NCBI GenBank assembly: GCA_049519175.1
Contig: JBEKQZ010000002.1
Span: 70,782 to 134,781, forward strand
Reading direction: 5' to 3'
Length of the DNA stretch: 64,000 nt
Source of the DNA: Candidatus Levyibacteriota bacterium
GTDB taxonomy: Bacteria; Patescibacteriota; Microgenomatia; Levybacterales; UBA12049
Shown: positions 1 to 64,000 of the stretch, piece after piece
Layout of the letters: each line of letters starts with the position of its first letter
How positions within the stretch are numbered: position 1 is the first letter of the stretch
Notes under the pieces: generated by a model
Database searches by the model: none
What the model was told of the DNA's origin: nothing
Seen by the model: only the letters and a program-made list of their open reading frames with translations
Translations under genes and position numbers: made by a program

Positions 1-2
1 CA

Positions 3-341
3 AAACCAGCAGAAACAGAAGGCGAAGTACAAGTTAAATTTTCAATTAACCCTGAGCCTGAAGTCCCAGATGAACAAATAACGCCAGTTAAGCCAAGAAT
101 CGCTCAACCGCCAGTTGAAACATCGGCAACAGGCGAAAAACCGACAAAACCAGCCAGAAAAAGAAAACCACCAACCGAAACAGCCGTTAAACTTGCGACA
201 GCCGACAGAGGACTACGTCTTCCAGGAAATAAAACTGAAACACCCGAACAATCGGCAGCCAGAATAAGTCAAACCGCCAATAATGCCGTTGCCAATTTGC
301 AAAGAGCAGTTAGAGGAAAATCCTCTTCTTCAACTCAGTAA
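3..341 (+). CDS. 3' end of a Lys/Pro/Glu-rich hypothetical protein (5' end lies outside the window)
   Basis: Open frame 3 runs from the window edge to TAA at 339-341. It is not in the ORF track because it has no Met. Its composition resembles the next ORF (PEPKP-rich). Confidence 0.35.
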   Translation, partial: KPAETEGEVQVKFSINPEPEVPDEQITPVKPRIAQPPVETSATGEKPTKPARKRKPPTETAVKLATADRGLRLPGNKTETPEQSAARISQTANNAVANLQRAVRGKSSSSTQ

Positions 342-387
342 TTGCAATTATTTTTCAAGATTGTTTTAATAGGTTTGGAGGAAGATT

Positions 388-1062
388 ATGACAGATGCCG
401 CAATATTAGAAGGACTGGCCAGACCGGAACCAAGAGCAAAACCACAACCGCAAAAGCTGGTCAACACAGATACTTCTGCTGTGCCCGCTGCAGCGGAAAA
501 ATCAACAGCAGATCAACTCGCTGAGGCAACTACCATTGATGACACATTGCGGATTTTAAGAAGAACCGCTGAACCACCTCCGCCACTCACTTTTTGGCAA
601 AGATTAAGAGGCGGTAGAAAATCAAATTCAACACCTACTTCCATAACTCCTAAACCTGCGCCCGAACCTAAACCCGCACTTGAACCTGCGCCCGAACCTG
701 AACCCAAACCCGTACGCGAATCGGCTATAAAAACAAGGGCAACAGATGGCGGTGATGTATTAAGACCACCGGCAGAGATGTCATCAGAAGGTGTAGCGGA
801 AAGATTAAAGCAAGGACCAGGACCAATATTAACTGAGGAACAGAAAAAAACCGCACGAGTTGCTCAAGAGCGAATCGCTGCGGCGATAGAGAGTGGTTCG
901 ACTATTGGTAATGCCGGAGTTGGCGCCCTACAAAGAGATGAAGACCCCGCTGCCGCAGAAACTCTTGCTAAAATAACCATTAAACCGGCGGCAACGGTAG
1001 ATGAAGCCATTGAACAATTAGCAAAAACTGTGCCGGAAGAACAAAAACCATTTACTCCCTAA
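388..1062 (+). CDS. hypothetical protein with a PEPKPAPEP proline-rich linker
   Basis: 224-aa ORF with a low-complexity PAPEPKPALEPAPEPEPKP segment. No recognisable catalytic motif. Confidence 0.5.
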   Translation: MTDAAILEGLARPEPRAKPQPQKLVNTDTSAVPAAAEKSTADQLAEATTIDDTLRILRRTAEPPPPLTFWQRLRGGRKSNSTPTSITPKPAPEPKPALEPAPEPEPKPVRESAIKTRATDGGDVLRPPAEMSSEGVAERLKQGPGPILTEEQKKTARVAQERIAAAIESGSTIGNAGVGALQRDEDPAAAETLAKITIKPAATVDEAIEQLAKTVPEEQKPFTP

Positions 1063-1120
1063 CTATCAAATGACTTGCAAATTGTCCTCTAATGTGATTT
1101 AATAGGCCCCTAGTAAAATT

Positions 1121-1894
1121 ATGGTTGAAAATATAAGTGCATCAACAACTCAAATCGCTAATGTCGACATAGCCGGTGCTGCTGAAAAAGTATTAGATCC
1201 GGCCGATGCCGCAGTTAAAATATGGAAGAGTACGGCATCATACCGAAATCTTACGAGACCGTGGTGGAAGCCAGCCAAAAAATTTCCAAGACCCGCCTTT
1301 AAACTAGAACAACAGCTTTTGGGAGAAATACCCGCTAGTAAACGCATTACAACAAAGCAGTTCGGTCTCTTTCTGTCGGAAACTTGGAAAGTAGAGAAAA
1401 AAGCCAGAGCTCTGGAACGCAGAAAAGCGGCGGAAAAAGCCGCGCTATTAGCCAGGTCCCTAAGCATTTACCCTTACCGACCGGATTTAAGCGGAGATGA
1501 AACCGGTTTAGGGCTAGCCAAACCGACAATGGTAGAAGTAGGAAAGAATCGCTTTCCCGTAAAAGTCTGGCCACCGGAAAACGAAATCCGACGGTCAGTA
1601 GTAGCTTCAAAAGTGCGTGGCGAGAAACCCGAACGCGTTCATCTAAACGTAAGGGCTGAAAAAGCTCTCAAAGCAATTATATATTTCGTCACTGACCCGC
1701 TAAATAATGGTCTCACTGCCTTGAAATTAAATTGGAAATTAAATTGGTGGCCGGCGCTAAAAAGAGAGTTCTCTGACCAAAACGCTACTAAGGCGCCACA
1801 AGCAAAATTAAATAGAGCCTCATCATTCGAAATCCCTGAACACGAAACATATTTATCTCGCCGCATCCGGCTTGCGGAATCACCTAACGAATAA
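1121..1894 (+). CDS. hypothetical protein
   Basis: 257-aa ORF with no recognisable motifs. Confidence 0.45.
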   Translation: MVENISASTTQIANVDIAGAAEKVLDPADAAVKIWKSTASYRNLTRPWWKPAKKFPRPAFKLEQQLLGEIPASKRITTKQFGLFLSETWKVEKKARALERRKAAEKAALLARSLSIYPYRPDLSGDETGLGLAKPTMVEVGKNRFPVKVWPPENEIRRSVVASKVRGEKPERVHLNVRAEKALKAIIYFVTDPLNNGLTALKLNWKLNWWPALKREFSDQNATKAPQAKLNRASSFEIPEHETYLSRRIRLAESPNE

Positions 1895-1955
1895 CCTTCT
1901 GTAAAAATACATTTTGCCACTTTACAAACTTTTTTATTTTGCTAAACTAGTCTGA

Positions 1956-2189
1956 ATGACTGAAAAGTTTCGGCCTGATTTGAACCCGAATGAACCACGA
2001 GGAGCAGCAACCCCAGCGCCAGATTCCGCAGTTCCTCAAACATTTTCACCTTACACTTCCCATCGCGAAATCCCACATGAATGTGGCGATGCTTGCCTTC
2101 CCGGCAGCGGTGATCCAGATTCCTTCAATCCAGATACCGGTGGCTTTGATCATATTGTAATTAGATCAACGGGACCAACCGAAGACTAA
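1956..2189 (+). CDS. small hypothetical protein
   Basis: 77-aa ORF that is Cys/His/Asp rich. Confidence 0.2.
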   Translation: MTEKFRPDLNPNEPRGAATPAPDSAVPQTFSPYTSHREIPHECGDACLPGSGDPDSFNPDTGGFDHIVIRSTGPTED

Positions 2190-2233
2190 TTTTCTCTTGC
2201 ATTCTCCAAAAACTTGTGTCATTATAATTTTCT

Positions 2234-2968
2234 GTGGACGAACACAAACTAACCAAGAAAGAAAAGAAGGAATTACGCAAACTCGAGTGGCAGGAAAAAG
2301 CTAAACTTGAAGCTAGAAATGCAAAAATTAAAAAAAATGCACTGTGGATAGGCGTTGCTTTAATCTTTTTGATTGTGATTGGCGTTTTGTTTGCCGCCGT
2401 CTCCGGTCCTACAGCATCGACTACTCCGAGCATTACTATCGCGCCGGTTTCCAGTCGCGATATTTCTGCCGGCAATCCAAAAGCCAAAGTAACGCTGATT
2501 GAATACGCCGATTTTCAGTGTCCGGCTTGCGCCGTTTACCATCCGGTTGTCGACCAGTTACTGAACATCTATAAAAATAAGCTTTTTTATGTTTACCGTA
2601 TGTTTCCACTCGAACAAGCTCACCAAAATGCGCTCGTTTCCGCAGAAGCTGCTTACGCGGCTTACCAACAAAACGCTTTTTTTAGTTACGGCGACCTGCT
2701 TTTTGCCAAACAAAACGATTGGGCCACTTTACAAGACCCAACCGCCGTCTTTTTAAGCTACGCCCAGAGTTTAAAGCTGGACGTTACTAAATTTAAAACC
2801 GACCTGAATTCTTCTGCCACCCAAAAATATGTCAAGGATTCCGAAAACGAGGCTTTAAACGAAGGCATCAACTCCACTCCGAGCTTTTCTATTAACGGTA
2901 AACTGATTCAAAATCCCGACAACTTAGCGGATTTCCAGAAATTAATTAATGCAGCACTTTCTCAATAA
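2234..2968 (+). CDS. DsbA-like thiol:disulfide oxidoreductase (thioredoxin fold), membrane anchored
   Basis: N-terminal TM helix followed by the motif ADFQCPACAVYHP (CxxC of the DsbA family). A C-terminal thioredoxin-like region is present. Confidence 0.8.
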   Translation: MDEHKLTKKEKKELRKLEWQEKAKLEARNAKIKKNALWIGVALIFLIVIGVLFAAVSGPTASTTPSITIAPVSSRDISAGNPKAKVTLIEYADFQCPACAVYHPVVDQLLNIYKNKLFYVYRMFPLEQAHQNALVSAEAAYAAYQQNAFFSYGDLLFAKQNDWATLQDPTAVFLSYAQSLKLDVTKFKTDLNSSATQKYVKDSENEALNEGINSTPSFSINGKLIQNPDNLADFQKLINAALSQ

Positions 2969-3383
2969 CAGACTGATTTTTTATTCCGCGATTCTAGCCT
3001 TTTTGGGCTTTTTGGATTCTTTGTATTTGACCATTTCGCACTATAAAAACATTGTGCCGCCTTGCACCCTTCACGGTTGCGAAGCGGTTTTGACCAGCAG
3101 CTTTTCGACGATCGGCCCCATTCCCCTGGCGCTTTTCGGCGTGCTGTTTTATCTGGCGGTAATTATTATTTGTGTTTTAATTGTAACTGAGAAAAAAAAT
3201 GAACTTTTGAAATTTTTTCACTTTGCAGTTTTGGTCGGATTTTTATTTTCCGTGGTTTTATTCTTGATACAATTGCTGATTTTGAAATCTTTCTGCCAGT
3301 ATTGTTTACTCTCCGAAGTCATCGCCACGGGGCTTTTGATTCTCTCGTTTTTGCAACTCCGCGAAAACAAAAAAAATATTTAA
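2949..3383 (+). CDS. vitamin K epoxide reductase (VKOR) family membrane protein
   Basis: CTLHGC near the first TM helix and a CQYC motif near the last helix; 4-5 TM helices. It overlaps the stop of the DsbA-like gene, which is the classic DsbA-VKOR pairing. Confidence 0.75.
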   Translation: MQHFLNNRLIFYSAILAFLGFLDSLYLTISHYKNIVPPCTLHGCEAVLTSSFSTIGPIPLALFGVLFYLAVIIICVLIVTEKKNELLKFFHFAVLVGFLFSVVLFLIQLLILKSFCQYCLLSEVIATGLLILSFLQLRENKKNI

Positions 3384-3649
3384 TATTTCGTATTAAGCAA
3401 CCCGTATAATTCATTAAAAAACTTTATATTCGAGAAGGTAATTCATTTGCGAAAGAATTGAAAGACGGCTCTATATTCCATTTTATTTTATATTGAATTT
3501 CGTAGCCGGCTTTCATTTAGCGAACGGTGAGTTTTTGATAAATAAGTGAATTCTGGCGAGCGTCTTGAGCAAATGTGATTACCCTCGAGAATTCTAAATA
3601 AACCTCGGCGAAAAATTAGAAATTAGAAATTAAGAATTGAAATTTAAGG

Positions 3650-4222
3650 TTAGACGTATTCTTCGGCGCGTTTGTAGTTTTGGATTTCTTCCGGCGTAAA
3701 CCACAAAGCTTTTTCGACATTGGCTTCTTCCAAGCTGGCGGAAATGTGCACAAGATTGGTTACTCCCCGCTTCTCGGCGTTGGCATAAGCCGCCGAATCG
3801 GTCGAATAATCGCCGCGGATTGTCCCCGCCGGAGCGTCAACCGGCATTGTCGGTCCAGCCGCCGCAATCGCGTTGTCAACCGCGTGTTTTCCTTCCAAAA
3901 TCATCACTACCATCGGTCCGGATTTAACGTAATCAAATAGCCAACCTTTAACCATTTTGCCCAGTTCCATCGGGTCATCCGTCCCCAAGTCTTTTTTGGC
4001 GTCTTTACCGTATTGCGTGTAAGTTTTTAAAGTTTTTTCGCCCCACCTTAAGAGTGTTTTCGGGTCGTCGGCATTGTAGTGTTTGAGAAGTACTTCGTCC
4101 TTGGCCAAAACCATTTTCATGGCGACAATTTTTAACCCCATCCGCTCGAAGCGGCTGATTATTTTCCCAACCAAGCCTCTTTTGACTCCGTCGGGCTTAA
4201 CCATTACGCATGTCTGTTCCAT
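3650..4222 (-). CDS. ndk: nucleoside diphosphate kinase
   Basis: MEQTCVMVKPDGVKRGLVGKIISRFE...HISASLEEANVEKALWF matches the NDK signature with the active-site His. It is longer than typical NDKs and contains an internal insertion. Confidence 0.85.
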   Translation of the reverse strand: MEQTCVMVKPDGVKRGLVGKIISRFERMGLKIVAMKMVLAKDEVLLKHYNADDPKTLLRWGEKTLKTYTQYGKDAKKDLGTDDPMELGKMVKGWLFDYVKSGPMVVMILEGKHAVDNAIAAAGPTMPVDAPAGTIRGDYSTDSAAYANAEKRGVTNLVHISASLEEANVEKALWFTPEEIQNYKRAEEYV

Positions 4223-4224
4223 AG

Positions 4225-5508
4225 TTAAAATTTTAGCAACTTTTCAAAGCGTTGTCTATCAGGAAAATTACCGATAATCGCCAGATTCAATTGGCTTTGC
4301 TTAAAATACTTTTTGGCGGCCGCTTCAACCTCTTCCATAGTCACTTTGTCGATTTTGGCCATCAATTCTTCCGGCGTTTCAATTTTCTTTTCCAAAATCT
4401 CGGCCAGTCCATAAAACCAAGCAACAGCATGACTATTTTCAAGCCCTAAAACTATATGTCCTTTTAAAAACTCTTTGGCTTTGTTAAGTTCTTTTTCTGT
4501 TAGATTAGCTTTACCTTTGGAGAATTTAGAGTATTCTTCCATTATCACTTTTATTCCATCCTCAACTTTTTCTCTATCAAGTCCCGCTATTGAATATAAA
4601 GTACCGGCATCTTGGTAGTTTTCAGATGTTGTACCTACGTAATAGGCTAACCCTCTTTTTTCGCGAACTTCTGAAAATAGCCTCGAACTCATCCCTCCCC
4701 CCAGGATAGAAGCCAAAACTTGAAAAATGTGTTTTTCTTCGTCAACTATTGAAACTGTTCTAAAACCGACTGCCAAATGTACTTGTTCTGTATCTTTCTG
4801 TTTTATATTAAGAGCTGGTTTGATCTGGTTCTCAACTAGTTTTTTATATCTTAACGTATCGAAAGATTTCATTTTCCCGAAATACTTTTCAATTAGTTCT
4901 TCTACTCTTTCCGTGTCAATTCCACCCGCTACGACGACAGTTATATTATCTGCGCTGTATAAACTACCTATATAATCAACAAAATCCTGCCTGGTAATGT
5001 TTTTTATGACTTCTTTTCTCCCTCCAATATCCCATCCCATTGGAGTATCCCCATATAAAAGCTCGGGATAAAGATCAAGTATTTTCCTTGAAGGGGTATC
5101 TTCATAAAGATTTAGTTCTTGAATAATAACTCCTTTTTCTTTTTCAATTTCGATCTTATCCAGCTTGGAATTCTGTAGCATGTCCGAAAGCACATCTAGA
5201 GATAATTCCAAATGAGTTACGGGAGATTTGATATGATAACCAGTAAACTCTCTTTCTGTAAAAGCATTAAATTCACCACCTACTCCGTCTATCAATATTG
5301 CAATATCCTGGGCGGTTGGTCGTTTGGCGGTTCCCTTAAACGCCATATGCTCTAAAAAGTGGGAGATGCCGTTGTTCTGCCTGTTTTCGTAGCGGCTGCC
5401 GGCTCCAACCATTACCATGGCAGTGGCGCTTTCAAACGAAGGCATGGGAATCGTGATGACTCTTAAACCATTCTGGAGGACTTTTCGCGTATATTTCATC
5501 GACATCAT
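4225..5508 (-). CDS. M16 family zinc peptidase (insulinase/pitrilysin-like)
   Basis: Inverted zinc-binding motif HFLEHMAFKGT (HxxEH) near the N-terminus. Its 427-aa length is typical of M16B. Confidence 0.85.
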   Translation of the reverse strand: MMSMKYTRKVLQNGLRVITIPMPSFESATAMVMVGAGSRYENRQNNGISHFLEHMAFKGTAKRPTAQDIAILIDGVGGEFNAFTEREFTGYHIKSPVTHLELSLDVLSDMLQNSKLDKIEIEKEKGVIIQELNLYEDTPSRKILDLYPELLYGDTPMGWDIGGRKEVIKNITRQDFVDYIGSLYSADNITVVVAGGIDTERVEELIEKYFGKMKSFDTLRYKKLVENQIKPALNIKQKDTEQVHLAVGFRTVSIVDEEKHIFQVLASILGGGMSSRLFSEVREKRGLAYYVGTTSENYQDAGTLYSIAGLDREKVEDGIKVIMEEYSKFSKGKANLTEKELNKAKEFLKGHIVLGLENSHAVAWFYGLAEILEKKIETPEELMAKIDKVTMEEVEAAAKKYFKQSQLNLAIIGNFPDRQRFEKLLKF

Positions 5509-5544
5509 TATAGCAAGTTCTGTAAGATTTTAGAAGCCTTCCAA

Positions 5545-5778
5545 TTATTCAGGCTCTGCATGAGGAACGCTAGCTGAAAATTCTCCAGGATGAGCTTTAA
5601 CCCAAGCTTTCCATCGCTCGCCTGTTAGTGTTCCTGCTGATTCTGCCAACGGTTTTATTCCCCTTTCCTGCATCACTGTGGCAAGTCCCGGAACCTCATC
5701 AAGAACTGCCCATGGATCTTCTGGCTGTCCTACGGGTCGTGGAACAGATGATGGTAATTCGTGTATTTGCTTTGGCAT
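5545..5778 (-). CDS. small hypothetical protein
   Basis: 77-aa ORF. Its local GC is higher than its surroundings. No motif is recognisable. Confidence 0.25.
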   Translation of the reverse strand: MPKQIHELPSSVPRPVGQPEDPWAVLDEVPGLATVMQERGIKPLAESAGTLTGERWKAWVKAHPGEFSASVPHAEPE

Positions 5779-5825
5779 ATTGGAATTGATTTTATAACTT
5801 TTTTACCAGAAGTCAAGCCTTATTT

Positions 5826-7610
5826 TTACATATGTTCCGGGACGGTGACACCGAGAAGACTAAGCCCATTTTTAATAATTTGCCCTGTTCCAAGAGTTAA
5901 AGCCAAACGGAAATTTTCCCGGTCGCTCCCTATAATTTTATGTTTTTGATAAAAAAGATTGAATTTTTGAGCCAAATCAAATAAATACTCGCAGACAACG
6001 TTGGGAGAAAAAGTTGCTACAGAATTTTCGACTATTGCTTCAAACATGCTTATCTCGCGGAGCAAAGACAGCTCTTCGGAATTTAAATCTGGTATGTCCT
6101 TGAAATTAATTTGTTTGCCGGATTTCTGCCAAACGCTTTGCACCCTGACATAGGCATATTGCATATATGGACCCGAATTGCCCTGCATATTCAAAACATC
6201 ATCCCAATCAAACACAATATCTTGCTCCGAATCTCTTTTTAAATCATTCCACTTAAGTGCTCCAATGGCAACTTTCTGCGTAATATCTTCCCGTTTACTT
6301 TGTCCCCCGACAATATGAGTTGCTTTAATTTTATTTTCCTCATCAATTCCGACTCTCATTGCAATATTACCGGCTTTTTCAATTGCCATTTTTAACACGT
6401 CTTCCAGCCAAATCGTATTGCCTTTTCTGGTGGACATTTTTTCGTCTTTAAATCGGTAGTGACCGTGTCTTTTATGGATTCTCTGCCCTTCTTTAAACCA
6501 CCCCAGCATTTTTTCGGCTTCGAAAAGCTGTTTAAAATACAAGGTCTGCTCAGCCCCAACTTCATTAATTATAACTATGTCTTCCCCGTATTTCTCACGC
6601 CTGAACTTATCCGTCGCCAAATCCCTGGTCGCATACAAAGTGGCGCCGTCTTTTTTAATAATCATCAGCGGAGGGAATCTGTCTTCTGGGAAAAAGATTA
6701 ATTTTGCCCCTTGGCTTTCTTTGAGCAGCTTTTTGCTTTCAAGCTCTTCGACAACATCTTTTAGTCTATTTTCAAAATACGCTTCACCATAACCCAAACC
6801 ATTATTCTCGGTAAATTTAATGTTAAGCTCTTGATAAATTTTTGTGAATTCTTTTAATGACCAGTCTACGCATTTCTTCCACAGTCTTCTCGCTTCCGGA
6901 TCTCCATCTTCCAGTTTTTTGAACCATTCTCTGGCTTTATCTTCCAGTTCTGGATTTTTTTCTGCCTCCTCATGAAACCTTACATACAAATCAACCAATT
7001 CTTTTACGGGATTTTCCGATTTCTCAATTTCTTCTTCATTCCCCCAAGTTTTAATCGCATAAATCTGCTTTCCAAATTGTGTGCCCCAATCTCCAAGGTG
7101 ATTATCACGGAAAACTTTCCACCCATTTGCCGCGAGTAGATTCGCAATTGCATCTCCGATAATTGTTGACCTAAGATGGCCAACGGTGAAAGGTTTAGCT
7201 ATATTTGGCGAGGAATATTCAACAATAACTTTTTTGTTCGGATCGCAAAGTTTAGAACCAAATTGATCTTTTTGCTCCAAAACTTTTTTTAGCTGAGAAA
7301 GTAAATATTCTTTAGATAAATAAAAGTTAATGAAACCTGGATGTACGGCTTCAATTTTTTCAAACATTGATCTCTCGTTAAACGGTAAATCGTTAATTTT
7401 CCTTACTAGATACCCTGCGAGGTCATAAGTACCCTTAAATTTACCCTCTGATTTCGAAAGACTTCTGTAAATGACTAGAGCTATATTTGACGCAAAATCA
7501 CCATGTGATTTTTCTTTAGGTTGCTCAATCTTAAATGAGGACACTAGGGGAACTAAATCTGTGCTTATCTTCTTTAATAGTGAGTAAATTTTTGCTTTCG
7601 GCTCTTCCAT
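5826..7610 (-). CDS. argS: arginine--tRNA ligase
   Basis: Class I motifs are present: PNIAKPFTVGHLRSTIIGD (HIGH-like) and a C-terminal KMSTRKGN (KMSKS-like). The 594-aa length is typical. Confidence 0.9.
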   Translation of the reverse strand: MEEPKAKIYSLLKKISTDLVPLVSSFKIEQPKEKSHGDFASNIALVIYRSLSKSEGKFKGTYDLAGYLVRKINDLPFNERSMFEKIEAVHPGFINFYLSKEYLLSQLKKVLEQKDQFGSKLCDPNKKVIVEYSSPNIAKPFTVGHLRSTIIGDAIANLLAANGWKVFRDNHLGDWGTQFGKQIYAIKTWGNEEEIEKSENPVKELVDLYVRFHEEAEKNPELEDKAREWFKKLEDGDPEARRLWKKCVDWSLKEFTKIYQELNIKFTENNGLGYGEAYFENRLKDVVEELESKKLLKESQGAKLIFFPEDRFPPLMIIKKDGATLYATRDLATDKFRREKYGEDIVIINEVGAEQTLYFKQLFEAEKMLGWFKEGQRIHKRHGHYRFKDEKMSTRKGNTIWLEDVLKMAIEKAGNIAMRVGIDEENKIKATHIVGGQSKREDITQKVAIGALKWNDLKRDSEQDIVFDWDDVLNMQGNSGPYMQYAYVRVQSVWQKSGKQINFKDIPDLNSEELSLLREISMFEAIVENSVATFSPNVVCEYLFDLAQKFNLFYQKHKIIGSDRENFRLALTLGTGQIIKNGLSLLGVTVPEHM

Positions 7611-7723
7611 TTCACTTTCATTTTAGCACATCCAATTGAACAAATTTGCTGGACTTGCATTCAGCCCCGCTTTGGCCTAATATATTACCTAAGCTTTTGG
7701 ACTGCCGCCACTGCTGAATTTAT

Positions 7724-8449
7724 ATGTTATCTGTACTCGCTTATAATATTCATTTTGGGAAAAAATTAAATTTAATCGAAAAATGGCTACTCAAAAATCC
7801 AGCCAGATTTGACTTAGTCTGTCTACAAGAGTTTCCTTTTGACGAGAATTCTTCGCTTTTAACTACCTTTAAAAAACACGGCTTTGACTACAGATTCGCG
7901 CCTTCTTCATTTTTAACCAAACCGCTTTTGAAAAAGCAAAAATACGGAGAGCTAACAGTGTTTAAAAAAAACAAAATTCAGCTTCTGGATAGTTATGTTA
8001 TTAAACTCGGCGCCAATTTTTTGGAAAAAAGGTTTAGAATTGACGGACAAAAAACTTCACTACTTACCGTCTTTCGCTATCAGTATCAAAAAATTGTCAT
8101 CGCCAACTCCCAGCTTGTCTGTTACGCGCCCAATTCGCGCCGCATCAACCAGATTGCCAAAATTATTAAAAAAGTCGAGGCTTTAGACGACCACTCGCCG
8201 TTTTCAACCGTAATTTTGGGAGATTTTAATTACACTTCCCGCATCAGACAGAAAAAGCTGATTGAGTTTATGGCTAAAAACGACCTCGTAAATGCCTACA
8301 GAGCACACACTCACAAGTATTTTTTTATTCCCCAGCAGATTGATTATGTTTTTTACAACGGCTGTCATGTTGAAAACGTTAAAATCGGCAAAAGGATTAA
8401 ATATTCCGACCATTCTCCGGTTTGGTTCGACCTCGACTTGACGAAATAA
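7724..8449 (+). CDS. endonuclease/exonuclease/phosphatase (EEP) family protein
   Basis: Motifs LVCLQEF, GDFNYT and SDHSPVW match the EEP fold. Confidence 0.8.
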   Translation: MLSVLAYNIHFGKKLNLIEKWLLKNPARFDLVCLQEFPFDENSSLLTTFKKHGFDYRFAPSSFLTKPLLKKQKYGELTVFKKNKIQLLDSYVIKLGANFLEKRFRIDGQKTSLLTVFRYQYQKIVIANSQLVCYAPNSRRINQIAKIIKKVEALDDHSPFSTVILGDFNYTSRIRQKKLIEFMAKNDLVNAYRAHTHKYFFIPQQIDYVFYNGCHVENVKIGKRIKYSDHSPVWFDLDLTK

Positions 8450-8493
8450 TCCTCTTGCAATTTTTGGAAATTGCTGTTACGTTTAATATAGAT

Positions 8494-8859
8494 ATGAAAG
8501 TTCTCTTAATTGACGATGACTTGGATTTCGTTCACATCTTTGAAGCCGCGCTAAGTAAAGAAGGGTTTCAAACTGTTGCTAGTGGCACTGGCGAAGACGG
8601 TTTAGCTAAAGCCAAAAGCGAAAAACCGGATTTAATTTTACTCGACCAAGTGCTCCCCGACCTTTCCGGCAACGATGTTTTAAAAACTCTTAAGGCCGAC
8701 GACCAAACCAAAGTCATTCCGGTCATTTTCCTCTCCAATTTTAGCCAGGAGGAATTGGTCAAAGTCGCCTTGAATGAAGGCGCGGTCGATTATGTTTTTA
8801 AATATCAAGTTGAGCCAAAAGACGTCATCGCTAAAATAAAAGAAGTTCTAAAAGTTTAA
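8494..8859 (+). CDS. stand-alone response-regulator receiver domain protein
   Basis: MKVLLIDDDLDF...PDLILLDQVLPDLSGNDVLKTLKAD shows the CheY-like phospho-acceptor Asp and a conserved Lys. There is no output domain. The likely start is the ATG at 8494, inside the longer track ORF that starts at 8422. Confidence 0.8.
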   Translation: MKVLLIDDDLDFVHIFEAALSKEGFQTVASGTGEDGLAKAKSEKPDLILLDQVLPDLSGNDVLKTLKADDQTKVIPVIFLSNFSQEELVKVALNEGAVDYVFKYQVEPKDVIAKIKEVLKV

Positions 8860-8860
8860 T

Positions 8861-9175
8861 ATGCAACCAAACACCGATTACAAAAAGCTGTTAAGCGAAG
8901 TTATCCAAAAACAAATGGTTATTTTGGGCCCAAGCATTGCTTTGGCCAAAGCCAGAAATGTGAAAGGGCTGACGGTTGCCGACGACGGAACCGTCGTAAA
9001 CATCGACGGCCAACCGCAGGAATTAATTCAGGGTTTAATCGACCAGTTTGTCCAACTTTCAGGCTTGATTGTTAAAAAGACCATGGAACCATTGCTGTCG
9101 ATTTATCCAGACGGAGCAACTGACACATTAAAAGCGGCGGCGCCACCAGCGCCGACAGCGGAAGGAACAACCTAA
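8861..9175 (+). CDS. hypothetical protein
   Basis: 104-aa ORF tightly packed between the receiver and kinase genes. Confidence 0.4.
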   Translation: MQPNTDYKKLLSEVIQKQMVILGPSIALAKARNVKGLTVADDGTVVNIDGQPQELIQGLIDQFVQLSGLIVKKTMEPLLSIYPDGATDTLKAAAPPAPTAEGTT

Positions 9176-9523
9176 ATGATTGACACAACCAAACTTTTAG
9201 CCATTGCCGTTGAAGCGGGAGCTTTTATTTCTACTATGGCAGCACTGGTGGCGGCAGTGATTATGCTGCGGGTTACCCGTAAATTCGGCACCGGCATTTT
9301 GGCCAGCGGTTTTAAAGCCATTTCTTTCGGCGTTTTGTTTATCGCCTTAGGAATTTTGGTTGACGCCGTCCAAAATTACCTGCAAATCGAAGGTTTTACC
9401 GGCTTAGGACAATTTATTACCATTATTCTGTTTATTAAACTGATTTTGTTTGTCATCGGCACCTACATTATTGTTATCGGAAGCAAACGGACCGGCGACA
9501 AACTTGAATCGCTAACGAAATAA
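9176..9523 (+). CDS. small integral membrane protein
   Basis: 115 aa with 3-4 predicted TM helices. It starts 1 nt after the previous stop. Confidence 0.45.
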   Translation: MIDTTKLLAIAVEAGAFISTMAALVAAVIMLRVTRKFGTGILASGFKAISFGVLFIALGILVDAVQNYLQIEGFTGLGQFITIILFIKLILFVIGTYIIVIGSKRTGDKLESLTK

Positions 9524-9538
9524 TTTTCCAAACTGCCT

Positions 9539-11281
9539 ATGAGCCTCACTCTTTTTAACTACACCGGAGTGACAATTACTGTGGTTATGGCCGTCGTCCT
9601 GGTTGTATTGATTTTCAAACAAAAAAAGCAAAACCGCGAAATTCAAGCCAGAGAAAGTCTGGAAAGACAAAGGCTTTACCAAATTTCGATTTTAAAACAA
9701 ATTCAGGACAAAATCGGCTATTCGCTGGACATTGAGGAAATCGTTGATGTCATCACCGGCAGTTTAAAACACCTCTTTCCCTACTCAACTGTCGCCAGCA
9801 TTTTAATAAAAGAGAGCAAATTGGTGTTAAAAATTAATGTCGAAGAAACTGTCAGCACCAATTTTTTGGCAGAGGTTAAAAAAACCATGCTGGCATCTCT
9901 AAGCACTTTAATCGGCAATTTGCCCGGGGAAATTGAGCAAAAAGTGCAAGGCATACCGCTAGACGAAACTAAAAATGCTCCGGTCGCTTCGTTTTTTAAC
10001 ATTCCGCTAGTTATCGGCAACGATTTTGTCGGCTTGATTAACGTTTCGTCCAAAGAAAAACATTTTTACAAAGAAGACGAAGTCACCATCCTCTATCAAA
10101 TTGTCGACCAGGCTAGTAACGCACTTTTGAAACTTAAAAACGTGCTGGAAATCGAAAAAGGCAAACTGCTGTCAATGATTTCCAGTCTCGTCGACGGTGT
10201 TTTTATGGTTGACGCAAACCAAAACTTGTTGGTGATTAACGACGCCGCCAAAACTTTTTTGGGCTTAAAAACCGCCAATCCGGTCTTTACCGACTTGCTG
10301 GTTTCACTCGGCACACAGTATAATCTTTTGGATAAAATTAGCGACGCTTTGACAAGAAACACGCTGGTTGAAGACAAAGAAGTTACCATTAATGACAAAA
10401 TTTTCCAGATATTTATTACGCCGGTAATAAGTGCTAACCAAAATGAGTTGAATAAACCGCTCGGCGCCTCGATTCTTTTACACGACATTACGGTTGAAAA
10501 AAGCGTGGCGGCCATTAAGGAAGATTTTACCAATATGATGGTGCACGAACTACGCGCACCGCTAACCGCCATTAAAGATTCCGCCGAGTTGATGGTGGAG
10601 CTCTTGGATGAAGCCGGAAAATTGGAAAAAGATGAAGAAAAAAGGTTCCTAAATATCATTGACCAGCAATCCAAGAATTTATTGGGGCAAATCGGCCAGG
10701 TTTTAGACGCCGCCAAAATCGAAACCGGCAAATTTAGCATTAACAAAACGACTTCCGACATTGGAAAGGTTGTGACAGACGCGGTCGAGCCGTTTTTGCC
10801 TGAAGCGCGCAAAAAACAGATTTATTTATTGACTCAAATTAACTCGCCGCTGCCCAAAATTGATATTGATCCCCTACGCATTACCCAAGCGTTGAACAAT
10901 TTGATTTCTAACAGTCTTAAATTTACGCCGGTGAATGGAAAAATTGTGGTTTCGGTCAAAAATACTGACGAGGGGTTGAAAGTGGCGGTAACCGACAACG
11001 GCATCGGCATTCCGGAAGATGAACAGGCAGATTTATTCTCCAAGTATTACCAAATTAGAACCACGCCTCACCAGCTCGCCAAAAAAGGCACGGGACTAGG
11101 ATTATATATTACAAAAGGTATCGTAGAAGCACACGGCGGAATGGTTGGAGTTGAATCCGAAGGACTGAATAAAGGCACAACGATTTATTTCACTTTGCCG
11201 GTTGCCGAAGGCACGCCAACTATCATCCACTCGCACTTTCCACAAATGAATTCAACTCCCCTCTCCCAAACCGTGAACTAA
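9539..11281 (+). CDS. sensor histidine kinase (TM, GAF/PAS-like region, HisKA and HATPase_c)
   Basis: N-terminal TM helix. H-box HELRAPLTAIKDS, N-box LNNLISNSLKF, and G-boxes DNGIGIP and GTGLGLYITKGIVEAHGG are all present. Confidence 0.85.
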   Translation: MSLTLFNYTGVTITVVMAVVLVVLIFKQKKQNREIQARESLERQRLYQISILKQIQDKIGYSLDIEEIVDVITGSLKHLFPYSTVASILIKESKLVLKINVEETVSTNFLAEVKKTMLASLSTLIGNLPGEIEQKVQGIPLDETKNAPVASFFNIPLVIGNDFVGLINVSSKEKHFYKEDEVTILYQIVDQASNALLKLKNVLEIEKGKLLSMISSLVDGVFMVDANQNLLVINDAAKTFLGLKTANPVFTDLLVSLGTQYNLLDKISDALTRNTLVEDKEVTINDKIFQIFITPVISANQNELNKPLGASILLHDITVEKSVAAIKEDFTNMMVHELRAPLTAIKDSAELMVELLDEAGKLEKDEEKRFLNIIDQQSKNLLGQIGQVLDAAKIETGKFSINKTTSDIGKVVTDAVEPFLPEARKKQIYLLTQINSPLPKIDIDPLRITQALNNLISNSLKFTPVNGKIVVSVKNTDEGLKVAVTDNGIGIPEDEQADLFSKYYQIRTTPHQLAKKGTGLGLYITKGIVEAHGGMVGVESEGLNKGTTIYFTLPVAEGTPTIIHSHFPQMNSTPLSQTVN

Positions 11282-11623
11282 TTGACGCTAAAACTTTTCC
11301 CATCCAAAGCTACCTCAACCGTTCCGTCTTGGTCGGTCCTAAAGTATTTGATATTGTGGGACTTGAAAAAATCGAGCGCTTGAGTCGCTGGATGTCCATA
11401 ACGGTTATGGGCGCCGACCTAGATAATAGCGATGTCCGGATTGATTTGATTGAGAAAATAATCGCTCGTGCCGATCGCCGGCAAAAAGATATTGAGCGCT
11501 TAACTTTTTAATTGCTAATAATCCGGCAAAAGCTAGCGCTAGCGGCAGCCAGTATTTCTTAAGAAGGGGCAACCATTGGGCAAAAATGGCTTCAAAATCC
11601 ATACCTTCTTTAATATTATCAGA

Positions 11624-11736
11624 TTGCGGGGAGATTACAAAATTTTCGCTGCTTTCACTCGAATTTCCTAATTCCAGGTTCTAACTAAAACCGAATGAGC
11701 TGAAAGTAAGAAAATTTTCATAAGCGACCTAAGCAA
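11624..11736. repeat. copy A of a ~115-bp direct repeat flanking leuS; it carries two GAAAATTTTC palindromes
   Basis: ttgcggggagattacaaaattttcgctgctttcactcg ... gagctgaaagtaagaaaattttcataagcgacctaagca. A near-identical copy lies at 14131-14244. Confidence 0.7.
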
Positions 11737-11746
11737 TCCTAATTGA

Positions 11747-14122
11747 CTATCCAACTACAAAATTAATCAGTTTTCCTTCGACGTAAATTACTTTCTTAAT
11801 TGACTGGTTTTCGAGATATTTTGATACCTTTAGACTATGTTTTACGGCTTCTTCAATTTCTTTTTGTTCTTTAATTTTCGTATTTTGAATTGTGAGCGTA
11901 TCGCGGAGCTTTCCATTGACCTGCACCACGACTGACACCATTTCTTCAACTAAGTATTTTTCTTGATATAACGGCCAATTCTCTAAATGAATCGAGTTAG
12001 CACTTGTATTTATTAAGTGCCATAATTCTTCCGTAATGTGCGGCGCAAACGGCGCCAGCAATCTCAAAAGCGTGGCATATTCTTCTTTATCAACCTTTTC
12101 TTTAGCGCTTAAATAATTTAACCAGGTCATTAAAGCTGCCACCGCCGTATTAAACTGGAAATTATTTAAATCATCCCCTACTTTTTTAATGGTTTTGTGC
12201 ATCCGCACCGAATCTGACTGAGTTAATTTCGTTTCTGAAACTTTTTCGGAAAGCTCCCAAATTCTTTTTAAGAACCGGTAAATTCCCGAAATTGCACTAG
12301 TTGACCACGGAGAGGTGGCTTCATAAGGCATCATAAAACAAAGGTATAATCTGACCGCGTCGGCACCGTATTCCTTGACTACGTCATCGGGATTAACCAC
12401 GTTTCCCTTGCTTTTACTCATGCGGTTACCGTCCGGACCCAAAATTACTCCGTGCTGCACGCGTTTCTGAGCAAATTCGCTAAATTGAACTAGACCCAAA
12501 TCTTTGAAGAACTTCGTGAAAAACCGGGCGTATAAAGTGTGGCCCAAAGTATGCTCCGCTCCGCCAAAATAAACGTCAATCGGCATTAGCTGGCTAACTT
12601 TTTCTTGATTGAACGGACCATTTTTGAAATCTGGGGAGCAATAGCGGTAGTAATACCAGGCGCTGTCAAAAAAAGTATCCAGCGTTTCTGCGTCTCTTTT
12701 AGCTTTACCGCCGCATTTTGGACAACTGACATTAAGCCACTGCTCATCGGTTGCCAGCGGCGGCTTGCCTTTGGGTGTCCAATCAACGTTATACGGCAAT
12801 TCCACTGGTAATTTTTCTAAAGGAACAGGCACTAAACCGCATTTTTCACAGTGAATGATCGGCACGGGCGTTCCCCAATAACGCTGACGCGAAACCGACC
12901 AGTCGCGCAAATGATAGTTAACCATCTTTTTGCCCTCGGGTTTGGCTTTAAATGAAGTTTCAATAATTGGCAACTTGAACTTTTCGGCAAATTCTCTGTC
13001 TCGCTCGTCGGCAAACGGCACCGCCATAATCGCGCCCGTTCCGTAACCCGCCAGTACATAATCGGCAATCCAAACCGGAATCTCTTTGCCGGTCAGCGGA
13101 TTCTTAACATATTTGCCCGAGAACACTCCCGATTTGGTCCGGTCTTCTTTGCGCTCCATCTCGGTTTTCTTTTGCGCTTGCTTGATATAATCCTGAACTG
13201 CTTTGGTTTTGATGTTTTGCGCAAACGGATGTTCCGGCGCCACCACCATAAAAGTGGCCCCGTCGGTAGTCTCCGGCCTGGTCGTAAAAACCTCAATAGA
13301 TGACTTCTGACTACTAACTTCTGGCCTCTGACTACTTTTTATTGGAAATTGGAAATTGGAAATTGGAAATTGAAGTAGCATTCCTTCGCTTCTGCCGATC
13401 CAGTTGTTTTGTCCTTCCCGCACCTGTTTTGGCCAGCCCGCATCGCTTTGCGAAGTATTGCTGGCGGGCCATTCAACTTCCGGCTTGCCCACCGAAGCTT
13501 CAGCGGAGGTGGGCCAAATTAGCTTATCGGCGTATTTGGTAATGGCCAAAAACCACTGCTCTATTTCTTTTTGAATAACTTCCGTGCCACAACGCCAGCA
13601 TTTGCCGTTTTCGATATGCTCATTGGCCAGCACAGTTTGATCCGTTGGGCACCAGTTTGATAGTGCTTTTCCACGATATGCCACGCCTTTTTCAAACATT
13701 TTTAGAAAAATCCACTGGTTCCAGCGGTAATATTCCGGCAGACAAGTGACGACCTCGTGCGACCAGTCAATCATTGTACCCATAGTCGCGAATTGTTTTT
13801 CCATTGTCTCGACATTTTTAAGCGTCCAGTCTTTGGGATGCACTCCCCGCTTGATGGCCGCGTTCTCCGCCGGAAGCCCGAAAGCATCAAAGCCATTCGG
13901 AAAGAAAACATTTAAACCATTCATTCTTTTGTAGCGGGCATGTGCATCGGCCGGAGCAAAGGCAAACCAGTGTCCCATGTGTAAATCGCCGGAAGGATAC
14001 GGAAGCTCGACTAAATTATAATATTTTGGAGTTTTGGCAGATTCGTCGAATTTATACAATCCGTCTTTTTGCCATTTTTCTTGCCACTTCTTCTCAATTT
14101 CGCTGGGAAAATACCTTTTCAT
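11747..14122 (-). CDS. leuS: leucine--tRNA ligase
   Basis: HMGHWFAFAPADA (HIGH) and KMSKSKGN are present, with the CP1 editing-domain motif TTRPETTDGATF. 791 aa. It contains an in-frame (GGAAATT)4 tract just before CP1. Confidence 0.9.
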   Translation of the reverse strand: MKRYFPSEIEKKWQEKWQKDGLYKFDESAKTPKYYNLVELPYPSGDLHMGHWFAFAPADAHARYKRMNGLNVFFPNGFDAFGLPAENAAIKRGVHPKDWTLKNVETMEKQFATMGTMIDWSHEVVTCLPEYYRWNQWIFLKMFEKGVAYRGKALSNWCPTDQTVLANEHIENGKCWRCGTEVIQKEIEQWFLAITKYADKLIWPTSAEASVGKPEVEWPASNTSQSDAGWPKQVREGQNNWIGRSEGMLLQFPISNFQFPIKSSQRPEVSSQKSSIEVFTTRPETTDGATFMVVAPEHPFAQNIKTKAVQDYIKQAQKKTEMERKEDRTKSGVFSGKYVKNPLTGKEIPVWIADYVLAGYGTGAIMAVPFADERDREFAEKFKLPIIETSFKAKPEGKKMVNYHLRDWSVSRQRYWGTPVPIIHCEKCGLVPVPLEKLPVELPYNVDWTPKGKPPLATDEQWLNVSCPKCGGKAKRDAETLDTFFDSAWYYYRYCSPDFKNGPFNQEKVSQLMPIDVYFGGAEHTLGHTLYARFFTKFFKDLGLVQFSEFAQKRVQHGVILGPDGNRMSKSKGNVVNPDDVVKEYGADAVRLYLCFMMPYEATSPWSTSAISGIYRFLKRIWELSEKVSETKLTQSDSVRMHKTIKKVGDDLNNFQFNTAVAALMTWLNYLSAKEKVDKEEYATLLRLLAPFAPHITEELWHLINTSANSIHLENWPLYQEKYLVEEMVSVVVQVNGKLRDTLTIQNTKIKEQKEIEEAVKHSLKVSKYLENQSIKKVIYVEGKLINFVVG

Positions 14123-14130
14123 AAATTAAA

Positions 14131-14244
14131 ATTGCGGGAAGATTACAAAATTTTCGCTGCTTTCATCCGAATTCCTTGGTAATAAAAATCTACTGATACA
14201 GTATGAGCTGAAAGCGAGAAAATTTTCGCAAGCGACCTCAGCAC
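14131..14244. repeat. copy B of the leuS-flanking direct repeat
   Basis: ttgcgggaagattacaaaattttcgctgctttcatccg ... gagctgaaagcgagaaaattttcgcaagcgacctcagca. It is in the same orientation as copy A. Confidence 0.7.
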
Positions 14245-14313
14245 TTTCCTCTTATGCCTAGTATAGCATAACAATTATTTGACTTCCTAATCGTCTATGT
14301 GTAATCTTAAATT

Positions 14314-15129
14314 ATGGCTGAAGTTCATGATGTTTTAGCTTATAAAAAGCAGAGTAATTTTCGTGCTCTTTGGGAAGAATTCCAAGCTCAAGGAAGATTC
14401 GCTAAGGTTTTTATCTTTTTTACGTTTCTTGTTTCAATCTCCACTATGGCTCTGGCTGGTACAAGTTTAACTTTAATAAATTATGCTGCGGAACCAATCT
14501 CAACTATGCAAGCACCACAACAAACTTTACTTGCCTATGGAGGAAACCGGCGCTCTTATTGGACCAACAATTATCCTACGCCAACACCCACACCTACACC
14601 AGTACCTATACCTACAATAACTCCAATAACTAATACAGCAACTACCAACTTCACGACTACAACTACACCAACGCCAACAATAACACTTGCTCCTGCTCAA
14701 ACTTTAGCTGTTACGCCAACAATAACACCTGTTCCTGCTCAAACTTCAATTCCCACAGCAAATTCAATGCCCACAACAACCCCAACTCCTACCCCAATTC
14801 CAACTCCAACTCCAACTCCAACGCAAAACGCTATTCAACAAGCCCAACAATCTGTTGTTTCAACGATTGACAATCTTTTCCATATTCCTACGCCAACATA
14901 TTACTCCTCTCCTCAGGATTCTTTAGGAAATGATTCGTCAATACCCCTGCCACAGACTCCTACACCAATACCTACAAATATAACGCCTCGGGAAACAAAT
15001 TTTTTCAAATTTGCTTTTGATGTTATTGCTAAAGCTAACAATTCCGTAGTAAGCTTAGCAGGCAATCTTTTTTCAAGCATTCTAAAAGTCATTTTCCCTT
15101 CACCAATACAAATTAATAATAACCCTTAA
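14314..15129 (+). CDS. membrane-anchored Thr/Pro-repeat protein (PTPTPTP linker)
   Basis: N-terminal TM helix followed by long TPTPTPTP/IPT low-complexity stretches. Confidence 0.5.
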   Translation: MAEVHDVLAYKKQSNFRALWEEFQAQGRFAKVFIFFTFLVSISTMALAGTSLTLINYAAEPISTMQAPQQTLLAYGGNRRSYWTNNYPTPTPTPTPVPIPTITPITNTATTNFTTTTTPTPTITLAPAQTLAVTPTITPVPAQTSIPTANSMPTTTPTPTPIPTPTPTPTQNAIQQAQQSVVSTIDNLFHIPTPTYYSSPQDSLGNDSSIPLPQTPTPIPTNITPRETNFFKFAFDVIAKANNSVVSLAGNLFSSILKVIFPSPIQINNNP

Positions 15130-15176
15130 ATAGACATAGACTTGCAGTTTTAAGCTAAATTGCCTACGATAAGAGT

Positions 15177-15812
15177 ATGAAGATTCTTTTACAATCGCTA
15201 ATTCTAGTTTTGTCTTTCGTCTTTGTTTTTGTCTGGAAAGAAACGCCATTCGCCAGTTACACTGTCCCCCTAAGCGGACTCTTGATTGTTTTGTATATTT
15301 TGCTTTCGGCCAGGCAAAAAGGCAAAGGCTTTTTACAGATGGGCGGCGAAGGCCCATGGGGCATTTTCTTTTTAAACACCGTGATACTTTTGCTGATCTT
15401 TTCGACTGGTTCAATTGATTCGGTTTTATTCTTTTTGTTGTATTTCTTGGGTTTCGGCATTGCTTTTGTGTTTGAACCGGCGGTCACCTTTGTTTTTGTG
15501 CTGGGAGTGATTTTAGTTTTTGTTCCCGACGCCATCAAAGGCGATTTATTAGTAAATTCATTAAAACTTGGCTCGCTGCTTTTAATTTCTCCGCTCGCCT
15601 TTTTCTTTGGCAAAGAATACCGCAAAACCGACCAGCAGGATGAAGTAATTGAAGGCCTGGAAGAACGGACCAAAGAAGCCGCCGACACGATTTCCGAAGA
15701 TATCGAAGAAGTAATTAAAGACGAAAAAGCCGGTTTGAAAGACGAAGATATGGAGAAACTGAACGAAATTTTGGAAGAAACCGAAGACTTGAGAGAAGAA
15801 TCAAAGCATTGA
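15177..15812 (+). CDS. integral membrane protein with an acidic C-terminal tail
   Basis: 4-5 TM helices followed by a D/E-rich tail (EEAADTISEDIEEVIKDEKAG...). Confidence 0.5.
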   Translation: MKILLQSLILVLSFVFVFVWKETPFASYTVPLSGLLIVLYILLSARQKGKGFLQMGGEGPWGIFFLNTVILLLIFSTGSIDSVLFFLLYFLGFGIAFVFEPAVTFVFVLGVILVFVPDAIKGDLLVNSLKLGSLLLISPLAFFFGKEYRKTDQQDEVIEGLEERTKEAADTISEDIEEVIKDEKAGLKDEDMEKLNEILEETEDLREESKH

Positions 15813-15888
15813 TTCTTCAATTTCTAATTTCTAATTCTTGATTTCTAAATAAATCCCAATGTTTTAAAAATTTAAAATTGAAAATTCA

Positions 15889-16638
15889 ATGAAAATTAAA
15901 AATTGTAAATTAAAAATTGGCCTCGCTATACTTACTACTTGCTACTTAATACTTACTACTGCGCAGCCGGCGAGCGCTCAAACTATGAGCAACAGCAGCT
16001 ACATTATTCAAATGGGCAATTTAAATTCCATCTCGGGCGAACCGACCGGCTCCGGATATAAATTGAGCTATACTTCCGGGCAAACCGGTCCGGGACTTTA
16101 CTCCGGCACTAATTATAAAGTGCGCGCCGGCTTCCAATATATTTCCTCCATTATCCCCTTCCGCTTTAGCATCACTAACACCTTTATTGATTTTGGTATT
16201 GTCAGTCCGACTTCTCCGGTTTTAAGAACCAGCACTTTAACCATTTCCAACGGTTCCGCTTTTGGCTACCAAGTAACAGCTTCCGAGAATCATAATTTGC
16301 GAGTCAATAGTTCGGGCTTTGAAATTCCGCCGACTGCCTGCGGCGACTCCGGTCCGTCGTGCACGCCAACCTCTGCCGGCCCCTGGACCAGCACCTTAAC
16401 TTACGGCTTTGGTTATAGATGTGATAATCAGACCGGCACCGACTGTGACAGTCAGTTTTCCGACTCCACTTATTACAAACCGTTTATTGCTTCCCCGTCG
16501 GCAGTGGCAGTAATGAGTGGTACCAATGTTAGCAAAAACAGAGTTTCGCAAATCACTTACAAATTAAATATTTCCGGCTCCCAAGCGGCAGGATTGTATA
16601 CAAATGTTATCAATTACATAGCGACACCAACCTTTTAA
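15889..16638 (+). CDS. secreted surface protein with a WxL-like C-terminal module (small member)
   Basis: Signal peptide ending ...TTAQPASA-Q. The C-terminus ...YTNVINYIATPTF resembles the C-terminus of the 496-aa protein (YTATPSF). The 5' end is built from AAATTNN heptamers. Confidence 0.55.
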   Translation: MKIKNCKLKIGLAILTTCYLILTTAQPASAQTMSNSSYIIQMGNLNSISGEPTGSGYKLSYTSGQTGPGLYSGTNYKVRAGFQYISSIIPFRFSITNTFIDFGIVSPTSPVLRTSTLTISNGSAFGYQVTASENHNLRVNSSGFEIPPTACGDSGPSCTPTSAGPWTSTLTYGFGYRCDNQTGTDCDSQFSDSTYYKPFIASPSAVAVMSGTNVSKNRVSQITYKLNISGSQAAGLYTNVINYIATPTF

Positions 16639-16643
16639 GTATC

Positions 16644-17618
16644 ATGAATAAAGTATTAAGTATTAAGTATGGGAAAAGTTTTGGCCTAATCACGGCTGTC
16701 ATACTTACTACTTGTTACTTCATACTAAATACTGAGCCGGCGCACGCTCAATCCGTTGACCTGGGTATTTACCCGCCGGTTTTTCAAATTCAAGCCAACC
16801 CGCCCAGCGACGTAAAAATTCCTTTTTTCATTCAAAATTTCACCAATTCAAGTGTTCCTTTAACCATTTCTCTCAAGCCTTTCACCGCCGACCCGGCGGA
16901 AAATGGCAACATCACTTTTTTGGATGTCCCCGACTATGCCGACCCATATCTGCCGGAAAGAATTCAGGTTTTGGACGCGGATAATTCGGTTGGTGATTTC
17001 ATTCTCTCCCCGCAGCAGAAGAAAAATTTGACGCTGGAAGTGCAAATTCCCAGTAATGAACCCAAAGGCGATTATTACCTGGCATTAGTCTTTTCATCCA
17101 ACGCCGGCAATTCTGGCAATAACACCTCTTCCCAAGTAGCCACCAGCATTGCCAGCAACATTTTGCTTTCAATCGGTCCGGTCGGACCAACCAAAGGTGA
17201 CATTGAAGATTTTTCCACGCCGTTTTTTACCACTAAAGGTCCTGTTCCGTTTACGGTGAGCGTCAGAAATACCAGCGACCATTACCTTACGCCCAAAGGC
17301 TCAATTTTGCTGAAAAATATGTTTGGGCAAGCCATTGGGAAAGTGAATCTTTTACCGGTGAACATTTTGTCTAATACAGTACGCAAAATCCCCGATTCGC
17401 TTCAGACCAATTCGACAACGGCAGTTTGGCCGGAAAAATTCCTGATCGGACCTTATACCGCCATTTTGACTTTAGCGCTATCCGACAGCGGTCCGCTTTT
17501 TACCAGACAAATTATGTTTTTTGCCTTCCCGCTTGAATATTTAGTCGCGATTTTTCTGGTAATCGGCTTAATTATCTTTATCGCCGTCAGGGTAAGCGAA
17601 AACCGCAAAAGACTCTAA
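16644..17618 (+). CDS. DUF916-like cell-surface protein (N-terminal signal, C-terminal TM plus basic tail)
   Basis: Signal peptide MNKVLSIKYGKSFGLITAVILTTCYFILNTEPAHA. C-terminal TM LVAIFLVIGLIIFIAV followed by RVSENRKRL. It is a paralogue of the 19169 gene. Confidence 0.55.
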   Translation: MNKVLSIKYGKSFGLITAVILTTCYFILNTEPAHAQSVDLGIYPPVFQIQANPPSDVKIPFFIQNFTNSSVPLTISLKPFTADPAENGNITFLDVPDYADPYLPERIQVLDADNSVGDFILSPQQKKNLTLEVQIPSNEPKGDYYLALVFSSNAGNSGNNTSSQVATSIASNILLSIGPVGPTKGDIEDFSTPFFTTKGPVPFTVSVRNTSDHYLTPKGSILLKNMFGQAIGKVNLLPVNILSNTVRKIPDSLQTNSTTAVWPEKFLIGPYTAILTLALSDSGPLFTRQIMFFAFPLEYLVAIFLVIGLIIFIAVRVSENRKRL

Positions 17619-17673
17619 AAAACCTTGACAAACCCCAAAAAATACTTCATATTTAATTGTATAGTAGTATAAC

Positions 17674-19164
17674 GTGATAAAAAGATTAACTAAAAATTCA
17701 TCGATACTCGTCCTCTTTCTTTTAATTGCAGGAACATTTTTCACATCTAAGGCTAGCGCTTCTTCCCTCACTCAAGCATCCGACACTATTACTACCTCAA
17801 GACCTTCGGCTGCTGCTACTTTAAGCGCAAACCTTACTTCAAGCTCCACCGCAGCAGAAATCGGAGACAAAGGAGACATCTTTTTGGCTTCCGATTCTGC
17901 CATACTTTCCGCCGATACGGGAGAAACGTTGGAAAAAGTAACGGTCGCCTCGATGTCGGCAACCGGCGTTCCGATTCCTAGTCAGAAAATGGTTTATTTT
18001 ACCACCGCAACAGCAAATTCCCATCACGTCGGAGACGTTGTCATTGTTAATATTACCGCCACACACTTGATTAAATTTAATACCAATGCCGCCGTTCCGA
18101 GCGGAGGACATATCATTCTTACTTTTCCAACTACTAGCGCCAATACCGCTTCTCCTTCGGCCACCGGTTTTTCTTTTAACGGTCTTACGAGCGGCAATAT
18201 GAGCACTTATGTTCAGTGTAATCCGTCAAATGCCTGCGGCGGAAGCAGTCAAAGCGTTTCGGGTAATACCATTACTCTAACTACTACTGGAGCCGTTAGC
18301 GGCACTGTTTATATCTCGGTTGGCTGTCAAAGTGGCGTCAGCTCAAGCGGAATATGTACTACCCCGTCTCCGCTATTGATTAATCCTACCGTTTCTTCCA
18401 CCCAATGCTCCGGCTCAACCTGCACTGCCGGAGCGACAAATGACGTCTGGAAAATTACTGTTCAAACCACCGATACAAATAGCGTTACTCTTGATTCCGC
18501 CAGAGTAATCGTCGGAACAATTGAATCGGTTCAAGTCCAAGCGCAAGTCGAACCGACCTTAACTTTTGCCATCACCGGATTAGCTAATACGACCAATTAC
18601 AACACTACGGTTAGTCAGTGTGGTTCGGAAGCTTCCAACACCGGCATTGATTCCACTGCTACAACCGTTAATCTTGGAATTTTAAATAATGCGCAAATTA
18701 ACCGCGCCGCGCAAACTCTAACTGTTACTACCAACGAAGCTTTTGGTTATACCGTTACTGCTTCTTCTTCCGGACGTTTGATTAGCCCCGCGTCCGGCTT
18801 ATATCTTCCCGACGCCAACGGCGGCTCAGGTTTAACCACCAATCTTCTTCCCGCTCCAGCAGCCATGACCGCCGCCACTCCGGCTTTCGGCATTAGCCCT
18901 TGCGGAGTTGATGTTCCAACTTCCAGTCCCAACTGGGGAGGAACCGGGCAGACGGTTGCTTCAGGAGCTTTATTTGCTAACCCATGGAATAGCGCAGGAA
19001 ACGCCTACGCAATGACACTTGCTAGCTATACCGGCGGCCCTTCAAACGGAACTACAGCGACTCATGGAGTTACTTTGGTTAGATATGGCGCAACCGTTGC
19101 TGGAACAACGGCTTCCGGTGTCTATACAACAACTTTAACCTATACGGCGACGCCGTCATTCTAG
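17674..19164 (+). CDS. secreted Ser/Thr-rich surface protein with a WxL-like C-terminal module (large member)
   Basis: Signal peptide ...SKASA-SS. C-terminus YTTTLTYTATPSF. Thr/Ser/Gly-rich and β-rich. Confidence 0.55.
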   Translation: MIKRLTKNSSILVLFLLIAGTFFTSKASASSLTQASDTITTSRPSAAATLSANLTSSSTAAEIGDKGDIFLASDSAILSADTGETLEKVTVASMSATGVPIPSQKMVYFTTATANSHHVGDVVIVNITATHLIKFNTNAAVPSGGHIILTFPTTSANTASPSATGFSFNGLTSGNMSTYVQCNPSNACGGSSQSVSGNTITLTTTGAVSGTVYISVGCQSGVSSSGICTTPSPLLINPTVSSTQCSGSTCTAGATNDVWKITVQTTDTNSVTLDSARVIVGTIESVQVQAQVEPTLTFAITGLANTTNYNTTVSQCGSEASNTGIDSTATTVNLGILNNAQINRAAQTLTVTTNEAFGYTVTASSSGRLISPASGLYLPDANGGSGLTTNLLPAPAAMTAATPAFGISPCGVDVPTSSPNWGGTGQTVASGALFANPWNSAGNAYAMTLASYTGGPSNGTTATHGVTLVRYGATVAGTTASGVYTTTLTYTATPSF

Positions 19165-19168
19165 TATT

Positions 19169-20167
19169 ATGAATAAAGTATTAAGTATTAAGTATAGAAA
19201 AATTTTCGGCTTATTCATGGTCGTTATACTTACTATTGGCTACTTAATACTAAATACTGCACAGCCGGCGCTCGCCCAAGAAACAACCAGAACCGTCACC
19301 ATTTCTTACCCGACCATCGCTCAAAAACTTGACGCTGGCGGCCAGGCAGAAGGCATCACTAAAGTTACCAACAGAAGCGATACGACTCTAACTTTTAAAT
19401 TAGGCGTCCAGGATTTTATCGTTACTGATACCATTGGCACTCCTGAGTTTTTGCCACCGGGAACGTTGAATGATAAATATTCCGCCGCGGCTTGGATCGG
19501 AGCTACTCCCGATACTTTTACTTTAAAACCCGGAGATTCACAAACCATAAACTATTATATCCAAGTACCTCAAAATGCCAGACCGGGCGGACATTACGCC
19601 GCGCTTGTTTATTCGCCGGTCGTGGACAAAACCGTCAGCGGTTCCGGCAGCACCATTAACTCACAGCTTGGCTCTCTTTTTTACATCACCATCAACGGTC
19701 CGATTCACGAGCAAGCATTGGTCAGCAAGTTTTTCGCCAACCCTTTCCAGGAATATGGCCCGGTCAATGTTTTGACCCAACTTAAAAATCTCGGCGATTT
19801 ACACATCACGCCGCAAGGCACTATTACTGTCACCGGTTTATTCTTTAATCAGACCCAAAACTTGCCGACCCATAACATTTTTCCGGAAGCAGCCAGAGAT
19901 TTTAGCAATACTTTTGGACAGAGTCTGATGATTGGACCGTATAAAGCGGTACTCTTAGCCAGTTACGGCACTAATAATAATCTTCCGCTGATGGCGACCG
20001 TTTCTTTCTGGGTTTTCCCGTGGAGAATAACGCTGGTAATTGTGCTTGCGATAGTCGCTTTGATTCTCGGCGCATTATATCTTAAGAAAAGGAAAAAAGA
20101 CGACTCTAAAAAACCTCAAGAAGCCGAAGTTGAACCTGTAGCTACTCCAACCGAACAAGTGAAATAG
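19169..20167 (+). CDS. DUF916-like cell-surface protein (paralogue of 16644..17618)
   Basis: Nearly identical signal peptide MNKVLSIKYRKIFGLFMVVILTIGYLILNTAQPALA. C-terminal TM followed by KKRKKDDSKK. Confidence 0.55.
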   Translation: MNKVLSIKYRKIFGLFMVVILTIGYLILNTAQPALAQETTRTVTISYPTIAQKLDAGGQAEGITKVTNRSDTTLTFKLGVQDFIVTDTIGTPEFLPPGTLNDKYSAAAWIGATPDTFTLKPGDSQTINYYIQVPQNARPGGHYAALVYSPVVDKTVSGSGSTINSQLGSLFYITINGPIHEQALVSKFFANPFQEYGPVNVLTQLKNLGDLHITPQGTITVTGLFFNQTQNLPTHNIFPEAARDFSNTFGQSLMIGPYKAVLLASYGTNNNLPLMATVSFWVFPWRITLVIVLAIVALILGALYLKKRKKDDSKKPQEAEVEPVATPTEQVK

Positions 20168-20188
20168 CCTCTGGAGTTTCGACTTTGA

Positions 20189-21046
20189 CTAGTATCCCAT
20201 CCACCAACTGTGGTGCAACGGACGCTTCTTAAGAGGATTGACGAATCGCCTTCCCCACAATTTTCTGATCAGTATAATAATCAGGATAACGATTGGTATG
20301 ACAAGCCAAAGTGGATTCCAAAGCCAGTTCTTTAGAAAACGCAGCAGCTGCTCCCACCAATTATTCACCAAATTCGTCACTTGCTTTGGCTTAGAAATAG
20401 ATGTCAGTTGTAATTTTTTTGTCGGGCTTAAAGACTGTTTTTGTTTATATTCTGCCGTGGCGTACAAACTGTAGTTGCCGGCTTTCAGATTTTTTAAAGC
20501 AAACTCATAATAGCCAGTCGAGTCGGCATAAGTGGTAAGCAATTCCCCATTGACGTGCAAAGTGACTTCGGCTTTGGGCATAGTGTAACCAAAAGCCGTG
20601 GCGCTGCCGCCTTCATTAACGGTTGTTCTGGACAATCCTAAAGTCGGCGGAAGAAAAATGTCTTTCATAGTGACGGAAGCGGTTGCAGGCGGAATCGTAA
20701 AACACGTATAAGATTCGCCTATTCTTTTAAAATCTATCGCATCTAGGCAAAAGCCGGAGAAACCCTGTTTGATTAAAACTTGGTTAATTGTAAAGTCGCC
20801 CTGGGCGTCCGCGGTTGTTCCAATCATAAAAACTCCATTTGAAGTTAAAACAACCGAAGCGAAAGGCGAAATATAGCCGGACAAATTTAAATAGAATTGC
20901 CCCACCGAAGCCTGCACTGCAGTATGTAAAGATCCTGGTGGAATTGAAGACACCTGCGCCAAAGACTGAGAGCTTGGAATGATAAAAAATGCAATTGAAA
21001 TTAAAACAATCAGTAGTAATCTCTTCATTACTGATATTATGCTCAA
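20189..21046 (-). CDS. secreted protein with a C-terminal membrane anchor
   Basis: Signal peptide MKRLLLIVLISIAFFIIPSSQSLA. C-terminal TM LWLVIPIVILIIILI followed by RKLWGRR. Confidence 0.5.
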   Translation of the reverse strand: MSIISVMKRLLLIVLISIAFFIIPSSQSLAQVSSIPPGSLHTAVQASVGQFYLNLSGYISPFASVVLTSNGVFMIGTTADAQGDFTINQVLIKQGFSGFCLDAIDFKRIGESYTCFTIPPATASVTMKDIFLPPTLGLSRTTVNEGGSATAFGYTMPKAEVTLHVNGELLTTYADSTGYYEFALKNLKAGNYSLYATAEYKQKQSLSPTKKLQLTSISKPKQVTNLVNNWWEQLLRFLKNWLWNPLWLVIPIVILIIILIRKLWGRRFVNPLKKRPLHHSWWMGY

Positions 21047-21614
21047 AATCTAGCATATATTGCAAGCGAAAAACTATTTTACTATCAAATCTAAATGGCT
21101 TAAGCATTGAAGACTGCTTGAAAACTAACAAAACGTTGTTATATCAATCCAAATATACATTTTTTGTTAGATATCACTTCGACCCTCTAACTGCTAAAAA
21201 ACGACTAAATAATTCTATTGTTTAGCAATTCTTGTTAAGAAAATATATTTCCTTAATGTGTTTTTGCTGCAGAGAACTGACTACCATACCTTAACGCATC
21301 ACTAACAAATATAGGCCTTCTGATATATATTGATGTTTAATGATAGCTTAATTTAGGCAAAATTTAAAACCTTTTGTGCGTTAAAACAAAATAATTAGTC
21401 AGATTTTTCACAATTTTCCCAGAAAATCTACAATGATATAAAATACTACTTACCGCATCATATAAAAATACTCTAGGGCCTTGACAGCAATTTTCAAAAT
21501 TCTTTATTCTAATAGTATGTTAAGTTTTTTTCTTTTAAAGCCATATAAACAGTATAATCCGTATAATCTTGAAGCTAAACAGCTGTCCACCGAGAAAGTG
21601 GCTCGGTAATCAAA

Positions 21615-24600
21615 ATGGATTTATTAAATTTATTCAAAACCTATTTATTTTCACAGGAAGATAAATCTAGTAAGGTTACGGTTAAAAATTATTTATCGGA
21701 TATCAACCATTTCATCCACTGGTATGAAAACACTTTTACCAAAAGCTTTAATCCGAAAGAAATCTCCAGCTTAACTTTAAACGATTATCGAGCCAGTTGT
21801 TCTCAAGCGTTTTCCCCTAGTTCACTAGAACGACATTTTTCATCGCTTCGCAAGTTTTTTAAGTTCTTGCTGATTGAAAGCAAAATTTCCTTAAATCCAT
21901 TTGAAATTAAGAATTTAAAACTAGAAGCACAGCATGATCCGTGGCACATTAAAGATTTTAAAGATTTTCTCTATGTTAGCAACGCTTCGCATTTGACAAT
22001 CAAAAATTATTTAATTGATATTAAACAATTCATTACTTGGGTACAGGCAGTAACTGAATCAAATAATGTTTTGGGGGATATTGATTCGAAACTGATTGAA
22101 GAATATAAACAAAGACTGCTGGAGCAGGGAGATTTTTCGCCGGCGACGATTAACCGCAAGCTATCTTCGCTTCGCAAATATCTTGCCTGGGTACAAGCTA
22201 AAGGATTAGTCAGTCTGCAGCCATCAATTTCCAATTTCCAATTTCCAATTTCCAATCAATTGAGCAATGAGGCAATTGAACAACCTATCAACCAACAGCC
22301 AGCCGAAAGGAAGTACTCAGCTTTCCCTCCTTTTAGAATAGCTCAGAAGATATCAAATGCATTCATTTTTGCCTTAGACAGTGGTCTAATTATCTATTTG
22401 GCAAAACTGGTAGACCGAATTGAATACGCGCTTTGGAAAACCAAAGGCCAACCGGTTTTTGCTAAACTCAAAACGCAAAACGTAAAATTCAAAAATCTGA
22501 CTTCGAACTTCCAAATTCTAAATCCAGCGTCCAGCGTCCAGCGTCCAGCGTCCGTGAAAAACTTACCGAAATCTTTCTATGCCCCGCTGGAAATCTCTAC
22601 CAAATTTTTTCCGTGGTATAAAAAGGCTTGGATAACTGCCAGATATTCCCGACCAAAGTGGTATAAAACATATCATTCCTATCCAATTGTCCATTATTTA
22701 CACTTTGCGGTTTTGATTATCTTTTTAATCGCTATTAGCTTTGGTTTTTATAACGTGTTTTTTCAAAAAGGTAATCAATCACCAACTTTGGCTGCTAGCC
22801 CGGTTGCGCCGCTAAGAATTTTATCTTTTCAAGGAAGATTAACGGATAACAATGACAACCCAATTACGACACCAACCAACCTCCGTTTTGGCATTTATAC
22901 CAGCTCAAGTGCCACCGACTCTGCCAGCACCGCTATTTTCCCCTGGCAGGAAGTCGACACTGTTTCGCCCGACCAGGATGGAATTTTTAATGCCATCTTA
23001 GGCAACAACTCCCCAATTCCATCCACACTTTTTACGCAAAACAACGCGCTTTGGCTGGGTGTAACCGTTGGCACGACGCCGGAATTAACGCCCCGACAGC
23101 AACTGGCAACTGTTGCTTTTGCCACCAACGCCGAAACCTTGCAAGGAATGGTTCCAACCACTTCCAACCCAGCCGCCTATACCAACACGGTTTTAGCGCT
23201 TGACGGAACTGCCAGCTCGCCTACTCTAACCATTGGCGGACTTGTCGGCGCAACTTTTCAGGCCACCGGCGGACAATTTCAAATCTTAGGGACGCCGCTT
23301 TTGCTTGGCACGACTAATGGGTCTGGCGGAAACGTCATCATCGCGCCCGACGGCGCAGGATTGATTGACTTACAAAAACCGCTCGTTAATACTACAAACA
23401 ATAACAATTTGGCCGGCGCCGCGGGCGCAGTTGAAGTTGATGACACCTTTGGCATTTTAGCTACTAGCTCTGCCACGGCTTTTGTGCTTAACCAAAATGG
23501 CGCCGGAGATTTAATGGCGGCTTCCGCCTCCGGAATAACTAAGTTTAGAATTGCTAATACCGGACAAATTATTGCTCCCTATTACAATAGTTGCACTTTA
23601 AAAACTGACAGTAGTGGAAATATTACTTGTGGAAGCGCTGGCGGAGCGCAATTTTGGCAAGAATTATCCGGCGCTTTGTCCCCTTCCAATCTCGGTGACG
23701 ACGTTTTGCTTGGCAGTTCCAGCACTGCATCTGCCAAATTTGCTTTCACCGGCTTAATGGGAACCCAAACTCAAGCTTCATTTTCGGGACAGCTGATAGT
23801 GATGTCTGACAACGGTTATGGTGGCAATGTCGGCATCGGGACGACTACTCCTTCGGTCGCCTTGGATGTTGCCGGCGCCGGCAAATTCTCTTCCAACCTG
23901 ACCGCTTCCACCGGTAATATTTCTTTAGCTAATACTTCCGGCAATACTACCATCGGCAACGGCTCCGGAACACTGGCTTTATCATCTTCCGCTTTTAACG
24001 TCACGACCGGCGGAGCCGTCTCTGGAGTCACCACTCTATCTATGAATAATCAGCTGAGTAACTCCTACGCTAACACAGCTGCTATCAATTTAACCGGTAA
24101 TGCGGCTGGCATCACTTTCGGCGGCAGCGGAGCTAATCAAATCATCACCGGCGGAACCAATAATCTGGCGCTAATGCCGGGCGGCAACGTCGGTGTTAAT
24201 ACCACTTCTCCGTTAGCGCCCCTGGATGTTCGAGGAAATTCCAGTACTACCGCTGTTGCATCGGTTTCCGGTCAAACTTCCTTTGCCGCATTAGTCGCTA
24301 ACAACAACGGCGTTGGCGATTTATTCACCGCTTCTGCTTCGGGTTGGACCAGGTTTAGAATTACCAGCGCGGGCACAGTTTTACCCGGAGCGACAAATGC
24401 TCAAGATATTGGTTCAAGTTCTTTGCAATGGAACAATATTTACGCCAATAATTATTACCTTAATGGAGTTCCTCTAACTTTTGGCGGTTACTGGCAAAGA
24501 ACCGCCGGCAATCTTTCACCCGTCAATACCAATGACACTTTAGCTGCGACTTCTTCGGCCGCAACTGTAGCAACGTTTACCAGCAATAACCCAACCGGCA

Positions 24601-27600
24601 CACTGACTAACAATACTTTAATCCAACAGACCGGTGGCGGGACCGTTACCAATCTTTTGAATTTAACCCAAAGTGCCGGGGCAGTGACTAACGGCATCAC
24701 TTTTTCCGGAACGTTTACCAGCTTAATTAATGATTCGACTGTTTTTAACATTAGTAACAGCGGGGCAGTTAGTGGAGCATCACTGTTACTTAATGATACT
24801 GCCGGCACTAATACAACTGGCATTGGCACCGGCACCACCACCGGACAAGTCACTATCGGCGGCGGTTCGGGAACAGCGGCGGTTAACACCACTAGCTGGA
24901 AAGTGACCTCAGCTGGAGCTGTCTCCGGCTTAACCGACTTGACAGCTTCCGGAACTATCACTTTCTCTGGTTTCAGCAACAGTGATGGAGTAATTTACGC
25001 TAGCTCAGGAGTGCTTTACCAAACAGCGGCCGAGACATCATCGAGTAAATGTTTGGTCGGCGGCGCTACTGCTCCCGCCTGGGCTTCCTGCTCTACCGCA
25101 GCCAGCAATTACTGGCAAAGGACCGCCGGCAATCTTTCACCTGCCACTACCAATGACACTTTAGCTGCGACTAGCTCTGCCGCAACGGTAGCAACCTTTA
25201 CTACTAATAATCCAACCGGCACTTTAACCAACAATACTTTAATCCAACAGACCGGCGCCGGGACCGTCACCAATCTTTTGAATTTAACCCAAAGTAGCGG
25301 AACTGTTACTAACGCCCTGTCTATCAGCGGGACATTCGCTACCGATTTAATCAGCTCACCGACTCTGGTAGTTACTAATGCCGGCGCTGCTTCCGGCTTA
25401 ACCGGCTTATCTTCTTCCGGAACCATCATTTTCTCCGCTTTCAGCAACAGTGGTGGAGTAATTTACGCTAACGCAGGCGCTCTTGCCCAAACAGCTGCCG
25501 GTACCTCTAGTCAATGTTTGGTTGGCGGCGCTTCTGCTCCCACCTGGGCTTCGTGTTCAGCAGTTTCAAACAACTACTGGAGTTTAGTTAATGGTTATGG
25601 AGCTTCCAACGGTGGGTATATCACGCCCATCAACTCCACCGCTGACTTTTTACTCGGCGGGCAATCCACCGCGTCGGCTAAATTTGCAATCTTGAACCTG
25701 AATAGTGGAACACCGACAGCTACCATCGCCGGCAATTTAATAGTAATGCCCTACACCAGCGGCAGCAACGAATCTGGTGGCGGCATACAACTCGGTTCCA
25801 CCATCAATAGCAACAATGTTTTAAATACAGTAGCTCAAGGTGGTGGACCCAGCGGAAACCTGTATTGGGGAAATACACAATTGCTTGATTCAGCCAATCT
25901 CGGTAGTTTCGGAGCATCGTCGGTCAGTAATTCCGACGGAACTTTAACTATCTCCCCGACTACCGGAGCAGTTGTCGCTTCGCTTAACTTATCCCATGCC
26001 AATTCCTGGAGCGGCGCGCAGACTTTTACCGCCAGCACCAACTTCCCCAGCGGCATTTGGAACACCAGCGGAAACGTTGGCATCGGCATCATTTCTCCTT
26101 TGACGGCTCTTGATGTGCGGGGAAATTCCGGCACCACAGCGGTGGCTTCTGTATCGGGACAGACTTCCTTTGCTGCCTTGGTCGTCAATAACAACGGCGT
26201 TGGCGATTTATTCACCGCTTCTGCCAGCGGCTGGACCAGGTTTACGGTTTCCAACACCGGCGCCTTAACGTCAGCCGCTTACACTGGACAAAACGGAATA
26301 CTGTATGGCACCCAGACAACAGGCGTTATTACTCAAGCCACAACTGCCTCTACTGGCCTTTGCTTAATCTCCGGAGCTTCATCTCCAACCTGGTCTTCCT
26401 GCTCTACCGCGGCCAGCAACTATTGGCAATTGGCCGGAAATGCCATCTCGCCAAATACAACAAGTTATGATTTACTGATTGGTTCTGCATCTACCTCTTC
26501 GGCCGCTTTTGCTTTCACCGGACTCATGGGTAGTCAAACCCAAGCTTCTTTCAGTGGACAGTTTGTCGTGATGCCCAATAATGGTTACGGAGGGAATGCT
26601 TCCATTTCGGGAAATTTAACTATCGGTGCGCTGGGAACCAGCTCTTTACAAACTACCAGCGATCAGACTCTAACTATTGGCGGAAATACCACCGGCAACA
26701 TTACACTTTCCCCCTACAATGGCTCTAACGGAATCATCAATCTTAATGCTCCGACCATCAATACCAATGCTACCACCCTGGCTCTGGTTAACACCACTGC
26801 TCTCACTGTGAATTTTGCCGGTGCTGCCACTGCCTTGAACATGGGAGCTCCCACCGGCAGCGCATCCTTGTCGGCAACACTAGTTCTGGGAGGAACTACC
26901 AGCTCTACCATTGAACCGGGCAACGGCACTTTAAACTTTGGCTACAAATCCGGAGCTAACACTTGGGGAACAGCGATGACAATACGGGACAATACCGGTT
27001 ATGTGGGCATCGGCACAACCAGTCCCGGCGCAACGCTTGATGTCAGCGGTAATTCGGGAACAAAAGCGTTTGCCAATTTTTCGGGAAATACTTCTTTTGC
27101 CGGAGTAACAATTAACAACTCCGGCTCCGGTGACTTAATTGCTGCCTCTGCTTCGGGGACAACTGAATTCAAAGTCGATAATAGCGGCGATGTTTACGGC
27201 AGAGTTTGGAAAGATTTGGACAACACTGCTTATTATATGGATTTAAACACCACCGGCTATTCACTTTTAACCGCCGGTTCTGTCGGAATCGGAACAACAA
27301 GTCCAGGAGCACCGTTAGAAATATCCAACGGAACTCAGGCTAAAATTAATCTTACTAAGACTGGCACAACTGCAGGAACTGCGGCAATATATAACGATGG
27401 CAATCTACACATTACCGGTAGTAACGGAGGCAGTAATAATAGTGTATGGATTGATACAGACTCATCTAGCGGATCGTACTCTGTACATATAAATGCAAAC
27501 AGTACGGGAAGCAAAACGCTTTTACAGGAGGCTGGCGGCAATGTCGGAATTGGGACGACAACACCACAAGCAAGTTTAGATATTGCAAATGGTACAAGCC

Positions 27601-30188
27601 GCACTAATGGCTCCACTGCTCTTCTTTTGTACGGCACCGGCAATGGATCAGGAACTGCAGGAGCTTATTCTTATCCTGCTGAATTCGATACGCAAATTAC
27701 ATCAAATATAGAAAGATTGCAAATTGCAGGATATAAACATGACACAACAGCAGACTGGTCGGGCACAGGTTTTAGAATTCAATATGGAGTCGATAGTTCG
27801 TTTACAGACGGCAGCAAAGCTTATGTATACATCGGCTCAACTACCAGCTATAACGGACTAGTTGCGTTAGGAACGGCCGGAAGCGACAGATTGGTAGTTG
27901 ATAATAGCGGCAATGTCGGAATCGGAACAACAGGACCGGGAGATGGAGCAAATACAACAGGCGTGCTTTCGGTTGAGAATACTATTTGGTCGGAAAGTGG
28001 ACATTTCGGCAGTAACTCCGGTAATGGAGTAGTAGTTATAGATTCAGGCCCAAGTGGCACAAGTAATTATTCCATTATCTTTAGAACAGATAATACGTTG
28101 GGTAATATATCTGGCTACGTCGGCCAGGCAGCCGTCTACAATAACGGAAGAATTGCTATAAGAGGTGCAACTTATATTACCGGCGGTATTGACGTTGCTG
28201 AAATTATCAAGACCCAAGACCTTTCTGTTAATGCCGGCGACATTGTTTCACAGGACAGTAGCTCTCCGACAAGTGCTCAAAAATCGCAAACAGCTTATAG
28301 CCAAAACGTCTTAGGAATAATTTCAACTAATCCGGGAGTTATTCTCAATACTGGAGACAATTTTGAGACTCCCCTATCCCAAAATCAAGTTAAACTAGCT
28401 TTAACAGGACGCGTGCCGCTAAAAGTAACGTCTAAAAATGGCGTTATAAGCTTAGGCGATCCAATTACCTCATCTCCCGTCTCCGGATTTGGCATGAAAG
28501 CAACTCAGGCAGGACAAATCGTTGCTAGAGCAATGGAAACTTTCGACCCAAGCACGGCATTTTGTCAGGCTGTAAATTCAATCTCCGATATACAATGGCC
28601 GGCTGACGATGGAAATAATCCCGCGAAGCCATGTTTTAAATTACCAGATGGCTCATATGTTGGCAAAATAATGGCTTTACCGGAAAACTCTTGGTATGAT
28701 CCACAGGTGTATTTGACTTCAAGCGGAGATTTGAGTTTAGTTGACCAGACGGCGGCCGATACCGACTTTACTGTTCCTCACTACTTTACGTTGAACGACG
28801 CTTTGGGAAATCCCCTGCAAAGAGTCGGAGAATTTTCCGACGCCGCAATCGCGAATTTGCGGGTAGGATTGGTAAATGCCCAGCAGGTAACGACCACTGC
28901 TTTATCGGTTTCAACCGAAAATGTGACAATTGCCGGACAAAGTTTGCATAATTACATCGCTTCTATTGTTTCCGAACAACTGGCGAGCATTCAAAACCTA
29001 ACCTCTAATAATGTTGTCTCCCCGATTGCTTCGACCGACGAAATCCATACCAATTTTGTCTCGCCGGTTGATGATACTGCGCAAATTGGATTGAAACTGG
29101 ATAATAATAAATTGTCTGTTTTGAGCGGTAATTCTGCCAGCTCTTCGGCGATAGCCACCATTGATAATTCGGGCAACGCTAGTTTCAGCGGACAGCTAAC
29201 TTCCAATAGTTTGAACACAAACGACGCGACCGTGAGCGGAACTTTGCATGTCGGGAAAATTATCGCCGACGAAATCGTCGGCGCAACTCCGTCGGCAACT
29301 TACGTTACCAACGTCACCAATATCTATAATAGTAGCCCGTCTGCTTCTAATTCCGACTTTGGACTGATTGCCGACGCCGCTACCGTCGGCACTGCTTCAG
29401 CAGTCGGTAGTGAGCAGTCAGCGGCCAACGGCTACATTGACATCAGTTCTTACTCCGGACAACTGACGTATGTCCCAAATTTGGGCGCTGACAACGCCGT
29501 GTTTGGCCAAAATCTAACGGTGTTTGGAGAAACTTCCCTTTCCGATACTTCGATTGTCGGTCAACTTTCGGTCAACGGCAGCTTAATACTGGCCGATAAC
29601 TCGATTAATGTTTTGGGCAGTGATTTAAATCTGCAACCACTACGGCAAGGCGGACTGTCAATTATGGGCGGCTTAGTTTACATTGATACCGACGGAAACT
29701 TAAAAGTTGGCGGCAATGCCGAGTTTGCCAAAAATGTCACGGTCAATGGAACACTGGCAACCAATGTCATCAGTCCCCTGCCCGGCAATGATTTAAATGT
29801 GAATACCGGAAATTCCAATCTCCAAATTACGAATGCAAGCGATTCCGCTATTTTGAGCGTTAACAATTTAGGCGATTTGGTCGCCAGCGGAGCCGGAACA
29901 TTTAGTAAATTAAACCTTGGGCTGGTTCAGCCGGCGCTGGCCGTTTCCCAAACTGAAGTTGTTGCCACCGGCTCCGCCGGAACAGCCAACATTGCCCCCT
30001 ACCAAACTCAAGTAACAATTGATGACCCGGTCGTAACCGACAAGAGTTTGATTTACATCACGCCGACTTCCAGCACCAACAACCAGGTTTTGTATTTGCT
30101 AAAACAAGTGCCGGATGAATCTTTTACCGTCGGCTTACAAAATCCAAGTATCGCGCCAATTCCGTTCAATTGGATTATCGTAAATTAA
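21615..30188 (+). CDS. giant (2857 aa) membrane-anchored surface protein. The N-terminus has two tandem integrase-type SAM-like/core-binding domains, then one TM helix, then a repetitive Gly/Thr/Ser/Asn-rich β-helix or fibre-like ectodomain
   Basis: Residues ~1-100 (VTVKNYLSDINHFIHWYE...LERHFSSLRKFFKFLL) and ~120-200 (LTIKNYLIDIKQFITWVQ...INRKLSSLRKYLAWVQ) resemble the XerD/phage-integrase N-terminal domain. The TM helix is IVHYLHFAVLIIFLIAISFGFYNVFF. Repeated motifs include GNVGIGTTSP, P(L/A)LDVRGNS...GVGDLFTASASGWTRF and a ~200-aa repeat starting YWQRTAGNLSP. Confidence 0.85.
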   Translation: MDLLNLFKTYLFSQEDKSSKVTVKNYLSDINHFIHWYENTFTKSFNPKEISSLTLNDYRASCSQAFSPSSLERHFSSLRKFFKFLLIESKISLNPFEIKNLKLEAQHDPWHIKDFKDFLYVSNASHLTIKNYLIDIKQFITWVQAVTESNNVLGDIDSKLIEEYKQRLLEQGDFSPATINRKLSSLRKYLAWVQAKGLVSLQPSISNFQFPISNQLSNEAIEQPINQQPAERKYSAFPPFRIAQKISNAFIFALDSGLIIYLAKLVDRIEYALWKTKGQPVFAKLKTQNVKFKNLTSNFQILNPASSVQRPASVKNLPKSFYAPLEISTKFFPWYKKAWITARYSRPKWYKTYHSYPIVHYLHFAVLIIFLIAISFGFYNVFFQKGNQSPTLAASPVAPLRILSFQGRLTDNNDNPITTPTNLRFGIYTSSSATDSASTAIFPWQEVDTVSPDQDGIFNAILGNNSPIPSTLFTQNNALWLGVTVGTTPELTPRQQLATVAFATNAETLQGMVPTTSNPAAYTNTVLALDGTASSPTLTIGGLVGATFQATGGQFQILGTPLLLGTTNGSGGNVIIAPDGAGLIDLQKPLVNTTNNNNLAGAAGAVEVDDTFGILATSSATAFVLNQNGAGDLMAASASGITKFRIANTGQIIAPYYNSCTLKTDSSGNITCGSAGGAQFWQELSGALSPSNLGDDVLLGSSSTASAKFAFTGLMGTQTQASFSGQLIVMSDNGYGGNVGIGTTTPSVALDVAGAGKFSSNLTASTGNISLANTSGNTTIGNGSGTLALSSSAFNVTTGGAVSGVTTLSMNNQLSNSYANTAAINLTGNAAGITFGGSGANQIITGGTNNLALMPGGNVGVNTTSPLAPLDVRGNSSTTAVASVSGQTSFAALVANNNGVGDLFTASASGWTRFRITSAGTVLPGATNAQDIGSSSLQWNNIYANNYYLNGVPLTFGGYWQRTAGNLSPVNTNDTLAATSSAATVATFTSNNPTGTLTNNTLIQQTGGGTVTNLLNLTQSAGAVTNGITFSGTFTSLINDSTVFNISNSGAVSGASLLLNDTAGTNTTGIGTGTTTGQVTIGGGSGTAAVNTTSWKVTSAGAVSGLTDLTASGTITFSGFSNSDGVIYASSGVLYQTAAETSSSKCLVGGATAPAWASCSTAASNYWQRTAGNLSPATTNDTLAATSSAATVATFTTNNPTGTLTNNTLIQQTGAGTVTNLLNLTQSSGTVTNALSISGTFATDLISSPTLVVTNAGAASGLTGLSSSGTIIFSAFSNSGGVIYANAGALAQTAAGTSSQCLVGGASAPTWASCSAVSNNYWSLVNGYGASNGGYITPINSTADFLLGGQSTASAKFAILNLNSGTPTATIAGNLIVMPYTSGSNESGGGIQLGSTINSNNVLNTVAQGGGPSGNLYWGNTQLLDSANLGSFGASSVSNSDGTLTISPTTGAVVASLNLSHANSWSGAQTFTASTNFPSGIWNTSGNVGIGIISPLTALDVRGNSGTTAVASVSGQTSFAALVVNNNGVGDLFTASASGWTRFTVSNTGALTSAAYTGQNGILYGTQTTGVITQATTASTGLCLISGASSPTWSSCSTAASNYWQLAGNAISPNTTSYDLLIGSASTSSAAFAFTGLMGSQTQASFSGQFVVMPNNGYGGNASISGNLTIGALGTSSLQTTSDQTLTIGGNTTGNITLSPYNGSNGIINLNAPTINTNATTLALVNTTALTVNFAGAATALNMGAPTGSASLSATLVLGGTTSSTIEPGNGTLNFGYKSGANTWGTAMTIRDNTGYVGIGTTSPGATLDVSGNSGTKAFANFSGNTSFAGVTINNSGSGDLIAASASGTTEFKVDNSGDVYGRVWKDLDNTAYYMDLNTTGYSLLTAGSVGIGTTSPGAPLEISNGTQAKINLTKTGTTAGTAAIYNDGNLHITGSNGGSNNSVWIDTDSSSGSYSVHINANSTGSKTLLQEAGGNVGIGTTTPQASLDIANGTSRTNGSTALLLYGTGNGSGTAGAYSYPAEFDTQITSNIERLQIAGYKHDTTADWSGTGFRIQYGVDSSFTDGSKAYVYIGSTTSYNGLVALGTAGSDRLVVDNSGNVGIGTTGPGDGANTTGVLSVENTIWSESGHFGSNSGNGVVVIDSGPSGTSNYSIIFRTDNTLGNISGYVGQAAVYNNGRIAIRGATYITGGIDVAEIIKTQDLSVNAGDIVSQDSSSPTSAQKSQTAYSQNVLGIISTNPGVILNTGDNFETPLSQNQVKLALTGRVPLKVTSKNGVISLGDPITSSPVSGFGMKATQAGQIVARAMETFDPSTAFCQAVNSISDIQWPADDGNNPAKPCFKLPDGSYVGKIMALPENSWYDPQVYLTSSGDLSLVDQTAADTDFTVPHYFTLNDALGNPLQRVGEFSDAAIANLRVGLVNAQQVTTTALSVSTENVTIAGQSLHNYIASIVSEQLASIQNLTSNNVVSPIASTDEIHTNFVSPVDDTAQIGLKLDNNKLSVLSGNSASSSAIATIDNSGNASFSGQLTSNSLNTNDATVSGTLHVGKIIADEIVGATPSATYVTNVTNIYNSSPSASNSDFGLIADAATVGTASAVGSEQSAANGYIDISSYSGQLTYVPNLGADNAVFGQNLTVFGETSLSDTSIVGQLSVNGSLILADNSINVLGSDLNLQPLRQGGLSIMGGLVYIDTDGNLKVGGNAEFAKNVTVNGTLATNVISPLPGNDLNVNTGNSNLQITNASDSAILSVNNLGDLVASGAGTFSKLNLGLVQPALAVSQTEVVATGSAGTANIAPYQTQVTIDDPVVTDKSLIYITPTSSTNNQVLYLLKQVPDESFTVGLQNPSIAPIPFNWIIVN

Positions 30189-30189
30189 A

Positions 30190-31944
30190 ATGAACATACA
30201 AAATCTAAAGAAAATCGTTAGTCTTATCACGCTTCCTCTAGTTTTTTTTAACGTGTTCCTTACCTTTTATTCCACTGTTCCTGAAATTATTCATGATCTT
30301 GGACGACATATCCTACTGGGAAGCATTATCGTTCATACTGGGAATGTTCCCAAAATTAATTTATTATCTTACGCTTTCGCAAATTATCCATTTATTAATT
30401 CCCACTGGCTTTCAGAAGTAATTTTCTATATTGTCGACAGTCTATTTGGTCTCCATGGCTTACTAATTTTAACGACAATTATTTCCCTTTTGAGTTTTGG
30501 GTTAATTTATCTCGTAGCTATAAAACAGACAAGAATAAAATTTGAAAATTTATATTTGCTAAATTTTACTGCGCTTCTTTATCTAGGAATTTACATGGAC
30601 AGACCTGGGATCAGACCTGAAATCTTTAGTTATTTTATTTTATCGATTTTTATGTACATTTTGTACAAGTATAAGAATGGATACACAAAATTAATTTTCC
30701 TTTTAATTCCTCTTGAAGCTTTATGGGTAAATTCACATATTTACTTTTTAATTGGTGTCGTCGTTGTGGGAGTATTTTTGCTTGATGAGCTTTGGAGTAA
30801 TAGAAACGACTTAAAAATCTACTTGGAGACCCAAAAAATAAGGAATTTTATCCTTGTATTCATCGGAGTCATATTGGTAACTTTTTTGAACCCAAACACT
30901 TATAAAGGAACCTTGTTCTCGCTTGATTTCTTTTCTAATTACGGCATACAACCAAGTGAAAATTTTAACATTTTTTACTTCTACTTAAACCCTCCAATTA
31001 CTACTGGAATGCTCATCTTTAGCATTACCGCTATTGTTCTCATTCTATTTCTCTTTCTTTATAAAAAGAGATGCTTTCTAGACGTTGTCTTAAGCTTAGG
31101 TTTTATTGCTTTCGCTATGATCGCCGTAAGAAATGTTGCCGTTTTTGTTTTCACTACTCTTCCAATATTTGTCTCCGCTCTCCTAAGCCTTGATCTTTTG
31201 CAGAAAAAGAAAATTTTAATTCTTCTTACTTTTTTCATTTGTATCTTTATCTTTATTGCTGAGATAAACATCTTACAAGCAAGAAGATCTCTTGATTTAG
31301 ACACTACTAATGCAGATAAACAGGCTTTGGATTTTTTTATTAAAAATAACGTGCATGGCCCTATCTATAACAATTTTGGTATTGGGAGCTATATTGCCTA
31401 CAGGCTATACCCGAAAGAAAAACCCTTTATTGACGAGCGCCCGGAAGCATACCCGACAGATTTTTTTGTCAATTCTTATGAAAAAACACAATTCGATATG
31501 AAAGCTTTTAATTCAATGGCAGAAAAATATCAATTCAACTCTGCCATACTTGTCTTATCAAATGATTCATCTTCTCATAAACAGATCCAAAATTTTATTA
31601 ATAACCCCTCTTGGAAAACGATCTATTTTAACCCGGCAGTGGTAATTTTTGTTAAAAACACACTTGAAAACAACTCGCTTATTAAAAAATATGGAATGTC
31701 CGAAAGCAACTTTAAAATTAGCAATATTTTTAACGACTTTTATTACTTAGGTAACCTTGCAACGTTATTTAATGAATTAGGATGGCTAGAACAAGAAATA
31801 TATATAGATAAATTAATAATTAATATTGCGCCCAACTATTGTCCTACTCTAGAAAGGCTAGCTGAAATCAATCACGTTCAAAAAATAAATTATGGCTCTT
31901 ATTTACAAAAATATAATAGATATTGCGGAGAACTTTTCTTTTGA
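30190..31944 (+). CDS. polytopic membrane protein, possibly a GT-C-fold glycosyltransferase
   Basis: 584 aa with ≥10 TM helices. Its start overlaps the stop of the giant gene (ATGA). No soluble catalytic domain is recognisable. Confidence 0.55.
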   Translation: MNIQNLKKIVSLITLPLVFFNVFLTFYSTVPEIIHDLGRHILLGSIIVHTGNVPKINLLSYAFANYPFINSHWLSEVIFYIVDSLFGLHGLLILTTIISLLSFGLIYLVAIKQTRIKFENLYLLNFTALLYLGIYMDRPGIRPEIFSYFILSIFMYILYKYKNGYTKLIFLLIPLEALWVNSHIYFLIGVVVVGVFLLDELWSNRNDLKIYLETQKIRNFILVFIGVILVTFLNPNTYKGTLFSLDFFSNYGIQPSENFNIFYFYLNPPITTGMLIFSITAIVLILFLFLYKKRCFLDVVLSLGFIAFAMIAVRNVAVFVFTTLPIFVSALLSLDLLQKKKILILLTFFICIFIFIAEINILQARRSLDLDTTNADKQALDFFIKNNVHGPIYNNFGIGSYIAYRLYPKEKPFIDERPEAYPTDFFVNSYEKTQFDMKAFNSMAEKYQFNSAILVLSNDSSSHKQIQNFINNPSWKTIYFNPAVVIFVKNTLENNSLIKKYGMSESNFKISNIFNDFYYLGNLATLFNELGWLEQEIYIDKLIINIAPNYCPTLERLAEINHVQKINYGSYLQKYNRYCGELFF

Positions 31945-31977
31945 TACAGTTTTTATTCTTGACATTATACTTTTAAG

Positions 31978-34146
31978 TTGATAAGTTTAGAACACATGCA
32001 AAACGAACAACAGAAATTGGAAATCGTCAATTACATCGAGCGGGCTTCAATTGTGATTTTAGGACTGCTGTTTATCCTCTTTCCGGTGTTTTTAACCAAT
32101 TTGACGACTGACTATTTTATCCTGCCAAAACAAGCGCTGGTTATTTTTGCCTGCATCGCGGTCATGATTTTATACGGCGTCAAAACTTTACTGCTGGAAA
32201 AAGTCCGGATTAGAAGAACGCCTTTTGACTTGGCTGTCATTCTTTTCTTGGCCGCGATTTTGCTATCGTCAATCTTTTCCGCAGCTTGGGCTGATTCGCT
32301 AAATAATTTTATTCCCGTGCTTTTTGCCGGTCTGCTCTATTTTGGTATCGTTTACAATGCCACCAACGGAAAAGCGGTGATGCTTTTGATCGGCAGCCTT
32401 TTAACCGGCGCTTGCCTTTTGGCCGTTATGCCGATTCTTGCGCATTTGCAAATTTACGTTTTACCCTATGATTTTACCAAAGTCACCGTTTTCACTCCCA
32501 CCGGCTCAAATTTAGACCAAGTTTTGTATTTACTATTTGTCTTGCCAGTTAGCGTCTACTTTGTCTTACCGTTTTTGCTCAAAAAACAGGCGAGCAAAAT
32601 TTTCAGCGAGAAAAAAGAAGATCTGGTTAAAATCTTCGGTTTTGGTTTAGCCGGCATAATCATTCTAATCGGACTTGCCGTATCAATCTATAATTTAATA
32701 CAACCTAATGGATTCATTATTCTCCCGCTTGAAACCGGCTTTCAGACCGCTTTCGCCGCCATTTCGCAAGACGCCGGCCGGACTTTGCAGGGCTTTTTGT
32801 TCGGTAACGGTTTCGGCGAATATCTTTTAGCTTTTGCCAAATTTAAACAGGCTAGTTTTAACGCTAATCCGACGCTGTGGGGACTTGGTTTTATTCATTC
32901 TTCCAGCTTTGTCTTGGAACTTTTGGCAACCACCGGCATACTGGGATTTTTGAGTTTTCTTTATCTTTGCTACAGAGTTATCCGCGAAAGACCACTGTTT
33001 GTACCGGTCATCATCATTTTGGCAGCCGCTTTTATCCTACCTTTAACTTTTATTAGCTTAGCCCCTTTGTTTTTCCTGTTGGCAATTTACGCCGCCTTAC
33101 GCGGGCTATCCAACGACCAGAAATATTTTGACGTTGAACTGGAACTGGTAGCTTTTAAAAAAGGCTTGATTACGTTTACGACCGAGGGTGAAAAAAGAAA
33201 GGACTACGGAAAAATTCTTTCCTATTCTATTTTTGGCATCATTCTAATTGTGGTAGTATTACTTGGCTTCCTAAGTTTTGACTTCCTTTCTACCAACGTC
33301 ACTTTTAACAAAGCTTTAGTTGCTGCCGACCAAAATAACGGCCAACTCACTTATACTTATGAAAATGCCGCCGTCAGTAGTTTTACCGGTAAATACAATG
33401 ACAGCTACTTTAGGACTTTTTCGCAAACCAACCTGGCGTTGTCCAATTCGCTGGCGGCTTCCGTTCCACAAGGAGCTAGCCCAAGCGCCCAAACCCAGCA
33501 AACGATTTATACGCTTGTCCAACAATCAATCAATGCCGGAAGACAAGCCACGACCTTATCCTCGCAAAATCCGCTGGACTGGCAAAATCTAGCCTACATT
33601 TATAGAAATCTAATTGGCTTTGGACAGAATGCCGACCAATTCGCAATCGCCGCCCAACAGCAAGCGATTCAACTTGACCCGGCCAACCCGCAGGAATATA
33701 TTAGTTTGGGCGGAATTTACTACCAATTGGGAACCTGGGATAAAGCCTTGGCACAATTTCAACAAGCGGCGGCCTTGAAATCTGATTTTCCTAACGCCTA
33801 CTACAACATCGCTCATACTTTAATTCAACAAGGAGATCTAAAAGGTGCACTGGCGCAACTTGAAACCGTTAAATCTTTGGAAACAAACGACCCAACCAAT
33901 CTGGCTAAAGTCAATGCTGAGATTACGCAACTGCAAGCGCAGATAAACAAACAAGGAGTTGGGGGACAAACAACCACAGGCAACGGACAGACAACTTTAT
34001 CGACCAATCCGCCAACAGAGAATCTACCGAAACAGAATCCGCCGGTAAAAATTCCGGCGCCGGAAGCGACTATTACGCCAACCACTACTCCAACTCCGAC
34101 AACCGAAGGGGGAACTCCTCTTCCTACCGCCACCCCAACACAATAA
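31978..34146 (+). CDS. O-antigen ligase/polymerase-like (Wzy_C-type) membrane protein with C-terminal TPR repeats and a TP-rich tail
   Basis: ~12 TM helices with a large periplasmic loop. C-terminal TPR-like repeats (AYIYRNLIG..., YISLGGIYYQLGTWDKALAQFQQA, AYYNIAHTLIQQGDLKGALAQL). Ends in a TPTTTPTPTTEGGTP tail. Confidence 0.6.
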   Translation: MISLEHMQNEQQKLEIVNYIERASIVILGLLFILFPVFLTNLTTDYFILPKQALVIFACIAVMILYGVKTLLLEKVRIRRTPFDLAVILFLAAILLSSIFSAAWADSLNNFIPVLFAGLLYFGIVYNATNGKAVMLLIGSLLTGACLLAVMPILAHLQIYVLPYDFTKVTVFTPTGSNLDQVLYLLFVLPVSVYFVLPFLLKKQASKIFSEKKEDLVKIFGFGLAGIIILIGLAVSIYNLIQPNGFIILPLETGFQTAFAAISQDAGRTLQGFLFGNGFGEYLLAFAKFKQASFNANPTLWGLGFIHSSSFVLELLATTGILGFLSFLYLCYRVIRERPLFVPVIIILAAAFILPLTFISLAPLFFLLAIYAALRGLSNDQKYFDVELELVAFKKGLITFTTEGEKRKDYGKILSYSIFGIILIVVVLLGFLSFDFLSTNVTFNKALVAADQNNGQLTYTYENAAVSSFTGKYNDSYFRTFSQTNLALSNSLAASVPQGASPSAQTQQTIYTLVQQSINAGRQATTLSSQNPLDWQNLAYIYRNLIGFGQNADQFAIAAQQQAIQLDPANPQEYISLGGIYYQLGTWDKALAQFQQAAALKSDFPNAYYNIAHTLIQQGDLKGALAQLETVKSLETNDPTNLAKVNAEITQLQAQINKQGVGGQTTTGNGQTTLSTNPPTENLPKQNPPVKIPAPEATITPTTTPTPTTEGGTPLPTATPTQ

Positions 34147-34526
34147 ATAGTATTTCGTATTTAGTATCAAGTGTTTAGCGCCAATAAAACTTGCCAATTC
34201 GTATGCTCTCCGTTTCTTTTGCGATCGAACAAAGAGCGTTAAGTTTTGCGAAATGAGAGAATCAGGGGGAACCCGTGAATTCGGAGGGGGTGTTATCACC
34301 CGATGAACGAATTGAGCAAAATAGCTCGACTTCGCCCGCAAAAAGTTTTGTGTTACTTTCCAAAAAGTAACAAATATAATTTAAAGCTACAGCTTTGCGA
34401 AAAAAAGAAGAAGAGAGTTGTTTCCCACAAAAAACACATCCTAAAAGTATATTGGAATAAACTCAGGAGAAAAACAGGCAATAACAACCTTAATACTAGA
34501 TATTTGTTACTTAATATTAGTTACTA

Positions 34527-34832
34527 TTACGCTGGTCTTTGTTTTCTGAAACAATCCCTACAAAGAACTGGTCTGTCGCCTTTTGGTTTGAATGGAACTG
34601 TATCCGGTTTGCCGCATTCTGCGCACGTTATTTCAAACGATTGCCTTGGGGCCATCCCTCTACCTTCATTCATTCTGGCTTTTTTTAAAGCTCTACAATC
34701 GGGACATCTAACTGGCTCGTTTTCGAACCCTTTGTCGTGATAGAATTTTTGCTCGGACGCGGTCCAAACGAATTCTTTACCGCAATCTCTACAAATTAAT
34801 GTTTTATCTTGGAAATCCATGGTGTGTATCAA
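34527..34832 (-). CDS. tandem CxxC zinc-ribbon protein
   Basis: CRDCGKEF...CPDCRA and CAECGKPD...CRDCF: four CxxC pairs in 101 aa. Confidence 0.55.
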   Translation of the reverse strand: MIHTMDFQDKTLICRDCGKEFVWTASEQKFYHDKGFENEPVRCPDCRALKKARMNEGRGMAPRQSFEITCAECGKPDTVPFKPKGDRPVLCRDCFRKQRPA

Positions 34833-35021
34833 AATTTAAATCTCAACTTGCGTTGAAAATTAAAAATTGAAAATTGATGTGTCACCTCCTTTCTGAACTT
34901 TCATGTATATTTTTCCCTTTTCTCCTGTTTTTTAGTTCAGAAAGAATCGAGGAACTGATACCATAAGTACTACTTGCAAGTATAGAGGCAAAATGGAGAA
35001 ATAGCAAGTACGACCAATTTG

Positions 35022-35092
35022 TGGACCTGAGGGGAATCGGACCCCTTACTCCTCCATGCCATGGAGGCGTGTTACCGGTATACCACAGGCCC
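35022..35092 (-). tRNA. tRNA-Ala (anticodon GGC)
   Basis: Reverse complement GGGCCTGTGGTATACCGGTAACACGCCTCCATGGCATGGAGGAGTAAGGGGTCCGATTCCCCTCAGGTCCA. Acceptor stem 7 bp with the G3:U70 Ala identity pair. Anticodon stem CCTCC/GGAGG with loop AUGGCAU. T-arm AGGGG/CCCCU. CCA is not encoded. The D-stem is imperfect. Confidence 0.65.
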
Positions 35093-35096
35093 CGGG

Positions 35097-35167
35097 TGGA
35101 CTTACCGAGAATCGAACTCGGAACTGCGCAATGCGAATGCGCCGGTATACCATTTACCTATAAGCCC
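35097..35167 (-). tRNA. tRNA-Ala (anticodon CGC)
   Basis: Reverse complement GGGCTTATAGGTAAATGGTATACCGGCGCATTCGCATTGCGCAGTTCCGAGTTCGATTCTCGGTAAGTCCA. G3:U70 present. Anticodon stem GCGCA/UGCGC with loop UUCGCAU. T-loop TTCGATT. It is in tandem, 4 nt from the GGC copy. Confidence 0.7.
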
Positions 35168-35245
35168 GCTCTCGAATATAGTTCCAAGGGATATTTTATC
35201 ACAAAAGTTGAACCTAAACTAGCCTACTATAAAAAGGGTGAAGGT

Positions 35246-36958
35246 CTATTTCTTAATTTCCTTTAGTAACTGGAGATTTGCTTGAGACGGATCCAATTTA
35301 TAAGCTCTATTGGCATAAAATAAAGCCGATGCTGTCGCTCCTTTCTCAAAATACGCCGTAGCCATCAGCTGATTTAAGGTTATATTTTGTGGAGAAAGTG
35401 CTAGCGGTTTCTTAAGAAAGCTAATTATAATATCCGGATCTTTTTCTACCTGATAAAAGAAAAGTGCAATATTGTCATATGAGTTTATATTATTTTTATT
35501 TTGTAGCATGTCATAAAAAAGTTTCTTTGATGCGGAAATTTGTCCATCAGCTGCCAATACTAATCCAAGATTAGCTCGAATCTGTAAATAATTCGGTTCG
35601 AGTGCTACTGCTTTTTTTAGATACTTTAGGCTTTCTTTTACATTGCCCAATTTTATTAACGCAGACGCGTAATCGTTGTCCATCGGAGCAGAGTTTTCAT
35701 ATAAAACATCGTGTGCGCCCAGCGTATAATTGCTATACCAATTCCCTATCCGCACGTAAGTTCTAATCATCGCCAAAGGAATGAAAATTAAAGCTACAAC
35801 AACCATTAGCCAAACAAATTTCTGGTAATTAATAAGCTTTGCAATTACTAATCCGGCAAAACCCAGCACGCCGATTATGGGCACATACACCCATCTTTCG
35901 GCCACTGTTCCATCCAAGGGGATTATGTTGGAAAGCATCGCAAAACCTATGATTATCCAAAAAAAGAAAAAAGCTAGATATCGGGATTTATATTTAAAAA
36001 ATAAGCTGACTAAAATAATAGCGACCATTATTACCACTACGAGAGAAAAATAGAACCTTGGATCGGAAAATCCGGAAATTATGTCTCTCTGCGACGCATA
36101 TAAATCTTTAGGGAAAATAATCAGCCGAGTATACGAAGCTAACTCATAAGGCAATGTAAATAATCTGACTATTAAAGGCGCCCGCGCAATAGGCGAAACG
36201 ACTATGGAATTCTGTTGACTCAAAAGGATTGCGGCAACTTTAAAACGGAGAAAACCGTAGATTAGTAACGGTACTAATCCAAAAGAAATTGTAATTTTAT
36301 TTATTTTTTTATAGACCAAACAAAGACTGGGAACGAGAATTACAGTTAAAATTCCTGTTTCTTTACCCAACAGACTGCAAAGAACAAAAACGCAGATTAG
36401 AATAATTCTTCTTAATGAATATTTACTATGACAATAGTCTATGGTCAGAATTAAAGCTGCTAAAAGGAAAAATACCACCAGCAGCTCTTGCGTGCTGGCG
36501 ATATAGGCAACGCTTTCGACTTGAACCGGATGAACTAAAAAAATTAAGGCCAGAAAAAAGCTGATTGTCTGCACATATTTAATTTTTGTTATCGCGAAAA
36601 ATTTCTTGAAGAATATAAACAATAAAATTGAATTGCAAATGTGTAATGCAAGATCGAATAAATGAAAAACCCAAGCTTGAGCTCCGAAAACTGAATAGAT
36701 AAGGGAGTATGTAATTGGCATCAGCGGTTTGTAATATATACCCTGACCATTCTCAAATGTGCTGGTTGCAAACATTGTGGGAATGTTGGAGAGACTATGC
36801 ACCAAAGGGTTTACAAGGATTTGCCATTCATCATCTTGGACAAAACCGTTAAATAAACTCCTGAAATAAAGTAAAAAGCCGATTATAACCAAAAACGTGA
36901 TGGGATAAAGCGGAAAAGAGAATTCAAGTTTATCGACATATTTCTTCAACGTTTTCAT
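35246..36958 (-). CDS. polytopic membrane protein with C-terminal TPR repeats (GT-C / O-antigen-ligase-like architecture)
   Basis: ~12 TM helices N-terminally. The C-terminal ~170 aa contain TPR-like repeats (YASALIKLGNVKESLKYLKKAVALEPNY..., ALFYANRAYKLDPSQ). Confidence 0.6.
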   Translation of the reverse strand: MKTLKKYVDKLEFSFPLYPITFLVIIGFLLYFRSLFNGFVQDDEWQILVNPLVHSLSNIPTMFATSTFENGQGIYYKPLMPITYSLIYSVFGAQAWVFHLFDLALHICNSILLFIFFKKFFAITKIKYVQTISFFLALIFLVHPVQVESVAYIASTQELLVVFFLLAALILTIDYCHSKYSLRRIILICVFVLCSLLGKETGILTVILVPSLCLVYKKINKITISFGLVPLLIYGFLRFKVAAILLSQQNSIVVSPIARAPLIVRLFTLPYELASYTRLIIFPKDLYASQRDIISGFSDPRFYFSLVVVIMVAIILVSLFFKYKSRYLAFFFFWIIIGFAMLSNIIPLDGTVAERWVYVPIIGVLGFAGLVIAKLINYQKFVWLMVVVALIFIPLAMIRTYVRIGNWYSNYTLGAHDVLYENSAPMDNDYASALIKLGNVKESLKYLKKAVALEPNYLQIRANLGLVLAADGQISASKKLFYDMLQNKNNINSYDNIALFFYQVEKDPDIIISFLKKPLALSPQNITLNQLMATAYFEKGATASALFYANRAYKLDPSQANLQLLKEIKK

Positions 36959-37005
36959 TTAACAATTGAGAGTATGCCACAAAAATCCAAATAGTGTCAA
37001 TCACC

Positions 37006-37974
37006 CTATTGTAGATACGGAAGGGGGTCAACAGTAACGTCGTTAATTCTGATTTCAAAATGGACGTGCGGCCCGGTGGTTCTTCCGGTTAAACCAATCC
37101 AGCCGATAACCGTCTGTCCCCCAACCACCTGCTGCCCAACGCTCACGTTAACTGCTTCCATATGGGCATATAAAGTTTTGTAACCGCCGCCATGGTCAAT
37201 GACGACGTCATTACCGTATCCATAGTTGTAGCCGCCGGTGTTGACCTCCGCGACTACTCCCGACTTAGCCGCAATAATCGGCGTTCCGTAAGGCGCGGCC
37301 AAATCCAAAGCCTCATGATACCAGGAAGCAAACTGGGTAATAATGCCGTGCACCGGCCAGGTAAATCCGGAAGCCGAAAACGACGTCGCACTTGGACCCT
37401 GGGCAATATAGACTTGCGGCTGGATAAACGGCTGCTCCGAAGGCTCAACACCGTTTGGAACAATCAACATCTGCCCGGTAACCAAAGAAAATGTCTCGGG
37501 ATTGGCAAAATCGTTAAACGGAAAATCGACAATTCCCTGCGGATCTGTGGCAAACTTTTTCGCGATTGAATAGACCGTGTCACCGCTTTGCACTTTATAG
37601 GAAATGCCGGTTACCGGCAAAATCTGCAGGGTGTCCCCGACATTAATATTGTCGTTGGACAAACTATTCGCCCACCGCACCGTGTCGGCGGAAATTCCGA
37701 ATTTTTGCGCAATGGTGGAAACCGTATCCCCGCTTTGCACGGTGTAAGTAATGGTTTTATCTCTGGGCTTTTGCGAAATTTGCGTGCCGAAAACATCCTC
37801 GCCAACCGCGATTGAGCTATTAGAAGGAGAATTAATTTTGGCGGAAACCGAGGAATTTTGCGAAAAAACGGGATAAGTGCTGGCTAAAAAGGGCGCGATA
37901 ATCACGCCGGCGGTTAAAACTCCCATGGTTGCCAAGTGCAAAAAAGGCCGGCTGTAGCGGCCTCTTTTAATCAT
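37006..37974 (-). CDS. LysM-domain M23 (LytM-type) peptidoglycan endopeptidase
   Basis: Signal/TM at the N-terminus. Two LysM repeats (YTVQSGDTVSTIAQKFGISADTVRWAN; YKVQSGDTVYSIAKKF). The C-terminal M23 domain has HEALD...YGYGNDVVIDHGGGYKTLYAHM...GPHVHFEI. The track ORF extends to 38157, but the ATG at 37974 (MIKRGRYSRPF..., followed by a TM helix) is the more plausible start. Confidence 0.8.
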   Translation of the reverse strand: MIKRGRYSRPFLHLATMGVLTAGVIIAPFLASTYPVFSQNSSVSAKINSPSNSSIAVGEDVFGTQISQKPRDKTITYTVQSGDTVSTIAQKFGISADTVRWANSLSNDNINVGDTLQILPVTGISYKVQSGDTVYSIAKKFATDPQGIVDFPFNDFANPETFSLVTGQMLIVPNGVEPSEQPFIQPQVYIAQGPSATSFSASGFTWPVHGIITQFASWYHEALDLAAPYGTPIIAAKSGVVAEVNTGGYNYGYGNDVVIDHGGGYKTLYAHMEAVNVSVGQQVVGGQTVIGWIGLTGRTTGPHVHFEIRINDVTVDPLPYLQ

Positions 37975-38190
37975 AAAGAACTTGACCAAAATATTCTTGT
38001 AGGTTTCAAAAATAATACTGGACGAAACCAGCCTCTCTTTAAAATAATGGCTGAAGAAATTTAAAAAGTCGGGAAACGCAGACACAAATTTTTGCGCAGG
38101 CAAAAATAAGTTTAAGACTCGTCTTTTATTCATTTTGGGTGATATAAATGGTATCAAAATAAAGCCGGAGTGTCAATTTTCGGAGCGGAG

Positions 38191-39528
38191 CTACGACGGT
38201 TTAAGCGAATCTAAAAACTCTTCATTGGTTTCGGTTTTTTCCAGTTTCTCAATTAACAGTTGTGTCCGTTCTTCTTCACCCAACATATAAAGCATTCTTC
38301 TCATGACTGTTAGTTTTTGTAAAAGCTCCGGGGCAAGAATTAGTTCCTCCTGCCTGGTGCCGGAAGCTTCGATGTCAATGCTTGGGTAAACCCGTCTGTC
38401 GGCCAATTTTCTGTCCAAATGCAATTCCATATTGCCGGTGCCTTTGAATTCCTCGTAAATTAAATCGTCCATCCTAGAGCCGGTATCCACCAAAGCCGTG
38501 CCGATGATGGTTAATGAACCACCTTCCTGGCAATTTCTGGCGGCGCCAAAAAATTTCTTGGCCGGCCACAAAGCGGCCGGATCAAAACCTCCGGACAGCG
38601 TTCGCCCAGATGGAGCGACCGACAAATTGTAAGCTCTAGCCAAACGGGTAATCGAATCCAAAAGGATAATGACGTCTTTACCCATTTCCACCATTCTCTT
38701 TGCCCGGTCAAGCGTAATTTCAGCCACCCTGGTTTGGTCTTCCGGCGGCTCGTCAAAATTAGAAGCGACCACTTCACCTTTGACCGAAGACATAATATCG
38801 GTGACTTCTTCCGGCCGCTCTCCGATTAAAGCCGCCATTAAATGCGCTTTAGGAAAATTTTGCGAGATTCCGGCCGCCAATTCTTTGAGAATTGTCGTTT
38901 TGCCGGCTTTTGGCGGAGAGACAATCATCCCTCTTTGACCAAAACCAATCGGCGCAATTAAATCGATAATCCTGGTCGACAATGGTTTTTTGCCGGTCGT
39001 CAAAACCACTTGTTTTTTGGGATAAATCGGCACCAGTTCGTCAAAATACGGTCGGTTTAGCGAATCGTCGGCGTTAATTTCGTTGACTTTCTCCACTTTT
39101 AAAAGCCCGAAATACCGCTCGGTGTCTTTGGGCGGACGGCCAACGCCTTCGACCAAATCCCCCGGCCTAAGCATAAAGCGCCTAATTTGCGACTGGGAAA
39201 TATAAATATCGCGTTGCGAAGGAATAAAGCGCGGTCGTAAAAAGCCGTGTCCTTCGGGTTGAATATCCAAAAAGCCTTTGACGACTTGGGTGGGAACTGG
39301 TTGTTGCTCGTAGCGGTCTTGATATTCCCGTGGGGCAACCGGTCTTGGCTCGACATAAGTTGATTGAACCGGCCCTGCAACGACTTCCGGCTCTTTTACA
39401 ACTGCTTCAGCTACAGGAGTTTCCTCCGCTGTTTTGGTTGGTTTTCCAACAATCTCCTCAATTGAAGTTTTTTTAGCTGGTTCGACTTGCACTGAGCTTG
39501 TCGAATGTGCTTTCTTTTTGACTGGCAT
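38191..39528 (-). CDS. rho: transcription termination factor Rho
   Basis: Walker A GKTTILKELAAGIS and the RecA-like core, with a Rho RNA-binding region. The ~100-aa low-complexity N-terminal extension is typical of many Rho proteins. Confidence 0.9.
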   Translation of the reverse strand: MPVKKKAHSTSSVQVEPAKKTSIEEIVGKPTKTAEETPVAEAVVKEPEVVAGPVQSTYVEPRPVAPREYQDRYEQQPVPTQVVKGFLDIQPEGHGFLRPRFIPSQRDIYISQSQIRRFMLRPGDLVEGVGRPPKDTERYFGLLKVEKVNEINADDSLNRPYFDELVPIYPKKQVVLTTGKKPLSTRIIDLIAPIGFGQRGMIVSPPKAGKTTILKELAAGISQNFPKAHLMAALIGERPEEVTDIMSSVKGEVVASNFDEPPEDQTRVAEITLDRAKRMVEMGKDVIILLDSITRLARAYNLSVAPSGRTLSGGFDPAALWPAKKFFGAARNCQEGGSLTIIGTALVDTGSRMDDLIYEEFKGTGNMELHLDRKLADRRVYPSIDIEASGTRQEELILAPELLQKLTVMRRMLYMLGEEERTQLLIEKLEKTETNEEFLDSLKPS

Positions 39529-39677
39529 AAATGTTATAAATCTGAAACTAAAGGGAATTTGCTTTGAAGACTCTTAAAGCAAGCTCATTACATCATACTA
39601 TACTCGTTTTGTCAAGTGGTGAACTTAAACTAATTGCTAACTTTGTAATTCAACCGCTTGACATAAGCCTATAACGC

Positions 39678-40415
39678 GTGTTATGCTCCAATCCTGCTCC
39701 TGCCACAAACATTAATAAGAAAATGATGAAGAAAATATTCTCTATATTACTACTTGTTGCGGCTTTGAGCATTTTACCAAGGCCTACTTACGCCGATTGC
39801 CAGGCCTTATATGGCGGCGGACAGACTTGCACGTCTTACAGCTTCTCCTTGCAAAAATTTGTCCAGGTTCCCGGCCTTTCCTGGGGGAATTTCGTTAACA
39901 ACCTTTCGGTCAATGACCCGAAATTTTCTCTGTCGCAAACCGTCAATTTTCAAATTGTGGTCACTAACACCGGCTCCAACGACATTTCCAGCGTTACCGT
40001 TGTTGATACTTTTCCGCAGTTTGTCAGCTTTGTCGCCGGCCCCGGCAGTTTTAATACCAATAATAACACTTTGACTTTTGTCGTCAATAATTTGAACGTC
40101 GGACAAAACCAAACTTTTAATTTAAGCGGCAAAATTGCCAACTCCGGAGTTCCACAAGGTATTACTTGCGTTGTTAACCAAGCGGCAGGAACCGATAACA
40201 ACGGCGACACCAACACGGCTTCCAGCCAACTATGCATCCAAAATGTTACTAGCCCGACGCCAACGCCGGTGCTTTTGCCGATCGCGCAGGTCAAAACTAC
40301 TCCCCCAACGGGACCAGAAATGATTCCATTGGCTTTACTTTTCCCCGGAGCTTTAGGGGGATTATTCTTAAGAAGAAAATCTCAAAAATCTATTGTTAAA
40401 GGAGGTGAAAAATAA
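39678..40415 (+). CDS. secreted DUF11-like (conserved-repeat) surface protein with a C-terminal sorting-signal-like tail
   Basis: Signal peptide (likely start MMKKIFSILLLVAALSILPRPTYA at ~39720). VVTNTGSNDISSVTVVDTFPQFVSFV is DUF11-like. The C-terminus TPPTGPEMIPLALLFPGALGGLFLRRKSQKS has a motif, a hydrophobic segment and a basic tail. Confidence 0.5.
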   Translation: MLCSNPAPATNINKKMMKKIFSILLLVAALSILPRPTYADCQALYGGGQTCTSYSFSLQKFVQVPGLSWGNFVNNLSVNDPKFSLSQTVNFQIVVTNTGSNDISSVTVVDTFPQFVSFVAGPGSFNTNNNTLTFVVNNLNVGQNQTFNLSGKIANSGVPQGITCVVNQAAGTDNNGDTNTASSQLCIQNVTSPTPTPVLLPIAQVKTTPPTGPEMIPLALLFPGALGGLFLRRKSQKSIVKGGEK

Positions 40416-41020
40416 TGAAAGGTAAAGAAATAGCAAAAGCATTCCTTATCGCTGGAGGTCTTGGAATAGCAGGAGGAGGATGCAGTAGCGCTCCAGCACC
40501 AACACCAGAGAAAATCTACGTCACTCCAGCACCAACCGTAACGCCAGAAATTATATATGTAACTCCAGCGCCAGGTTGCGATAACGGGTGTGCAGTAGAA
40601 ACTCCAGCGCCTATGCTAAAAGATATCCTAGGGGAACCAAACGTACCTTATACAACTACCGGTTGGTATCTTGTGGACGGTGACGTTTTCGTACAAGCTC
40701 CCGGATGTCAGTTAGCTGATAGAACTTTTGACGATGGTAGATTAACAGGACAGGCAACAGTCGTTCCTCCAGGGACTCGAATTGAAGGACAATGGGGATT
40801 TGATGCTCATCCTTTAGCTCCTGCTGGAGAGGTACCATTAAATGTTAACTCTGATAATATTCTGAGTTATATCCAAAGCGACTCACAGCAAAGAATGCAA
40901 GCTACGTTACACGATTCACGAGGAAATTACCATCTTACTTCAATTAGAGTAAGTTTGTTAAACCCTGATGGAACGCTTAGTGTTCTCGAAACTGTAACAC
41001 CAACGCCACAAGGAAACTAG
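40415..41020 (+). CDS. putative lipoprotein
   Basis: MKGKEIAKAFLIAGGLGIAGGGCSS has a lipobox-like GGC, followed by a TPAP-rich linker. Confidence 0.5.
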   Translation: MKGKEIAKAFLIAGGLGIAGGGCSSAPAPTPEKIYVTPAPTVTPEIIYVTPAPGCDNGCAVETPAPMLKDILGEPNVPYTTTGWYLVDGDVFVQAPGCQLADRTFDDGRLTGQATVVPPGTRIEGQWGFDAHPLAPAGEVPLNVNSDNILSYIQSDSQQRMQATLHDSRGNYHLTSIRVSLLNPDGTLSVLETVTPTPQGN

Positions 41021-41082
41021 TTCCTTGTTTAACGTTTAAACGCTAAAAAAGGCGGGATAAACCCTGCCTTTTTGGGTTAACT

Positions 41083-44000
41083 ATGAATATCAAATATGTG
41101 TTGTTAAGCAAACTTAAAACTTATTGGCCGATTGTTGTACTTTTGACAATTGCTTTGGTTTTGTGCGCCAAAAATTATACCCCCGGCACTTTCCTTTCCG
41201 GCTGGGATACTTTACATCCAGAATTTAACTTCGGTTTGGCTTTCCAAAGATACCTTACCGGCGTTTTTCGGGTTGAACAGGGCTTGGGAGCAGTCGCCGC
41301 ACACTCCGATATGGCCGATTTGCCCCGGCTGATTATTCTTTACATTTCTCATTTTATTTTACCGTTGGATTTTCTCCGTTATTTTTACATGTTTTTGAAC
41401 GTCATCATCGGCACTCTGGGAATGTATTTCTTTTTGCACAAACATGTTCTCAAACAAAAAACCGCCAGTTTCCTTGGAGCACTGTTTTACTTTTTGAACA
41501 TTGGAACAATGCAAATTTTTAATGTCCCCTTTGAAATGTTTATTACTCTTTTTATGACTTTACCGTTGCTTTTTTACTTTGCCACCGGTTATTTAAGTGA
41601 ACCTAACCGAAGAGGGAAAAATTTACTCTTTTTCTGCGTTTTTGCATTACTCAATAGTCCTTCCGCCTATGCGGCAACACTCTGGTATGTCTTTTTTGCC
41701 GCCTTTTTTATCTACTTCTTGACCTTTGCTTTAGTGTATAAAAAAGAATACCGGGAAACGCTAAAACATTTTTGGATCTTAACAATTGCGCTTTTGGCGG
41801 TCAATCTTTTCTGGCTGGCGCCCAATATTTACTTTGTTTTATATCATGCCAAAGATGTTCAAGGGGCCAATATCAATCTACTTTTTTCCGACCAAGCCTT
41901 TCTTAAAAATAAGGAGTTCGGCACACTTGGCAATTTACTGTTATTAAAAAGTTTTTATTTTGACTGGAACATTTATCAAGGCCACAACGTTTTTACCGAC
42001 CTTTTACTTCCCTATATTGACTACCTGAAGAACATTTTCGTCTTGATTTTAAGCTATGGTTTGGGTTTATGTTTTTTGACGGGAATTTTCTTGTCGGCCA
42101 GGAAATTGCGACTAAAATTCGTTCCGTTAGTAGTGCTGTTATGTTTCTGTCTATTTTTTTTAGTCAACGCTAATTCCCCCACCGCGCCAATTTACAACCT
42201 TTTCCAGAACCATTTTCCCTTTTTTAAAGAGGCTTTTCGCTTCCCCGACGATAAAATTTTGAACCTTTACGTTTTCCTGGTTTCCATTTTCTTTGGCTTT
42301 TTTGCTTTATTTGTAATTGAGACGTTAAAGAAAATTAATCTGAAACTTGAGGCTATTTTTGCCATAATTGTTGCCTTACTGATTATTTTCTACAGTCTTC
42401 CTTCGTTTGCCGGCAATTTTATCAATACCGATATGCGCGTCAAAATTCCTAACTCTTATTTCCAACTGTTTGACTACTTAAACACACAGCCGGAAACGCT
42501 GCGCGTTGCTAATCTACCGATTAATTCGCCATATGGTTGGGTTTATTACAATTGGGGCTATCAAGGGGCGGGCTTTCTCTATTTTGGCATCAAACAACCG
42601 CTTCTAGACCGGGATTTTGACCGCTGGAGCCCTTACAATGAGTCTTATTACCGGGAAATGTCTTATGCGATTTATAAAAATGACGAGAGTTTGCTAAAAA
42701 GCGTTATTAATAAATACCAAATTGGTTTTATTCTGATTGATAAAAGCGTAGTCGATCCGCAAAACCCCAAAAGCATTCTCTATTTTGACCAAAGCAAAAA
42801 ACTGATCGAAGCAAGCGGACTTTTGCAAACCGAACATGATTTTGGCAATATCGAACTATTTAAATTAAAAACTGATCCCAATATTATTACCACAGTTAAT
42901 ACCAAAGTGAATGTTTCACCTACGACTAACACCATTTACGAAGATTTTGTCTACAACCAAATTGGCGATTATATTTCCTCTCCAACCATTAAAGGCTTCG
43001 ACAACCAATTTTATCCTTTCCGGGATTTAATCGACAACCAATCCAAACTGCACAATAATATTTTGAGTATAAATGCCGATGACATAACCTTGAATCCTTT
43101 AAAACCGGTCCAAAACTTTCCGTCCGGGCAGCTTGCAAACTATTTTACTGTTATTCCGGCAGATTTAATTGTCGAAAAAAACGGCGGCAGCCTAAATCTC
43201 TCCTTGTATCCCAACGTGCCAACTTTTGATAAGCTTTCCGCCGCTTCGCCATTTCAGACAACTTTGGATATTGGTCAGACAAGCAATGATCTTGCGCTTT
43301 CGGTCAACCAAAACGAGTTGCTTAATCTTGCTGATTTGCCCGAAAATACGCCTCTGGCTATCACCAAGGTTAATCTGCAAAACAGCGACAACACGATTAG
43401 TATTTTCGACAACAGTAATTCCGTTTCGCTTACTAATGTTGCAATGGTCATTAATCCTTTCTTTTCCTCCTGCGACGGAAAGATGGCACCGCAAACAACT
43501 ATCACGCCAAACGCAATTCAAATTAAAGGCATTGGAGATATTTGTATTTTGATTCCTTATGGTTTTTTTCAAACACAGATTAGCGGACAAAACGCTAATA
43601 TTTTGACTAATTTTAGCTTCCAATTCAACGGCAACGCCCAAATAAATTCCTGCCTTTTTGATCAACAAACTTCCAGCTGCATTTATTACAAAAATCCGGT
43701 CAGAACCGGCAATATTGCTTCTTTTCCTTATGTGCTGGATACAAACAAAGTCTCTTCAACTGCGCTTAGAATTATTCTCCAAGCTAATCAAACTAGCCCA
43801 ACTACCTACCTTTTGAGCAATTTAAACGCTTCTTACGCAACTTCTCTTGCCGATGTTAGTATTACCAAAGATTTTATTGATAGCCTTTTTCTGCAAAACC
43901 AACTGATTTCCTTTAGTCATATTTCTCTGCCGAAAAACATTATTTACAACCCCGGTTTTACCGTTACCAACATACAGAAATTTAGTAACGATTGTCCATC

Positions 44001-44808
44001 GCCTGCTGCCGGTGCCCAAAAATCAATCGTGAACATTAACGGAACAGCTGAAGTAAAATATAGCGCTAATAATGGCAGCTTTTGTGACCATTTTTCCTAC
44101 CAGAATCTCCCCCACAATCAAGCATATCTACTGGTGGTAAATTCTCAGAACGAAACCGGTTTGCCTTTAACTTTGTGTGTAAAAAATTACACTTCCGGAA
44201 GGTGCGACATTTATGCTAATTTATCAAGTTTTAAGACTCTTGATAAAGACGTTTTCTTACTTCCGCCGATGGATGGCAGTGGCAGCGGATACGACGTGGA
44301 TCTCTCCAATTTAGGCATTAAAGACACTCCAGCGGTCAATTATTTGTCTTCCGTTGACTTTATTCCTATTCCCTACACTCTTTTGCAAAATATTCAGACC
44401 GCAAACCAAAACGGTAAAATTAATCTAACCGGAAAAATCGAAAAAATAACTAAATATTCTTCCGCTTTTTATCTGGTGAAAACCGACGGCAATCCGACTA
44501 TTGTAAACCTTAATCTTTCGTATGAAAAAGGCTTCCGGGCCTACTATCTTAACTGTTCCTCAAACTTTTCCTGTGCTATCAAAGGCAGTCTAGCACCTTT
44601 CTTTATAAAAGAAATTACCCAACACGTTTTGGTCAATAATTGGTCAAACGGTTGGCTGGTAAATGGCGAAAATCAAATTGTGATAATCTTTCTTCCGCAA
44701 TATTTGGAGTATTTGGGCTTTATTCTACTTTTCGTGCCTGTTCTGCTAGTTTTAGTAAAAGTTTTAGCCTCAAAAGCAATGAAAAAGAAGCCGCTTAGGG
44801 TTGACTGA
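41083..44808 (+). CDS. large (1241 aa) membrane protein: N-terminal polytopic GT-C-like domain, ~800-aa extracytoplasmic region, C-terminal TM anchor
   Basis: ~13 TM helices in the first 450 aa. A long soluble region follows. A final TM (FILLFVPVLLVLVKVLA) is followed by a KKKPLRVD tail. Confidence 0.6.
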   Translation: MNIKYVLLSKLKTYWPIVVLLTIALVLCAKNYTPGTFLSGWDTLHPEFNFGLAFQRYLTGVFRVEQGLGAVAAHSDMADLPRLIILYISHFILPLDFLRYFYMFLNVIIGTLGMYFFLHKHVLKQKTASFLGALFYFLNIGTMQIFNVPFEMFITLFMTLPLLFYFATGYLSEPNRRGKNLLFFCVFALLNSPSAYAATLWYVFFAAFFIYFLTFALVYKKEYRETLKHFWILTIALLAVNLFWLAPNIYFVLYHAKDVQGANINLLFSDQAFLKNKEFGTLGNLLLLKSFYFDWNIYQGHNVFTDLLLPYIDYLKNIFVLILSYGLGLCFLTGIFLSARKLRLKFVPLVVLLCFCLFFLVNANSPTAPIYNLFQNHFPFFKEAFRFPDDKILNLYVFLVSIFFGFFALFVIETLKKINLKLEAIFAIIVALLIIFYSLPSFAGNFINTDMRVKIPNSYFQLFDYLNTQPETLRVANLPINSPYGWVYYNWGYQGAGFLYFGIKQPLLDRDFDRWSPYNESYYREMSYAIYKNDESLLKSVINKYQIGFILIDKSVVDPQNPKSILYFDQSKKLIEASGLLQTEHDFGNIELFKLKTDPNIITTVNTKVNVSPTTNTIYEDFVYNQIGDYISSPTIKGFDNQFYPFRDLIDNQSKLHNNILSINADDITLNPLKPVQNFPSGQLANYFTVIPADLIVEKNGGSLNLSLYPNVPTFDKLSAASPFQTTLDIGQTSNDLALSVNQNELLNLADLPENTPLAITKVNLQNSDNTISIFDNSNSVSLTNVAMVINPFFSSCDGKMAPQTTITPNAIQIKGIGDICILIPYGFFQTQISGQNANILTNFSFQFNGNAQINSCLFDQQTSSCIYYKNPVRTGNIASFPYVLDTNKVSSTALRIILQANQTSPTTYLLSNLNASYATSLADVSITKDFIDSLFLQNQLISFSHISLPKNIIYNPGFTVTNIQKFSNDCPSPAAGAQKSIVNINGTAEVKYSANNGSFCDHFSYQNLPHNQAYLLVVNSQNETGLPLTLCVKNYTSGRCDIYANLSSFKTLDKDVFLLPPMDGSGSGYDVDLSNLGIKDTPAVNYLSSVDFIPIPYTLLQNIQTANQNGKINLTGKIEKITKYSSAFYLVKTDGNPTIVNLNLSYEKGFRAYYLNCSSNFSCAIKGSLAPFFIKEITQHVLVNNWSNGWLVNGENQIVIIFLPQYLEYLGFILLFVPVLLVLVKVLASKAMKKKPLRVD

Positions 44809-44888
44809 CAACGTTTTTTATGCTAAGCTTAACACACACAAAATGATAACTGCCCTACACTAATCCATAGCAACCTCTGTCTAGATTT

Positions 44889-45647
44889 ATGAAAAATACA
44901 AAACCATTAATATCTATACTATTGCCCGTTCACAACTCGGCGGCCACGCTTGCAGAGTGCATTCAGAGTTTATTGAATCAGTCTTACAAGGAAATTGAAA
45001 TTATCGCCATTGATGACTTTTCTTCAGACAATTCCCGCTCAATTCTAAACGCTCTGAAGAAAATTGATAAAAGACTTAAAATTCACAAAAATGTCAAACG
45101 CTACGGCGTTTCGGTAACGCTGAACCGGCTGGTAAAGCTGGCCAAAGGCAATTTTATCGCTTTTATGGATACCGACGATATTTCTAGCCCTAACCGATTA
45201 AAAAAACAGTTGAATTTTTTGCTGAAAAACCCGGATGTCGTGGCGGTTGGCTCACAATGCACTTTTATCGACAGCGTAGGTAAAAAAATCGGCCGCAGCG
45301 ACTTCCCAACCGCAAGTGCTCTCATTTACCAAAATCCGCTCCACGGCATTTCCATGCAGTTTGAAACGGTGTTAATTAATAAAACCCTACTTCCCAAAGA
45401 TGTCTTGAAATTTACCGACTCCAATCCGTTTATTTACAGCGACATTTTTATGAAGCTAATGCCCTATGGAAAATTTGCTAATCTTGAAGATTTCCTGCAT
45501 TTCCATCGCAATGACCCGAAGATTTATCTTTCCGACGTTAAAAGGAATATTATTGCGCTGGTTAAGCTTTGGATAAAATCTAAGGCTTTTTATGATTACC
45601 AGCCGCCGCTTCGTTCCTTCTTCTCCCCGCTCATCAAACCCGCCTAA
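44889..45647 (+). CDS. family 2 glycosyltransferase
   Basis: ISILLPVHNSAATLAECIQSLLNQSYKEIEIIAIDDFSSDNS: GT2 N-terminal signature with the DxD region. Confidence 0.8.
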   Translation: MKNTKPLISILLPVHNSAATLAECIQSLLNQSYKEIEIIAIDDFSSDNSRSILNALKKIDKRLKIHKNVKRYGVSVTLNRLVKLAKGNFIAFMDTDDISSPNRLKKQLNFLLKNPDVVAVGSQCTFIDSVGKKIGRSDFPTASALIYQNPLHGISMQFETVLINKTLLPKDVLKFTDSNPFIYSDIFMKLMPYGKFANLEDFLHFHRNDPKIYLSDVKRNIIALVKLWIKSKAFYDYQPPLRSFFSPLIKPA

Positions 45648-45652
45648 CCCAT

Positions 45653-46516
45653 TCAAAGACCGCGTCGGAACATCTGTTGACGGGATTTTTCTGGAAACAT
45701 AGCATCGCGCTGCTTATCCGATAATTCTCCTGAAATTCTAAATCTTGTAATGGGATTTCTTAATGTCCCGAAGAACAAGCGCATTACAGCCTCTTTCCCA
45801 TACTTTCCCACCAACTCGTTAACAAAATCAATCTCAATGTCATGGCTATTACTCATACCCAGAAGCCTGTCAATAACATCTACTGCAATAAAATCAGCCG
45901 CCAGCTCTTCCCATGCAAGTGGTAAATTCCGAGCATGATATTTATGTCCTAATTCATGCGCTACTGCAGGAATATATCTTATACAATTCCAGAAATCCGA
46001 TGGGACGATATCATAGTCTTTAACCCCAGGGTACTTACTTACCCTTTCTTTCTCTTTAGCAGAAAGAGAAGCATAGTCTCTAGAAAGATTTGCGGGCATA
46101 TCTTCCCAAAACTTGGGGTCAATAGTAATTAGTGGGAATCCAATTTTTGATTCATTAAAAGATTTACCACGAACATCTTCACGGCCTAAATCTGGGGGGA
46201 TAAAAAAATAATCGGGATCAATACCATTTTCCTCACAGTAATCGGCCGCTAGGCGTATTCCTAATTCATCATCTTGCTTCGTAAGTATAATATTTTTACT
46301 TGCTCCCCTGCCGCTCTCCCTAGCCTTTGCTGGCATATATTGTCCAAAATCAGCCTCAATGATACCACAAAAAACTGGAGCGATTCTAGCAATAGCTCTG
46401 TCAAGTTTAGGAGAAGCTTCCGATGCCTCAGTTCTTAGTCTATCTCCTAGATCTTTTGCTTCTCCTGCTTCTGCCATAGATGAACTAATAATCTCAATAA
46501 AACTAGTCCGTGTCAA
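45653..46516 (-). CDS. hypothetical protein with an HExxH zinc-metallopeptidase motif (ImmA/IrrE-like)
   Basis: Motif VAHELGHKYHARN. 287 aa. There is no signal peptide. Confidence 0.45.
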   Translation of the reverse strand: MTRTSFIEIISSSMAEAGEAKDLGDRLRTEASEASPKLDRAIARIAPVFCGIIEADFGQYMPAKARESGRGASKNIILTKQDDELGIRLAADYCEENGIDPDYFFIPPDLGREDVRGKSFNESKIGFPLITIDPKFWEDMPANLSRDYASLSAKEKERVSKYPGVKDYDIVPSDFWNCIRYIPAVAHELGHKYHARNLPLAWEELAADFIAVDVIDRLLGMSNSHDIEIDFVNELVGKYGKEAVMRLFFGTLRNPITRFRISGELSDKQRDAMFPEKSRQQMFRRGL

Positions 46517-46540
46517 TTGTGTTTGCCAACATGCAGCCGA

Positions 46541-46696
46541 ATGCCTGAAAGGTTGAGTGAATGCGTCAGGGGAATTCCTCAGACAGCGAAGCTAGATTGA
46601 GGAAGGGGTGAAATTACCCGACAAATGAACGAAACCTTGAAAGCATGAGGCAAGACTTGGCAAGAGTTTTTGATTCTTTTTGCGGAAAAAAGAATA
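46541..46696. ncRNA. copy 1 of a ~150-nt conserved structured element (candidate cis-regulatory RNA or small RNA). It lies immediately upstream of the minus-strand HExxH gene
   Basis: ~85% identical to 47890-48044. Three stems show compensatory changes between the copies: aaggtt/aacctt versus aagatt/aatctt; cctca/tgagg versus ccgca/tgcgg; and the GCGG-loop hairpin attcttttt/aaaaagaat versus gcgtctttt/aaaagacgc. Confidence 0.45.
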
Positions 46697-46884
46697 AAGA
46701 CTGACTTTGTCAAGAGGAAAAATAAAATGTCCCCCAGTTATCCACATCTTTTGACTAAAAATAGAAAAGACCGCCAAATCAATCCAAACGATACACTATT
46801 TACTATGAGTTCTCGTGGATTTTCTTTATTTTTGGGCTATAGGTTTGAATACAACCAGAAGTTGTGATACAATTCTTGTAGATT

Positions 46885-47031
46885 ATGAAATTTAAGTTTT
46901 TAAGCACCAAAGGCAAGACAGCAGTTAAAACAATCGCCGACTACAAACAACAAATCTTAGTGAAGCAAGGCGCAGAACAATTTAAAAAGCTCTTGGAAAA
47001 AGGGATTAGTATTCCGGTAGTTTTGCTCTAA
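46885..47031 (+). CDS. possible 48-aa small basic protein
   Basis: ATG at 46885 to TAA at 47029-47031 (MKFKFLSTKGKTAVKTIADYKQQILVKQGAEQFKKLLEKGISIPVVLL). It is below the ORF-track cutoff. It is followed by a hairpin terminator at 47270-47310. Confidence 0.2.
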   Translation: MKFKFLSTKGKTAVKTIADYKQQILVKQGAEQFKKLLEKGISIPVVLL

Positions 47032-47269
47032 ACTCTAGCTAAATACTAGAAGAGCATCGCTTTCGTTACTTGGATAATAAGCTCTTTGTACGATAAGCAA
47101 TGCTCTTGGAAAAAGGGTAATTAGTCCTTTAGGCAGGAAATAAAACTAATTACCTATTTAGAGTTAATAGCAAATAAATAAAAAGTTGTCAAGGAAAATT
47201 GATGAGGCCAAAAGTTATCGATTAACTTGATTTAGATTGATATTTTTATATCAATATTTGGAAGCTAGA

Positions 47270-47310
47270 ATGGTGATACGACGATTGGGCAGGTTGTCGT
47301 ATCACCTTTT
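47270..47310 (+). terminator. intrinsic-terminator-like hairpin
   Basis: ggtgatacgaca-ttgggcagg-ttgtcgtatcacc (12-bp perfect stem) followed by ttttt. Confidence 0.5.
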
Positions 47311-47316
47311 TAGAAT

Positions 47317-47829
47317 CTAGGAAATGCCATTAAGTTTTTCCCACTTCTTAATAAGCTCGAGCGACTCATTTTCAAAATACGGTAAATAAACTAATTCAAT
47401 CTTTCTATTATTCTCCTCGTTAAGCTTATCTTTATCCGTTCTTCCCTCATAATAGCCTTTTGAAACCATTTCTGAAGTTTTTCCACAACCGTAAACAATC
47501 CTAGAAATCCCCGCCCAATATGCAACCGAGAAACACATCGTGCAACAAGCTAAGCTTTCATAAAGAGTTGCTCCAGACAAGTTAGTTGTTTTAAGAGTTT
47601 TACATGCTTCTCTAATTGCCGCTGTTTCAGCATGACTGGTGGGATCGTGAAACAAAGAACCTAAACTTAAGCCTTCGCTGATAACCTTCCCATCTTTAAC
47701 AACGACTGCGCCTGCAGGGAAACCGCCTTGATCGACAGATTTTTCCGCCTGTTCAAAAGCAAGTTTTAGATAATCTTTATCGCTCACGGTAAAATTATAG
47801 CAGTTTTTTGGAGAAGAGAATGCGGCCAT
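47317..47829 (-). CDS. CMP/dCMP-type zinc deaminase (guanine or tRNA-adenosine deaminase family)
   Basis: HAETAAIREACK...SLACCTMCFSVAYWAGISRIVYG matches the H(A/C)E ... CxxC zinc-binding signature. Confidence 0.75.
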   Translation of the reverse strand: MAAFSSPKNCYNFTVSDKDYLKLAFEQAEKSVDQGGFPAGAVVVKDGKVISEGLSLGSLFHDPTSHAETAAIREACKTLKTTNLSGATLYESLACCTMCFSVAYWAGISRIVYGCGKTSEMVSKGYYEGRTDKDKLNEENNRKIELVYLPYFENESLELIKKWEKLNGIS

Positions 47830-47889
47830 GTTAATGATAAATGATTAAGGATTACTGATTAATGAATTTTTTCGTCCGTCCGCAGATGA

Positions 47890-48044
47890 CTGCATGAAAG
47901 ATTGAGTGAATGCGTCAGGGGAATTCCGCAGATCACGAAGTGAGATTGCGGAAGGGGTGAAATTACCCGACAAATGAACGAAATCTTGAAAGCTGGAAGC
48001 AAGGCAGGACGAGAGTTTTGGGCGTCTTTTGCGGAAAAAGACGC
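47890..48044. ncRNA. copy 2 of the conserved structured element. It lies immediately upstream of the minus-strand deaminase gene
   Basis: See copy 1. The same stems are retained with compensatory substitutions. It lies 60 bp from the deaminase start codon. Confidence 0.45.
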
Positions 48045-48050
48045 AAGGAT

Positions 48051-48866
48051 TTAAAGAAGTTTCTTGGAGAATAAGATTCTTCCCGCCGAAGTTTGAATAA
48101 CTCTTGAGACAACCACGTCTAATTCTTTACCCAAATCTTGAGCGGCATTTTCAATTACGATCATCGTTCCGTCGTCTAAATACCCTACTCCTTGAGTCTG
48201 ATCTTTACCGATATGTTGAATCTGAATATGCAAAGTTTCCCCCGGAACTGCAATAATTTTTAGAACGTTTGCCAAAGTATTCATGTTGACTGCAGAAACT
48301 CCGCCGATGCTTCCCTTTTTCTCCAAGTTATAATCGCAGGTAATCAACCTGCCTTTATTTAATTTGGCTGCCTGAATCAATTTTTCGTCAACTTCTTTTA
48401 ATTTATCCAAACCCATCAATTTTTCTTTTTCCTGGGAAATTGCGATTAGCTTAATGCCTTTAACTTTTTTCACTTTTTCCAAAAGCTCCAAGCCTTTTCT
48501 GCCTTTTTCCCGTCTGACCAAGTCTTTGGAATCGGCAATGTGTTTTAACTCCAACAGAATACTTTCCAAAACGACGAAATTGCCGCGGAAAAGTCCTAAA
48601 TTGATAACGTCAAAAATTCTGCCGTCAATAATGGCGGACGTGTCCAAAAAAATGGCGCCGTCCAAATGCCCGTTGGGTTTTTTCTTTTTTTTATTATTTG
48701 AACGTCGAAGCGGCAGTCTTCTGGCCACAGTTTTGGCCACTTCATCGGCCAGCATTGCGACGAACCGCGGCGAGAAATGAACGCCCTTTTCGGTCGTCTG
48801 CACCGCCGGAATATTTTCTTCCATGACTTTTTTTTGCGCTTTTATAATTTCTTTTTTCCCTTTCAT
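48051..48866 (-). CDS. PIN and TRAM domain protein (YacL-like)
   Basis: PIN region IFLDTSAIIDGRIFDV...VVLESILLELKHIAD. C-terminal TRAM-like GETLHIQIQHIGKDQTQGVGYLDDGTMIVIENA. Basic N-terminal extension. Confidence 0.75.
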   Translation of the reverse strand: MKGKKEIIKAQKKVMEENIPAVQTTEKGVHFSPRFVAMLADEVAKTVARRLPLRRSNNKKKKKPNGHLDGAIFLDTSAIIDGRIFDVINLGLFRGNFVVLESILLELKHIADSKDLVRREKGRKGLELLEKVKKVKGIKLIAISQEKEKLMGLDKLKEVDEKLIQAAKLNKGRLITCDYNLEKKGSIGGVSAVNMNTLANVLKIIAVPGETLHIQIQHIGKDQTQGVGYLDDGTMIVIENAAQDLGKELDVVVSRVIQTSAGRILFSKKLL

Positions 48867-48876
48867 GAATCTTTAA

Positions 48877-50211
48877 TTATTTATCTTTCGTTAGTATTCT
48901 AACAACTTCCTCGATCGAATGGTAGTTTTTCGGCGTAATAATTTTTGTAAATCCCAATTTTTTCGCTTCTTTAATCCGTTTTTCCAAAAACGGCGGAGTC
49001 CGCAACTCTCCTAATAAACCGACCTCGGCAATTCCCACTACCCTAGATAAATTTATATTTTTAATACTTGAGAGAATGCTTAAACAAATTCCTAAATCGC
49101 ATGCAGGGTCGTTAAGTTTTAATCCGCCGGCAACATTGACGAATACATCCATCTGTTCAACCGGCAATCTAGCGTGCTTCTGTAAGACCGCCAGTAGCAA
49201 TTCCAAGCGTTTATAATCAACGCCGCTGGCGATACGTCGTGGCATGGGTAATCTTGAATAAACTAACAAGGCCTGAACTTCGACCAACAGTGCTCTTGTC
49301 CCCTCTAAATTGGCGACAAGAACGGAACCAGGGCCGTTTCCTTTGGTTAAAAATAATTGTTCCGGGTTTTTAATTTCGGTCATCCCATTTTCCTGCATCG
49401 CGAAAATTCCCACTTCGTCGATTGGTCCGAAGCGGTTTTTTAGACAGCGTAAAATTCGGGTGCCGGTATTTTTTTCTCCCTCCAAAAACAACACCGTATC
49501 CACCATATGCGACAAAATCATCGGCCCGGCCACCATTCCCTCTTTGGTCACGTGGCCAACCAAAACGGTCGGGATATTTAAGGTTTTAGCCGTTTTGATA
49601 AATTCTGCCGCGGCATACCTAACTTGTCCGATACTTCCCGACAAACCGGTTAAACTTTCCGACTCCATCGTTTGAATAGAATCGATGATGACAAGAGCCG
49701 GTTTTGTTTGCGCGATTAAATCAACAATGACGTTGGTATCGGTTAACGACACTAGAAAAAGCGACTCATTTTCTAGATTTTTGGTTAACCTAACCGCCCT
49801 AAGTTTTATTTGCTGCTCCGATTCTTCGCCGGAAATATACAGAACAGTTTTTTTCTTCAAACTAACATTTAAGGCCGCCTGCAAAAGCAATGTTGATTTG
49901 CCGATTCCCGGATCTCCCGCTAACAAAACTACACTTCCGGGAACTATTCCTCCACCCAAAACACTATCCATTTCCGAAAATCCTGTTGTGAACCTATCGC
50001 TATCTTGATGAGTAATTTCTGACAAAATATGTGGCTTTATGTCCGCTTGGCTTTTGTGATTTGTGATTTGTGATTTAGAAATTGATGAAGAAGTTTTAAA
50101 TTCTTTTAAAGTGTTCCACATTCCGCACTCCGGGCATTTTCCTAAAAACGCCGGGCTGTCGTAGCCGCATTCCTGACAGACAAATGAAGTTTCTATTCTT
50201 GCCATAATCAT
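48877..50211 (-). CDS. radA: DNA repair protein RadA/Sms
   Basis: N-terminal C4 zinc ribbon CQECGYDSPAFLGKCPECGMW. Walker A GDPGIGKSTLLLQ. KNRFG motif. C-terminal Lon-protease-like domain. The likely start is MIMARIETSF at ~50211, and the track ORF extends further upstream. It contains (GTGATTT)3 in its linker. Confidence 0.9.
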   Translation of the reverse strand: MIMARIETSFVCQECGYDSPAFLGKCPECGMWNTLKEFKTSSSISKSQITNHKSQADIKPHILSEITHQDSDRFTTGFSEMDSVLGGGIVPGSVVLLAGDPGIGKSTLLLQAALNVSLKKKTVLYISGEESEQQIKLRAVRLTKNLENESLFLVSLTDTNVIVDLIAQTKPALVIIDSIQTMESESLTGLSGSIGQVRYAAAEFIKTAKTLNIPTVLVGHVTKEGMVAGPMILSHMVDTVLFLEGEKNTGTRILRCLKNRFGPIDEVGIFAMQENGMTEIKNPEQLFLTKGNGPGSVLVANLEGTRALLVEVQALLVYSRLPMPRRIASGVDYKRLELLLAVLQKHARLPVEQMDVFVNVAGGLKLNDPACDLGICLSILSSIKNINLSRVVGIAEVGLLGELRTPPFLEKRIKEAKKLGFTKIITPKNYHSIEEVVRILTKDK

Positions 50212-50323
50212 TAATTTGATGGGTGGCACGGGTGGAAAGGCTCCAGACAGCGCACAGTCAGTGAATCGTGAACGAGCACTGGCGGGATGGAAACCCGGGA
50301 CAGGACCCATCTTCTGCTAATTT

Positions 50324-51424
50324 TTACCGGTATCCCATTGGCTTTTCCGTTAACACCGGAACCAAAATAACTCTATGTCTTTTATTGTCTACTTCAACCA
50401 CCGTGGCGGTAATTTGGGAGCCTTCGGAGTAAGTAACGGTGACCGGAATTTTTTCCTTTTTAATAAAACCTTCAATCCCCTTTTCTAGATTAACTAACAC
50501 TCCGCTGGATAAAACTTTGGAAACGCTACCCGAAACTCGCTGATCCGGACTATAACTTTTCAGTTTCTCCGCAAACGGATCAGCGGTTAAAGCTTTAATC
50601 GAAAGGTTGACTCTTTTTGATTCGCGGTCAAAACCAATAATTTTAGCCTTAATTTTGTCTCCCGCTTTATAACTTTCCGGAATGGTGGCCAATTTCTCCC
50701 AGGAAATTTCCGAAATATGTACAAAGCCTTCGACGACACTTTTATCAGACAGCTCCATCAGTAAGAAAATGCCAAACGGCGCGACGTTAGAAATCGTCGC
50801 CTCAACTTCCTGCCCAACTTTTAAACTGTTGGTCGCTTTGACAAAATCTTCGGCGGCGACGGTGGCTTTTTGCGAAAAAATCACTTTGCGTAATGGTCGG
50901 CTTAATTCAATCACCGTTACTTTAATTTCTTTGCCAACTAACTCTTGCGCATTCTGCAGAAACGTCGTTTGTGAATTTGGCAAAAATCCCGTCATTCCGT
51001 CTTTGGTGGACACCAAAAATCCGCCCTTCGTCAACTCCCCAACCAACACGTCAATCTGTTCTTTATTTTGTTTGAGTTCTTCCAATCTGACCCAAACGCG
51101 GTCGTCATTAAAGCGCCTGAGCGATACCACCGGATTGCCGTAATCCGATTCCGGATTTAAAACCGTCACTGTTACTTTGTCGCCAATTTTGAGGCTACTT
51201 AAAAGGCTTTTTAAAATCCGCTTGTCTTTTTCCATCACCAGTGCTTCGGTTTTGGCACCGATGTCCACCAGAATTTCTCCGGAAGTTAATTTGGTAACTA
51301 CGCCGGTTACAATTTGTCCCTTGGAAACATTAACAAAGCTGGTTTTGTGCGTTGCTAAAAGCTCCGCCATCGTCGTCGGTTTACTTGAGGATTGTGATTT
51401 GGAATTTGTGATTTGTTTTGCCAC
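50324..51424 (-). CDS. S1-domain RNA-binding protein (four S1 repeats; ribosomal protein S1-like)
   Basis: Repeated S1-like units (GQIVTGVVTKLTSGEILVDIG..., GQEVEATISNVAPFGIFL..., GDKIKAKIIGFD...). 366 aa, shorter than the canonical six-domain RpsA. Confidence 0.75.
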   Translation of the reverse strand: MAKQITNSKSQSSSKPTTMAELLATHKTSFVNVSKGQIVTGVVTKLTSGEILVDIGAKTEALVMEKDKRILKSLLSSLKIGDKVTVTVLNPESDYGNPVVSLRRFNDDRVWVRLEELKQNKEQIDVLVGELTKGGFLVSTKDGMTGFLPNSQTTFLQNAQELVGKEIKVTVIELSRPLRKVIFSQKATVAAEDFVKATNSLKVGQEVEATISNVAPFGIFLLMELSDKSVVEGFVHISEISWEKLATIPESYKAGDKIKAKIIGFDRESKRVNLSIKALTADPFAEKLKSYSPDQRVSGSVSKVLSSGVLVNLEKGIEGFIKKEKIPVTVTYSEGSQITATVVEVDNKRHRVILVPVLTEKPMGYR

Positions 51425-51503
51425 TCATTTATTTACCTTTCGTTTTAAGATTTCTTAAGTATACCACGTAATTGCCTGCCAAACAATAACGGTTGTTTAA
51501 AAT

Positions 51504-53240
51504 TTAGGGGTTGGTGATAAAAGTTTCGCAGAATTTTTGCGCCGTTTGAGTTTCAATGCTAAAATCGCTAATTTGCAAATCCGTTGGATAACCCTTTAGG
51601 CTGAAATTTTGACAAAGTTTGTCGTTAAAGATGTCGTAGCTTTGCCCACCATCCGAGAGCCTGGGAATAACCACCCGCTGGTAATTTTTCGGCAAAGCCC
51701 CGCAATTAAAATCATAAATAATTGTCCCCTTGAGTTTGGTCGGATCAATTGTATTATTACAGCCTAAAAACTGAACGTTTCCAAAGACAAACTCTTTATC
51801 TTTATAAATTGCTTTTACTTTTGCCAAAGTATTCTGGTTATAACTATTGGTATAAAAAATGTATTTTTTAAAAACATCGGGGACAGCCGGAGTGTAAATT
51901 GTAATTCGCTGTTTATCTTCGCTCGCCAATGCTACGTATTTGGACAAAAGTCTGGTTGGAAAATCAAACCCCCCTTGTAAAGAGAACTGGAAAAAATAAA
52001 TGTTCACAAAGTTAAGAAAAAGCAGTAGGTAAAGCAAAATTATCAATGCCGAAACTCCATAAAAAGCCCATTTGTTTTTAAAAAATCCAAGCGTTTCATC
52101 TATCCCAACGGCAATTAAAATTATGGCAAACGGGAAAAGTAATGTAATATGGGGAGCGAAATTTTCTAAACTGGCAGTATGCAGAACATGCGGCAAAAGA
52201 GCAATAAGACTAAGACTGACTAAGAGAAAAAATAATTTGGTTTTTCTTTTGTAAGCCGCAGCTAGACCAAAAATTAAAAAGACTGCGTCTAGAACATAGA
52301 ATAAACCCTGCCTAATAAGGGCAAAAAAATTATCCCCAGTTAAAAATAAATAGTTAAAAGAAGTTGTATCGAAAGTCTTTGTAAAAATTATCTTTAGGTA
52401 TTCGGTCATTTTATTCTCAAAGATATTTGCTAACGGAGTTTGCATGGTTATTTTCCTGACGGCATCCACCTGTGCCGACAAAATCGGCGCGTTAGGCGTA
52501 AAAATTTCACTTAGTCGTGAGCCTGAAATTTGTTTAAGTGCAAACACATACACCGCAACGATTAAGATACTGAAGCCAAAAACGATTGCGTATTGCTTTA
52601 GAAATTGCTTTTTGTTGGTAAAGTAACAATACAAAATAGCAATTGCAACTAATGGTAAAAAGATTAATTTTGTCGCAATGTAAGAATAAAAGGCTAAGTA
52701 TAAAATAGGGACTGACCACAAAATTTTCCAACCTTTGGCTTTTAGCAGAATATAAATTCCCATCAGGAAAAAAAGTGTCGCCGGCACTTGTTCGTAATCC
52801 GTCCGGCCGATGTAGATAAACCAGGGATTGATGGCGGCAATTAACCCCGCAATCACCCCTACTCTACTACCAAAAAATTCTTTGGCAATTAGATAAACGA
52901 ATAAAACAGTTACAACGCTCAAAAACGCAAATGTGACTCTGGCGTTGAAAAGCGAAAACTGCAAGAAACCAACAATTGGCGTTAGTAGAAAATATGGCAA
53001 TTCTGCCTGTGGCGTAGTGTAAGCCGGGTAGTGAAAAATAAAGGCGGACAGCGGATTCCAGGTACCGCTAATATCACTGCCTGTTAAAAAGATGGCCTTG
53101 GCGTTAAAAACATAGGTTAACTCGTCTCCGCCAATGCCGACCGGAATTTTATCAAGCCACAAAAAGCGCAAAACTGCAGCCAAAACAACTATTAAAAGAA
53201 CAAAAATGATTTCTTTATTTATTTTTCGTAAATATTCCAT
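51504..53240 (-). CDS. GT-C family membrane glycosyltransferase (GT39/ArnT/PMT-like)
   Basis: ~12 TM helices. First periplasmic loop contains GIGGDELTYVF (acidic DE motif). Large C-terminal soluble domain. Confidence 0.65.
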   Translation of the reverse strand: MEYLRKINKEIIFVLLIVVLAAVLRFLWLDKIPVGIGGDELTYVFNAKAIFLTGSDISGTWNPLSAFIFHYPAYTTPQAELPYFLLTPIVGFLQFSLFNARVTFAFLSVVTVLFVYLIAKEFFGSRVGVIAGLIAAINPWFIYIGRTDYEQVPATLFFLMGIYILLKAKGWKILWSVPILYLAFYSYIATKLIFLPLVAIAILYCYFTNKKQFLKQYAIVFGFSILIVAVYVFALKQISGSRLSEIFTPNAPILSAQVDAVRKITMQTPLANIFENKMTEYLKIIFTKTFDTTSFNYLFLTGDNFFALIRQGLFYVLDAVFLIFGLAAAYKRKTKLFFLLVSLSLIALLPHVLHTASLENFAPHITLLFPFAIILIAVGIDETLGFFKNKWAFYGVSALIILLYLLLFLNFVNIYFFQFSLQGGFDFPTRLLSKYVALASEDKQRITIYTPAVPDVFKKYIFYTNSYNQNTLAKVKAIYKDKEFVFGNVQFLGCNNTIDPTKLKGTIIYDFNCGALPKNYQRVVIPRLSDGGQSYDIFNDKLCQNFSLKGYPTDLQISDFSIETQTAQKFCETFITNP

Positions 53241-54826
53241 ACTGTTTCCACGCTATCATAAAATTTTATTTTTGCTGAAGGCGTTGCCGTATAATTGCAG
53301 TTTACTTGAGCAATATAAACTACTTTTGGCGGAATTTGTGAAAGACAGTCTTCGTAAAAAGCAAAATTAGCAAATTTGATTGGCGTTTTGTTGATGTTTG
53401 CCTGCACTAATTTGGGGTCTAGTTGGTTATAGAAAGCGTAGTGTAAAAAAGTATTGTCGGTTGCGCCCGAAACGATAACATTCTTGCCTTCTTTTTGATA
53501 TTTAGTTATTTTGAACACTAAGTCCTGGGTTGATCTGGAAAAATATTTGGCGTTGGTTTGCGACCAATCATAATAATACTGCGCCACATAACCGGTGACC
53601 GAATAAAGATAACAGCAAACGATGACGGCAAAAATTAGATATTTGAGCTCCTTTCTTTTACAGAATATGACAAGAAAGTAGATGCCGGCGCCAACAAAAA
53701 CGCTTAACCAAAGTGGCATTAAGCCGGACCGCGCCGTCCAGGTCGGAGAATTTACTCCAAGAGCTGATGGTAAAGGAGAAATTAGCAGTAAGCATAAGAT
53801 TAAACAAAATTCCCGGCGCTTTTTCCAGAATAAATAGAATAACCCAACGAAAAGTAGCGGCGCTTCAAACAGATACAGCTCGCCTCTTCCCCAGATTGAA
53901 TAGATACCGCTGGCTTCCTGATCTAAAAATAGATACTGCGGTGAAAATGCCGTTAGATAATTTGTCGCAAAAGTTTTTGTCCAATAAGTGAATTTGTTGT
54001 GATACAAAGTTTGAATAATTTTTGGCTCGTTGGTCGCCCGTCTTTCCAATTCCACGCTTAAAGCTGTTTGTTGCTTATCTAAAAAGAAAAATGGTGCCCC
54101 ACCGGCTGACCAATACTGAGATGCACCCTGCGTTGCGCTAAGATAAGCAAATGACCCAAGAGCAAGAAAAAGCGTAAGGATAATCAACAATAAATGCTTC
54201 TTACCTAACTCTTTAAACTTGTACCAGGCGAGGATAAAAAGGATTGGGATAACCAAAATCTTCGTACCGGCATAAGCATAAGAGGCGATAAAAAAGAAAA
54301 ACATCGAAAGTAGGAAAAATTTGGTCTTCCTGGGAAAATAGATAAAAAGAGCTATTGCCAAAATGTAGAAAAATATGGCTAAATTTATCTCGATTACGAA
54401 CCTGGAAAGTTGAAGATCCCAAACGGAAACAGCAAAGACAAAGCTGGAAAATAGCGCGATTAAATTATTGTTAACCAGCTTTTTAACGACAAAATACAAA
54501 AGTATTACCGAAGCAATGCTCGCCAAAGCAAAAGGCAATCTTGCGGTAAAAGGATTTAAGGGTAGAAACAAGAAAAAAAGAGCGGACAAATAAAAAGGCG
54601 CTTGGGCACCACTACTTCCCTGCTCTATATGAAAAACCGCGGGTAAAAAATTTCCAAACGCATCCCTGCCAGTGTGCGCAAGTGAATAAGCCGTGTAAGA
54701 AATTCTAATTTCATCATCCGACATGCTGATTGGCACAAGTCCTAAATGCCATAAACGCAAAACCGCAGCTAAAAGAACTATTAAAAACAAAGGGAGAAGC
54801 GCTAATAAATTCTTTTTGGATATCAT
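53219..54826 (-). CDS. GT-C family membrane glycosyltransferase (GT39/ArnT/PMT-like), tandem paralogue
   Basis: Same architecture as the upstream gene. First loop is ISMSDDEIRISYTAYSLAHTGRD. The two genes overlap by 22 nt. Confidence 0.65.
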   Translation of the reverse strand: MISKKNLLALLPLFLIVLLAAVLRLWHLGLVPISMSDDEIRISYTAYSLAHTGRDAFGNFLPAVFHIEQGSSGAQAPFYLSALFFLFLPLNPFTARLPFALASIASVILLYFVVKKLVNNNLIALFSSFVFAVSVWDLQLSRFVIEINLAIFFYILAIALFIYFPRKTKFFLLSMFFFFIASYAYAGTKILVIPILFILAWYKFKELGKKHLLLIILTLFLALGSFAYLSATQGASQYWSAGGAPFFFLDKQQTALSVELERRATNEPKIIQTLYHNKFTYWTKTFATNYLTAFSPQYLFLDQEASGIYSIWGRGELYLFEAPLLFVGLFYLFWKKRREFCLILCLLLISPLPSALGVNSPTWTARSGLMPLWLSVFVGAGIYFLVIFCKRKELKYLIFAVIVCCYLYSVTGYVAQYYYDWSQTNAKYFSRSTQDLVFKITKYQKEGKNVIVSGATDNTFLHYAFYNQLDPKLVQANINKTPIKFANFAFYEDCLSQIPPKVVYIAQVNCNYTATPSAKIKFYDSVETVWNIYEK

Positions 54827-54852
54827 TAGTCTAATAATACCATATCTGAGGC

Positions 54853-55245
54853 TTATTTTGGTTTTCTCGCCCGCTCAAGAATACCCCTGATAGCTTCATT
54901 TAGATCGGTTACTCCTCCATCATCCGGCCATGTAATCTTCATCTCAATTCCTTTTTGATTAATCCCAGCAAGTGTTAGGAAGAATCCTTTTATTTCGTCA
55001 GCTAAGATTTCCGGGTCAAGTTGATTTCCTGCCATTTTTTCTATCGCTTCTAAGTCACGGTCGACTTCTTGGGGATTTACCGCCGGATGATTAATTGAGG
55101 CTTCTAACTTTGCATGCAAATCATCAGGCGTTGTTAATGAATCTACTTCTTGAGCAAAACGAGCTCCCCGGGCGGCAAAACGTTCGCTAGCATCAATAAG
55201 CTTACCTCCTGAACCTGCTTTTTCGGCACTAGTTGAATCTGCCAT
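54853..55245 (-). CDS. hypothetical protein (GC-atypical island, gene 3)
   Basis: 130-aa acidic protein. Coding GC is visibly higher than neighbouring genes. Its own TTTACA ... GTTATCA promoter-like sequence lies upstream. Confidence 0.5.
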   Translation of the reverse strand: MADSTSAEKAGSGGKLIDASERFAARGARFAQEVDSLTTPDDLHAKLEASINHPAVNPQEVDRDLEAIEKMAGNQLDPEILADEIKGFFLTLAGINQKGIEMKITWPDDGGVTDLNEAIRGILERARKPK

Positions 55246-55304
55246 ATTATCCGTGATGATAACACTTCGGTATTTTTTTGTAAAGCAACCTTTTATAAAG
55301 ACAG

Positions 55305-55910
55305 TTATGCAGTAAACTGAGGCATGTTTGGGGGAGTTCGCAACCGCTCTCTTCTTCGGCTAGCTCTTTCAGCCAGCTGCTTTTTTCTGTTAACAACATG
55401 TGCGTAAAACTCCGTCATCCCCTCTCCCGCAAAGGGCGCTATCTCGACATCTTCCGAAAATAAATCCAAAACAGTATCGCCTGTTTTAAATTCATCCAGA
55501 ATTCCATCTCTTCTTAAAACCAGCTCGCTACCATTTTGCCTGCATTGCTCAATTAGATCTCTATAGCCATTCACTCTTCTTGCAAAATCATCAACCTCAA
55601 ATGTTTCAGCTTCAAAAAAGACTACTTCCCGACTAATACTTGCCTCTGTGTTAAAACTCATAGGTCTTCCAGATAGCGGCTTTACTGTCCCCACCATCCT
55701 TCGCATTGTTCTCGCCCCATAGGCTTCGGTATCGACAAATTGTGCAATAATATTAAGCGGCTGAACTGCTGAAGCAAAATTTCTCTGGTCTCCAGCACTA
55801 AGCGGATTTACATCTTTCCGCAAAAACACAAATTGAACATCAACGAAATGCGCTTCTATAACTTCTAAGTCTACTGGTATTTCTGACTTATTTCCTGCCA
55901 TGGGCCGCAT
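55305..55910 (-). CDS. hypothetical protein (GC-atypical island, gene 2)
   Basis: 201 aa with no recognisable motif. The conserved motif gggattttttgtgggcaaTTGACAaag lies ~25 bp upstream. Confidence 0.5.
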   Translation of the reverse strand: MRPMAGNKSEIPVDLEVIEAHFVDVQFVFLRKDVNPLSAGDQRNFASAVQPLNIIAQFVDTEAYGARTMRRMVGTVKPLSGRPMSFNTEASISREVVFFEAETFEVDDFARRVNGYRDLIEQCRQNGSELVLRRDGILDEFKTGDTVLDLFSEDVEIAPFAGEGMTEFYAHVVNRKKQLAERASRRRERLRTPPNMPQFTA

Positions 55911-55932
55911 GATAACATCGGCGACTATTCTT

Positions 55933-55965
55933 TGTCAATTGCCCACAAAAAATCCCTAAGGAAAT
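55933..55965 (-). promoter_or_regulatory. promoter with a conserved upstream motif (copy 2)
   Basis: On the minus strand: gggattttttgtgggcaaTTGACAaagaatagtcgccgatgttatcATG. The -35 box is TTGACA, and the start codon abuts the -10 region, which is leaderless-like. Confidence 0.5.
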
Positions 55966-55994
55966 CTTGATTTAAAGATTTAAGAAGCACTTCT

Positions 55995-56468
55995 TTAAAA
56001 AACTGTAATAACCGGCGGTAGCTGTCTTGCTTTTTCAAGAAATTCTCTCATCTCTCTTTTTCCACTAGAAAAAACTATCCTACTTAATATTTCTTTCCCT
56101 GATTGTTTCCGGGCACTTTTCGCTAAGCCTAACCTGCTACGCTCATAAACTTGCTGTGCTAATATCATGTTTAATTTCTCGCTCAAGCAGCCGGGCGCTA
56201 CTGTTTCGTTTCTTTCTTCCCCCGACCTTGGATCTACAAACAGCAAAATAGCCTCATCTTCTCTCAATTTTATTTCTCTTGTTGCCGCTGAAGGCTCTGG
56301 AGCAACGATTAGTTTTGTTGCGGCGATTTCTGCATCATTCATTCCCGCCAATAAACACAACTCTCTTAAACGACCCGGATTTTCTTCAACGCGGTAAGGG
56401 AGTTTCTGAAAGTCGCCAATACGTACAATAAAAGGGGTAACCCCTGGATTGCTTACTGTTTCTACCAT
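55995..56468 (-). CDS. hypothetical protein (GC-atypical island, gene 1)
   Basis: 157 aa. A perfect TTGACA-17 nt-TATAAT promoter ends 9 nt upstream of the ATG. Confidence 0.5.
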   Translation of the reverse strand: MVETVSNPGVTPFIVRIGDFQKLPYRVEENPGRLRELCLLAGMNDAEIAATKLIVAPEPSAATREIKLREDEAILLFVDPRSGEERNETVAPGCLSEKLNMILAQQVYERSRLGLAKSARKQSGKEILSRIVFSSGKREMREFLEKARQLPPVITVF

Positions 56469-56477
56469 AAGGCTTGG

Positions 56478-56528
56478 ATTATATTTGTATTATTGAACTT
56501 TGTCAATTTACCCACAAAAAATCCCCCA
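56478..56528 (-). promoter_or_regulatory. consensus sigma70-type promoter with a conserved upstream motif (copy 1)
   Basis: On the minus strand: gggattttttgtgggtaaaTTGACAaagttcaataatacaaaTATAATccaagccttATG. This is exactly the TTGACA-17-TATAAT consensus. Confidence 0.6.
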
Positions 56529-56565
56529 CATAAAATAATGTGAGGGATGAATTAAAAACAAAAAA

Positions 56566-56680
56566 TTTCTGGCAATGACCCATTGTCCCAACATAATGTT
56601 AGTATCGTAGGCGCTGAAACGTTTCACTTCTCTGTTCGGAATGGGAAGAGGTGGTGCCGCTTCGCACAAATTACCAGAAA
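56566..56680 (-). rRNA. rrf: 5S ribosomal RNA
   Basis: Reverse complement ...GGCACCACCTCTTCCCATTCCGAACAGAGAAGTGAAACGTTTCAGCGCCTACGATACTAACATTATGTTGGGACAATGGGTCATTGCCAG. It has the CCGAAC...GAAGTGAAAC loop C/helix III signature, and the terminal helix pairs. Confidence 0.7.
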
Positions 56681-56873
56681 ATTTCTATCTTCAATTTTTA
56701 AAGTTCTGTTGACTCTTTAAAAGGTGAAGAGAAGGATACTTAATCTACTCTAAAAACCATTAGTACGGGTAAGCTCAACACTTTACAGTGCTTCCACCGC
56801 CCGCCTATCAACCTCGTAGTCTACAAGGGGTTTTATCCAGCTTGCGCTGAAACGATATCTTATCTCGGAGGCC

Positions 56874-56904
<31 letters not shown>

Positions 56905-57045
56905 GGTTGGGAATCTAGCTACCCAGCGATGCTCTTATTCAGAAACAACTGGCACACCAGGGATTCCCTCATCCCAGTCCTCTCGTACTAGGGACGAATC
57001 TCCTCAAATATCAACGATTATACAGGATAGAGACCGAACTGTCTT

Positions 57046-57141
<96 letters not shown>

Positions 57142-57458
57142 CGACTTGTTACCAAGCGCTCTGACTATACCTTCATCCCCTATCATCTTTGTAAGGGGAG
57201 CTAGTCTTTTATAGAAGTTATAAATTTGTTTTTGAAACAAGCACTTCTATCTTCAGTCGCCTAAGGCGACATCCAGTCGATACGGGCCCACTCACAATAA
57301 ATTGTGAGGGGTTCCCTCGGTGTTGTCCAAAAAACTTTTGGAGTTCACCGATTTTGACTAGTCTATTTTATTATTCCAACGCATTCTCTACAGATGCGTT
57401 CTTTCGAATAACCAGGCTTAAGAATTTTTTCTTAGGCGCCCCGATGTAAATTACATAA
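57142..57458 (-). other. ORF-less group I-type intron in 23S domain V, at about E. coli position 2500
   Basis: The exon sequence GGCACCT|...|CGATGTCGGCTCATCACATCC is split by ~317 nt of non-rRNA sequence. Confidence 0.6.
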
Positions 57459-57500
57459 GGTGCCAAACCGCATCGTCGCTGTGGACGCTTGGATGCGATC

Positions 57501-57533
<33 letters not shown>

Positions 57534-58012
57534 AAGCTGTATGCCTACCACTAGGCAATACAGGATCACTAACATCGACTTTCGTCCCTGCTCGACTTGT
57601 AGGTCTCGCAGTCAAGCTGGCTTATGCGTTTGCACTATCACTTCGATTTCCATCCGAAGTTAGCCAACCTTTATACGACTCCGTTGCGTTGTAGGAGTCA
57701 ATCGCCCCAGTTAAACTGCCCGCCAGACAATGTCCCTCTGCCGAATTTTTGTGCGGCAAGGGGTAATGATTGCATATTCCAAAGAGAGGTATTTCATATT
57801 TCGCCAAAGCTCCCTCCTATTCTAAACAGTTAGAATATACTTTCAAATGCCAAGCTACAGTAAAGCTCCCGGGGTCTTTTTGTCCATGTATAATTAGGCC
57901 GCGTCTTCACGGCCATCTCAATTTCGCCGAGTAAATGTTCAAGACAGTTATTCACTCATTCTACCTTTCGTGCGGGTCGGAACTCGCCCGACAAGGAACT
58001 TCGCTCATTATG

Positions 58013-58980
58013 TTATTCCTAGATTTACGAATCTAGACTCTCCGATTCGCATCGGAGTTCGGACTATATCTTGTCGCCAAAGGCGACTTCTGCGTTTAGT
58101 CTCTGAGGATTTCCTACAAATTTGTAGGATCTTTCCTGCTGATTGGCTCCACCAAACAGATTATCAGTTCGAAATTAAATCGAACTACCGTTGGATACTG
58201 AGCTATTCCAGCATATAGCAGAATTTCTAAAACACTTTTCTAAGGCAACGATTGCCACCATAGAACAGTTCACATTGTTACTTGCTCTGATTGGCTACAG
58301 AGTCTCATGGTCGTCCATGAGGTCGGACTATATCATCATCGTCTCTTAAGACGAGTTTAGCGTATAGTCTCTGAGGATCCCTTCATCGGAAAATATATCA
58401 TTATATTCATATTTTCTTGTTCTTCCTTTACCTTCATTCAATTTTTCTCTTAAACGTAAAATTTTCCTTAAACCCTTAACATTTCTGTGTTCTCCACTTT
58501 CAACAAATTTTGCAATTTCACAAAAAATTTTAAAGTTACTAATTTTACTTTTAGAAAGTAATGGATATTTAGAAAAATATGGAATAACTCTTTCAACTAT
58601 TTCTTTAGAGTTTGTTGTGTCCAGAGAATGCAAGCCATCCCTTCTTGTCTTGATAATTCCACATCCTAATTCTTTTTTTAATATATAAAGAACTGATGGA
58701 TCTTTTTGTGAAACATTGAAACTTAAAACGATTTGCCAGTTAACTTTATAATCACTTTTTTTACGAAGTGATACATTAAAGCTACCTTCTCCTTCTACAA
58801 ACCCTGCTATAAAATAGCCTAAATTTTTCCGATCAAGGTCTTTCCTGCTGATTGTCTGCACTGGACGTTTTTTCACTAAGTTAAATATAACATAGTAACG
58901 CCAGATACTTCAACCGTCTGTTGTATAACAGTTACGGTACAGGTTTTCCAGCATATAGCTAAATTTTACAACTACAATTG
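58013..58980 (-). other. group I intron(s) in 23S domain IV, at about E. coli positions 1917-1931. Contains a homing-endonuclease ORF
   Basis: Exon ...GTAACTATAA is interrupted, and exon sequence resumes at ...GAGCGAAGTTCCTTGTCGGG. There are internally duplicated segments (ggactatatc...tctctgaggat twice; ccagcatatagc twice). These suggest two adjacent introns rather than one. Confidence 0.55.
58346..58876 (-). CDS. LAGLIDADG homing endonuclease (intron-encoded)
   Basis: LGYFIAGFVEGEGSFNVSL is a LAGLIDADG motif. 176 aa, which is the single-motif homodimer size class. It lies inside the 23S intron. Confidence 0.8.
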   Translation of the reverse strand: MKKRPVQTISRKDLDRKNLGYFIAGFVEGEGSFNVSLRKKSDYKVNWQIVLSFNVSQKDPSVLYILKKELGCGIIKTRRDGLHSLDTTNSKEIVERVIPYFSKYPLLSKSKISNFKIFCEIAKFVESGEHRNVKGLRKILRLREKLNEGKGRTRKYEYNDIFSDEGILRDYTLNSS

Positions 58981-61073
58981 CTTATAGTTACTGCTGCCGT
59001 TTACTGGAGCTTATATCACAAACTGACATCTTGCGACGTTTTATTCACGATATTTGACTTACCAGCACTGGGCAGGTGTCAGCCCCTATACTTTGCCTTT
59101 CGGCTTTGCAGGGACCTGTGTTTTAGATAAACAGTTGGTAAATAAACTTTTGCTGCGGCCGCGTTCTTACACGCGGCAAGACATATCCCAAAGGTTACGT
59201 CTAGCTTTTTTGCCGAGTTCCTTGAACATCTTTCTCTCGATCGCCTTAGTCTTCTCGACCAATCCACCTGTGTCGGTTTGCGGTACGGAAAAATATGAAT
59301 TTTGACCCGCCTTGCGGCGGATCCTAATGAAATTTTTCTGGGAAACTGAAAGCTACTAAATCGGAATTATTGCTAACCCCTTTCATTTGCAGCTTGATTA
59401 AACACGGTAATGGATTTGCCAATTACCACTATCTCACTGCTTAGACCAAACGTATTCGGCTTAGCTCTTCCACTTTCGTCCTTCCCTTAGATTATTCATA
59501 CCTTGTAGTCGAATTTCAACGACTTAACCATCGGGCTACGCCCCTTTAACGAGACACACCCTTAGGACCGACTAACCCTCCGCTGACTTACATTGCGGAG
59601 GAAACCTTGGATATTCGGCGTTTAGGATTCTCACCTAAATTTCGCTACTCATACCGGCATTCTCACTTCTATCCGCTCCACCAAACCTTACAATTCGGCT
59701 TCACTGCAAATAGAACGCTCCCCTACCAATCGCATTGCTGCGAGTCTCCAACTTCGGCAAATAGCTTAATCCTCGGTTTATTTTTCGCGCCAGATATCAT
59801 CCTCCAGTGAGCTGTTACGCTTTCTTTAAAAGATGGCTGCTTCTAAGCCAACTTCCTGGTTGTCTATGAAATCTGACTTCGTTCAAAACTTAGCTATTAT
59901 TTAGAGGCCTTAGATGGGAGTTTGGGTTGTTTCCCTCTCGACTCATCGGCTTAGCCCGACAAGACTGACTAGTAGCATAATTACATCTGCATTCGAAGTT
60001 TGATTAGTTCCTACATCTTGCGACGCAAGTAACCATTCAGTGCTCTACCTCAGTGTAAAATTAACTACCGCTATACCTAGATATATTTCGGGGAGAACCA
60101 GCTATCTCTGGGTTCGTTTGGCATATTGCCCCTAACCTCAGGTCATCCCAACCAATTGCTGCTGATACGGGTTCGGGCCTCCTGCTAACTTTCGTTAACA
60201 TTCACCCTGCCCAAGGTTAGCTCACCCAGTTTCGGGTCTAATGATTGCAACTAATTGCCCAGTTAGGGCACGCTTTCACTCTGCCTCCCCAAGACAAGCT
60301 TGGTTAAGCTAACGCTGCAATCAATAACTCACCGGTTCATTCTTCAATAGGCACGACGTTATACCCTTGCGGGCACTTCGTCTGCTTGTTAGCCGACAAT
60401 TTCAGTTCTATTTCATTCCCCTCCCGGGGTGCTTTTCACCTTTCCCTCGCGGTACTAGTTCACTATCGGTAGACTTTGATATTTAGTCTTGGAACGTGGC
60501 CGCCCCAGATTCCCACAGGGTTTCACCGTACCCCATGGTACTTAGGAACAAACTATCGTAAATTTTCATTTCGCATACGAGCCTTTCACTCTCTGTGGAA
60601 GACCATTCCGGGTCTTTCTGCTATAAAAATTTAATCGAATATCGTCTGCCCTGCAACACCACAATAAATTGTGGTTTAGACTGTTCCGCTTTCGCTCACC
60701 GCTACTGACGGAATCTCATATGATTTATTTTCCTGGCGTTACTTAGATGTTTCAGTTCACGCCGTTCCCAGCCAAAAGTTATATACATCCTTACGGACAT
60801 AAGTTCATTTCTGGCTACCGCGTAAAACGCGGTGGGTTCCCCCATTCGGACACCGCTGGATCAAAGGTTGATGGCACCTCCCCAACGAGTATCGCCGCCG
60901 TCTGCGTCCTTCCTCGGTCAAAGCCTCCTAGGCATCCATTATCGGCATTATAAGTAGATTAAAAATCTTCTCTTCACTTTTCAAAGAGCCAACTCATCTT
61001 TTGTCTAGCAAGTAGCGGCCACGCGTGTGGCAAGCGCTACTTGCTAAACAGTAACTAATAATAGTTACTAACC

Positions 61074-61149
61074 TGGTGGACCGTGGCGGACTCGAACCGC
61101 CTACCTCTTCATTGCAAATGAAGTGTTCTACCAGGTGAACTAACGGCCC
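61074..61149 (-). tRNA. tRNA-Ala (anticodon UGC), CCA encoded
   Basis: Reverse complement GGGCCGTTAGTTCACCTGGTAGAACACTTCATTTGCAATGAAGAGGTAGGCGGTTCGAGTCCGCCACGGTCCACCA. It is a clean cloverleaf with G3:U70. It sits ~110 nt upstream of the 23S 5' end, in the usual spacer position for this tRNA. Confidence 0.85.
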
Positions 61150-61380
61150 ATCTCCGTTTGAGTCCAAAATAAAAAAGAACTTATGAACTATCTAGAGGAA
61201 TTTACTTAAAGAAGGCACAGAAACCGCTTAGGCGGTTGAAAAGTTTAATTTTCTTAGTGTCATCATAAAATAAATTCCTCCCGATCGAAATACATCGGGA
61301 TTCATTCACGTATATGTGATATTAACATACAGCTAATAGTATGTCAACAGTATGTCGATAGGCATCGAGCGAGAAGAAAT

Positions 61381-61698
61381 CTATTTTAATGGAGTCAATA
61401 GAATATTTATATATGATACGAATGTTGCAATGTTATTTATAACAATGGGAAGTACCGCTATTACTGTAAAAAGCGTTAAAAGTAAAAGTAAATAATTAGT
61501 TTTACTCGCTCTTTTTTCTAAAACGACTTGATGTATAGCTAATATTTTAATTAAATGTTTTATAATATCTAAATTTTGTTCTTCCGCAGCGGGGTTTTTA
61601 CGCAAGGCATTTGCTTCTCGTATAGAATCTTTGACAAACTCCAACATTGGTTTTTTAAGTTGTTGTTTGGCCTCATTCTCTATTTCAACTTCAGTCAT
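61381..61698 (-). CDS. small hypothetical protein with a C-terminal TM segment
   Basis: 105-aa ORF in an AT-rich region. Confidence 0.35.
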   Translation of the reverse strand: MTEVEIENEAKQQLKKPMLEFVKDSIREANALRKNPAAEEQNLDIIKHLIKILAIHQVVLEKRASKTNYLLLLLTLFTVIAVLPIVINNIATFVSYINILLTPLK

Positions 61699-61746
61699 AT
61701 TTTAATTCCCAACCTTGCGATATAAGTCTTGTTTTGCACCATAAAG

Positions 61747-62118
61747 CTAATTTGATTTAAGTAAGCAGCTTAAGCCAAGTAGGCAATAAACAAAACCCAC
61801 GTTCTTATGCAGTTCGCTTCGGTATTTAAAATTGAAGACAATAGTCTTTTCAAGGCTTGTCTTCATAGCTGATATATGAGGGCAGTCTTCTAAGCACTGC
61901 TGTTTGTATACTTTGTCTAACCCCTTCTCAACTAATTCTTTTGGAAAATTAGTACATCCACTATTGCAGAGCTCATCCATCGTTTTAAACGTATCAGCGA
62001 GTTTGTTATTTACTAGTTTATAATCGCTAGCGTTTTGCCAGGCAAATGGAAACGTAGCAACTATAATAACTAAGATTGTTACGATGATTGCAAAGATTAT
62101 GTATCTATTATTTTTCAC
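61747..62118 (-). CDS. small Cys-rich membrane-anchored hypothetical protein
   Basis: N-terminal TM helix and 6 Cys in 123 aa. Confidence 0.4.
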   Translation of the reverse strand: MKNNRYIIFAIIVTILVIIVATFPFAWQNASDYKLVNNKLADTFKTMDELCNSGCTNFPKELVEKGLDKVYKQQCLEDCPHISAMKTSLEKTIVFNFKYRSELHKNVGFVYCLLGLSCLLKSN

Positions 62119-62234
62119 TACTAACTTTTTATACGCTTATCCGAAGCTGAAGTCAATTAGATAATTTTGTCTTTCGGGGCTGGATTATTTCCCGCCGTTT
62201 TCCTTTTTGACAAAATTGTGTATAATGTCAACAT

Positions 62235-62528
62235 ATGAAAAAAGCACAATTCCAATTTGCATTACCCGTTTCCATACTAAGAGAAGGCGATAGTTTTATT
62301 GCTTATACTCCCGCTTTGGATTTATCAACTGTGGGAGATACCTTGGAGCAAGCTCAAAAAAGATTTGAAGAAGCCGTACAACTTTTTTTTGAAGAAATTA
62401 CAGAAGAAGGTACGGTAAATGAGGCATTAGCAGAGCTTGGTTGGCAAAAAGCCGATAATCAACTTACGCCACCCGTTGTAATTTCTCATCAAACAGAAAC
62501 TTTTTCAGTTCCTCGATTTGCTCTATAA
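62235..62528 (+). CDS. hicB: HicB-family antitoxin (UPF0150-like)
   Basis: FQFALPVSILREGDSFIAYTPALDLSTVGDTLEQAQKRFEEAVQLFFEE fits the HicB/UPF0150 fold pattern. It is immediately followed by a HicA-like gene. Confidence 0.6.
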   Translation: MKKAQFQFALPVSILREGDSFIAYTPALDLSTVGDTLEQAQKRFEEAVQLFFEEITEEGTVNEALAELGWQKADNQLTPPVVISHQTETFSVPRFAL

Positions 62529-62531
62529 AAT

Positions 62532-62762
62532 ATGCCTAATTTAACCCCTCTTAATTGGAAAGAATTTGAAAAATTTCTTTTATATGTAGGCTGTGAATTT
62601 AAGCGGCAAAGAGGAGATCATAAGGTTTATTGGAGGTCGGGTTTAAAAAGGCCCATTATTCTCCCAACTTACAAAAATCTTCCAATATTTATCATAAGAA
62701 ATAATCTAAGAACCTTAGGAATAACTGTTGAAGAATATTTAGAAATATTGAAGAAGATATGA
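62532..62762 (+). CDS. hicA: HicA-family mRNA-interferase toxin (YcfA-like)
   Basis: LTPLNWKEFEKFLLYVGCEFKRQRGDHKVYWRS...RPIILPTYKNLP...LRTLGITVEEYLEIL shows the HicA pattern (the conserved Gly-x-His, '...P.H...', '...lgi'). Confidence 0.6.
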   Translation: MPNLTPLNWKEFEKFLLYVGCEFKRQRGDHKVYWRSGLKRPIILPTYKNLPIFIIRNNLRTLGITVEEYLEILKKI

Positions 62763-62767
62763 AACGG

Positions 62768-62789
62768 GGCTGGATTATTTCCCGCCTTC
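62768..62789. repeat. conserved ~22-bp inter-cassette element (copy R2). Other copies are R1 at 62176-62197, R3 at 63137-63159 and R4 at 63421-63441
   Basis: cggggctggattatttcccgcc (R1, R2), ccggggctagattattccccgcc (R3), ggctaaattattccccggcc (R4). On the minus strand each copy overlaps or directly follows a gene's stop codon. Confidence 0.6.
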
Positions 62790-63086
62790 TCTTGTCATGG
62801 AGCTAATCTCACCGGATGCAGTATCCTCTGATGCCAGATCAGCAAGGGCTCTTGTTGCCCAAAGACGACCCAATCGATTCCCAGTTTGCATATAATCGGC
62901 TATTGCATCTATCAATTTTTCTCGTAATTCAATGCCCTTTTCGACAGTGAATCCTTCACGTCGAGCCAAGGAATAATCTGTAAAAGGTCTTCCTATTTCA
63001 GGGCCATATCTTGCTATATAAGGCTTTCTTGTCTCGGCTCTTCTATGTGCTTCTTGTCTTCGTGAGCTATCTCCTTCAGGTGGCAT
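62775..63086 (-). CDS. hypothetical protein
   Basis: 103 aa, Arg-rich. Its last codons (REGGK*) are encoded by the R2 repeat element. Confidence 0.4.
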   Translation of the reverse strand: MPPEGDSSRRQEAHRRAETRKPYIARYGPEIGRPFTDYSLARREGFTVEKGIELREKLIDAIADYMQTGNRLGRLWATRALADLASEDTASGEISSMTREGGK

Positions 63087-63160
63087 GACGCGATTATATT
63101 GCTGAAATAATTACTTGTCAACAAAAGAAATCTCCGGGGCTAGATTATTCCCCGCCCTTT

Positions 63161-63397
63161 TTATTTTAATAACCCTGATAGCTTAAGCGCGTTGAATGAA
63201 AGATATGCAAGGACGACAGCCGCAACCAAACTTAACCACGCCGGCACATCCCAACCTGCATAAACCATATTCCAGCCTAAAACAACTCTTAAAAGGTGCA
63301 AAAGTCCAACAATTGCAAATACTACTCCCGCTACTTTGTAGAACATTTTTGAGGATAACATTTTTCTCACCCCCTTCTTTCTTAAGATTGGCACCAA
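63161..63397 (-). CDS. small membrane protein
   Basis: 78 aa with two predicted TM helices. Confidence 0.35.
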   Translation of the reverse strand: MVPILRKKGVRKMLSSKMFYKVAGVVFAIVGLLHLLRVVLGWNMVYAGWDVPAWLSLVAAVVLAYLSFNALKLSGLLK

Positions 63398-63441
63398 CTG
63401 ATTAAAATGTCAAATCGTGGCTAAATTATTCCCCGGCCAAT

Positions 63442-64000
63442 TCAATTTCCAGCCGGTAAACCGACCAAGGGTACAAACCGAACTCCAAACATTTGTTTTA
63501 TAATTAATTCCTTTTCCTGCTTAACTCCGAGCACCAAATTTTGATCCCCCTCTACTTTTCCAATGGGAATTACTATTCTGCCGCCAACTTTAATTTGCTC
63601 GATTAAAGCAGGGGGTATTTCTTTTTCTGCTGCTGCGGTAACGATAATCGTATCAAAAAGCGCTCTTTCGGGAATACCCAAAATACCATTACCGGTATAA
63701 ACCGTAACATTTTTATAGCCATGTGTTGCAAGTCTTTCCTGTGCTGTTTGTGCTAAATCAGGATTGTTTTCAATAGTATCTACTTCTTTTGCACAAAAAG
63801 ATAAAAGCGCAGCCGTGTATCCCGAAGCGGTTCCAACCTCTAAAACCCGCTCATTGCCTGTTAATCCAAGAGCTTCTATCATTTCTGCAATGACTGAAGG
63901 TTGACTGATTGAAGAATCTTTTCCTAAGGGAATTACTTCGTCGGAATATGCTAAGTGTTGAAAGGCTGGAGGCGCAAAATTAGCTCTATCAACAACTTCG
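63442..64000 (-). CDS. pcm: protein-L-isoaspartate O-methyltransferase (N-terminus lies beyond the window edge)
   Basis: VLEVGTASGYTAALLSFCAKEV is SAM-binding motif I of PIMT. Translating past the track's Met gives ...VDRANFAPPAFQHLAYSDEVIPLGKDSSISQPSVIAEMIEAL, the canonical PIMT N-terminal region. The ORF is open to position 64000. Confidence 0.85.
   Translation of the reverse strand, partial: EVVDRANFAPPAFQHLAYSDEVIPLGKDSSISQPSVIAEMIEALGLTGNERVLEVGTASGYTAALLSFCAKEVDTIENNPDLAQTAQERLATHGYKNVTVYTGNGILGIPERALFDTIIVTAAAEKEIPPALIEQIKVGGRIVIPIGKVEGDQNLVLGVKQEKELIIKQMFGVRFVPLVGLPAGN

Follow-up and report, generated by a model that had tools for sequence, protein, structure and literature searches.

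The stretch of DNA analysed here (the window, 64 kb) carries two minus-strand genes, an HExxH ORF and a deaminase gene, each preceded by a copy of the same non-coding repeat. The deaminase call was confirmed (dCMP_cyt_deam_1, 3.8e-22), and the ImmA/IrrE-like label earlier given to the HExxH ORF is unsupported, as this ORF has no Pfam match. The repeat pair is real. Positions 46533-46690 and 47882-48039 show an ungapped identity of 83% (86% after MAFFT alignment), the full units are 82% identical, and a 34-nt core occurs exactly twice in the window, whereas shuffles are expected to contain none. The original prediction recognized these two copies correctly, with a 5' boundary that needs correction, since the paired unit begins approximately 18 nt more 5'. 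It also missed a third, divergent copy. The three copies are referred to as A, B, and C (Table 1). Sub-features of copy B are found by adding 1349 to the coordinates of copy A (J12 47917-47923, P2 47924-47953, P3 47955-47968, HP3 48022-48044).

Copy C is accompanied by the traces of an older subfamily-1 copy. A 5' stub of this copy lies just upstream, and its 3' remnants are probably located at approximately 34385-34420. At the orthologous site of the stub in L013 and L130, an intact subfamily-1 copy is present downstream of the same TPR gene (window 31978-34146).

Table 1. Coordinates of the element copies, their parts, and associated features in the window
Feature	Position	Strand	Basis
Copy A, full unit (first P1a pair to end of 3' hairpin)	46523..46695	+	Model R1 match 46517-46703, 191.5 bits
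Copy A rod, 5' arm (P1a TTGCCAA ... P1g GTC), with GA halves of the tandem G·A internal loops	46523..46567	+	Helices 1-4: 26 pairs, 19 changed on both sides
Copy A junction strand J12, AGGGGAA, unpaired, near-invariant across the family	46568..46574	+	Invariant columns, inflated by search pattern
Copy A hairpin P2, conserved base UUCCUC/GAGGAA, variable tip (GCGAAGC in copy A)	46575..46604	+	Helices 5-6
Copy A hairpin P3, GGGUG-AAAU-UACCC, near-invariant, G·U-closed	46606..46619	+	Fold and covariation
Copy A rod, 3' arm (GAC ... TTGGCAA)	46620..46663	+	Covariation analysis
Copy A U-rich linker GAGTTTTTG, conserved	46664..46672	+	G, A, T, and T columns invariant
Copy A 3' AU-rich hairpin HP3, ATTCTTTTT-GCGG-AAAAAAGAAT	46673..46695	+	Helix 8 (41-copy alignment) and helix 10 (75-copy alignment): 8/9 pairs changed on both sides
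Copy B, full unit, architecture as copy A	47872..48044	+	Model R1 match 47866-48052, 182.1 bits; folding
Copy C, divergent, other subfamily; core CAGGGGGAACCCGUGAAUUCGGAGGGGGUGUUAUCACCCGAU	34219..34372	+	Model R1 match 34212-34380, 54.6 bits, E 1.2e-10
5' stub TTGCCAATTCGTATGC of older subfamily-1 copy, just upstream of copy C	34191..34206	+	Sequence; orthologous site
Promoter-like site TTGACA-17-GATTAT of the HExxH ORF (context, outside the element)	46488..46516	-	10/12 consensus matches; between copy A and ATG at 46477

Fold and covariation

The element is approximately 175 nt long. It consists of a rod of approximately 35 bp, a three-way junction at the tip of the rod, a 3' AU-rich hairpin, and a short A-rich tail, which in copy A follows the unit and reaches approximately 46703. 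The rod is interrupted by four tandem G·A loops, of which three are highly conserved, and a conserved U-rich linker connects it to the 3' hairpin. The boundaries of each copy coincide with the boundaries of the fold. The junction core (AGGGGAA / P2 / G / P3 GGGUGAAAUUACCC) is near-invariant, and figures for its invariance are inflated because the conserved strings themselves served as search patterns. Part of the previously proposed invariant core holds, in that CAGGGGAAUUCC and GGA(A/U)GGGGUGAAAUU(A/C)CCCGA are near-invariant family-wide; CAAAUGAACGAAA, in contrast, is covarying rod sequence. In P3 of copy C, G-C replaces G·U and the loop differs.

The compensatory changes between copies A and B read as originally described. 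They affect helix P1d (AAGGTT/AACCTT in one copy, AAGATT/AATCTT in the other), P2 (CCTCA/TGAGG and CCGCA/TGCGG), and the 3' hairpin (ATTCTTTTT-GCGG-AAAAAAGAAT and GCGTCTTTT-GCGG-AAAAAGACGC), and the outermost helix also covaries (TTGCCAA/TTGGCAA in copy A, TCGTCC/GGACGA in copy B). The same holds among homologues. In a MAFFT alignment of 41 copies that was not fitted to the structure, 91.2% of the cells were paired, compared to 41-53% with slid partners, and double-sided changes occurred at 30 of the 47 pairs (8-13 when slid). When this alignment was shuffled 500 times, the observed values were reached in none of the shuffles on four of five measures and in four on the remaining one, pair types. 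A model-fitted alignment of 75 distinct copies gave 94.6% paired cells against 39-46%, and across alignments both sides had changed at 30-35 of the 47 pairs. Covariation on both alignments thus shows that the pairing of the element is under selection.

P2 differs in length among copies by non-multiples of three, and its tip is either a GNRA-capped extension (GAAA, GUAA) or a conserved 9-nt loop. Because of these length differences the element is regarded as non-coding. For the same reason, and because most subfamilies lack an AUG, a small ORF across the core was rejected on either strand. Two further pairings were considered. The conserved 9-nt P2 loop CAAACUUGU could form a pseudoknot of six pairs with the GAGUUU linker, which was rejected because the loop or linker variants in L028, L054, L060, L113, and L088 are uncompensated. 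RNAalifold offered an alternative pairing of J12 GGGGAAUU with AAUUACCC, in which both sides are invariant, and copy C better fits the P3 hairpin.

Strand preference

The plus strand folds better than the minus strand, with energies of -50.4 and -48.5 kcal/mol for copies A and B compared to -38.2 and -35.9 kcal/mol. When the rod and P2 are read on the plus strand, G·U pairs number 47 and A·C pairs 18, and P3 contains a near-invariant G·U. The tandem G·A loops and GNRA tips fit the plus strand only. An RNA-level role is therefore favored, and it is not proven, because single-stranded DNA can likewise form stable G·A and G·T pairs and GAA/GAAA loops. For both copy A and copy B, the better-folding strand is antisense to the neighboring genes. 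GC skew of the window's plus strand is negative and the minus strand carries the rRNA operon, which places the structured strand on the leading-strand template in all three window copies, a small sample (n=3).

Neighboring genes and transcription signals

The original prediction took the placement of copies A and B as consistent with a minus-strand riboswitch or 5' leader common to the HExxH and deaminase genes. Both copies do lie 37-45 nt upstream of minus-strand start codons, and copy B could share a transcript that runs from the PIN-TRAM gene into the deaminase gene, as no promoter-like site was found between these two. Despite this arrangement, we now regard such a leader as highly improbable. 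The better-folding strand is antisense, the G·U excess is on the plus strand, and copy C does not precede the start of a minus-strand gene. A promoter-like site separates copy A from the ATG and, if real, places copy A outside the HExxH mRNA; the promoter and terminator scan used consensus patterns only, which are no proof of function. In L092 and L045, a copy is present at site A yet the HExxH gene is not, and L129 has no copy at this site. No expression platform, either terminator or RBS sequestrator, was found, and the consensus scan gave no terminator-like site at copy A or B.

The wider family leads to the same view. In 60 non-redundant contexts, the neighboring genes are unrelated and mostly housekeeping, and all four orientation combinations occur (25/21/8/6). 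A downstream gene on the same strand is present in only 14 of the 60, and these genes are unrelated. All-vs-all BLAST of 496 flanking ORFs revealed no recurrent adjacent protein family, only orthologous housekeeping neighbors. The element resembles riboswitches and leaders in its conserved junction core, covarying stems, and several copies per genome. It differs from them in having no consistent downstream gene or orientation and no expression platform, and in being antisense to its window neighbors.

Copies are located in intergenic DNA, mostly at the 3' ends of genes. They are enriched in convergent intergenic regions (21/60) and depleted in divergent ones (6/60), and in 46 of the 60 contexts the hairpin end adjoins a gene 3' end at a median of 35-50 nt. 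Between co-directional genes the element is antisense in 25 contexts and sense in 8; read-through would therefore mostly yield the other strand. A cis-acting punctuation role has been proposed for REP, ERIC, and Correia elements, and the present element might similarly act on neighboring transcripts as a 3'-end stabilizer, processing site, or terminator/insulator. Its placement at gene ends and the avoidance of divergent regions would fit this role, as would the conserved U-run after the rod and the scarcity of sense copies in co-directional pairs, which is expected if the sense fold is polar. We nevertheless consider punctuation improbable. The 3' hairpin is not a canonical terminator in either direction, because on both strands it is preceded by U-rich and followed by A-rich sequence. 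Between the rod and the U-run there is a 3-nt spacer. The genome has ordinary terminators (for example, 47272-47306) and encodes Rho. Moreover, an invariant three-way junction exceeds the needs of a stabilizer, and most co-directional contexts would transcribe the weaker-folding strand.

Signals for transcription of the element itself were also sought. No conserved sigma-70 promoter was found at a fixed distance upstream of the unit, where there is only an AT-rich flank, and no canonical intrinsic terminator follows the element. A candidate internal promoter, TTGCCA-N17-TGAAAG, was rejected, since its positions belong to the covarying helix P1a. AGGGG / GGGGUGA may be complementary to the 3' end of 16S rRNA, and mimicry of a Shine-Dalgarno sequence is speculation only; the window contains no 16S gene.

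Distribution and turnover

Further copies exist. Pattern scans of public genomes and metagenomes yielded 97 unique full-length copies, 77 of which are below 92% identity, and all 97 are in Levybacteria/Patescibacteria-type contigs, at roughly one to five per genome. Metagenome matches numbered at least 119, from sources that include groundwater and peat, and about 22 genuine matches were in Levybacteria/Patescibacteria MAGs. Nine of 30 genome matches, together with L048, L081, and L084, were discarded because the pattern had matched unrelated GC-rich or coding DNA by chance. An unfiltered search of 99 kb of host DNA found no further copies, and two scans of viral contigs gave no matches.

Resident copies are under purifying selection and are more conserved than adjacent coding DNA. 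Copy A is 92.7% identical to its L097 orthologue and the adjacent GT gene 79%, while copy B is 88.8% identical to that of L129 and yacL 80%. The element is also gained, lost, or swapped between related genomes, and it is found inside the stubs of older copies. Site A holds a different subtype in L092 and L045, and site B is empty in L045. Nesting was seen as 5' stubs upstream of an intact copy (13) and 3' remnants downstream of one (4), which without exception have the orientation of that copy, and the homology of non-orthologous copies ends at the fold boundaries. Flanking direct repeats of at least 7 nt accompany 8 of 67 copies compared to 3.2 expected, a value reached in 8 of 1000 permutations; they are 7-8 nt long where present, their offsets are heterogeneous, and most copies have none. 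Neither a mobilizing enzyme, such as a RAYT (IS200-like Y1 transposase) or another transposase, nor a parental IS was found among the flanking ORFs or the 37 window ORFs; the element is small and low-copy.

Comparison with mobile DNA

These observations raise the alternative of purely mobile DNA, in which the element would be a non-autonomous sequence akin to REPINs, MITEs, or RPEs, with a fold that matters only as a DNA hairpin for a transposase encoded elsewhere in the genome and with no RNA function. Multiple copies, presence/absence and subtype differences at orthologous sites, co-oriented nesting in older copies, a unit that stops at the fold, the excess of 7-8-nt flanking repeats, and the avoidance of divergent promoter regions all favor this possibility. 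The original prediction held that covariation marks a functional RNA and not a mobile element. The covariation is real, and the argument is indecisive, because compensatory changes are also common in REPINs, which likewise insert into existing copies (PMC3116915).

Further similarities to REPINs, which are mobilized by RAYT transposases, are a short, non-coding, intergenic sequence with a long hairpin and long-term persistence (PMC3116915). However, REPINs are symmetric, with two inverted conserved REP sequences that pair together, whereas the core of the element lacks such symmetry and is for the most part an unpaired portion of a three-way junction. The conserved blocks CAGGGGAAUUCC and GGAAGGGGUGAAAUUACCCGA do not form an inverted pair; they sit in the junction and hairpins, and the paired rod is the variable part. 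REPINs number tens to hundreds per genome, clustered around a RAYT gene, while the element has few copies and, in its flanks and the window, no RAYT-like gene. The extra 3' hairpin outside the rod is also unlike REPINs.

MITE-like repeats (ERIC, Correia, and Rickettsia palindromic elements) share with the element a length of approximately 100-200 bp, the lack of an ORF, an intergenic or 3'-UTR location, strong predicted hairpins, and copy numbers that vary among relatives, and such repeats may affect neighboring transcripts (PMC10969869). The element differs in lacking terminal inverted repeats (local scores of 4 and 8 when the 5' 30 nt were aligned with the reverse-complemented 3' 30 nt) and a consistent target-site duplication. 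Its inverted repeat is the internal rod, beyond which the 3' hairpin is located. Unlike a plain inverted repeat, the element branches at a junction and has non-Watson-Crick G·A loops that are conserved, and its resident copies are more conserved than flanking genes. IS200/IS605-type ssDNA elements (PATE) are expected to have their active, structured strand on the exposed lagging-strand template, and the structured strand of the element lies on the leading-strand template in 3/3 window copies, again a small sample. GNRA tips and tandem G·A loops are, in addition, typical of folded RNA. Taken with the low copy number, the slow evolution of resident copies, and the lack of a transposase beside copies or in the window, these differences make purely mobile DNA an unlikely explanation, albeit one to be taken seriously.

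Comparison with known RNA families

The suggested Rfam check was performed, and the element belongs to no Rfam 15 family. At gathering thresholds the window matched only rRNA, tRNA, and a group I intron. In E-value mode across 46400-48200, the best match to the element was RAGATH-8, with 11 bits against the 86.7 needed, and nine loci from several subfamilies gave nothing consistent. Searches of full-text literature by sequence strings and by topic returned no relevant match for the element. The family is thus previously undescribed. Literature matches for CAGGGGAATTCC are NF-kB oligonucleotides.

HEARO / IscB omega RNAs and IS605-orfB motifs are found beside their nuclease or transposase gene and include a guide segment of variable sequence. 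The element shares with them covariation in an RNA of multiple helices, the presence of several copies in a genome, and mobile-like behavior. It differs in that it has no adjacent partner gene, matches no Rfam family, and lacks an unpaired, variable segment resembling a guide. 6S RNA is a single-copy rod of approximately 180 nt whose central bubble is large and whose terminal stem is long. This candidate was rejected: there is no Rfam 6S match, the 64 kb contain three copies and relatives show turnover, and the element has a short P2 and just 7 nt of single strand in its junction. Also rejected was an attC-like cassette site of an integron, since neither a second site next to the variable genes nor the pattern of an R-box is present.

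A new self-cleaving ribozyme, or an RNA-mediated (retro)element that copies the folded RNA itself, was also weighed and appears very unlikely. A compact fold of several helices whose conserved junction core is largely unpaired is consistent with it, as is a copied unit that consists of the fold and a variable A-rich tail with no promoter carried along, and the alternative P2 tips suggest interchangeable tertiary contacts. The hammerhead junction strands are CUGANGA / GAAA / H. The corresponding strands of the element, 7/1/0 nt long (AGGGGAA / G / none), do not match them, and no self-cleaving ribozyme family in Rfam matches either. Reverse transcriptase was not found in the flanks or the window, and the antisense bias is opposite to that of an element relying on host transcription. 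Full-length new and truncated old copies are, furthermore, unlike the 5'-truncation of target-primed reverse transcription.

Proposed model

The best explanation, to which we give about an even chance of being right, is a new family of structured interspersed elements specific to Microgenomates-type CPR that is low-copy, occasionally mobile, and selected for its single-strand fold, and is not a leader of adjacent genes. Selection on this fold would keep the element intact, most probably as a transcribed RNA. The conserved junction may serve as a protein-docking module, with a binding partner, or as a tertiary-fold module. Occasional copying to new sites, often into older copies, would leave related genomes different in presence and subtype.

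Counted against this model were the absence of a conserved promoter at a fixed distance, of a canonical terminator, and of a mobilizing enzyme beside any copy or in the window, the antisense bias of 25:8, the inconsistent flanking-repeat offsets, the stability of the same pairs and loops in single-stranded DNA, and the inflated invariance of the core.

A bolder version of the RNA model would make the element a new class of compactly folded RNA, in which the tandem-G·A rod presents the invariant junction, P2 provides interchangeable tertiary-contact modules, the whole forms a ribozyme or RNP core, and the RNA itself is copied. We consider this a long shot. If true, it would represent an RNA-based mobile element in reduced CPR genomes.

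Significance

CPR/Patescibacteria genomes are small and streamlined and contain little non-coding DNA. To our knowledge, almost no non-coding RNAs besides the universal ones have been characterized in these bacteria. The architecture of the element, with its periodic tandem G·A loops, near-invariant three-way junction, and extra AU-rich hairpin, is unlike that of any described family. The element is also a testable case for method, as covariation by itself cannot separate a functional RNA from structured mobile DNA. Because it is better conserved than neighboring genes, widespread in Microgenomates, and gained, lost, or overwritten, it is either an unrecognized functional RNA or an unusual persisting selfish element.

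Structure and covariation of the element

Copies A and B form a genuine repeat pair, with an identity of 83% in the repeat search, 86% after MAFFT alignment, and 82% over the full unit. The window has exactly two occurrences of a 34-nt core, against an expectation of zero. Every compensatory change quoted in the original prediction was confirmed on re-reading the sequence. The outermost helix covaries as well (TTGCCAA/TTGGCAA in copy A, TCGTCC/GGACGA in copy B) and therefore the paired units are longer than first proposed. With a covariance model, one further copy was picked up in the window, the divergent copy C (54.6 bits, E 1e-10). The earlier observation is both confirmed and extended.

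Described for the + strand, the fold has a long rod (P1a to P1g) that is broken up by four tandem GA/GA internal loops, of which three are highly conserved. The three-way junction is made up of strand J12 (AGGGGAA) and two hairpins, P2 (UUCCUC.../...GAGGAA, variable at its tip) and P3 (GGGUG-AAAU-UACCC), with a single G between them. The fold also includes a conserved linker, GAGUUUUUG, and HP3, an AU-rich 3' hairpin followed by an A-rich tail of 6-8 nt. Covariation is strong. In a MAFFT alignment of 41 copies, made without reference to the structure, pairing is seen in 91.2% of cells compared to 41-53% with slid partners, both sides change in 30 of 47 pairs compared to 8-13, and the observed values were reached by 0 of 500 shuffles on four of five measures. 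With 75 distinct copies aligned to the model, an alignment that leans towards the structure, 94.6% of cells pair (versus 39-46%). P3 and the base of P2 are nearly constant and hence outside the reach of this test; in copy C, a G-C pair replaces the G·U of P3 and the loop differs, which supports this hairpin.

Four lines of evidence favour the + strand as the structured one. Folding energies are -50.4/-48.5 kcal/mol on this strand versus -38.2/-35.9 kcal/mol on the minus strand. G·U cells outnumber A·C cells in the rod and P2 by 47:18, and P3 carries a near-invariant G·U. The conserved GA/GA loops would read UC/UC on the minus strand, and long P2 variants are capped by GAAA, GUAA, or GAA loops on the + strand. 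Such features occur in single-stranded DNA as well, so an RNA-level fold is favoured but not proven.

Positions of the element and of other features in the window
Feature	Position	Strand	Remarks
Copy A	46523-46695	+	repeat search: 46533-46690
Copy B	47872-48044	+	repeat search: 47882-48039
Copy C	34219-34372	+	covariance model: 34212-34380
5' stub before copy C	34191-34206		16 nt, subfamily-1 type
HExxH ORF	45653-46477	-	no Pfam match
Promoter-like site	46516-46488	-	TTGACA-17-GATTAT
Deaminase gene	47317-47829	-	dCMP_cyt_deam_1, 3.8e-22 (Pfam)
PIN+TRAM gene	48051-48866		Pfam
Canonical terminator	47272-47306
Heptamer array	47831-47865		TTAATGA x5
Heptamer array	34148-34178		TAGTATT x4.4
Heptamer array	34853-34877		TTGAAAA x3.6
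Repeat GCGGGGAGATTACAAAATTTTC	11626-11647	+
Repeat GCGGGGAGATTACAAAATTTTC	14134-14155	+
Very large ORF	21615-30188	+	2857 aa
rRNA region	56567-61149		tRNA, 23S, 5S
23S rRNA match	56740-60960		4221 nt
Group I intron	58040-58273	-	66.4 bits

Neighbouring genes and transcription signals

The structured strand is antisense to the HExxH ORF adjoining copy A and the deaminase gene adjoining copy B, for which a shared minus-strand leader or riboswitch had been proposed. This reading is not supported: neighbours vary, and a promoter-like site lies between copy A and the ATG of the HExxH ORF, ending 10 nt ahead of it, which suggests that the leader of this ORF is very short or absent. The deaminase assignment holds; for the HExxH ORF the ImmA/IrrE-like label is unsupported. 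Both genes are variable among close relatives.

No protein family recurs beside the element across loci, and repeated neighbours are only small sets of orthologous housekeeping genes, for example the 3' end of the PIN-TRAM gene or the 5' end of an aminoacyl-tRNA synthetase gene. Relative to the element, the upstream and downstream genes of 60 non-redundant contexts lie on strands (-,-) in 25 cases, (+,-) in 21, (+,+) in 8, and (-,+) in 6. Convergent regions are over-represented and divergent ones under-represented; where both genes point the same way, the element is antisense to them at 25:8. At the element itself there is no terminator-like site; a canonical terminator is present at 47272-47306, and Rho is encoded in the window.

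Distribution and host range

Further copies, as sought by the original prediction, were found beyond the window as well. Scanning one genome per species for an exact 18-mer returned 30 loci, of which about 22 are true homologues, all in Levybacteria/Patescibacteria-type MAGs and several per genome; automated assemblies label some of these MAGs 'uncultured Gammaproteobacteria'. A second pattern, only partly independent of the 18-mer, gave at least 119 metagenome loci. The total is 97 unique full-length copies, 77 of these below 92% identity. Two scans of viral contigs returned no matches, and an unfiltered search of 99 kb of host DNA with the covariance model found no extra copies. The element is a low-copy family (roughly 1-5 copies per genome), of which the window has unusually many members.

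Signs of mobility, and turnover

Homology between copies at different loci ends at the fold edges. Among 98 unique copies, 13 are closely preceded by a 5' stub of another copy and 4 are followed by a 3' remnant; two of these four remnants are boundary artefacts of an inserted palindrome. All stubs and remnants are oriented like the intact copy, with no inverted and no middle pieces. Different rod subfamilies have 3' hairpin types in common, which may be explained by nested insertion and subsequent recombination between direct repeats there. Flanking direct repeats of at least 7 nt accompany 8 of 67 copies (3.2 expected; 8 of 1000 permutations reach 8), at inconsistent offsets. The element ends carry no terminal inverted repeats, and neither the flanks nor the 37 window ORFs yielded a transposase, reverse transcriptase, or integrase. 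Judging from GC skew and the orientation of the rRNA genes, all three window copies have their structured strand on the leading-strand template, which argues against an IS200/REP-type single-strand mechanism in which that strand would be the active one. Inside several copies (four loci), at differing positions, sits a 20-nt GC-rich palindrome, CCTGCCTGCCGGCAGGCAGG, that looks like a separate tiny insertion element.

Orthologous places were compared in related loci (L numbers). At the place of copy A, L097 is arranged as in the window, and its element shares 92.7% identity with copy A versus 79% for the adjacent glycosyltransferase gene. The copy in L092/L045 resembles B (84.9% identity) more than A (78.8%); L129 has, instead of the element, about 150 nt with two copies of a different small repeat, GCGGGGAGATTACAAAATTTTC; the HExxH ORF is missing in all of these three. 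At the place of copy B, the element of L129 is 88.8% identical to copy B versus 80% for yacL, and L045 has neither the deaminase gene nor the element. At the place of copy C, the DNA downstream of the TPR gene contains an intact copy of subfamily 1 in L013 and L130; in the window, the corresponding DNA has only the stub of this type, together with an intact subfamily-3 copy and 3' remnants. By these comparisons, resident copies are under purifying selection, though copies also get replaced.

Other repeats and features

AT-rich heptamer arrays adjoin copy B and the stub preceding copy C on their 5' side, and similar arrays lie beside copies at many unrelated loci (ten recorded). The two window copies of repeat GCGGGGAGATTACAAAATTTTC, where chance would give 0, bracket the leucyl-tRNA synthetase gene; the repeat also occurs near the element at seven loci elsewhere. 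Outside the window, many subfamily-2 copies (16 loci) are followed 20-40 nt downstream by a covarying hairpin and then TGACA (AGATCCTGAAAnnnnTTCAGGATGACA); at L004 and L026, its ATGACA and a TAGAAT 17 nt further on resemble the promoter for the methionyl-tRNA synthetase gene. The 23S rRNA gene is interrupted by a group I intron, and since its match exceeds the 2925-nt model, more insertions are likely. No Rfam match to 16S was found anywhere in the window, despite about 3 kb upstream of 23S, and the rRNA operon appears unlinked.

Comparison with known elements

The Rfam check advised earlier gave no match in Rfam 15, and full-text literature searches found none either. The closest kinds are REPINs, which show compensatory changes and insertion into one another as well (PMC3116915), and MITE-like structured repeats such as ERIC, Correia, and RPE elements (PMC10969869). 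Unlike these, the element has an asymmetric, largely unpaired conserved core within a three-way junction, conserved G·A loops, a 3' hairpin outside the rod, a low copy number, and resident copies more conserved than flanking genes. Any transcription of it, any partner that binds it, and any route by which it moves are inferences. On the best-supported reading, the element is new, low-copy, interspersed, and occasionally mobile, with a single-strand fold under selection, probably as RNA from the + strand.

What the first reader, a model, noticed from the sequence alone, without database searches (positions are those of the whole stretch)
54853..56528. GC-atypical three-gene island beside the 5S rRNA; each gene has its own copy of a near-consensus promoter motif
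Three minus-strand ORFs (157, 201 and 130 aa) match nothing I recognise. They have visibly higher GC and different codon usage from the flanking GT39 genes, which suggests acquisition from elsewhere. The first is preceded by a textbook TTGACA-17-TATAAT promoter ending 9 nt from the ATG. The second carries the same 27-nt upstream motif (gggattttttgtggg-N-aaTTGACAaag). The third has a TTTACA...GTTATCA variant. The -10 elements abut the start codons, so the mRNAs are leaderless or nearly so. Repeated strong promoters on three tiny genes of foreign composition, wedged between the envelope-glycosylation genes and the rRNA operon, look like a compact accessory module. The proteins have no motifs I can read.
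Basis: partly seen in the sequence, partly recalled or inferred. Interest (0 to 1): 0.65.

Follow-up and report, generated by a model that had tools for sequence, protein, structure and literature searches.

The report
Orphan small genes beside rRNA operon
Three small genes of unknown function, found almost only in this lineage, sit in a fast-changing gap between the ribosomal RNA operon and two glycosyltransferase genes of an uncultured Levyibacteriota bacterium; the "shared motif" is the rRNA terminator tail fused to an ordinary promoter, and the base composition is native, so the finding is real but fairly ordinary.

Summary
The three minus-strand ORFs, their promoters and the repeated ~27-nt string are all present.

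- **Composition is native.** Island GC is 0.415 against 0.417 for the window. Gene GC z-scores run from -0.05 to +0.27, and codon usage lies within the range of 33 other genes. Only the two flanking membrane-protein genes are unusually AT-rich.
- **The motif is not a regulon signal.** It is the T-tract and 3' flank of the 5S rRNA terminator joined to a -35 box. It occurs only at this locus in the window. It is conserved at the same locus in relatives, and a second copy follows the first inserted gene.
- **Promoters abutting the ATG are common here.** About 9 of 33 other genes in the window have the same layout, against 0.6% of internal ATGs.
- **The 5S-to-GT39a gap is a variable slot.** In relatives it is empty or holds other small ORFans, a GT2 gene, or four amino-acid-metabolism genes.
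- **The three genes are not a co-inherited module.** ORF130 has one homologue and one remnant at this locus. ORF157 has one distant homologue in a different context. ORF198 has none among 1.8 billion cluster representatives.

No family, phage, defence or fold match was found. I score interest as low to moderate.

The parts
56567..56678 (-). 5S rRNA, the last gene of the 23S-5S operon. It marks the upstream edge of the variable slot.
   Evidence: Rfam RF00001, 67 bits. Orthologous 5S genes flank the same slot in L017, L018, L019, L020, L026, L028 and L029.
56515..56548 (-). Intrinsic terminator of the rRNA operon: an 11-bp hairpin (56548-56521) followed by a T-tract.
   Evidence: Terminator scan. 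RNA fold -17 kcal/mol, z = -4.15. In relatives the stem sequence differs but pairing is kept, and the 3' arm always ends in GGGGA followed by TTTTTTGTG.
56498..56525 (-). Direct-repeat copy 1: GGGATTTTTTGTGGG-TA-AATTGACAAAG. This is the terminator 3' arm and T-tract plus the -35 box of the ORF157 promoter.
   Evidence: The core is conserved in 10 junctions from at least 6 genomes.
56478..56506 (-). ORF157 promoter, TTGACA-17-TATAAT, with 9 nt between the -10 and the ATG.
   Evidence: The -10 and the 9-nt leader (AAATATAATCnAAGCCTTATG) are shared with the promoter of the 36%-identical homologue in L025.
55995..56468 (-). ORF157: 157 aa, pI 8.6, soluble. It has one distant homologue, P0005.
   Evidence: pN/pS is 0.61 against P0005; synonymous sites are saturated. 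AF2 model pLDDT 71, with no fold match.
55930..55956 (-). Direct-repeat copy 2: GGGATTTTTTGTGGG-C-AATTGACAAAG. It is a relic terminator tail without a stable hairpin, plus the -35 box of the ORF198 promoter.
   Evidence: The fold is no better than shuffled sequence, z = -0.18.
55909..55938 (-). ORF198 promoter, TTGACA-18-TATCAT, 7 nt before the second ATG (55901). The first ATG (55910) overlaps the -10 element.
   Evidence: Its layout resembles the 5S-proximal promoter of the unrelated orf101 family in L017 and L029.
55305..55901 (-). ORF198 (201 aa if read from 55910): an acidic protein with a basic C-terminal tail. It has no homologue.
   Evidence: In one search the only non-self hit is a repeat protein matching 32 residues at E = 3.5e-5, which I judge spurious. 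The GC1 > GC2 > GC3 pattern is typical of coding sequence. The AF2 model is unusable, pLDDT 36.
55256..55284 (-). ORF130 promoter, TTTACA-17-TATCAT, with 10 nt between the -10 and the ATG.
   Evidence: It is conserved with the gene start (ATGGCAG) in L018, L026 and L017.
54853..55245 (-). ORF130: 130 aa, pI 4.7. This is the slot's most persistent gene.
   Evidence: The homologue P0004 (45-47% identity over the full length, E = 2.7e-16) lies between the 5S gene and a GT39 gene in L026. A 75-aa remnant is present in L018. dN/dS is about 0.4.
54834..54842 (-). Extended -10 element (TGgTATTAT), 7 nt before the GT39a ATG. GT39a therefore also has a -10 close to its start codon.
   Evidence: Conserved in the window, L026 and L018. 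L020 has TATATT 7 nt before its ATG.
53219..54826 (-). GT39a, a PMT-like glycosyltransferase. It marks the downstream edge of the slot.
   Evidence: Pfam PMT and PMT_2, both weak. Orthologues are 58-79% identical in relatives.

Best explanation
The stretch is the variable spacer between the rRNA-operon terminator and the GT39 glycosyltransferase genes of a Candidatus Levyibacteriota (CPR) genome.

It holds three separate single-gene transcription units. Each has a near-consensus sigma-70-type promoter whose -10 box ends 7-10 nt before the ATG, and none has a Shine-Dalgarno sequence. Transcription should therefore start at or within a few bases of the start codon. On that reading the mRNAs are translated as leaderless messages, and each gene needs its own promoter (inferred).

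The '27-nt motif' is a composite. It is the 3' arm and T-tract of the 5S terminator, a conserved GTGGG, and then the -35 box of the first downstream promoter. The core was duplicated when a gene was added next to the terminator, so the inserted gene is bracketed by two copies. The inner copy has since lost its hairpin.

The proteins are small, soluble, fast-evolving and confined to this lineage. They are gained, replaced and eroded independently, so they are not a functional trio. I infer that they are dispensable, niche-specific cytoplasmic factors. Their biochemical role cannot be read from sequence or fold.
For: - **Organism and clonality.** The NCBI name is Candidatus Levyibacteriota. Fourteen contigs from several metagenomes are 99.8-100% identical over the island.
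- **Native composition.**
- **Promoters and spacing.**
- **Same layout elsewhere.** Nine of 33 other genes have a promoter scoring at least 9/12 with the -10 ending 4-14 nt from a start codon, against 0.6% of 173 internal ATGs. GT39a has an extended -10 element 7 nt from its ATG.
- **Terminator.** The hairpin at 56521-56548 folds at z = -4.15. No hairpin separates the later genes.
- **Core conservation.** GGG(G)ATTTTTTGTGGG..(T)TGACA is conserved in 10 junctions. The empty site in L020 has one copy. In L029, L017 and the window, two copies bracket the first gene.
- **Slot contents.** L020 is empty. L018 has a 75-aa remnant. L026 has the ORF130 homologue only. L029 has an unrelated 103-aa gene, even though its GT39a is the closest to the window's at 79% identity. 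L017 and L028 hold two small ORFs plus a GT2 gene. L019 holds four metabolic genes.
- **Coding status.** ORF130 against P0004 gives dN/dS of about 0.4. ORF157 against P0005 gives E = 6.9e-10, with both termini conserved.
- **Promoter travels with the gene.**
- **No known family.** There are no Pfam, PHROG, PADLOC, NCBIfam, PDB or phage matches.
Against: - No transcription start sites are available, so 'leaderless' rests on spacing alone.
- Without terminators between the genes, read-through from the ORF157 promoter into ORF198, ORF130 and GT39a is likely. The units may therefore not be strictly monocistronic.
- ORF198 has no homologue and an unusable structure model. Its coding status rests on ORF length, codon-position GC and promoter placement.
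- The duplication-on-insertion scenario is inferred from only a handful of genomes.
- The similarity of the repeated cores could partly reflect shared functional constraint (terminator plus promoter) rather than duplication.
- Only 64 kb of this genome was searched for the motif.
Confidence: 0.72

Rival explanations
1. The region is a horizontally acquired, compact three-gene accessory module, such as a defence, toxin-antitoxin or host-interaction system. It has foreign composition, and a shared regulatory motif coordinates its expression.
For: - The genes are lineage-specific and the slot is variable.
- The three promoters are among the four strongest consensus matches in the 14 kb scanned.
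- A HicAB pair lies about 6 kb away, so the neighbourhood tolerates accessory genes.
Against: - Composition and codon usage are native.
- There are no PADLOC, PHROG, Pfam, phage or viral-contig matches.
- The families never co-occur elsewhere, and they have different phyletic patterns.
- Each gene has its own promoter rather than sharing an operon, which is unlike toxin-antitoxin systems and most defence systems.
- The motif is a terminator tail plus a -35 box found only at this locus.
- No integrase or transposase family appears among the genes called within 6 kb on either side.
Confidence: 0.1
2. The slot is a cassette-capture site. Self-promoted single-gene units are inserted and excised at a specific ~25-nt core (GGGATTTTTTGTGGG-N-AATTGACA) at the rRNA terminator. 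The mechanism would be site-specific or short-homology recombination, loosely like an integron platform but with no adjacent integrase.
For: - The empty site has one core (L020). Occupied sites have two cores bracketing the first gene in three independent genomes: the window, L029 and L017.
- Positions with no obvious promoter or terminator role, such as the GTGGG and the bases before the -35, are identical between copies.
- Unrelated genes occupy the same position behind similar promoters.
- ORF157 and its promoter recur in a different genomic context.
Against: - No recombinase is nearby.
- The core occurs only at this locus in 64 kb. It is absent from the L025 copy of the ORF157 family.
- Fourteen contigs of this population show no presence/absence polymorphism.
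- Matches to the 16-mer in viral contigs look incidental. I estimate the chance expectation at a few dozen (my own calculation, not a tool result), and none of the 36 hits extends to the -35 box.
- The later genes, ORF198 and ORF130, are not bracketed by cores.
- Ordinary illegitimate recombination or local duplication explains the same pattern.
Confidence: 0.13
3. Some or all of the ORFs, especially ORF198, are not functional genes. On this view the region is mainly a promoter-rich 5' region feeding the GT39 operon, and its open frames are proto-genes or decaying genes.
For: - Promoters are better conserved than the ORFs behind them.
- L018 carries an eroded 75-aa version of ORF130.
- ORF198 is a singleton with a pLDDT-36 model.
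- No terminators separate the ORFs from GT39a.
- dN/dS of about 0.4 is much more relaxed than the 0.08 of GT39a.
Against: - ORF130 and ORF157 have full-length homologues with conserved termini and dN/dS below 1.
- By my own estimate, a 198-codon open frame arises by chance with probability of about 5e-6 per start at this composition.
- Codon-position GC is gene-like for all three ORFs.
- GT39a has its own conserved extended -10 element.
Confidence: 0.05

Closest known systems
Leaderless transcription units. These are sigma-70-type promoters with the -10 about 7 nt before the start codon, as catalogued in Actinobacteria, Deinococcus and other genomes. This description comes from my own knowledge of the literature, not from a tool result.
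   Same: The hexamers and the 17-18 nt spacer match. The -10 ends 7-10 nt before the ATG. There is no Shine-Dalgarno sequence. The same layout recurs at many other genes in the window.
   Different: No TSS data exist for this organism. Leaders of 0-4 nt are inferred from spacing only. Here three such units lie head to tail with no terminators between them.
Rho-independent terminator overlapping the next promoter in a compact intergenic region.
   Same: The 5S-proximal copy has an 11-bp GC-containing hairpin plus a T-tract. The stem co-varies between relatives. The T-tract lies 10-15 nt upstream of the -35, where an A/T-rich UP-like element would sit; that last point is my inference.
   Different: The second copy keeps the tail but has lost the hairpin. 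It is a relic rather than a working terminator.
Variable genomic islets made of taxonomically restricted (ORFan) genes at a conserved flank.
   Same: The flanks are conserved (5S and GT39a). The content differs between relatives, from 38 nt to 4.2 kb. The genes have 0-2 relatives among 1.8 billion cluster representatives.
   Different: Composition is native. No tRNA gene, integrase or IS element is present. Each inserted gene brings or retains its own promoter.
Integron gene-cassette arrays.
   Same: Short single-gene units are stacked at one site, and a repeated boundary sequence brackets the first unit.
   Different: There is no IntI gene. The repeat is not an attC-type imperfect palindrome. 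Each unit has its own promoter, whereas integron cassettes are usually promoterless. Only the first unit is bracketed.

Membership tests
Sigma-70-type leaderless transcription unit | -35 and -10 hexamers close to TTGACA and TATAAT, with a 16-18 nt spacer | tested here: met
   The three promoters match 12/12, 11/12 and 10/12 positions.
Sigma-70-type leaderless transcription unit | -10 element placed so that the TSS falls at or within a few nt of the start codon, with no Shine-Dalgarno sequence | tested here: met
   The gaps between the -10 and the ATG are 9, 7 and 10 nt. None of the three gaps contains GGAG, GAGG or AGGA.
Sigma-70-type leaderless transcription unit | Experimentally mapped 5' end at the A of the AUG | not testable with these tools
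   No transcriptome data are available.
Intrinsic (Rho-independent) terminator | Stable GC-containing hairpin immediately followed by a T-tract | tested here: met
   Copy 1 (56515-56548): 11 pairs, -17 kcal/mol, z = -4.15. Copy 2 (55942-55956) does not meet the feature, z = -0.18.
Horizontally acquired genomic island | Base composition or codon usage deviating from the host genome | tested here: not met
   GC z = -0.05 to +0.27. Codon-score z = -0.5 to -1.1 against 33 genes of the window.
Horizontally acquired genomic island | Mobility genes (integrase, transposase) or a tRNA or direct-repeat boundary | tested here: inconclusive
   No recombinase family appears among the called genes within 6 kb on either side. 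A 27-nt direct repeat does bracket ORF157 only.
Horizontally acquired genomic island | Presence/absence variation between related genomes at conserved flanks | tested here: met
   The slot holds 38 nt to 4.2 kb of differing content in L017-L020, L026 and L029.
Regulon-defining operator or shared regulatory motif | The motif recurs upstream of several unlinked genes in the genome | tested here: not met
   There are only two copies in 64 kb, both at this locus. The rest of the genome was not available.
Integron cassette array | IntI integrase, an attI site and attC palindromes bounding promoterless cassettes | tested here: not met
   No integrase is nearby. The repeat is a direct terminator/promoter core, not an attC hairpin. 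Every unit has its own promoter.
Known anti-phage defence or toxin-antitoxin system | Match to a defence or TA protein family, with operon organisation | tested here: not met
   There are no PADLOC or Pfam matches at E <= 1 other than one chance-level Pfam hit. The genes have separate promoters and independent phyletic distributions.

The most novel reading that the evidence does not exclude
In this Levyibacteriota clade, the rRNA-operon terminator acts as a dedicated landing pad. Self-promoted, leaderless single-gene units are inserted and exchanged there by recombination at a ~25-nt terminator/promoter core. This would be an integrase-free, cassette-like route by which tiny CPR genomes sample new small proteins. 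Promoters would be retained while the coding sequences behind them are swapped or born de novo.
Probability: 0.13. Interest if true: 0.55.

Novelty: new member of a known kind. Interest (0 to 1): 0.25.

Why it matters
The practical lesson is about annotation. In this CPR genome a consensus promoter touching the ATG, and a 'shared upstream motif', are normal gene-start and terminator features rather than marks of a special module. A GC contrast with membrane-protein neighbours is an amino-acid effect, not evidence of foreign DNA.

The modest biological interest lies in the slot itself. Its flanks are conserved, yet unrelated orphan genes come and go behind conserved promoters. That makes it a small natural system for studying gene gain, loss and possibly gene birth in reduced genomes. 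The three proteins add two tiny families and one singleton to the uncharacterised CPR proteome.

Tried and rejected
- **Profile libraries.** Pfam, PHROGs, PADLOC and NCBIfam scans of the three proteins gave nothing beyond chance.
- **Word-indexed homology search** of 5.8 billion clusters returned only the query genome's own proteins.
- **Full HMMER scan** of 1.84 billion representatives used a concatenated query. It gave one relative for ORF130, one for ORF157, and a repeat-protein hit for ORF198 that I judge spurious.
- **PDB sequence search** found nothing significant.
- **Phage and viral searches.** A phage tblastn with ORF157, and viral-contig scans for all three families, found nothing.
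- **Metagenome scan** with the ORF157 alignment found nothing.
- **Paralogy and hidden homology.** All-against-all BLAST and hhalign between the three proteins and the other slot ORFs (orf101, orf95, orf75) were not significant.
- **SNP-based selection test.** This was impossible because the 14 contigs are 99.8-100% identical.
- **Terminator tail as a genome-wide signature.** TTTTTTGTGG has only 4 matches in the window, 2 of them here.
- **The 16-mer in viral contigs.** There were 36 hits, which look incidental by my own rough estimate, and none extends to the -35 box.
- **Literature.** Searches for leaderless expression in CPR or Patescibacteria gave nothing directly relevant.
Full report
**What is there**

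On the minus strand the order is as follows:
- 23S rRNA (56740-60960, carrying a group I intron and a LAGLIDADG ORF)
- 5S rRNA (56567-56678)
- ORF157 (55995-56468)
- ORF201 (55305-55910)
- ORF130 (54853-55245)
- two PMT-like GT39 genes (53219-54826 and 51504-53240)
- S1 and then RadA

Public records name the organism Candidatus Levyibacteriota, a CPR lineage. They start the middle gene at its second ATG, which gives 198 aa. Fourteen contigs from several metagenomes are 99.8-100% identical across the island, so a single clonal population is being sampled.

**Checking the observation**

The promoters are as described.
- ORF157 has TTGACA-17-TATAAT ending 9 nt before its ATG. This is one of two perfect matches in 64 kb, where 0.07 are expected by chance.
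- ORF198 has TTGACA-18-TATCAT ending 7 nt before the second ATG. The first ATG lies inside the -10 element.
- ORF130 has TTTACA-17-TATCAT ending 10 nt before its ATG.

The repeated string is real, with a 1-nt indel between the copies. It reads GGGATTTTTTGTGGG, then TA or C, then AATTGACAAAG, at 56498-56525 and 55930-55956.

The composition claim fails.
- Island GC is 0.415 against 0.417 for the window.
- The three genes have GC z-scores of -0.05 to +0.27 against 33 other genes.
- Their GC3 (0.28-0.34) is lower than that of the GT39 genes (0.38-0.40).
- A leave-one-out codon-usage score puts them at z = -0.5 to -1.1, inside the range of the other genes.

The visible contrast with the neighbours comes from first-codon-position GC, which reflects amino-acid content. 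These are charged soluble proteins sitting next to AT-rich membrane proteins.

**What the motif is**

The first 15 nt of the 5S-proximal copy are the 3' arm and T-tract of an 11-bp hairpin at 56521-56548. That hairpin is the intrinsic terminator of the rRNA operon (-17 kcal/mol, z = -4.15). The last 11 nt of the copy contain the -35 box.

The same composite follows the 5S gene in related genomes. The hairpin stems differ in sequence but keep their pairing, and the tail GGGGATTTTTTGTG is invariant (alignment).

The second copy in the window, upstream of ORF198, keeps the tail but has no stable hairpin (z = -0.18). There is no terminator-like structure between ORF198, ORF130 and GT39a either. 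Read-through from the ORF157 promoter is therefore likely.

The string occurs nowhere else in the 64 kb. The 16-mer has 36 matches in viral contigs, which look incidental, and none of them extends to the -35 box. It is therefore not a regulon motif.

**The promoter architecture is the genome's norm**

I scanned every gene start in the window. Nine of 33 non-island genes have a promoter matching at least 9 of 12 positions with the -10 ending 4-14 nt before a start codon. Only 0.6% of 173 internal ATGs do.

GT39a has a conserved extended -10 element (TGnTATTAT) 7 nt before its ATG, and the same holds in relatives. A few genes have classical GGAGG sites instead.

My inference is this. Without Shine-Dalgarno sites, the ORFs depend on a 5'-terminal AUG, so each one needs its own promoter. 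That explains 'a promoter per gene' without any need for co-regulation.

**The slot is variable**

I recovered orthologous loci using GT39a as the query, the terminator/promoter string as a DNA pattern, and the contig of the ORF130 homologue. In a subclade of Levyibacteriota the 5S gene is followed directly by GT39a. The gap between them contains:

| Locus | Gap content |
|---|---|
| L020 | 38 nt, empty |
| L018 | 75-aa ORF |
| L026 | ORF130 homologue only |
| L029 | one unrelated 103-aa gene |
| L017, L028 | that same gene family, plus a 95-aa ORF and a GT2 gene |
| L019 | four amino-acid-metabolism genes |

L029 has the GT39a closest to the window's (79% identity) yet shares none of the three genes. 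In L016, GT39a lies inside a glycosylation cluster that is not next to rRNA genes.

The empty site in L020 has one copy of the core. In the window, L029 and L017, two copies bracket the 5S-proximal gene. This fits duplication of the terminator/promoter core on insertion.

**The three genes are independent**

A full HMMER scan of 1.84 billion cluster representatives found very few relatives.
- ORF130 has one relative, P0004: 122 aa, 45-47% identity over the full length, E = 2.7e-16. It lies between the 5S gene and a GT39 gene in L026.
- L018's 75-aa ORF shares the ORF130 promoter, first codons and stop region, but has lost the middle of the gene.
- ORF157 has one relative, P0005: 212 aa, 36% identity. 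Both termini are conserved, and it carries a hydrophobic insertion of about 55 residues. It lies in a different context with unrelated neighbours. Its -10 and 9-nt leader are nearly identical to the window's.
- ORF198 has no credible relative.

dN/dS is about 0.4 for ORF130 against P0004. For GT39a (window against L029) it is 0.08. The small genes are therefore coding but only loosely constrained.

The three proteins are not paralogues of each other or of the other slot ORFs. Promoters at equivalent positions are more alike than the ORFs they drive. That suggests either gene replacement behind retained promoters or very fast divergence of the coding sequence.

**Function**

Nothing matched in Pfam, PHROGs, PADLOC, NCBIfam, PDB sequences, phage genomes or viral contigs. 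None of the three proteins is hydrophobic overall (GRAVY -0.23 to -0.47), and I saw no signal peptide or membrane segment on reading the sequences. Their pI values are 8.6, 5.2 and 4.7.

The AF2 model of ORF157 (pLDDT 71) shows a small alpha/beta domain followed by a helical hairpin. It has no significant fold match in PDB or BFVD. The ORF198 model is unusable.

I therefore commit only to this: these are dispensable, lineage-restricted cytoplasmic proteins, expressed individually from strong promoters. They are not a defence, toxin-antitoxin or phage module.

**Verdict**

The sequence features are real, but the 'foreign, co-regulated module' reading is mostly wrong. This is a native-composition, variable spacer holding orphan genes, with the terminator and promoter features normal for this genome.

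The one less ordinary reading still open is that the terminator/promoter core serves as a recurrent insertion point for self-promoted single-gene units. I give that about 13%.

Noticed in passing
window 56740-60960 (-), especially 58040-58273 and 58346-58876: The 23S rRNA gene spans 4.2 kb against a 2.9-kb model. It carries a group I intron and a LAGLIDADG homing-endonuclease ORF (176 aa in the ORF list; a 171-aa product in the public gene calls).
   Followed up: no
window 61074-64000 (-): tRNA-Ala(TGC) lies directly upstream of the 23S gene. No 16S rRNA follows in the remaining 2.9 kb, which holds small protein ORFs instead. The 16S gene therefore appears unlinked from the 23S-5S pair.
   Followed up: partly
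window 62235-62528 and 62532-62762 (+): A HicB-like antitoxin and HicA toxin pair lies upstream of the rRNA operon (Pfam).
   Followed up: partly
window 62775-63121 (-): A 103-aa ORF with no Pfam match carries the only other perfect TTGACA-17-TATAAT in the window, ending 6 nt before its ATG. It is another orphan with little or no leader, next to the rRNA operon.
   Followed up: partly
L026 603-2339: The GT39 gene after the ORF130 homologue is a chimera. Its first ~15 codons match GT39a and the rest is 76% identical to GT39b. GT39a was therefore deleted by recombination between the two paralogues.
   Followed up: yes
L019 464-4457: In this relative the same slot holds ORFs that I read, without a family search, as an aspartate-racemase-like gene, a DAHP synthase, an aminotransferase and a prephenate-dehydrogenase-like gene. 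That is unusual cargo for a reduced CPR genome. The record title says 'Gammaproteobacteria' although the synteny is Levyibacteriota-like.
   Followed up: no
window 55024-55056 and 55854-55901 (-): ORF130 and ORF198 share two short strings: ATGGCAGGAAAT (12/12) and GACTTAGAAG..ATAGAA (16/18). They occur in swapped order, so this may be chance or a trace of local sequence reuse.
   Followed up: partly
L025 3103-3157 vs window 56466-56510: ORF157 and its 36%-identical homologue share an almost identical -10 and 9-nt leader (AAATATAATCnAAGCCTTATG), although their genomic contexts differ. The promoter is better conserved than the protein.
   Followed up: partly
window 21615-30188 (+): A single 2857-aa ORF, the largest in the window. 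I did not examine it.
   Followed up: no
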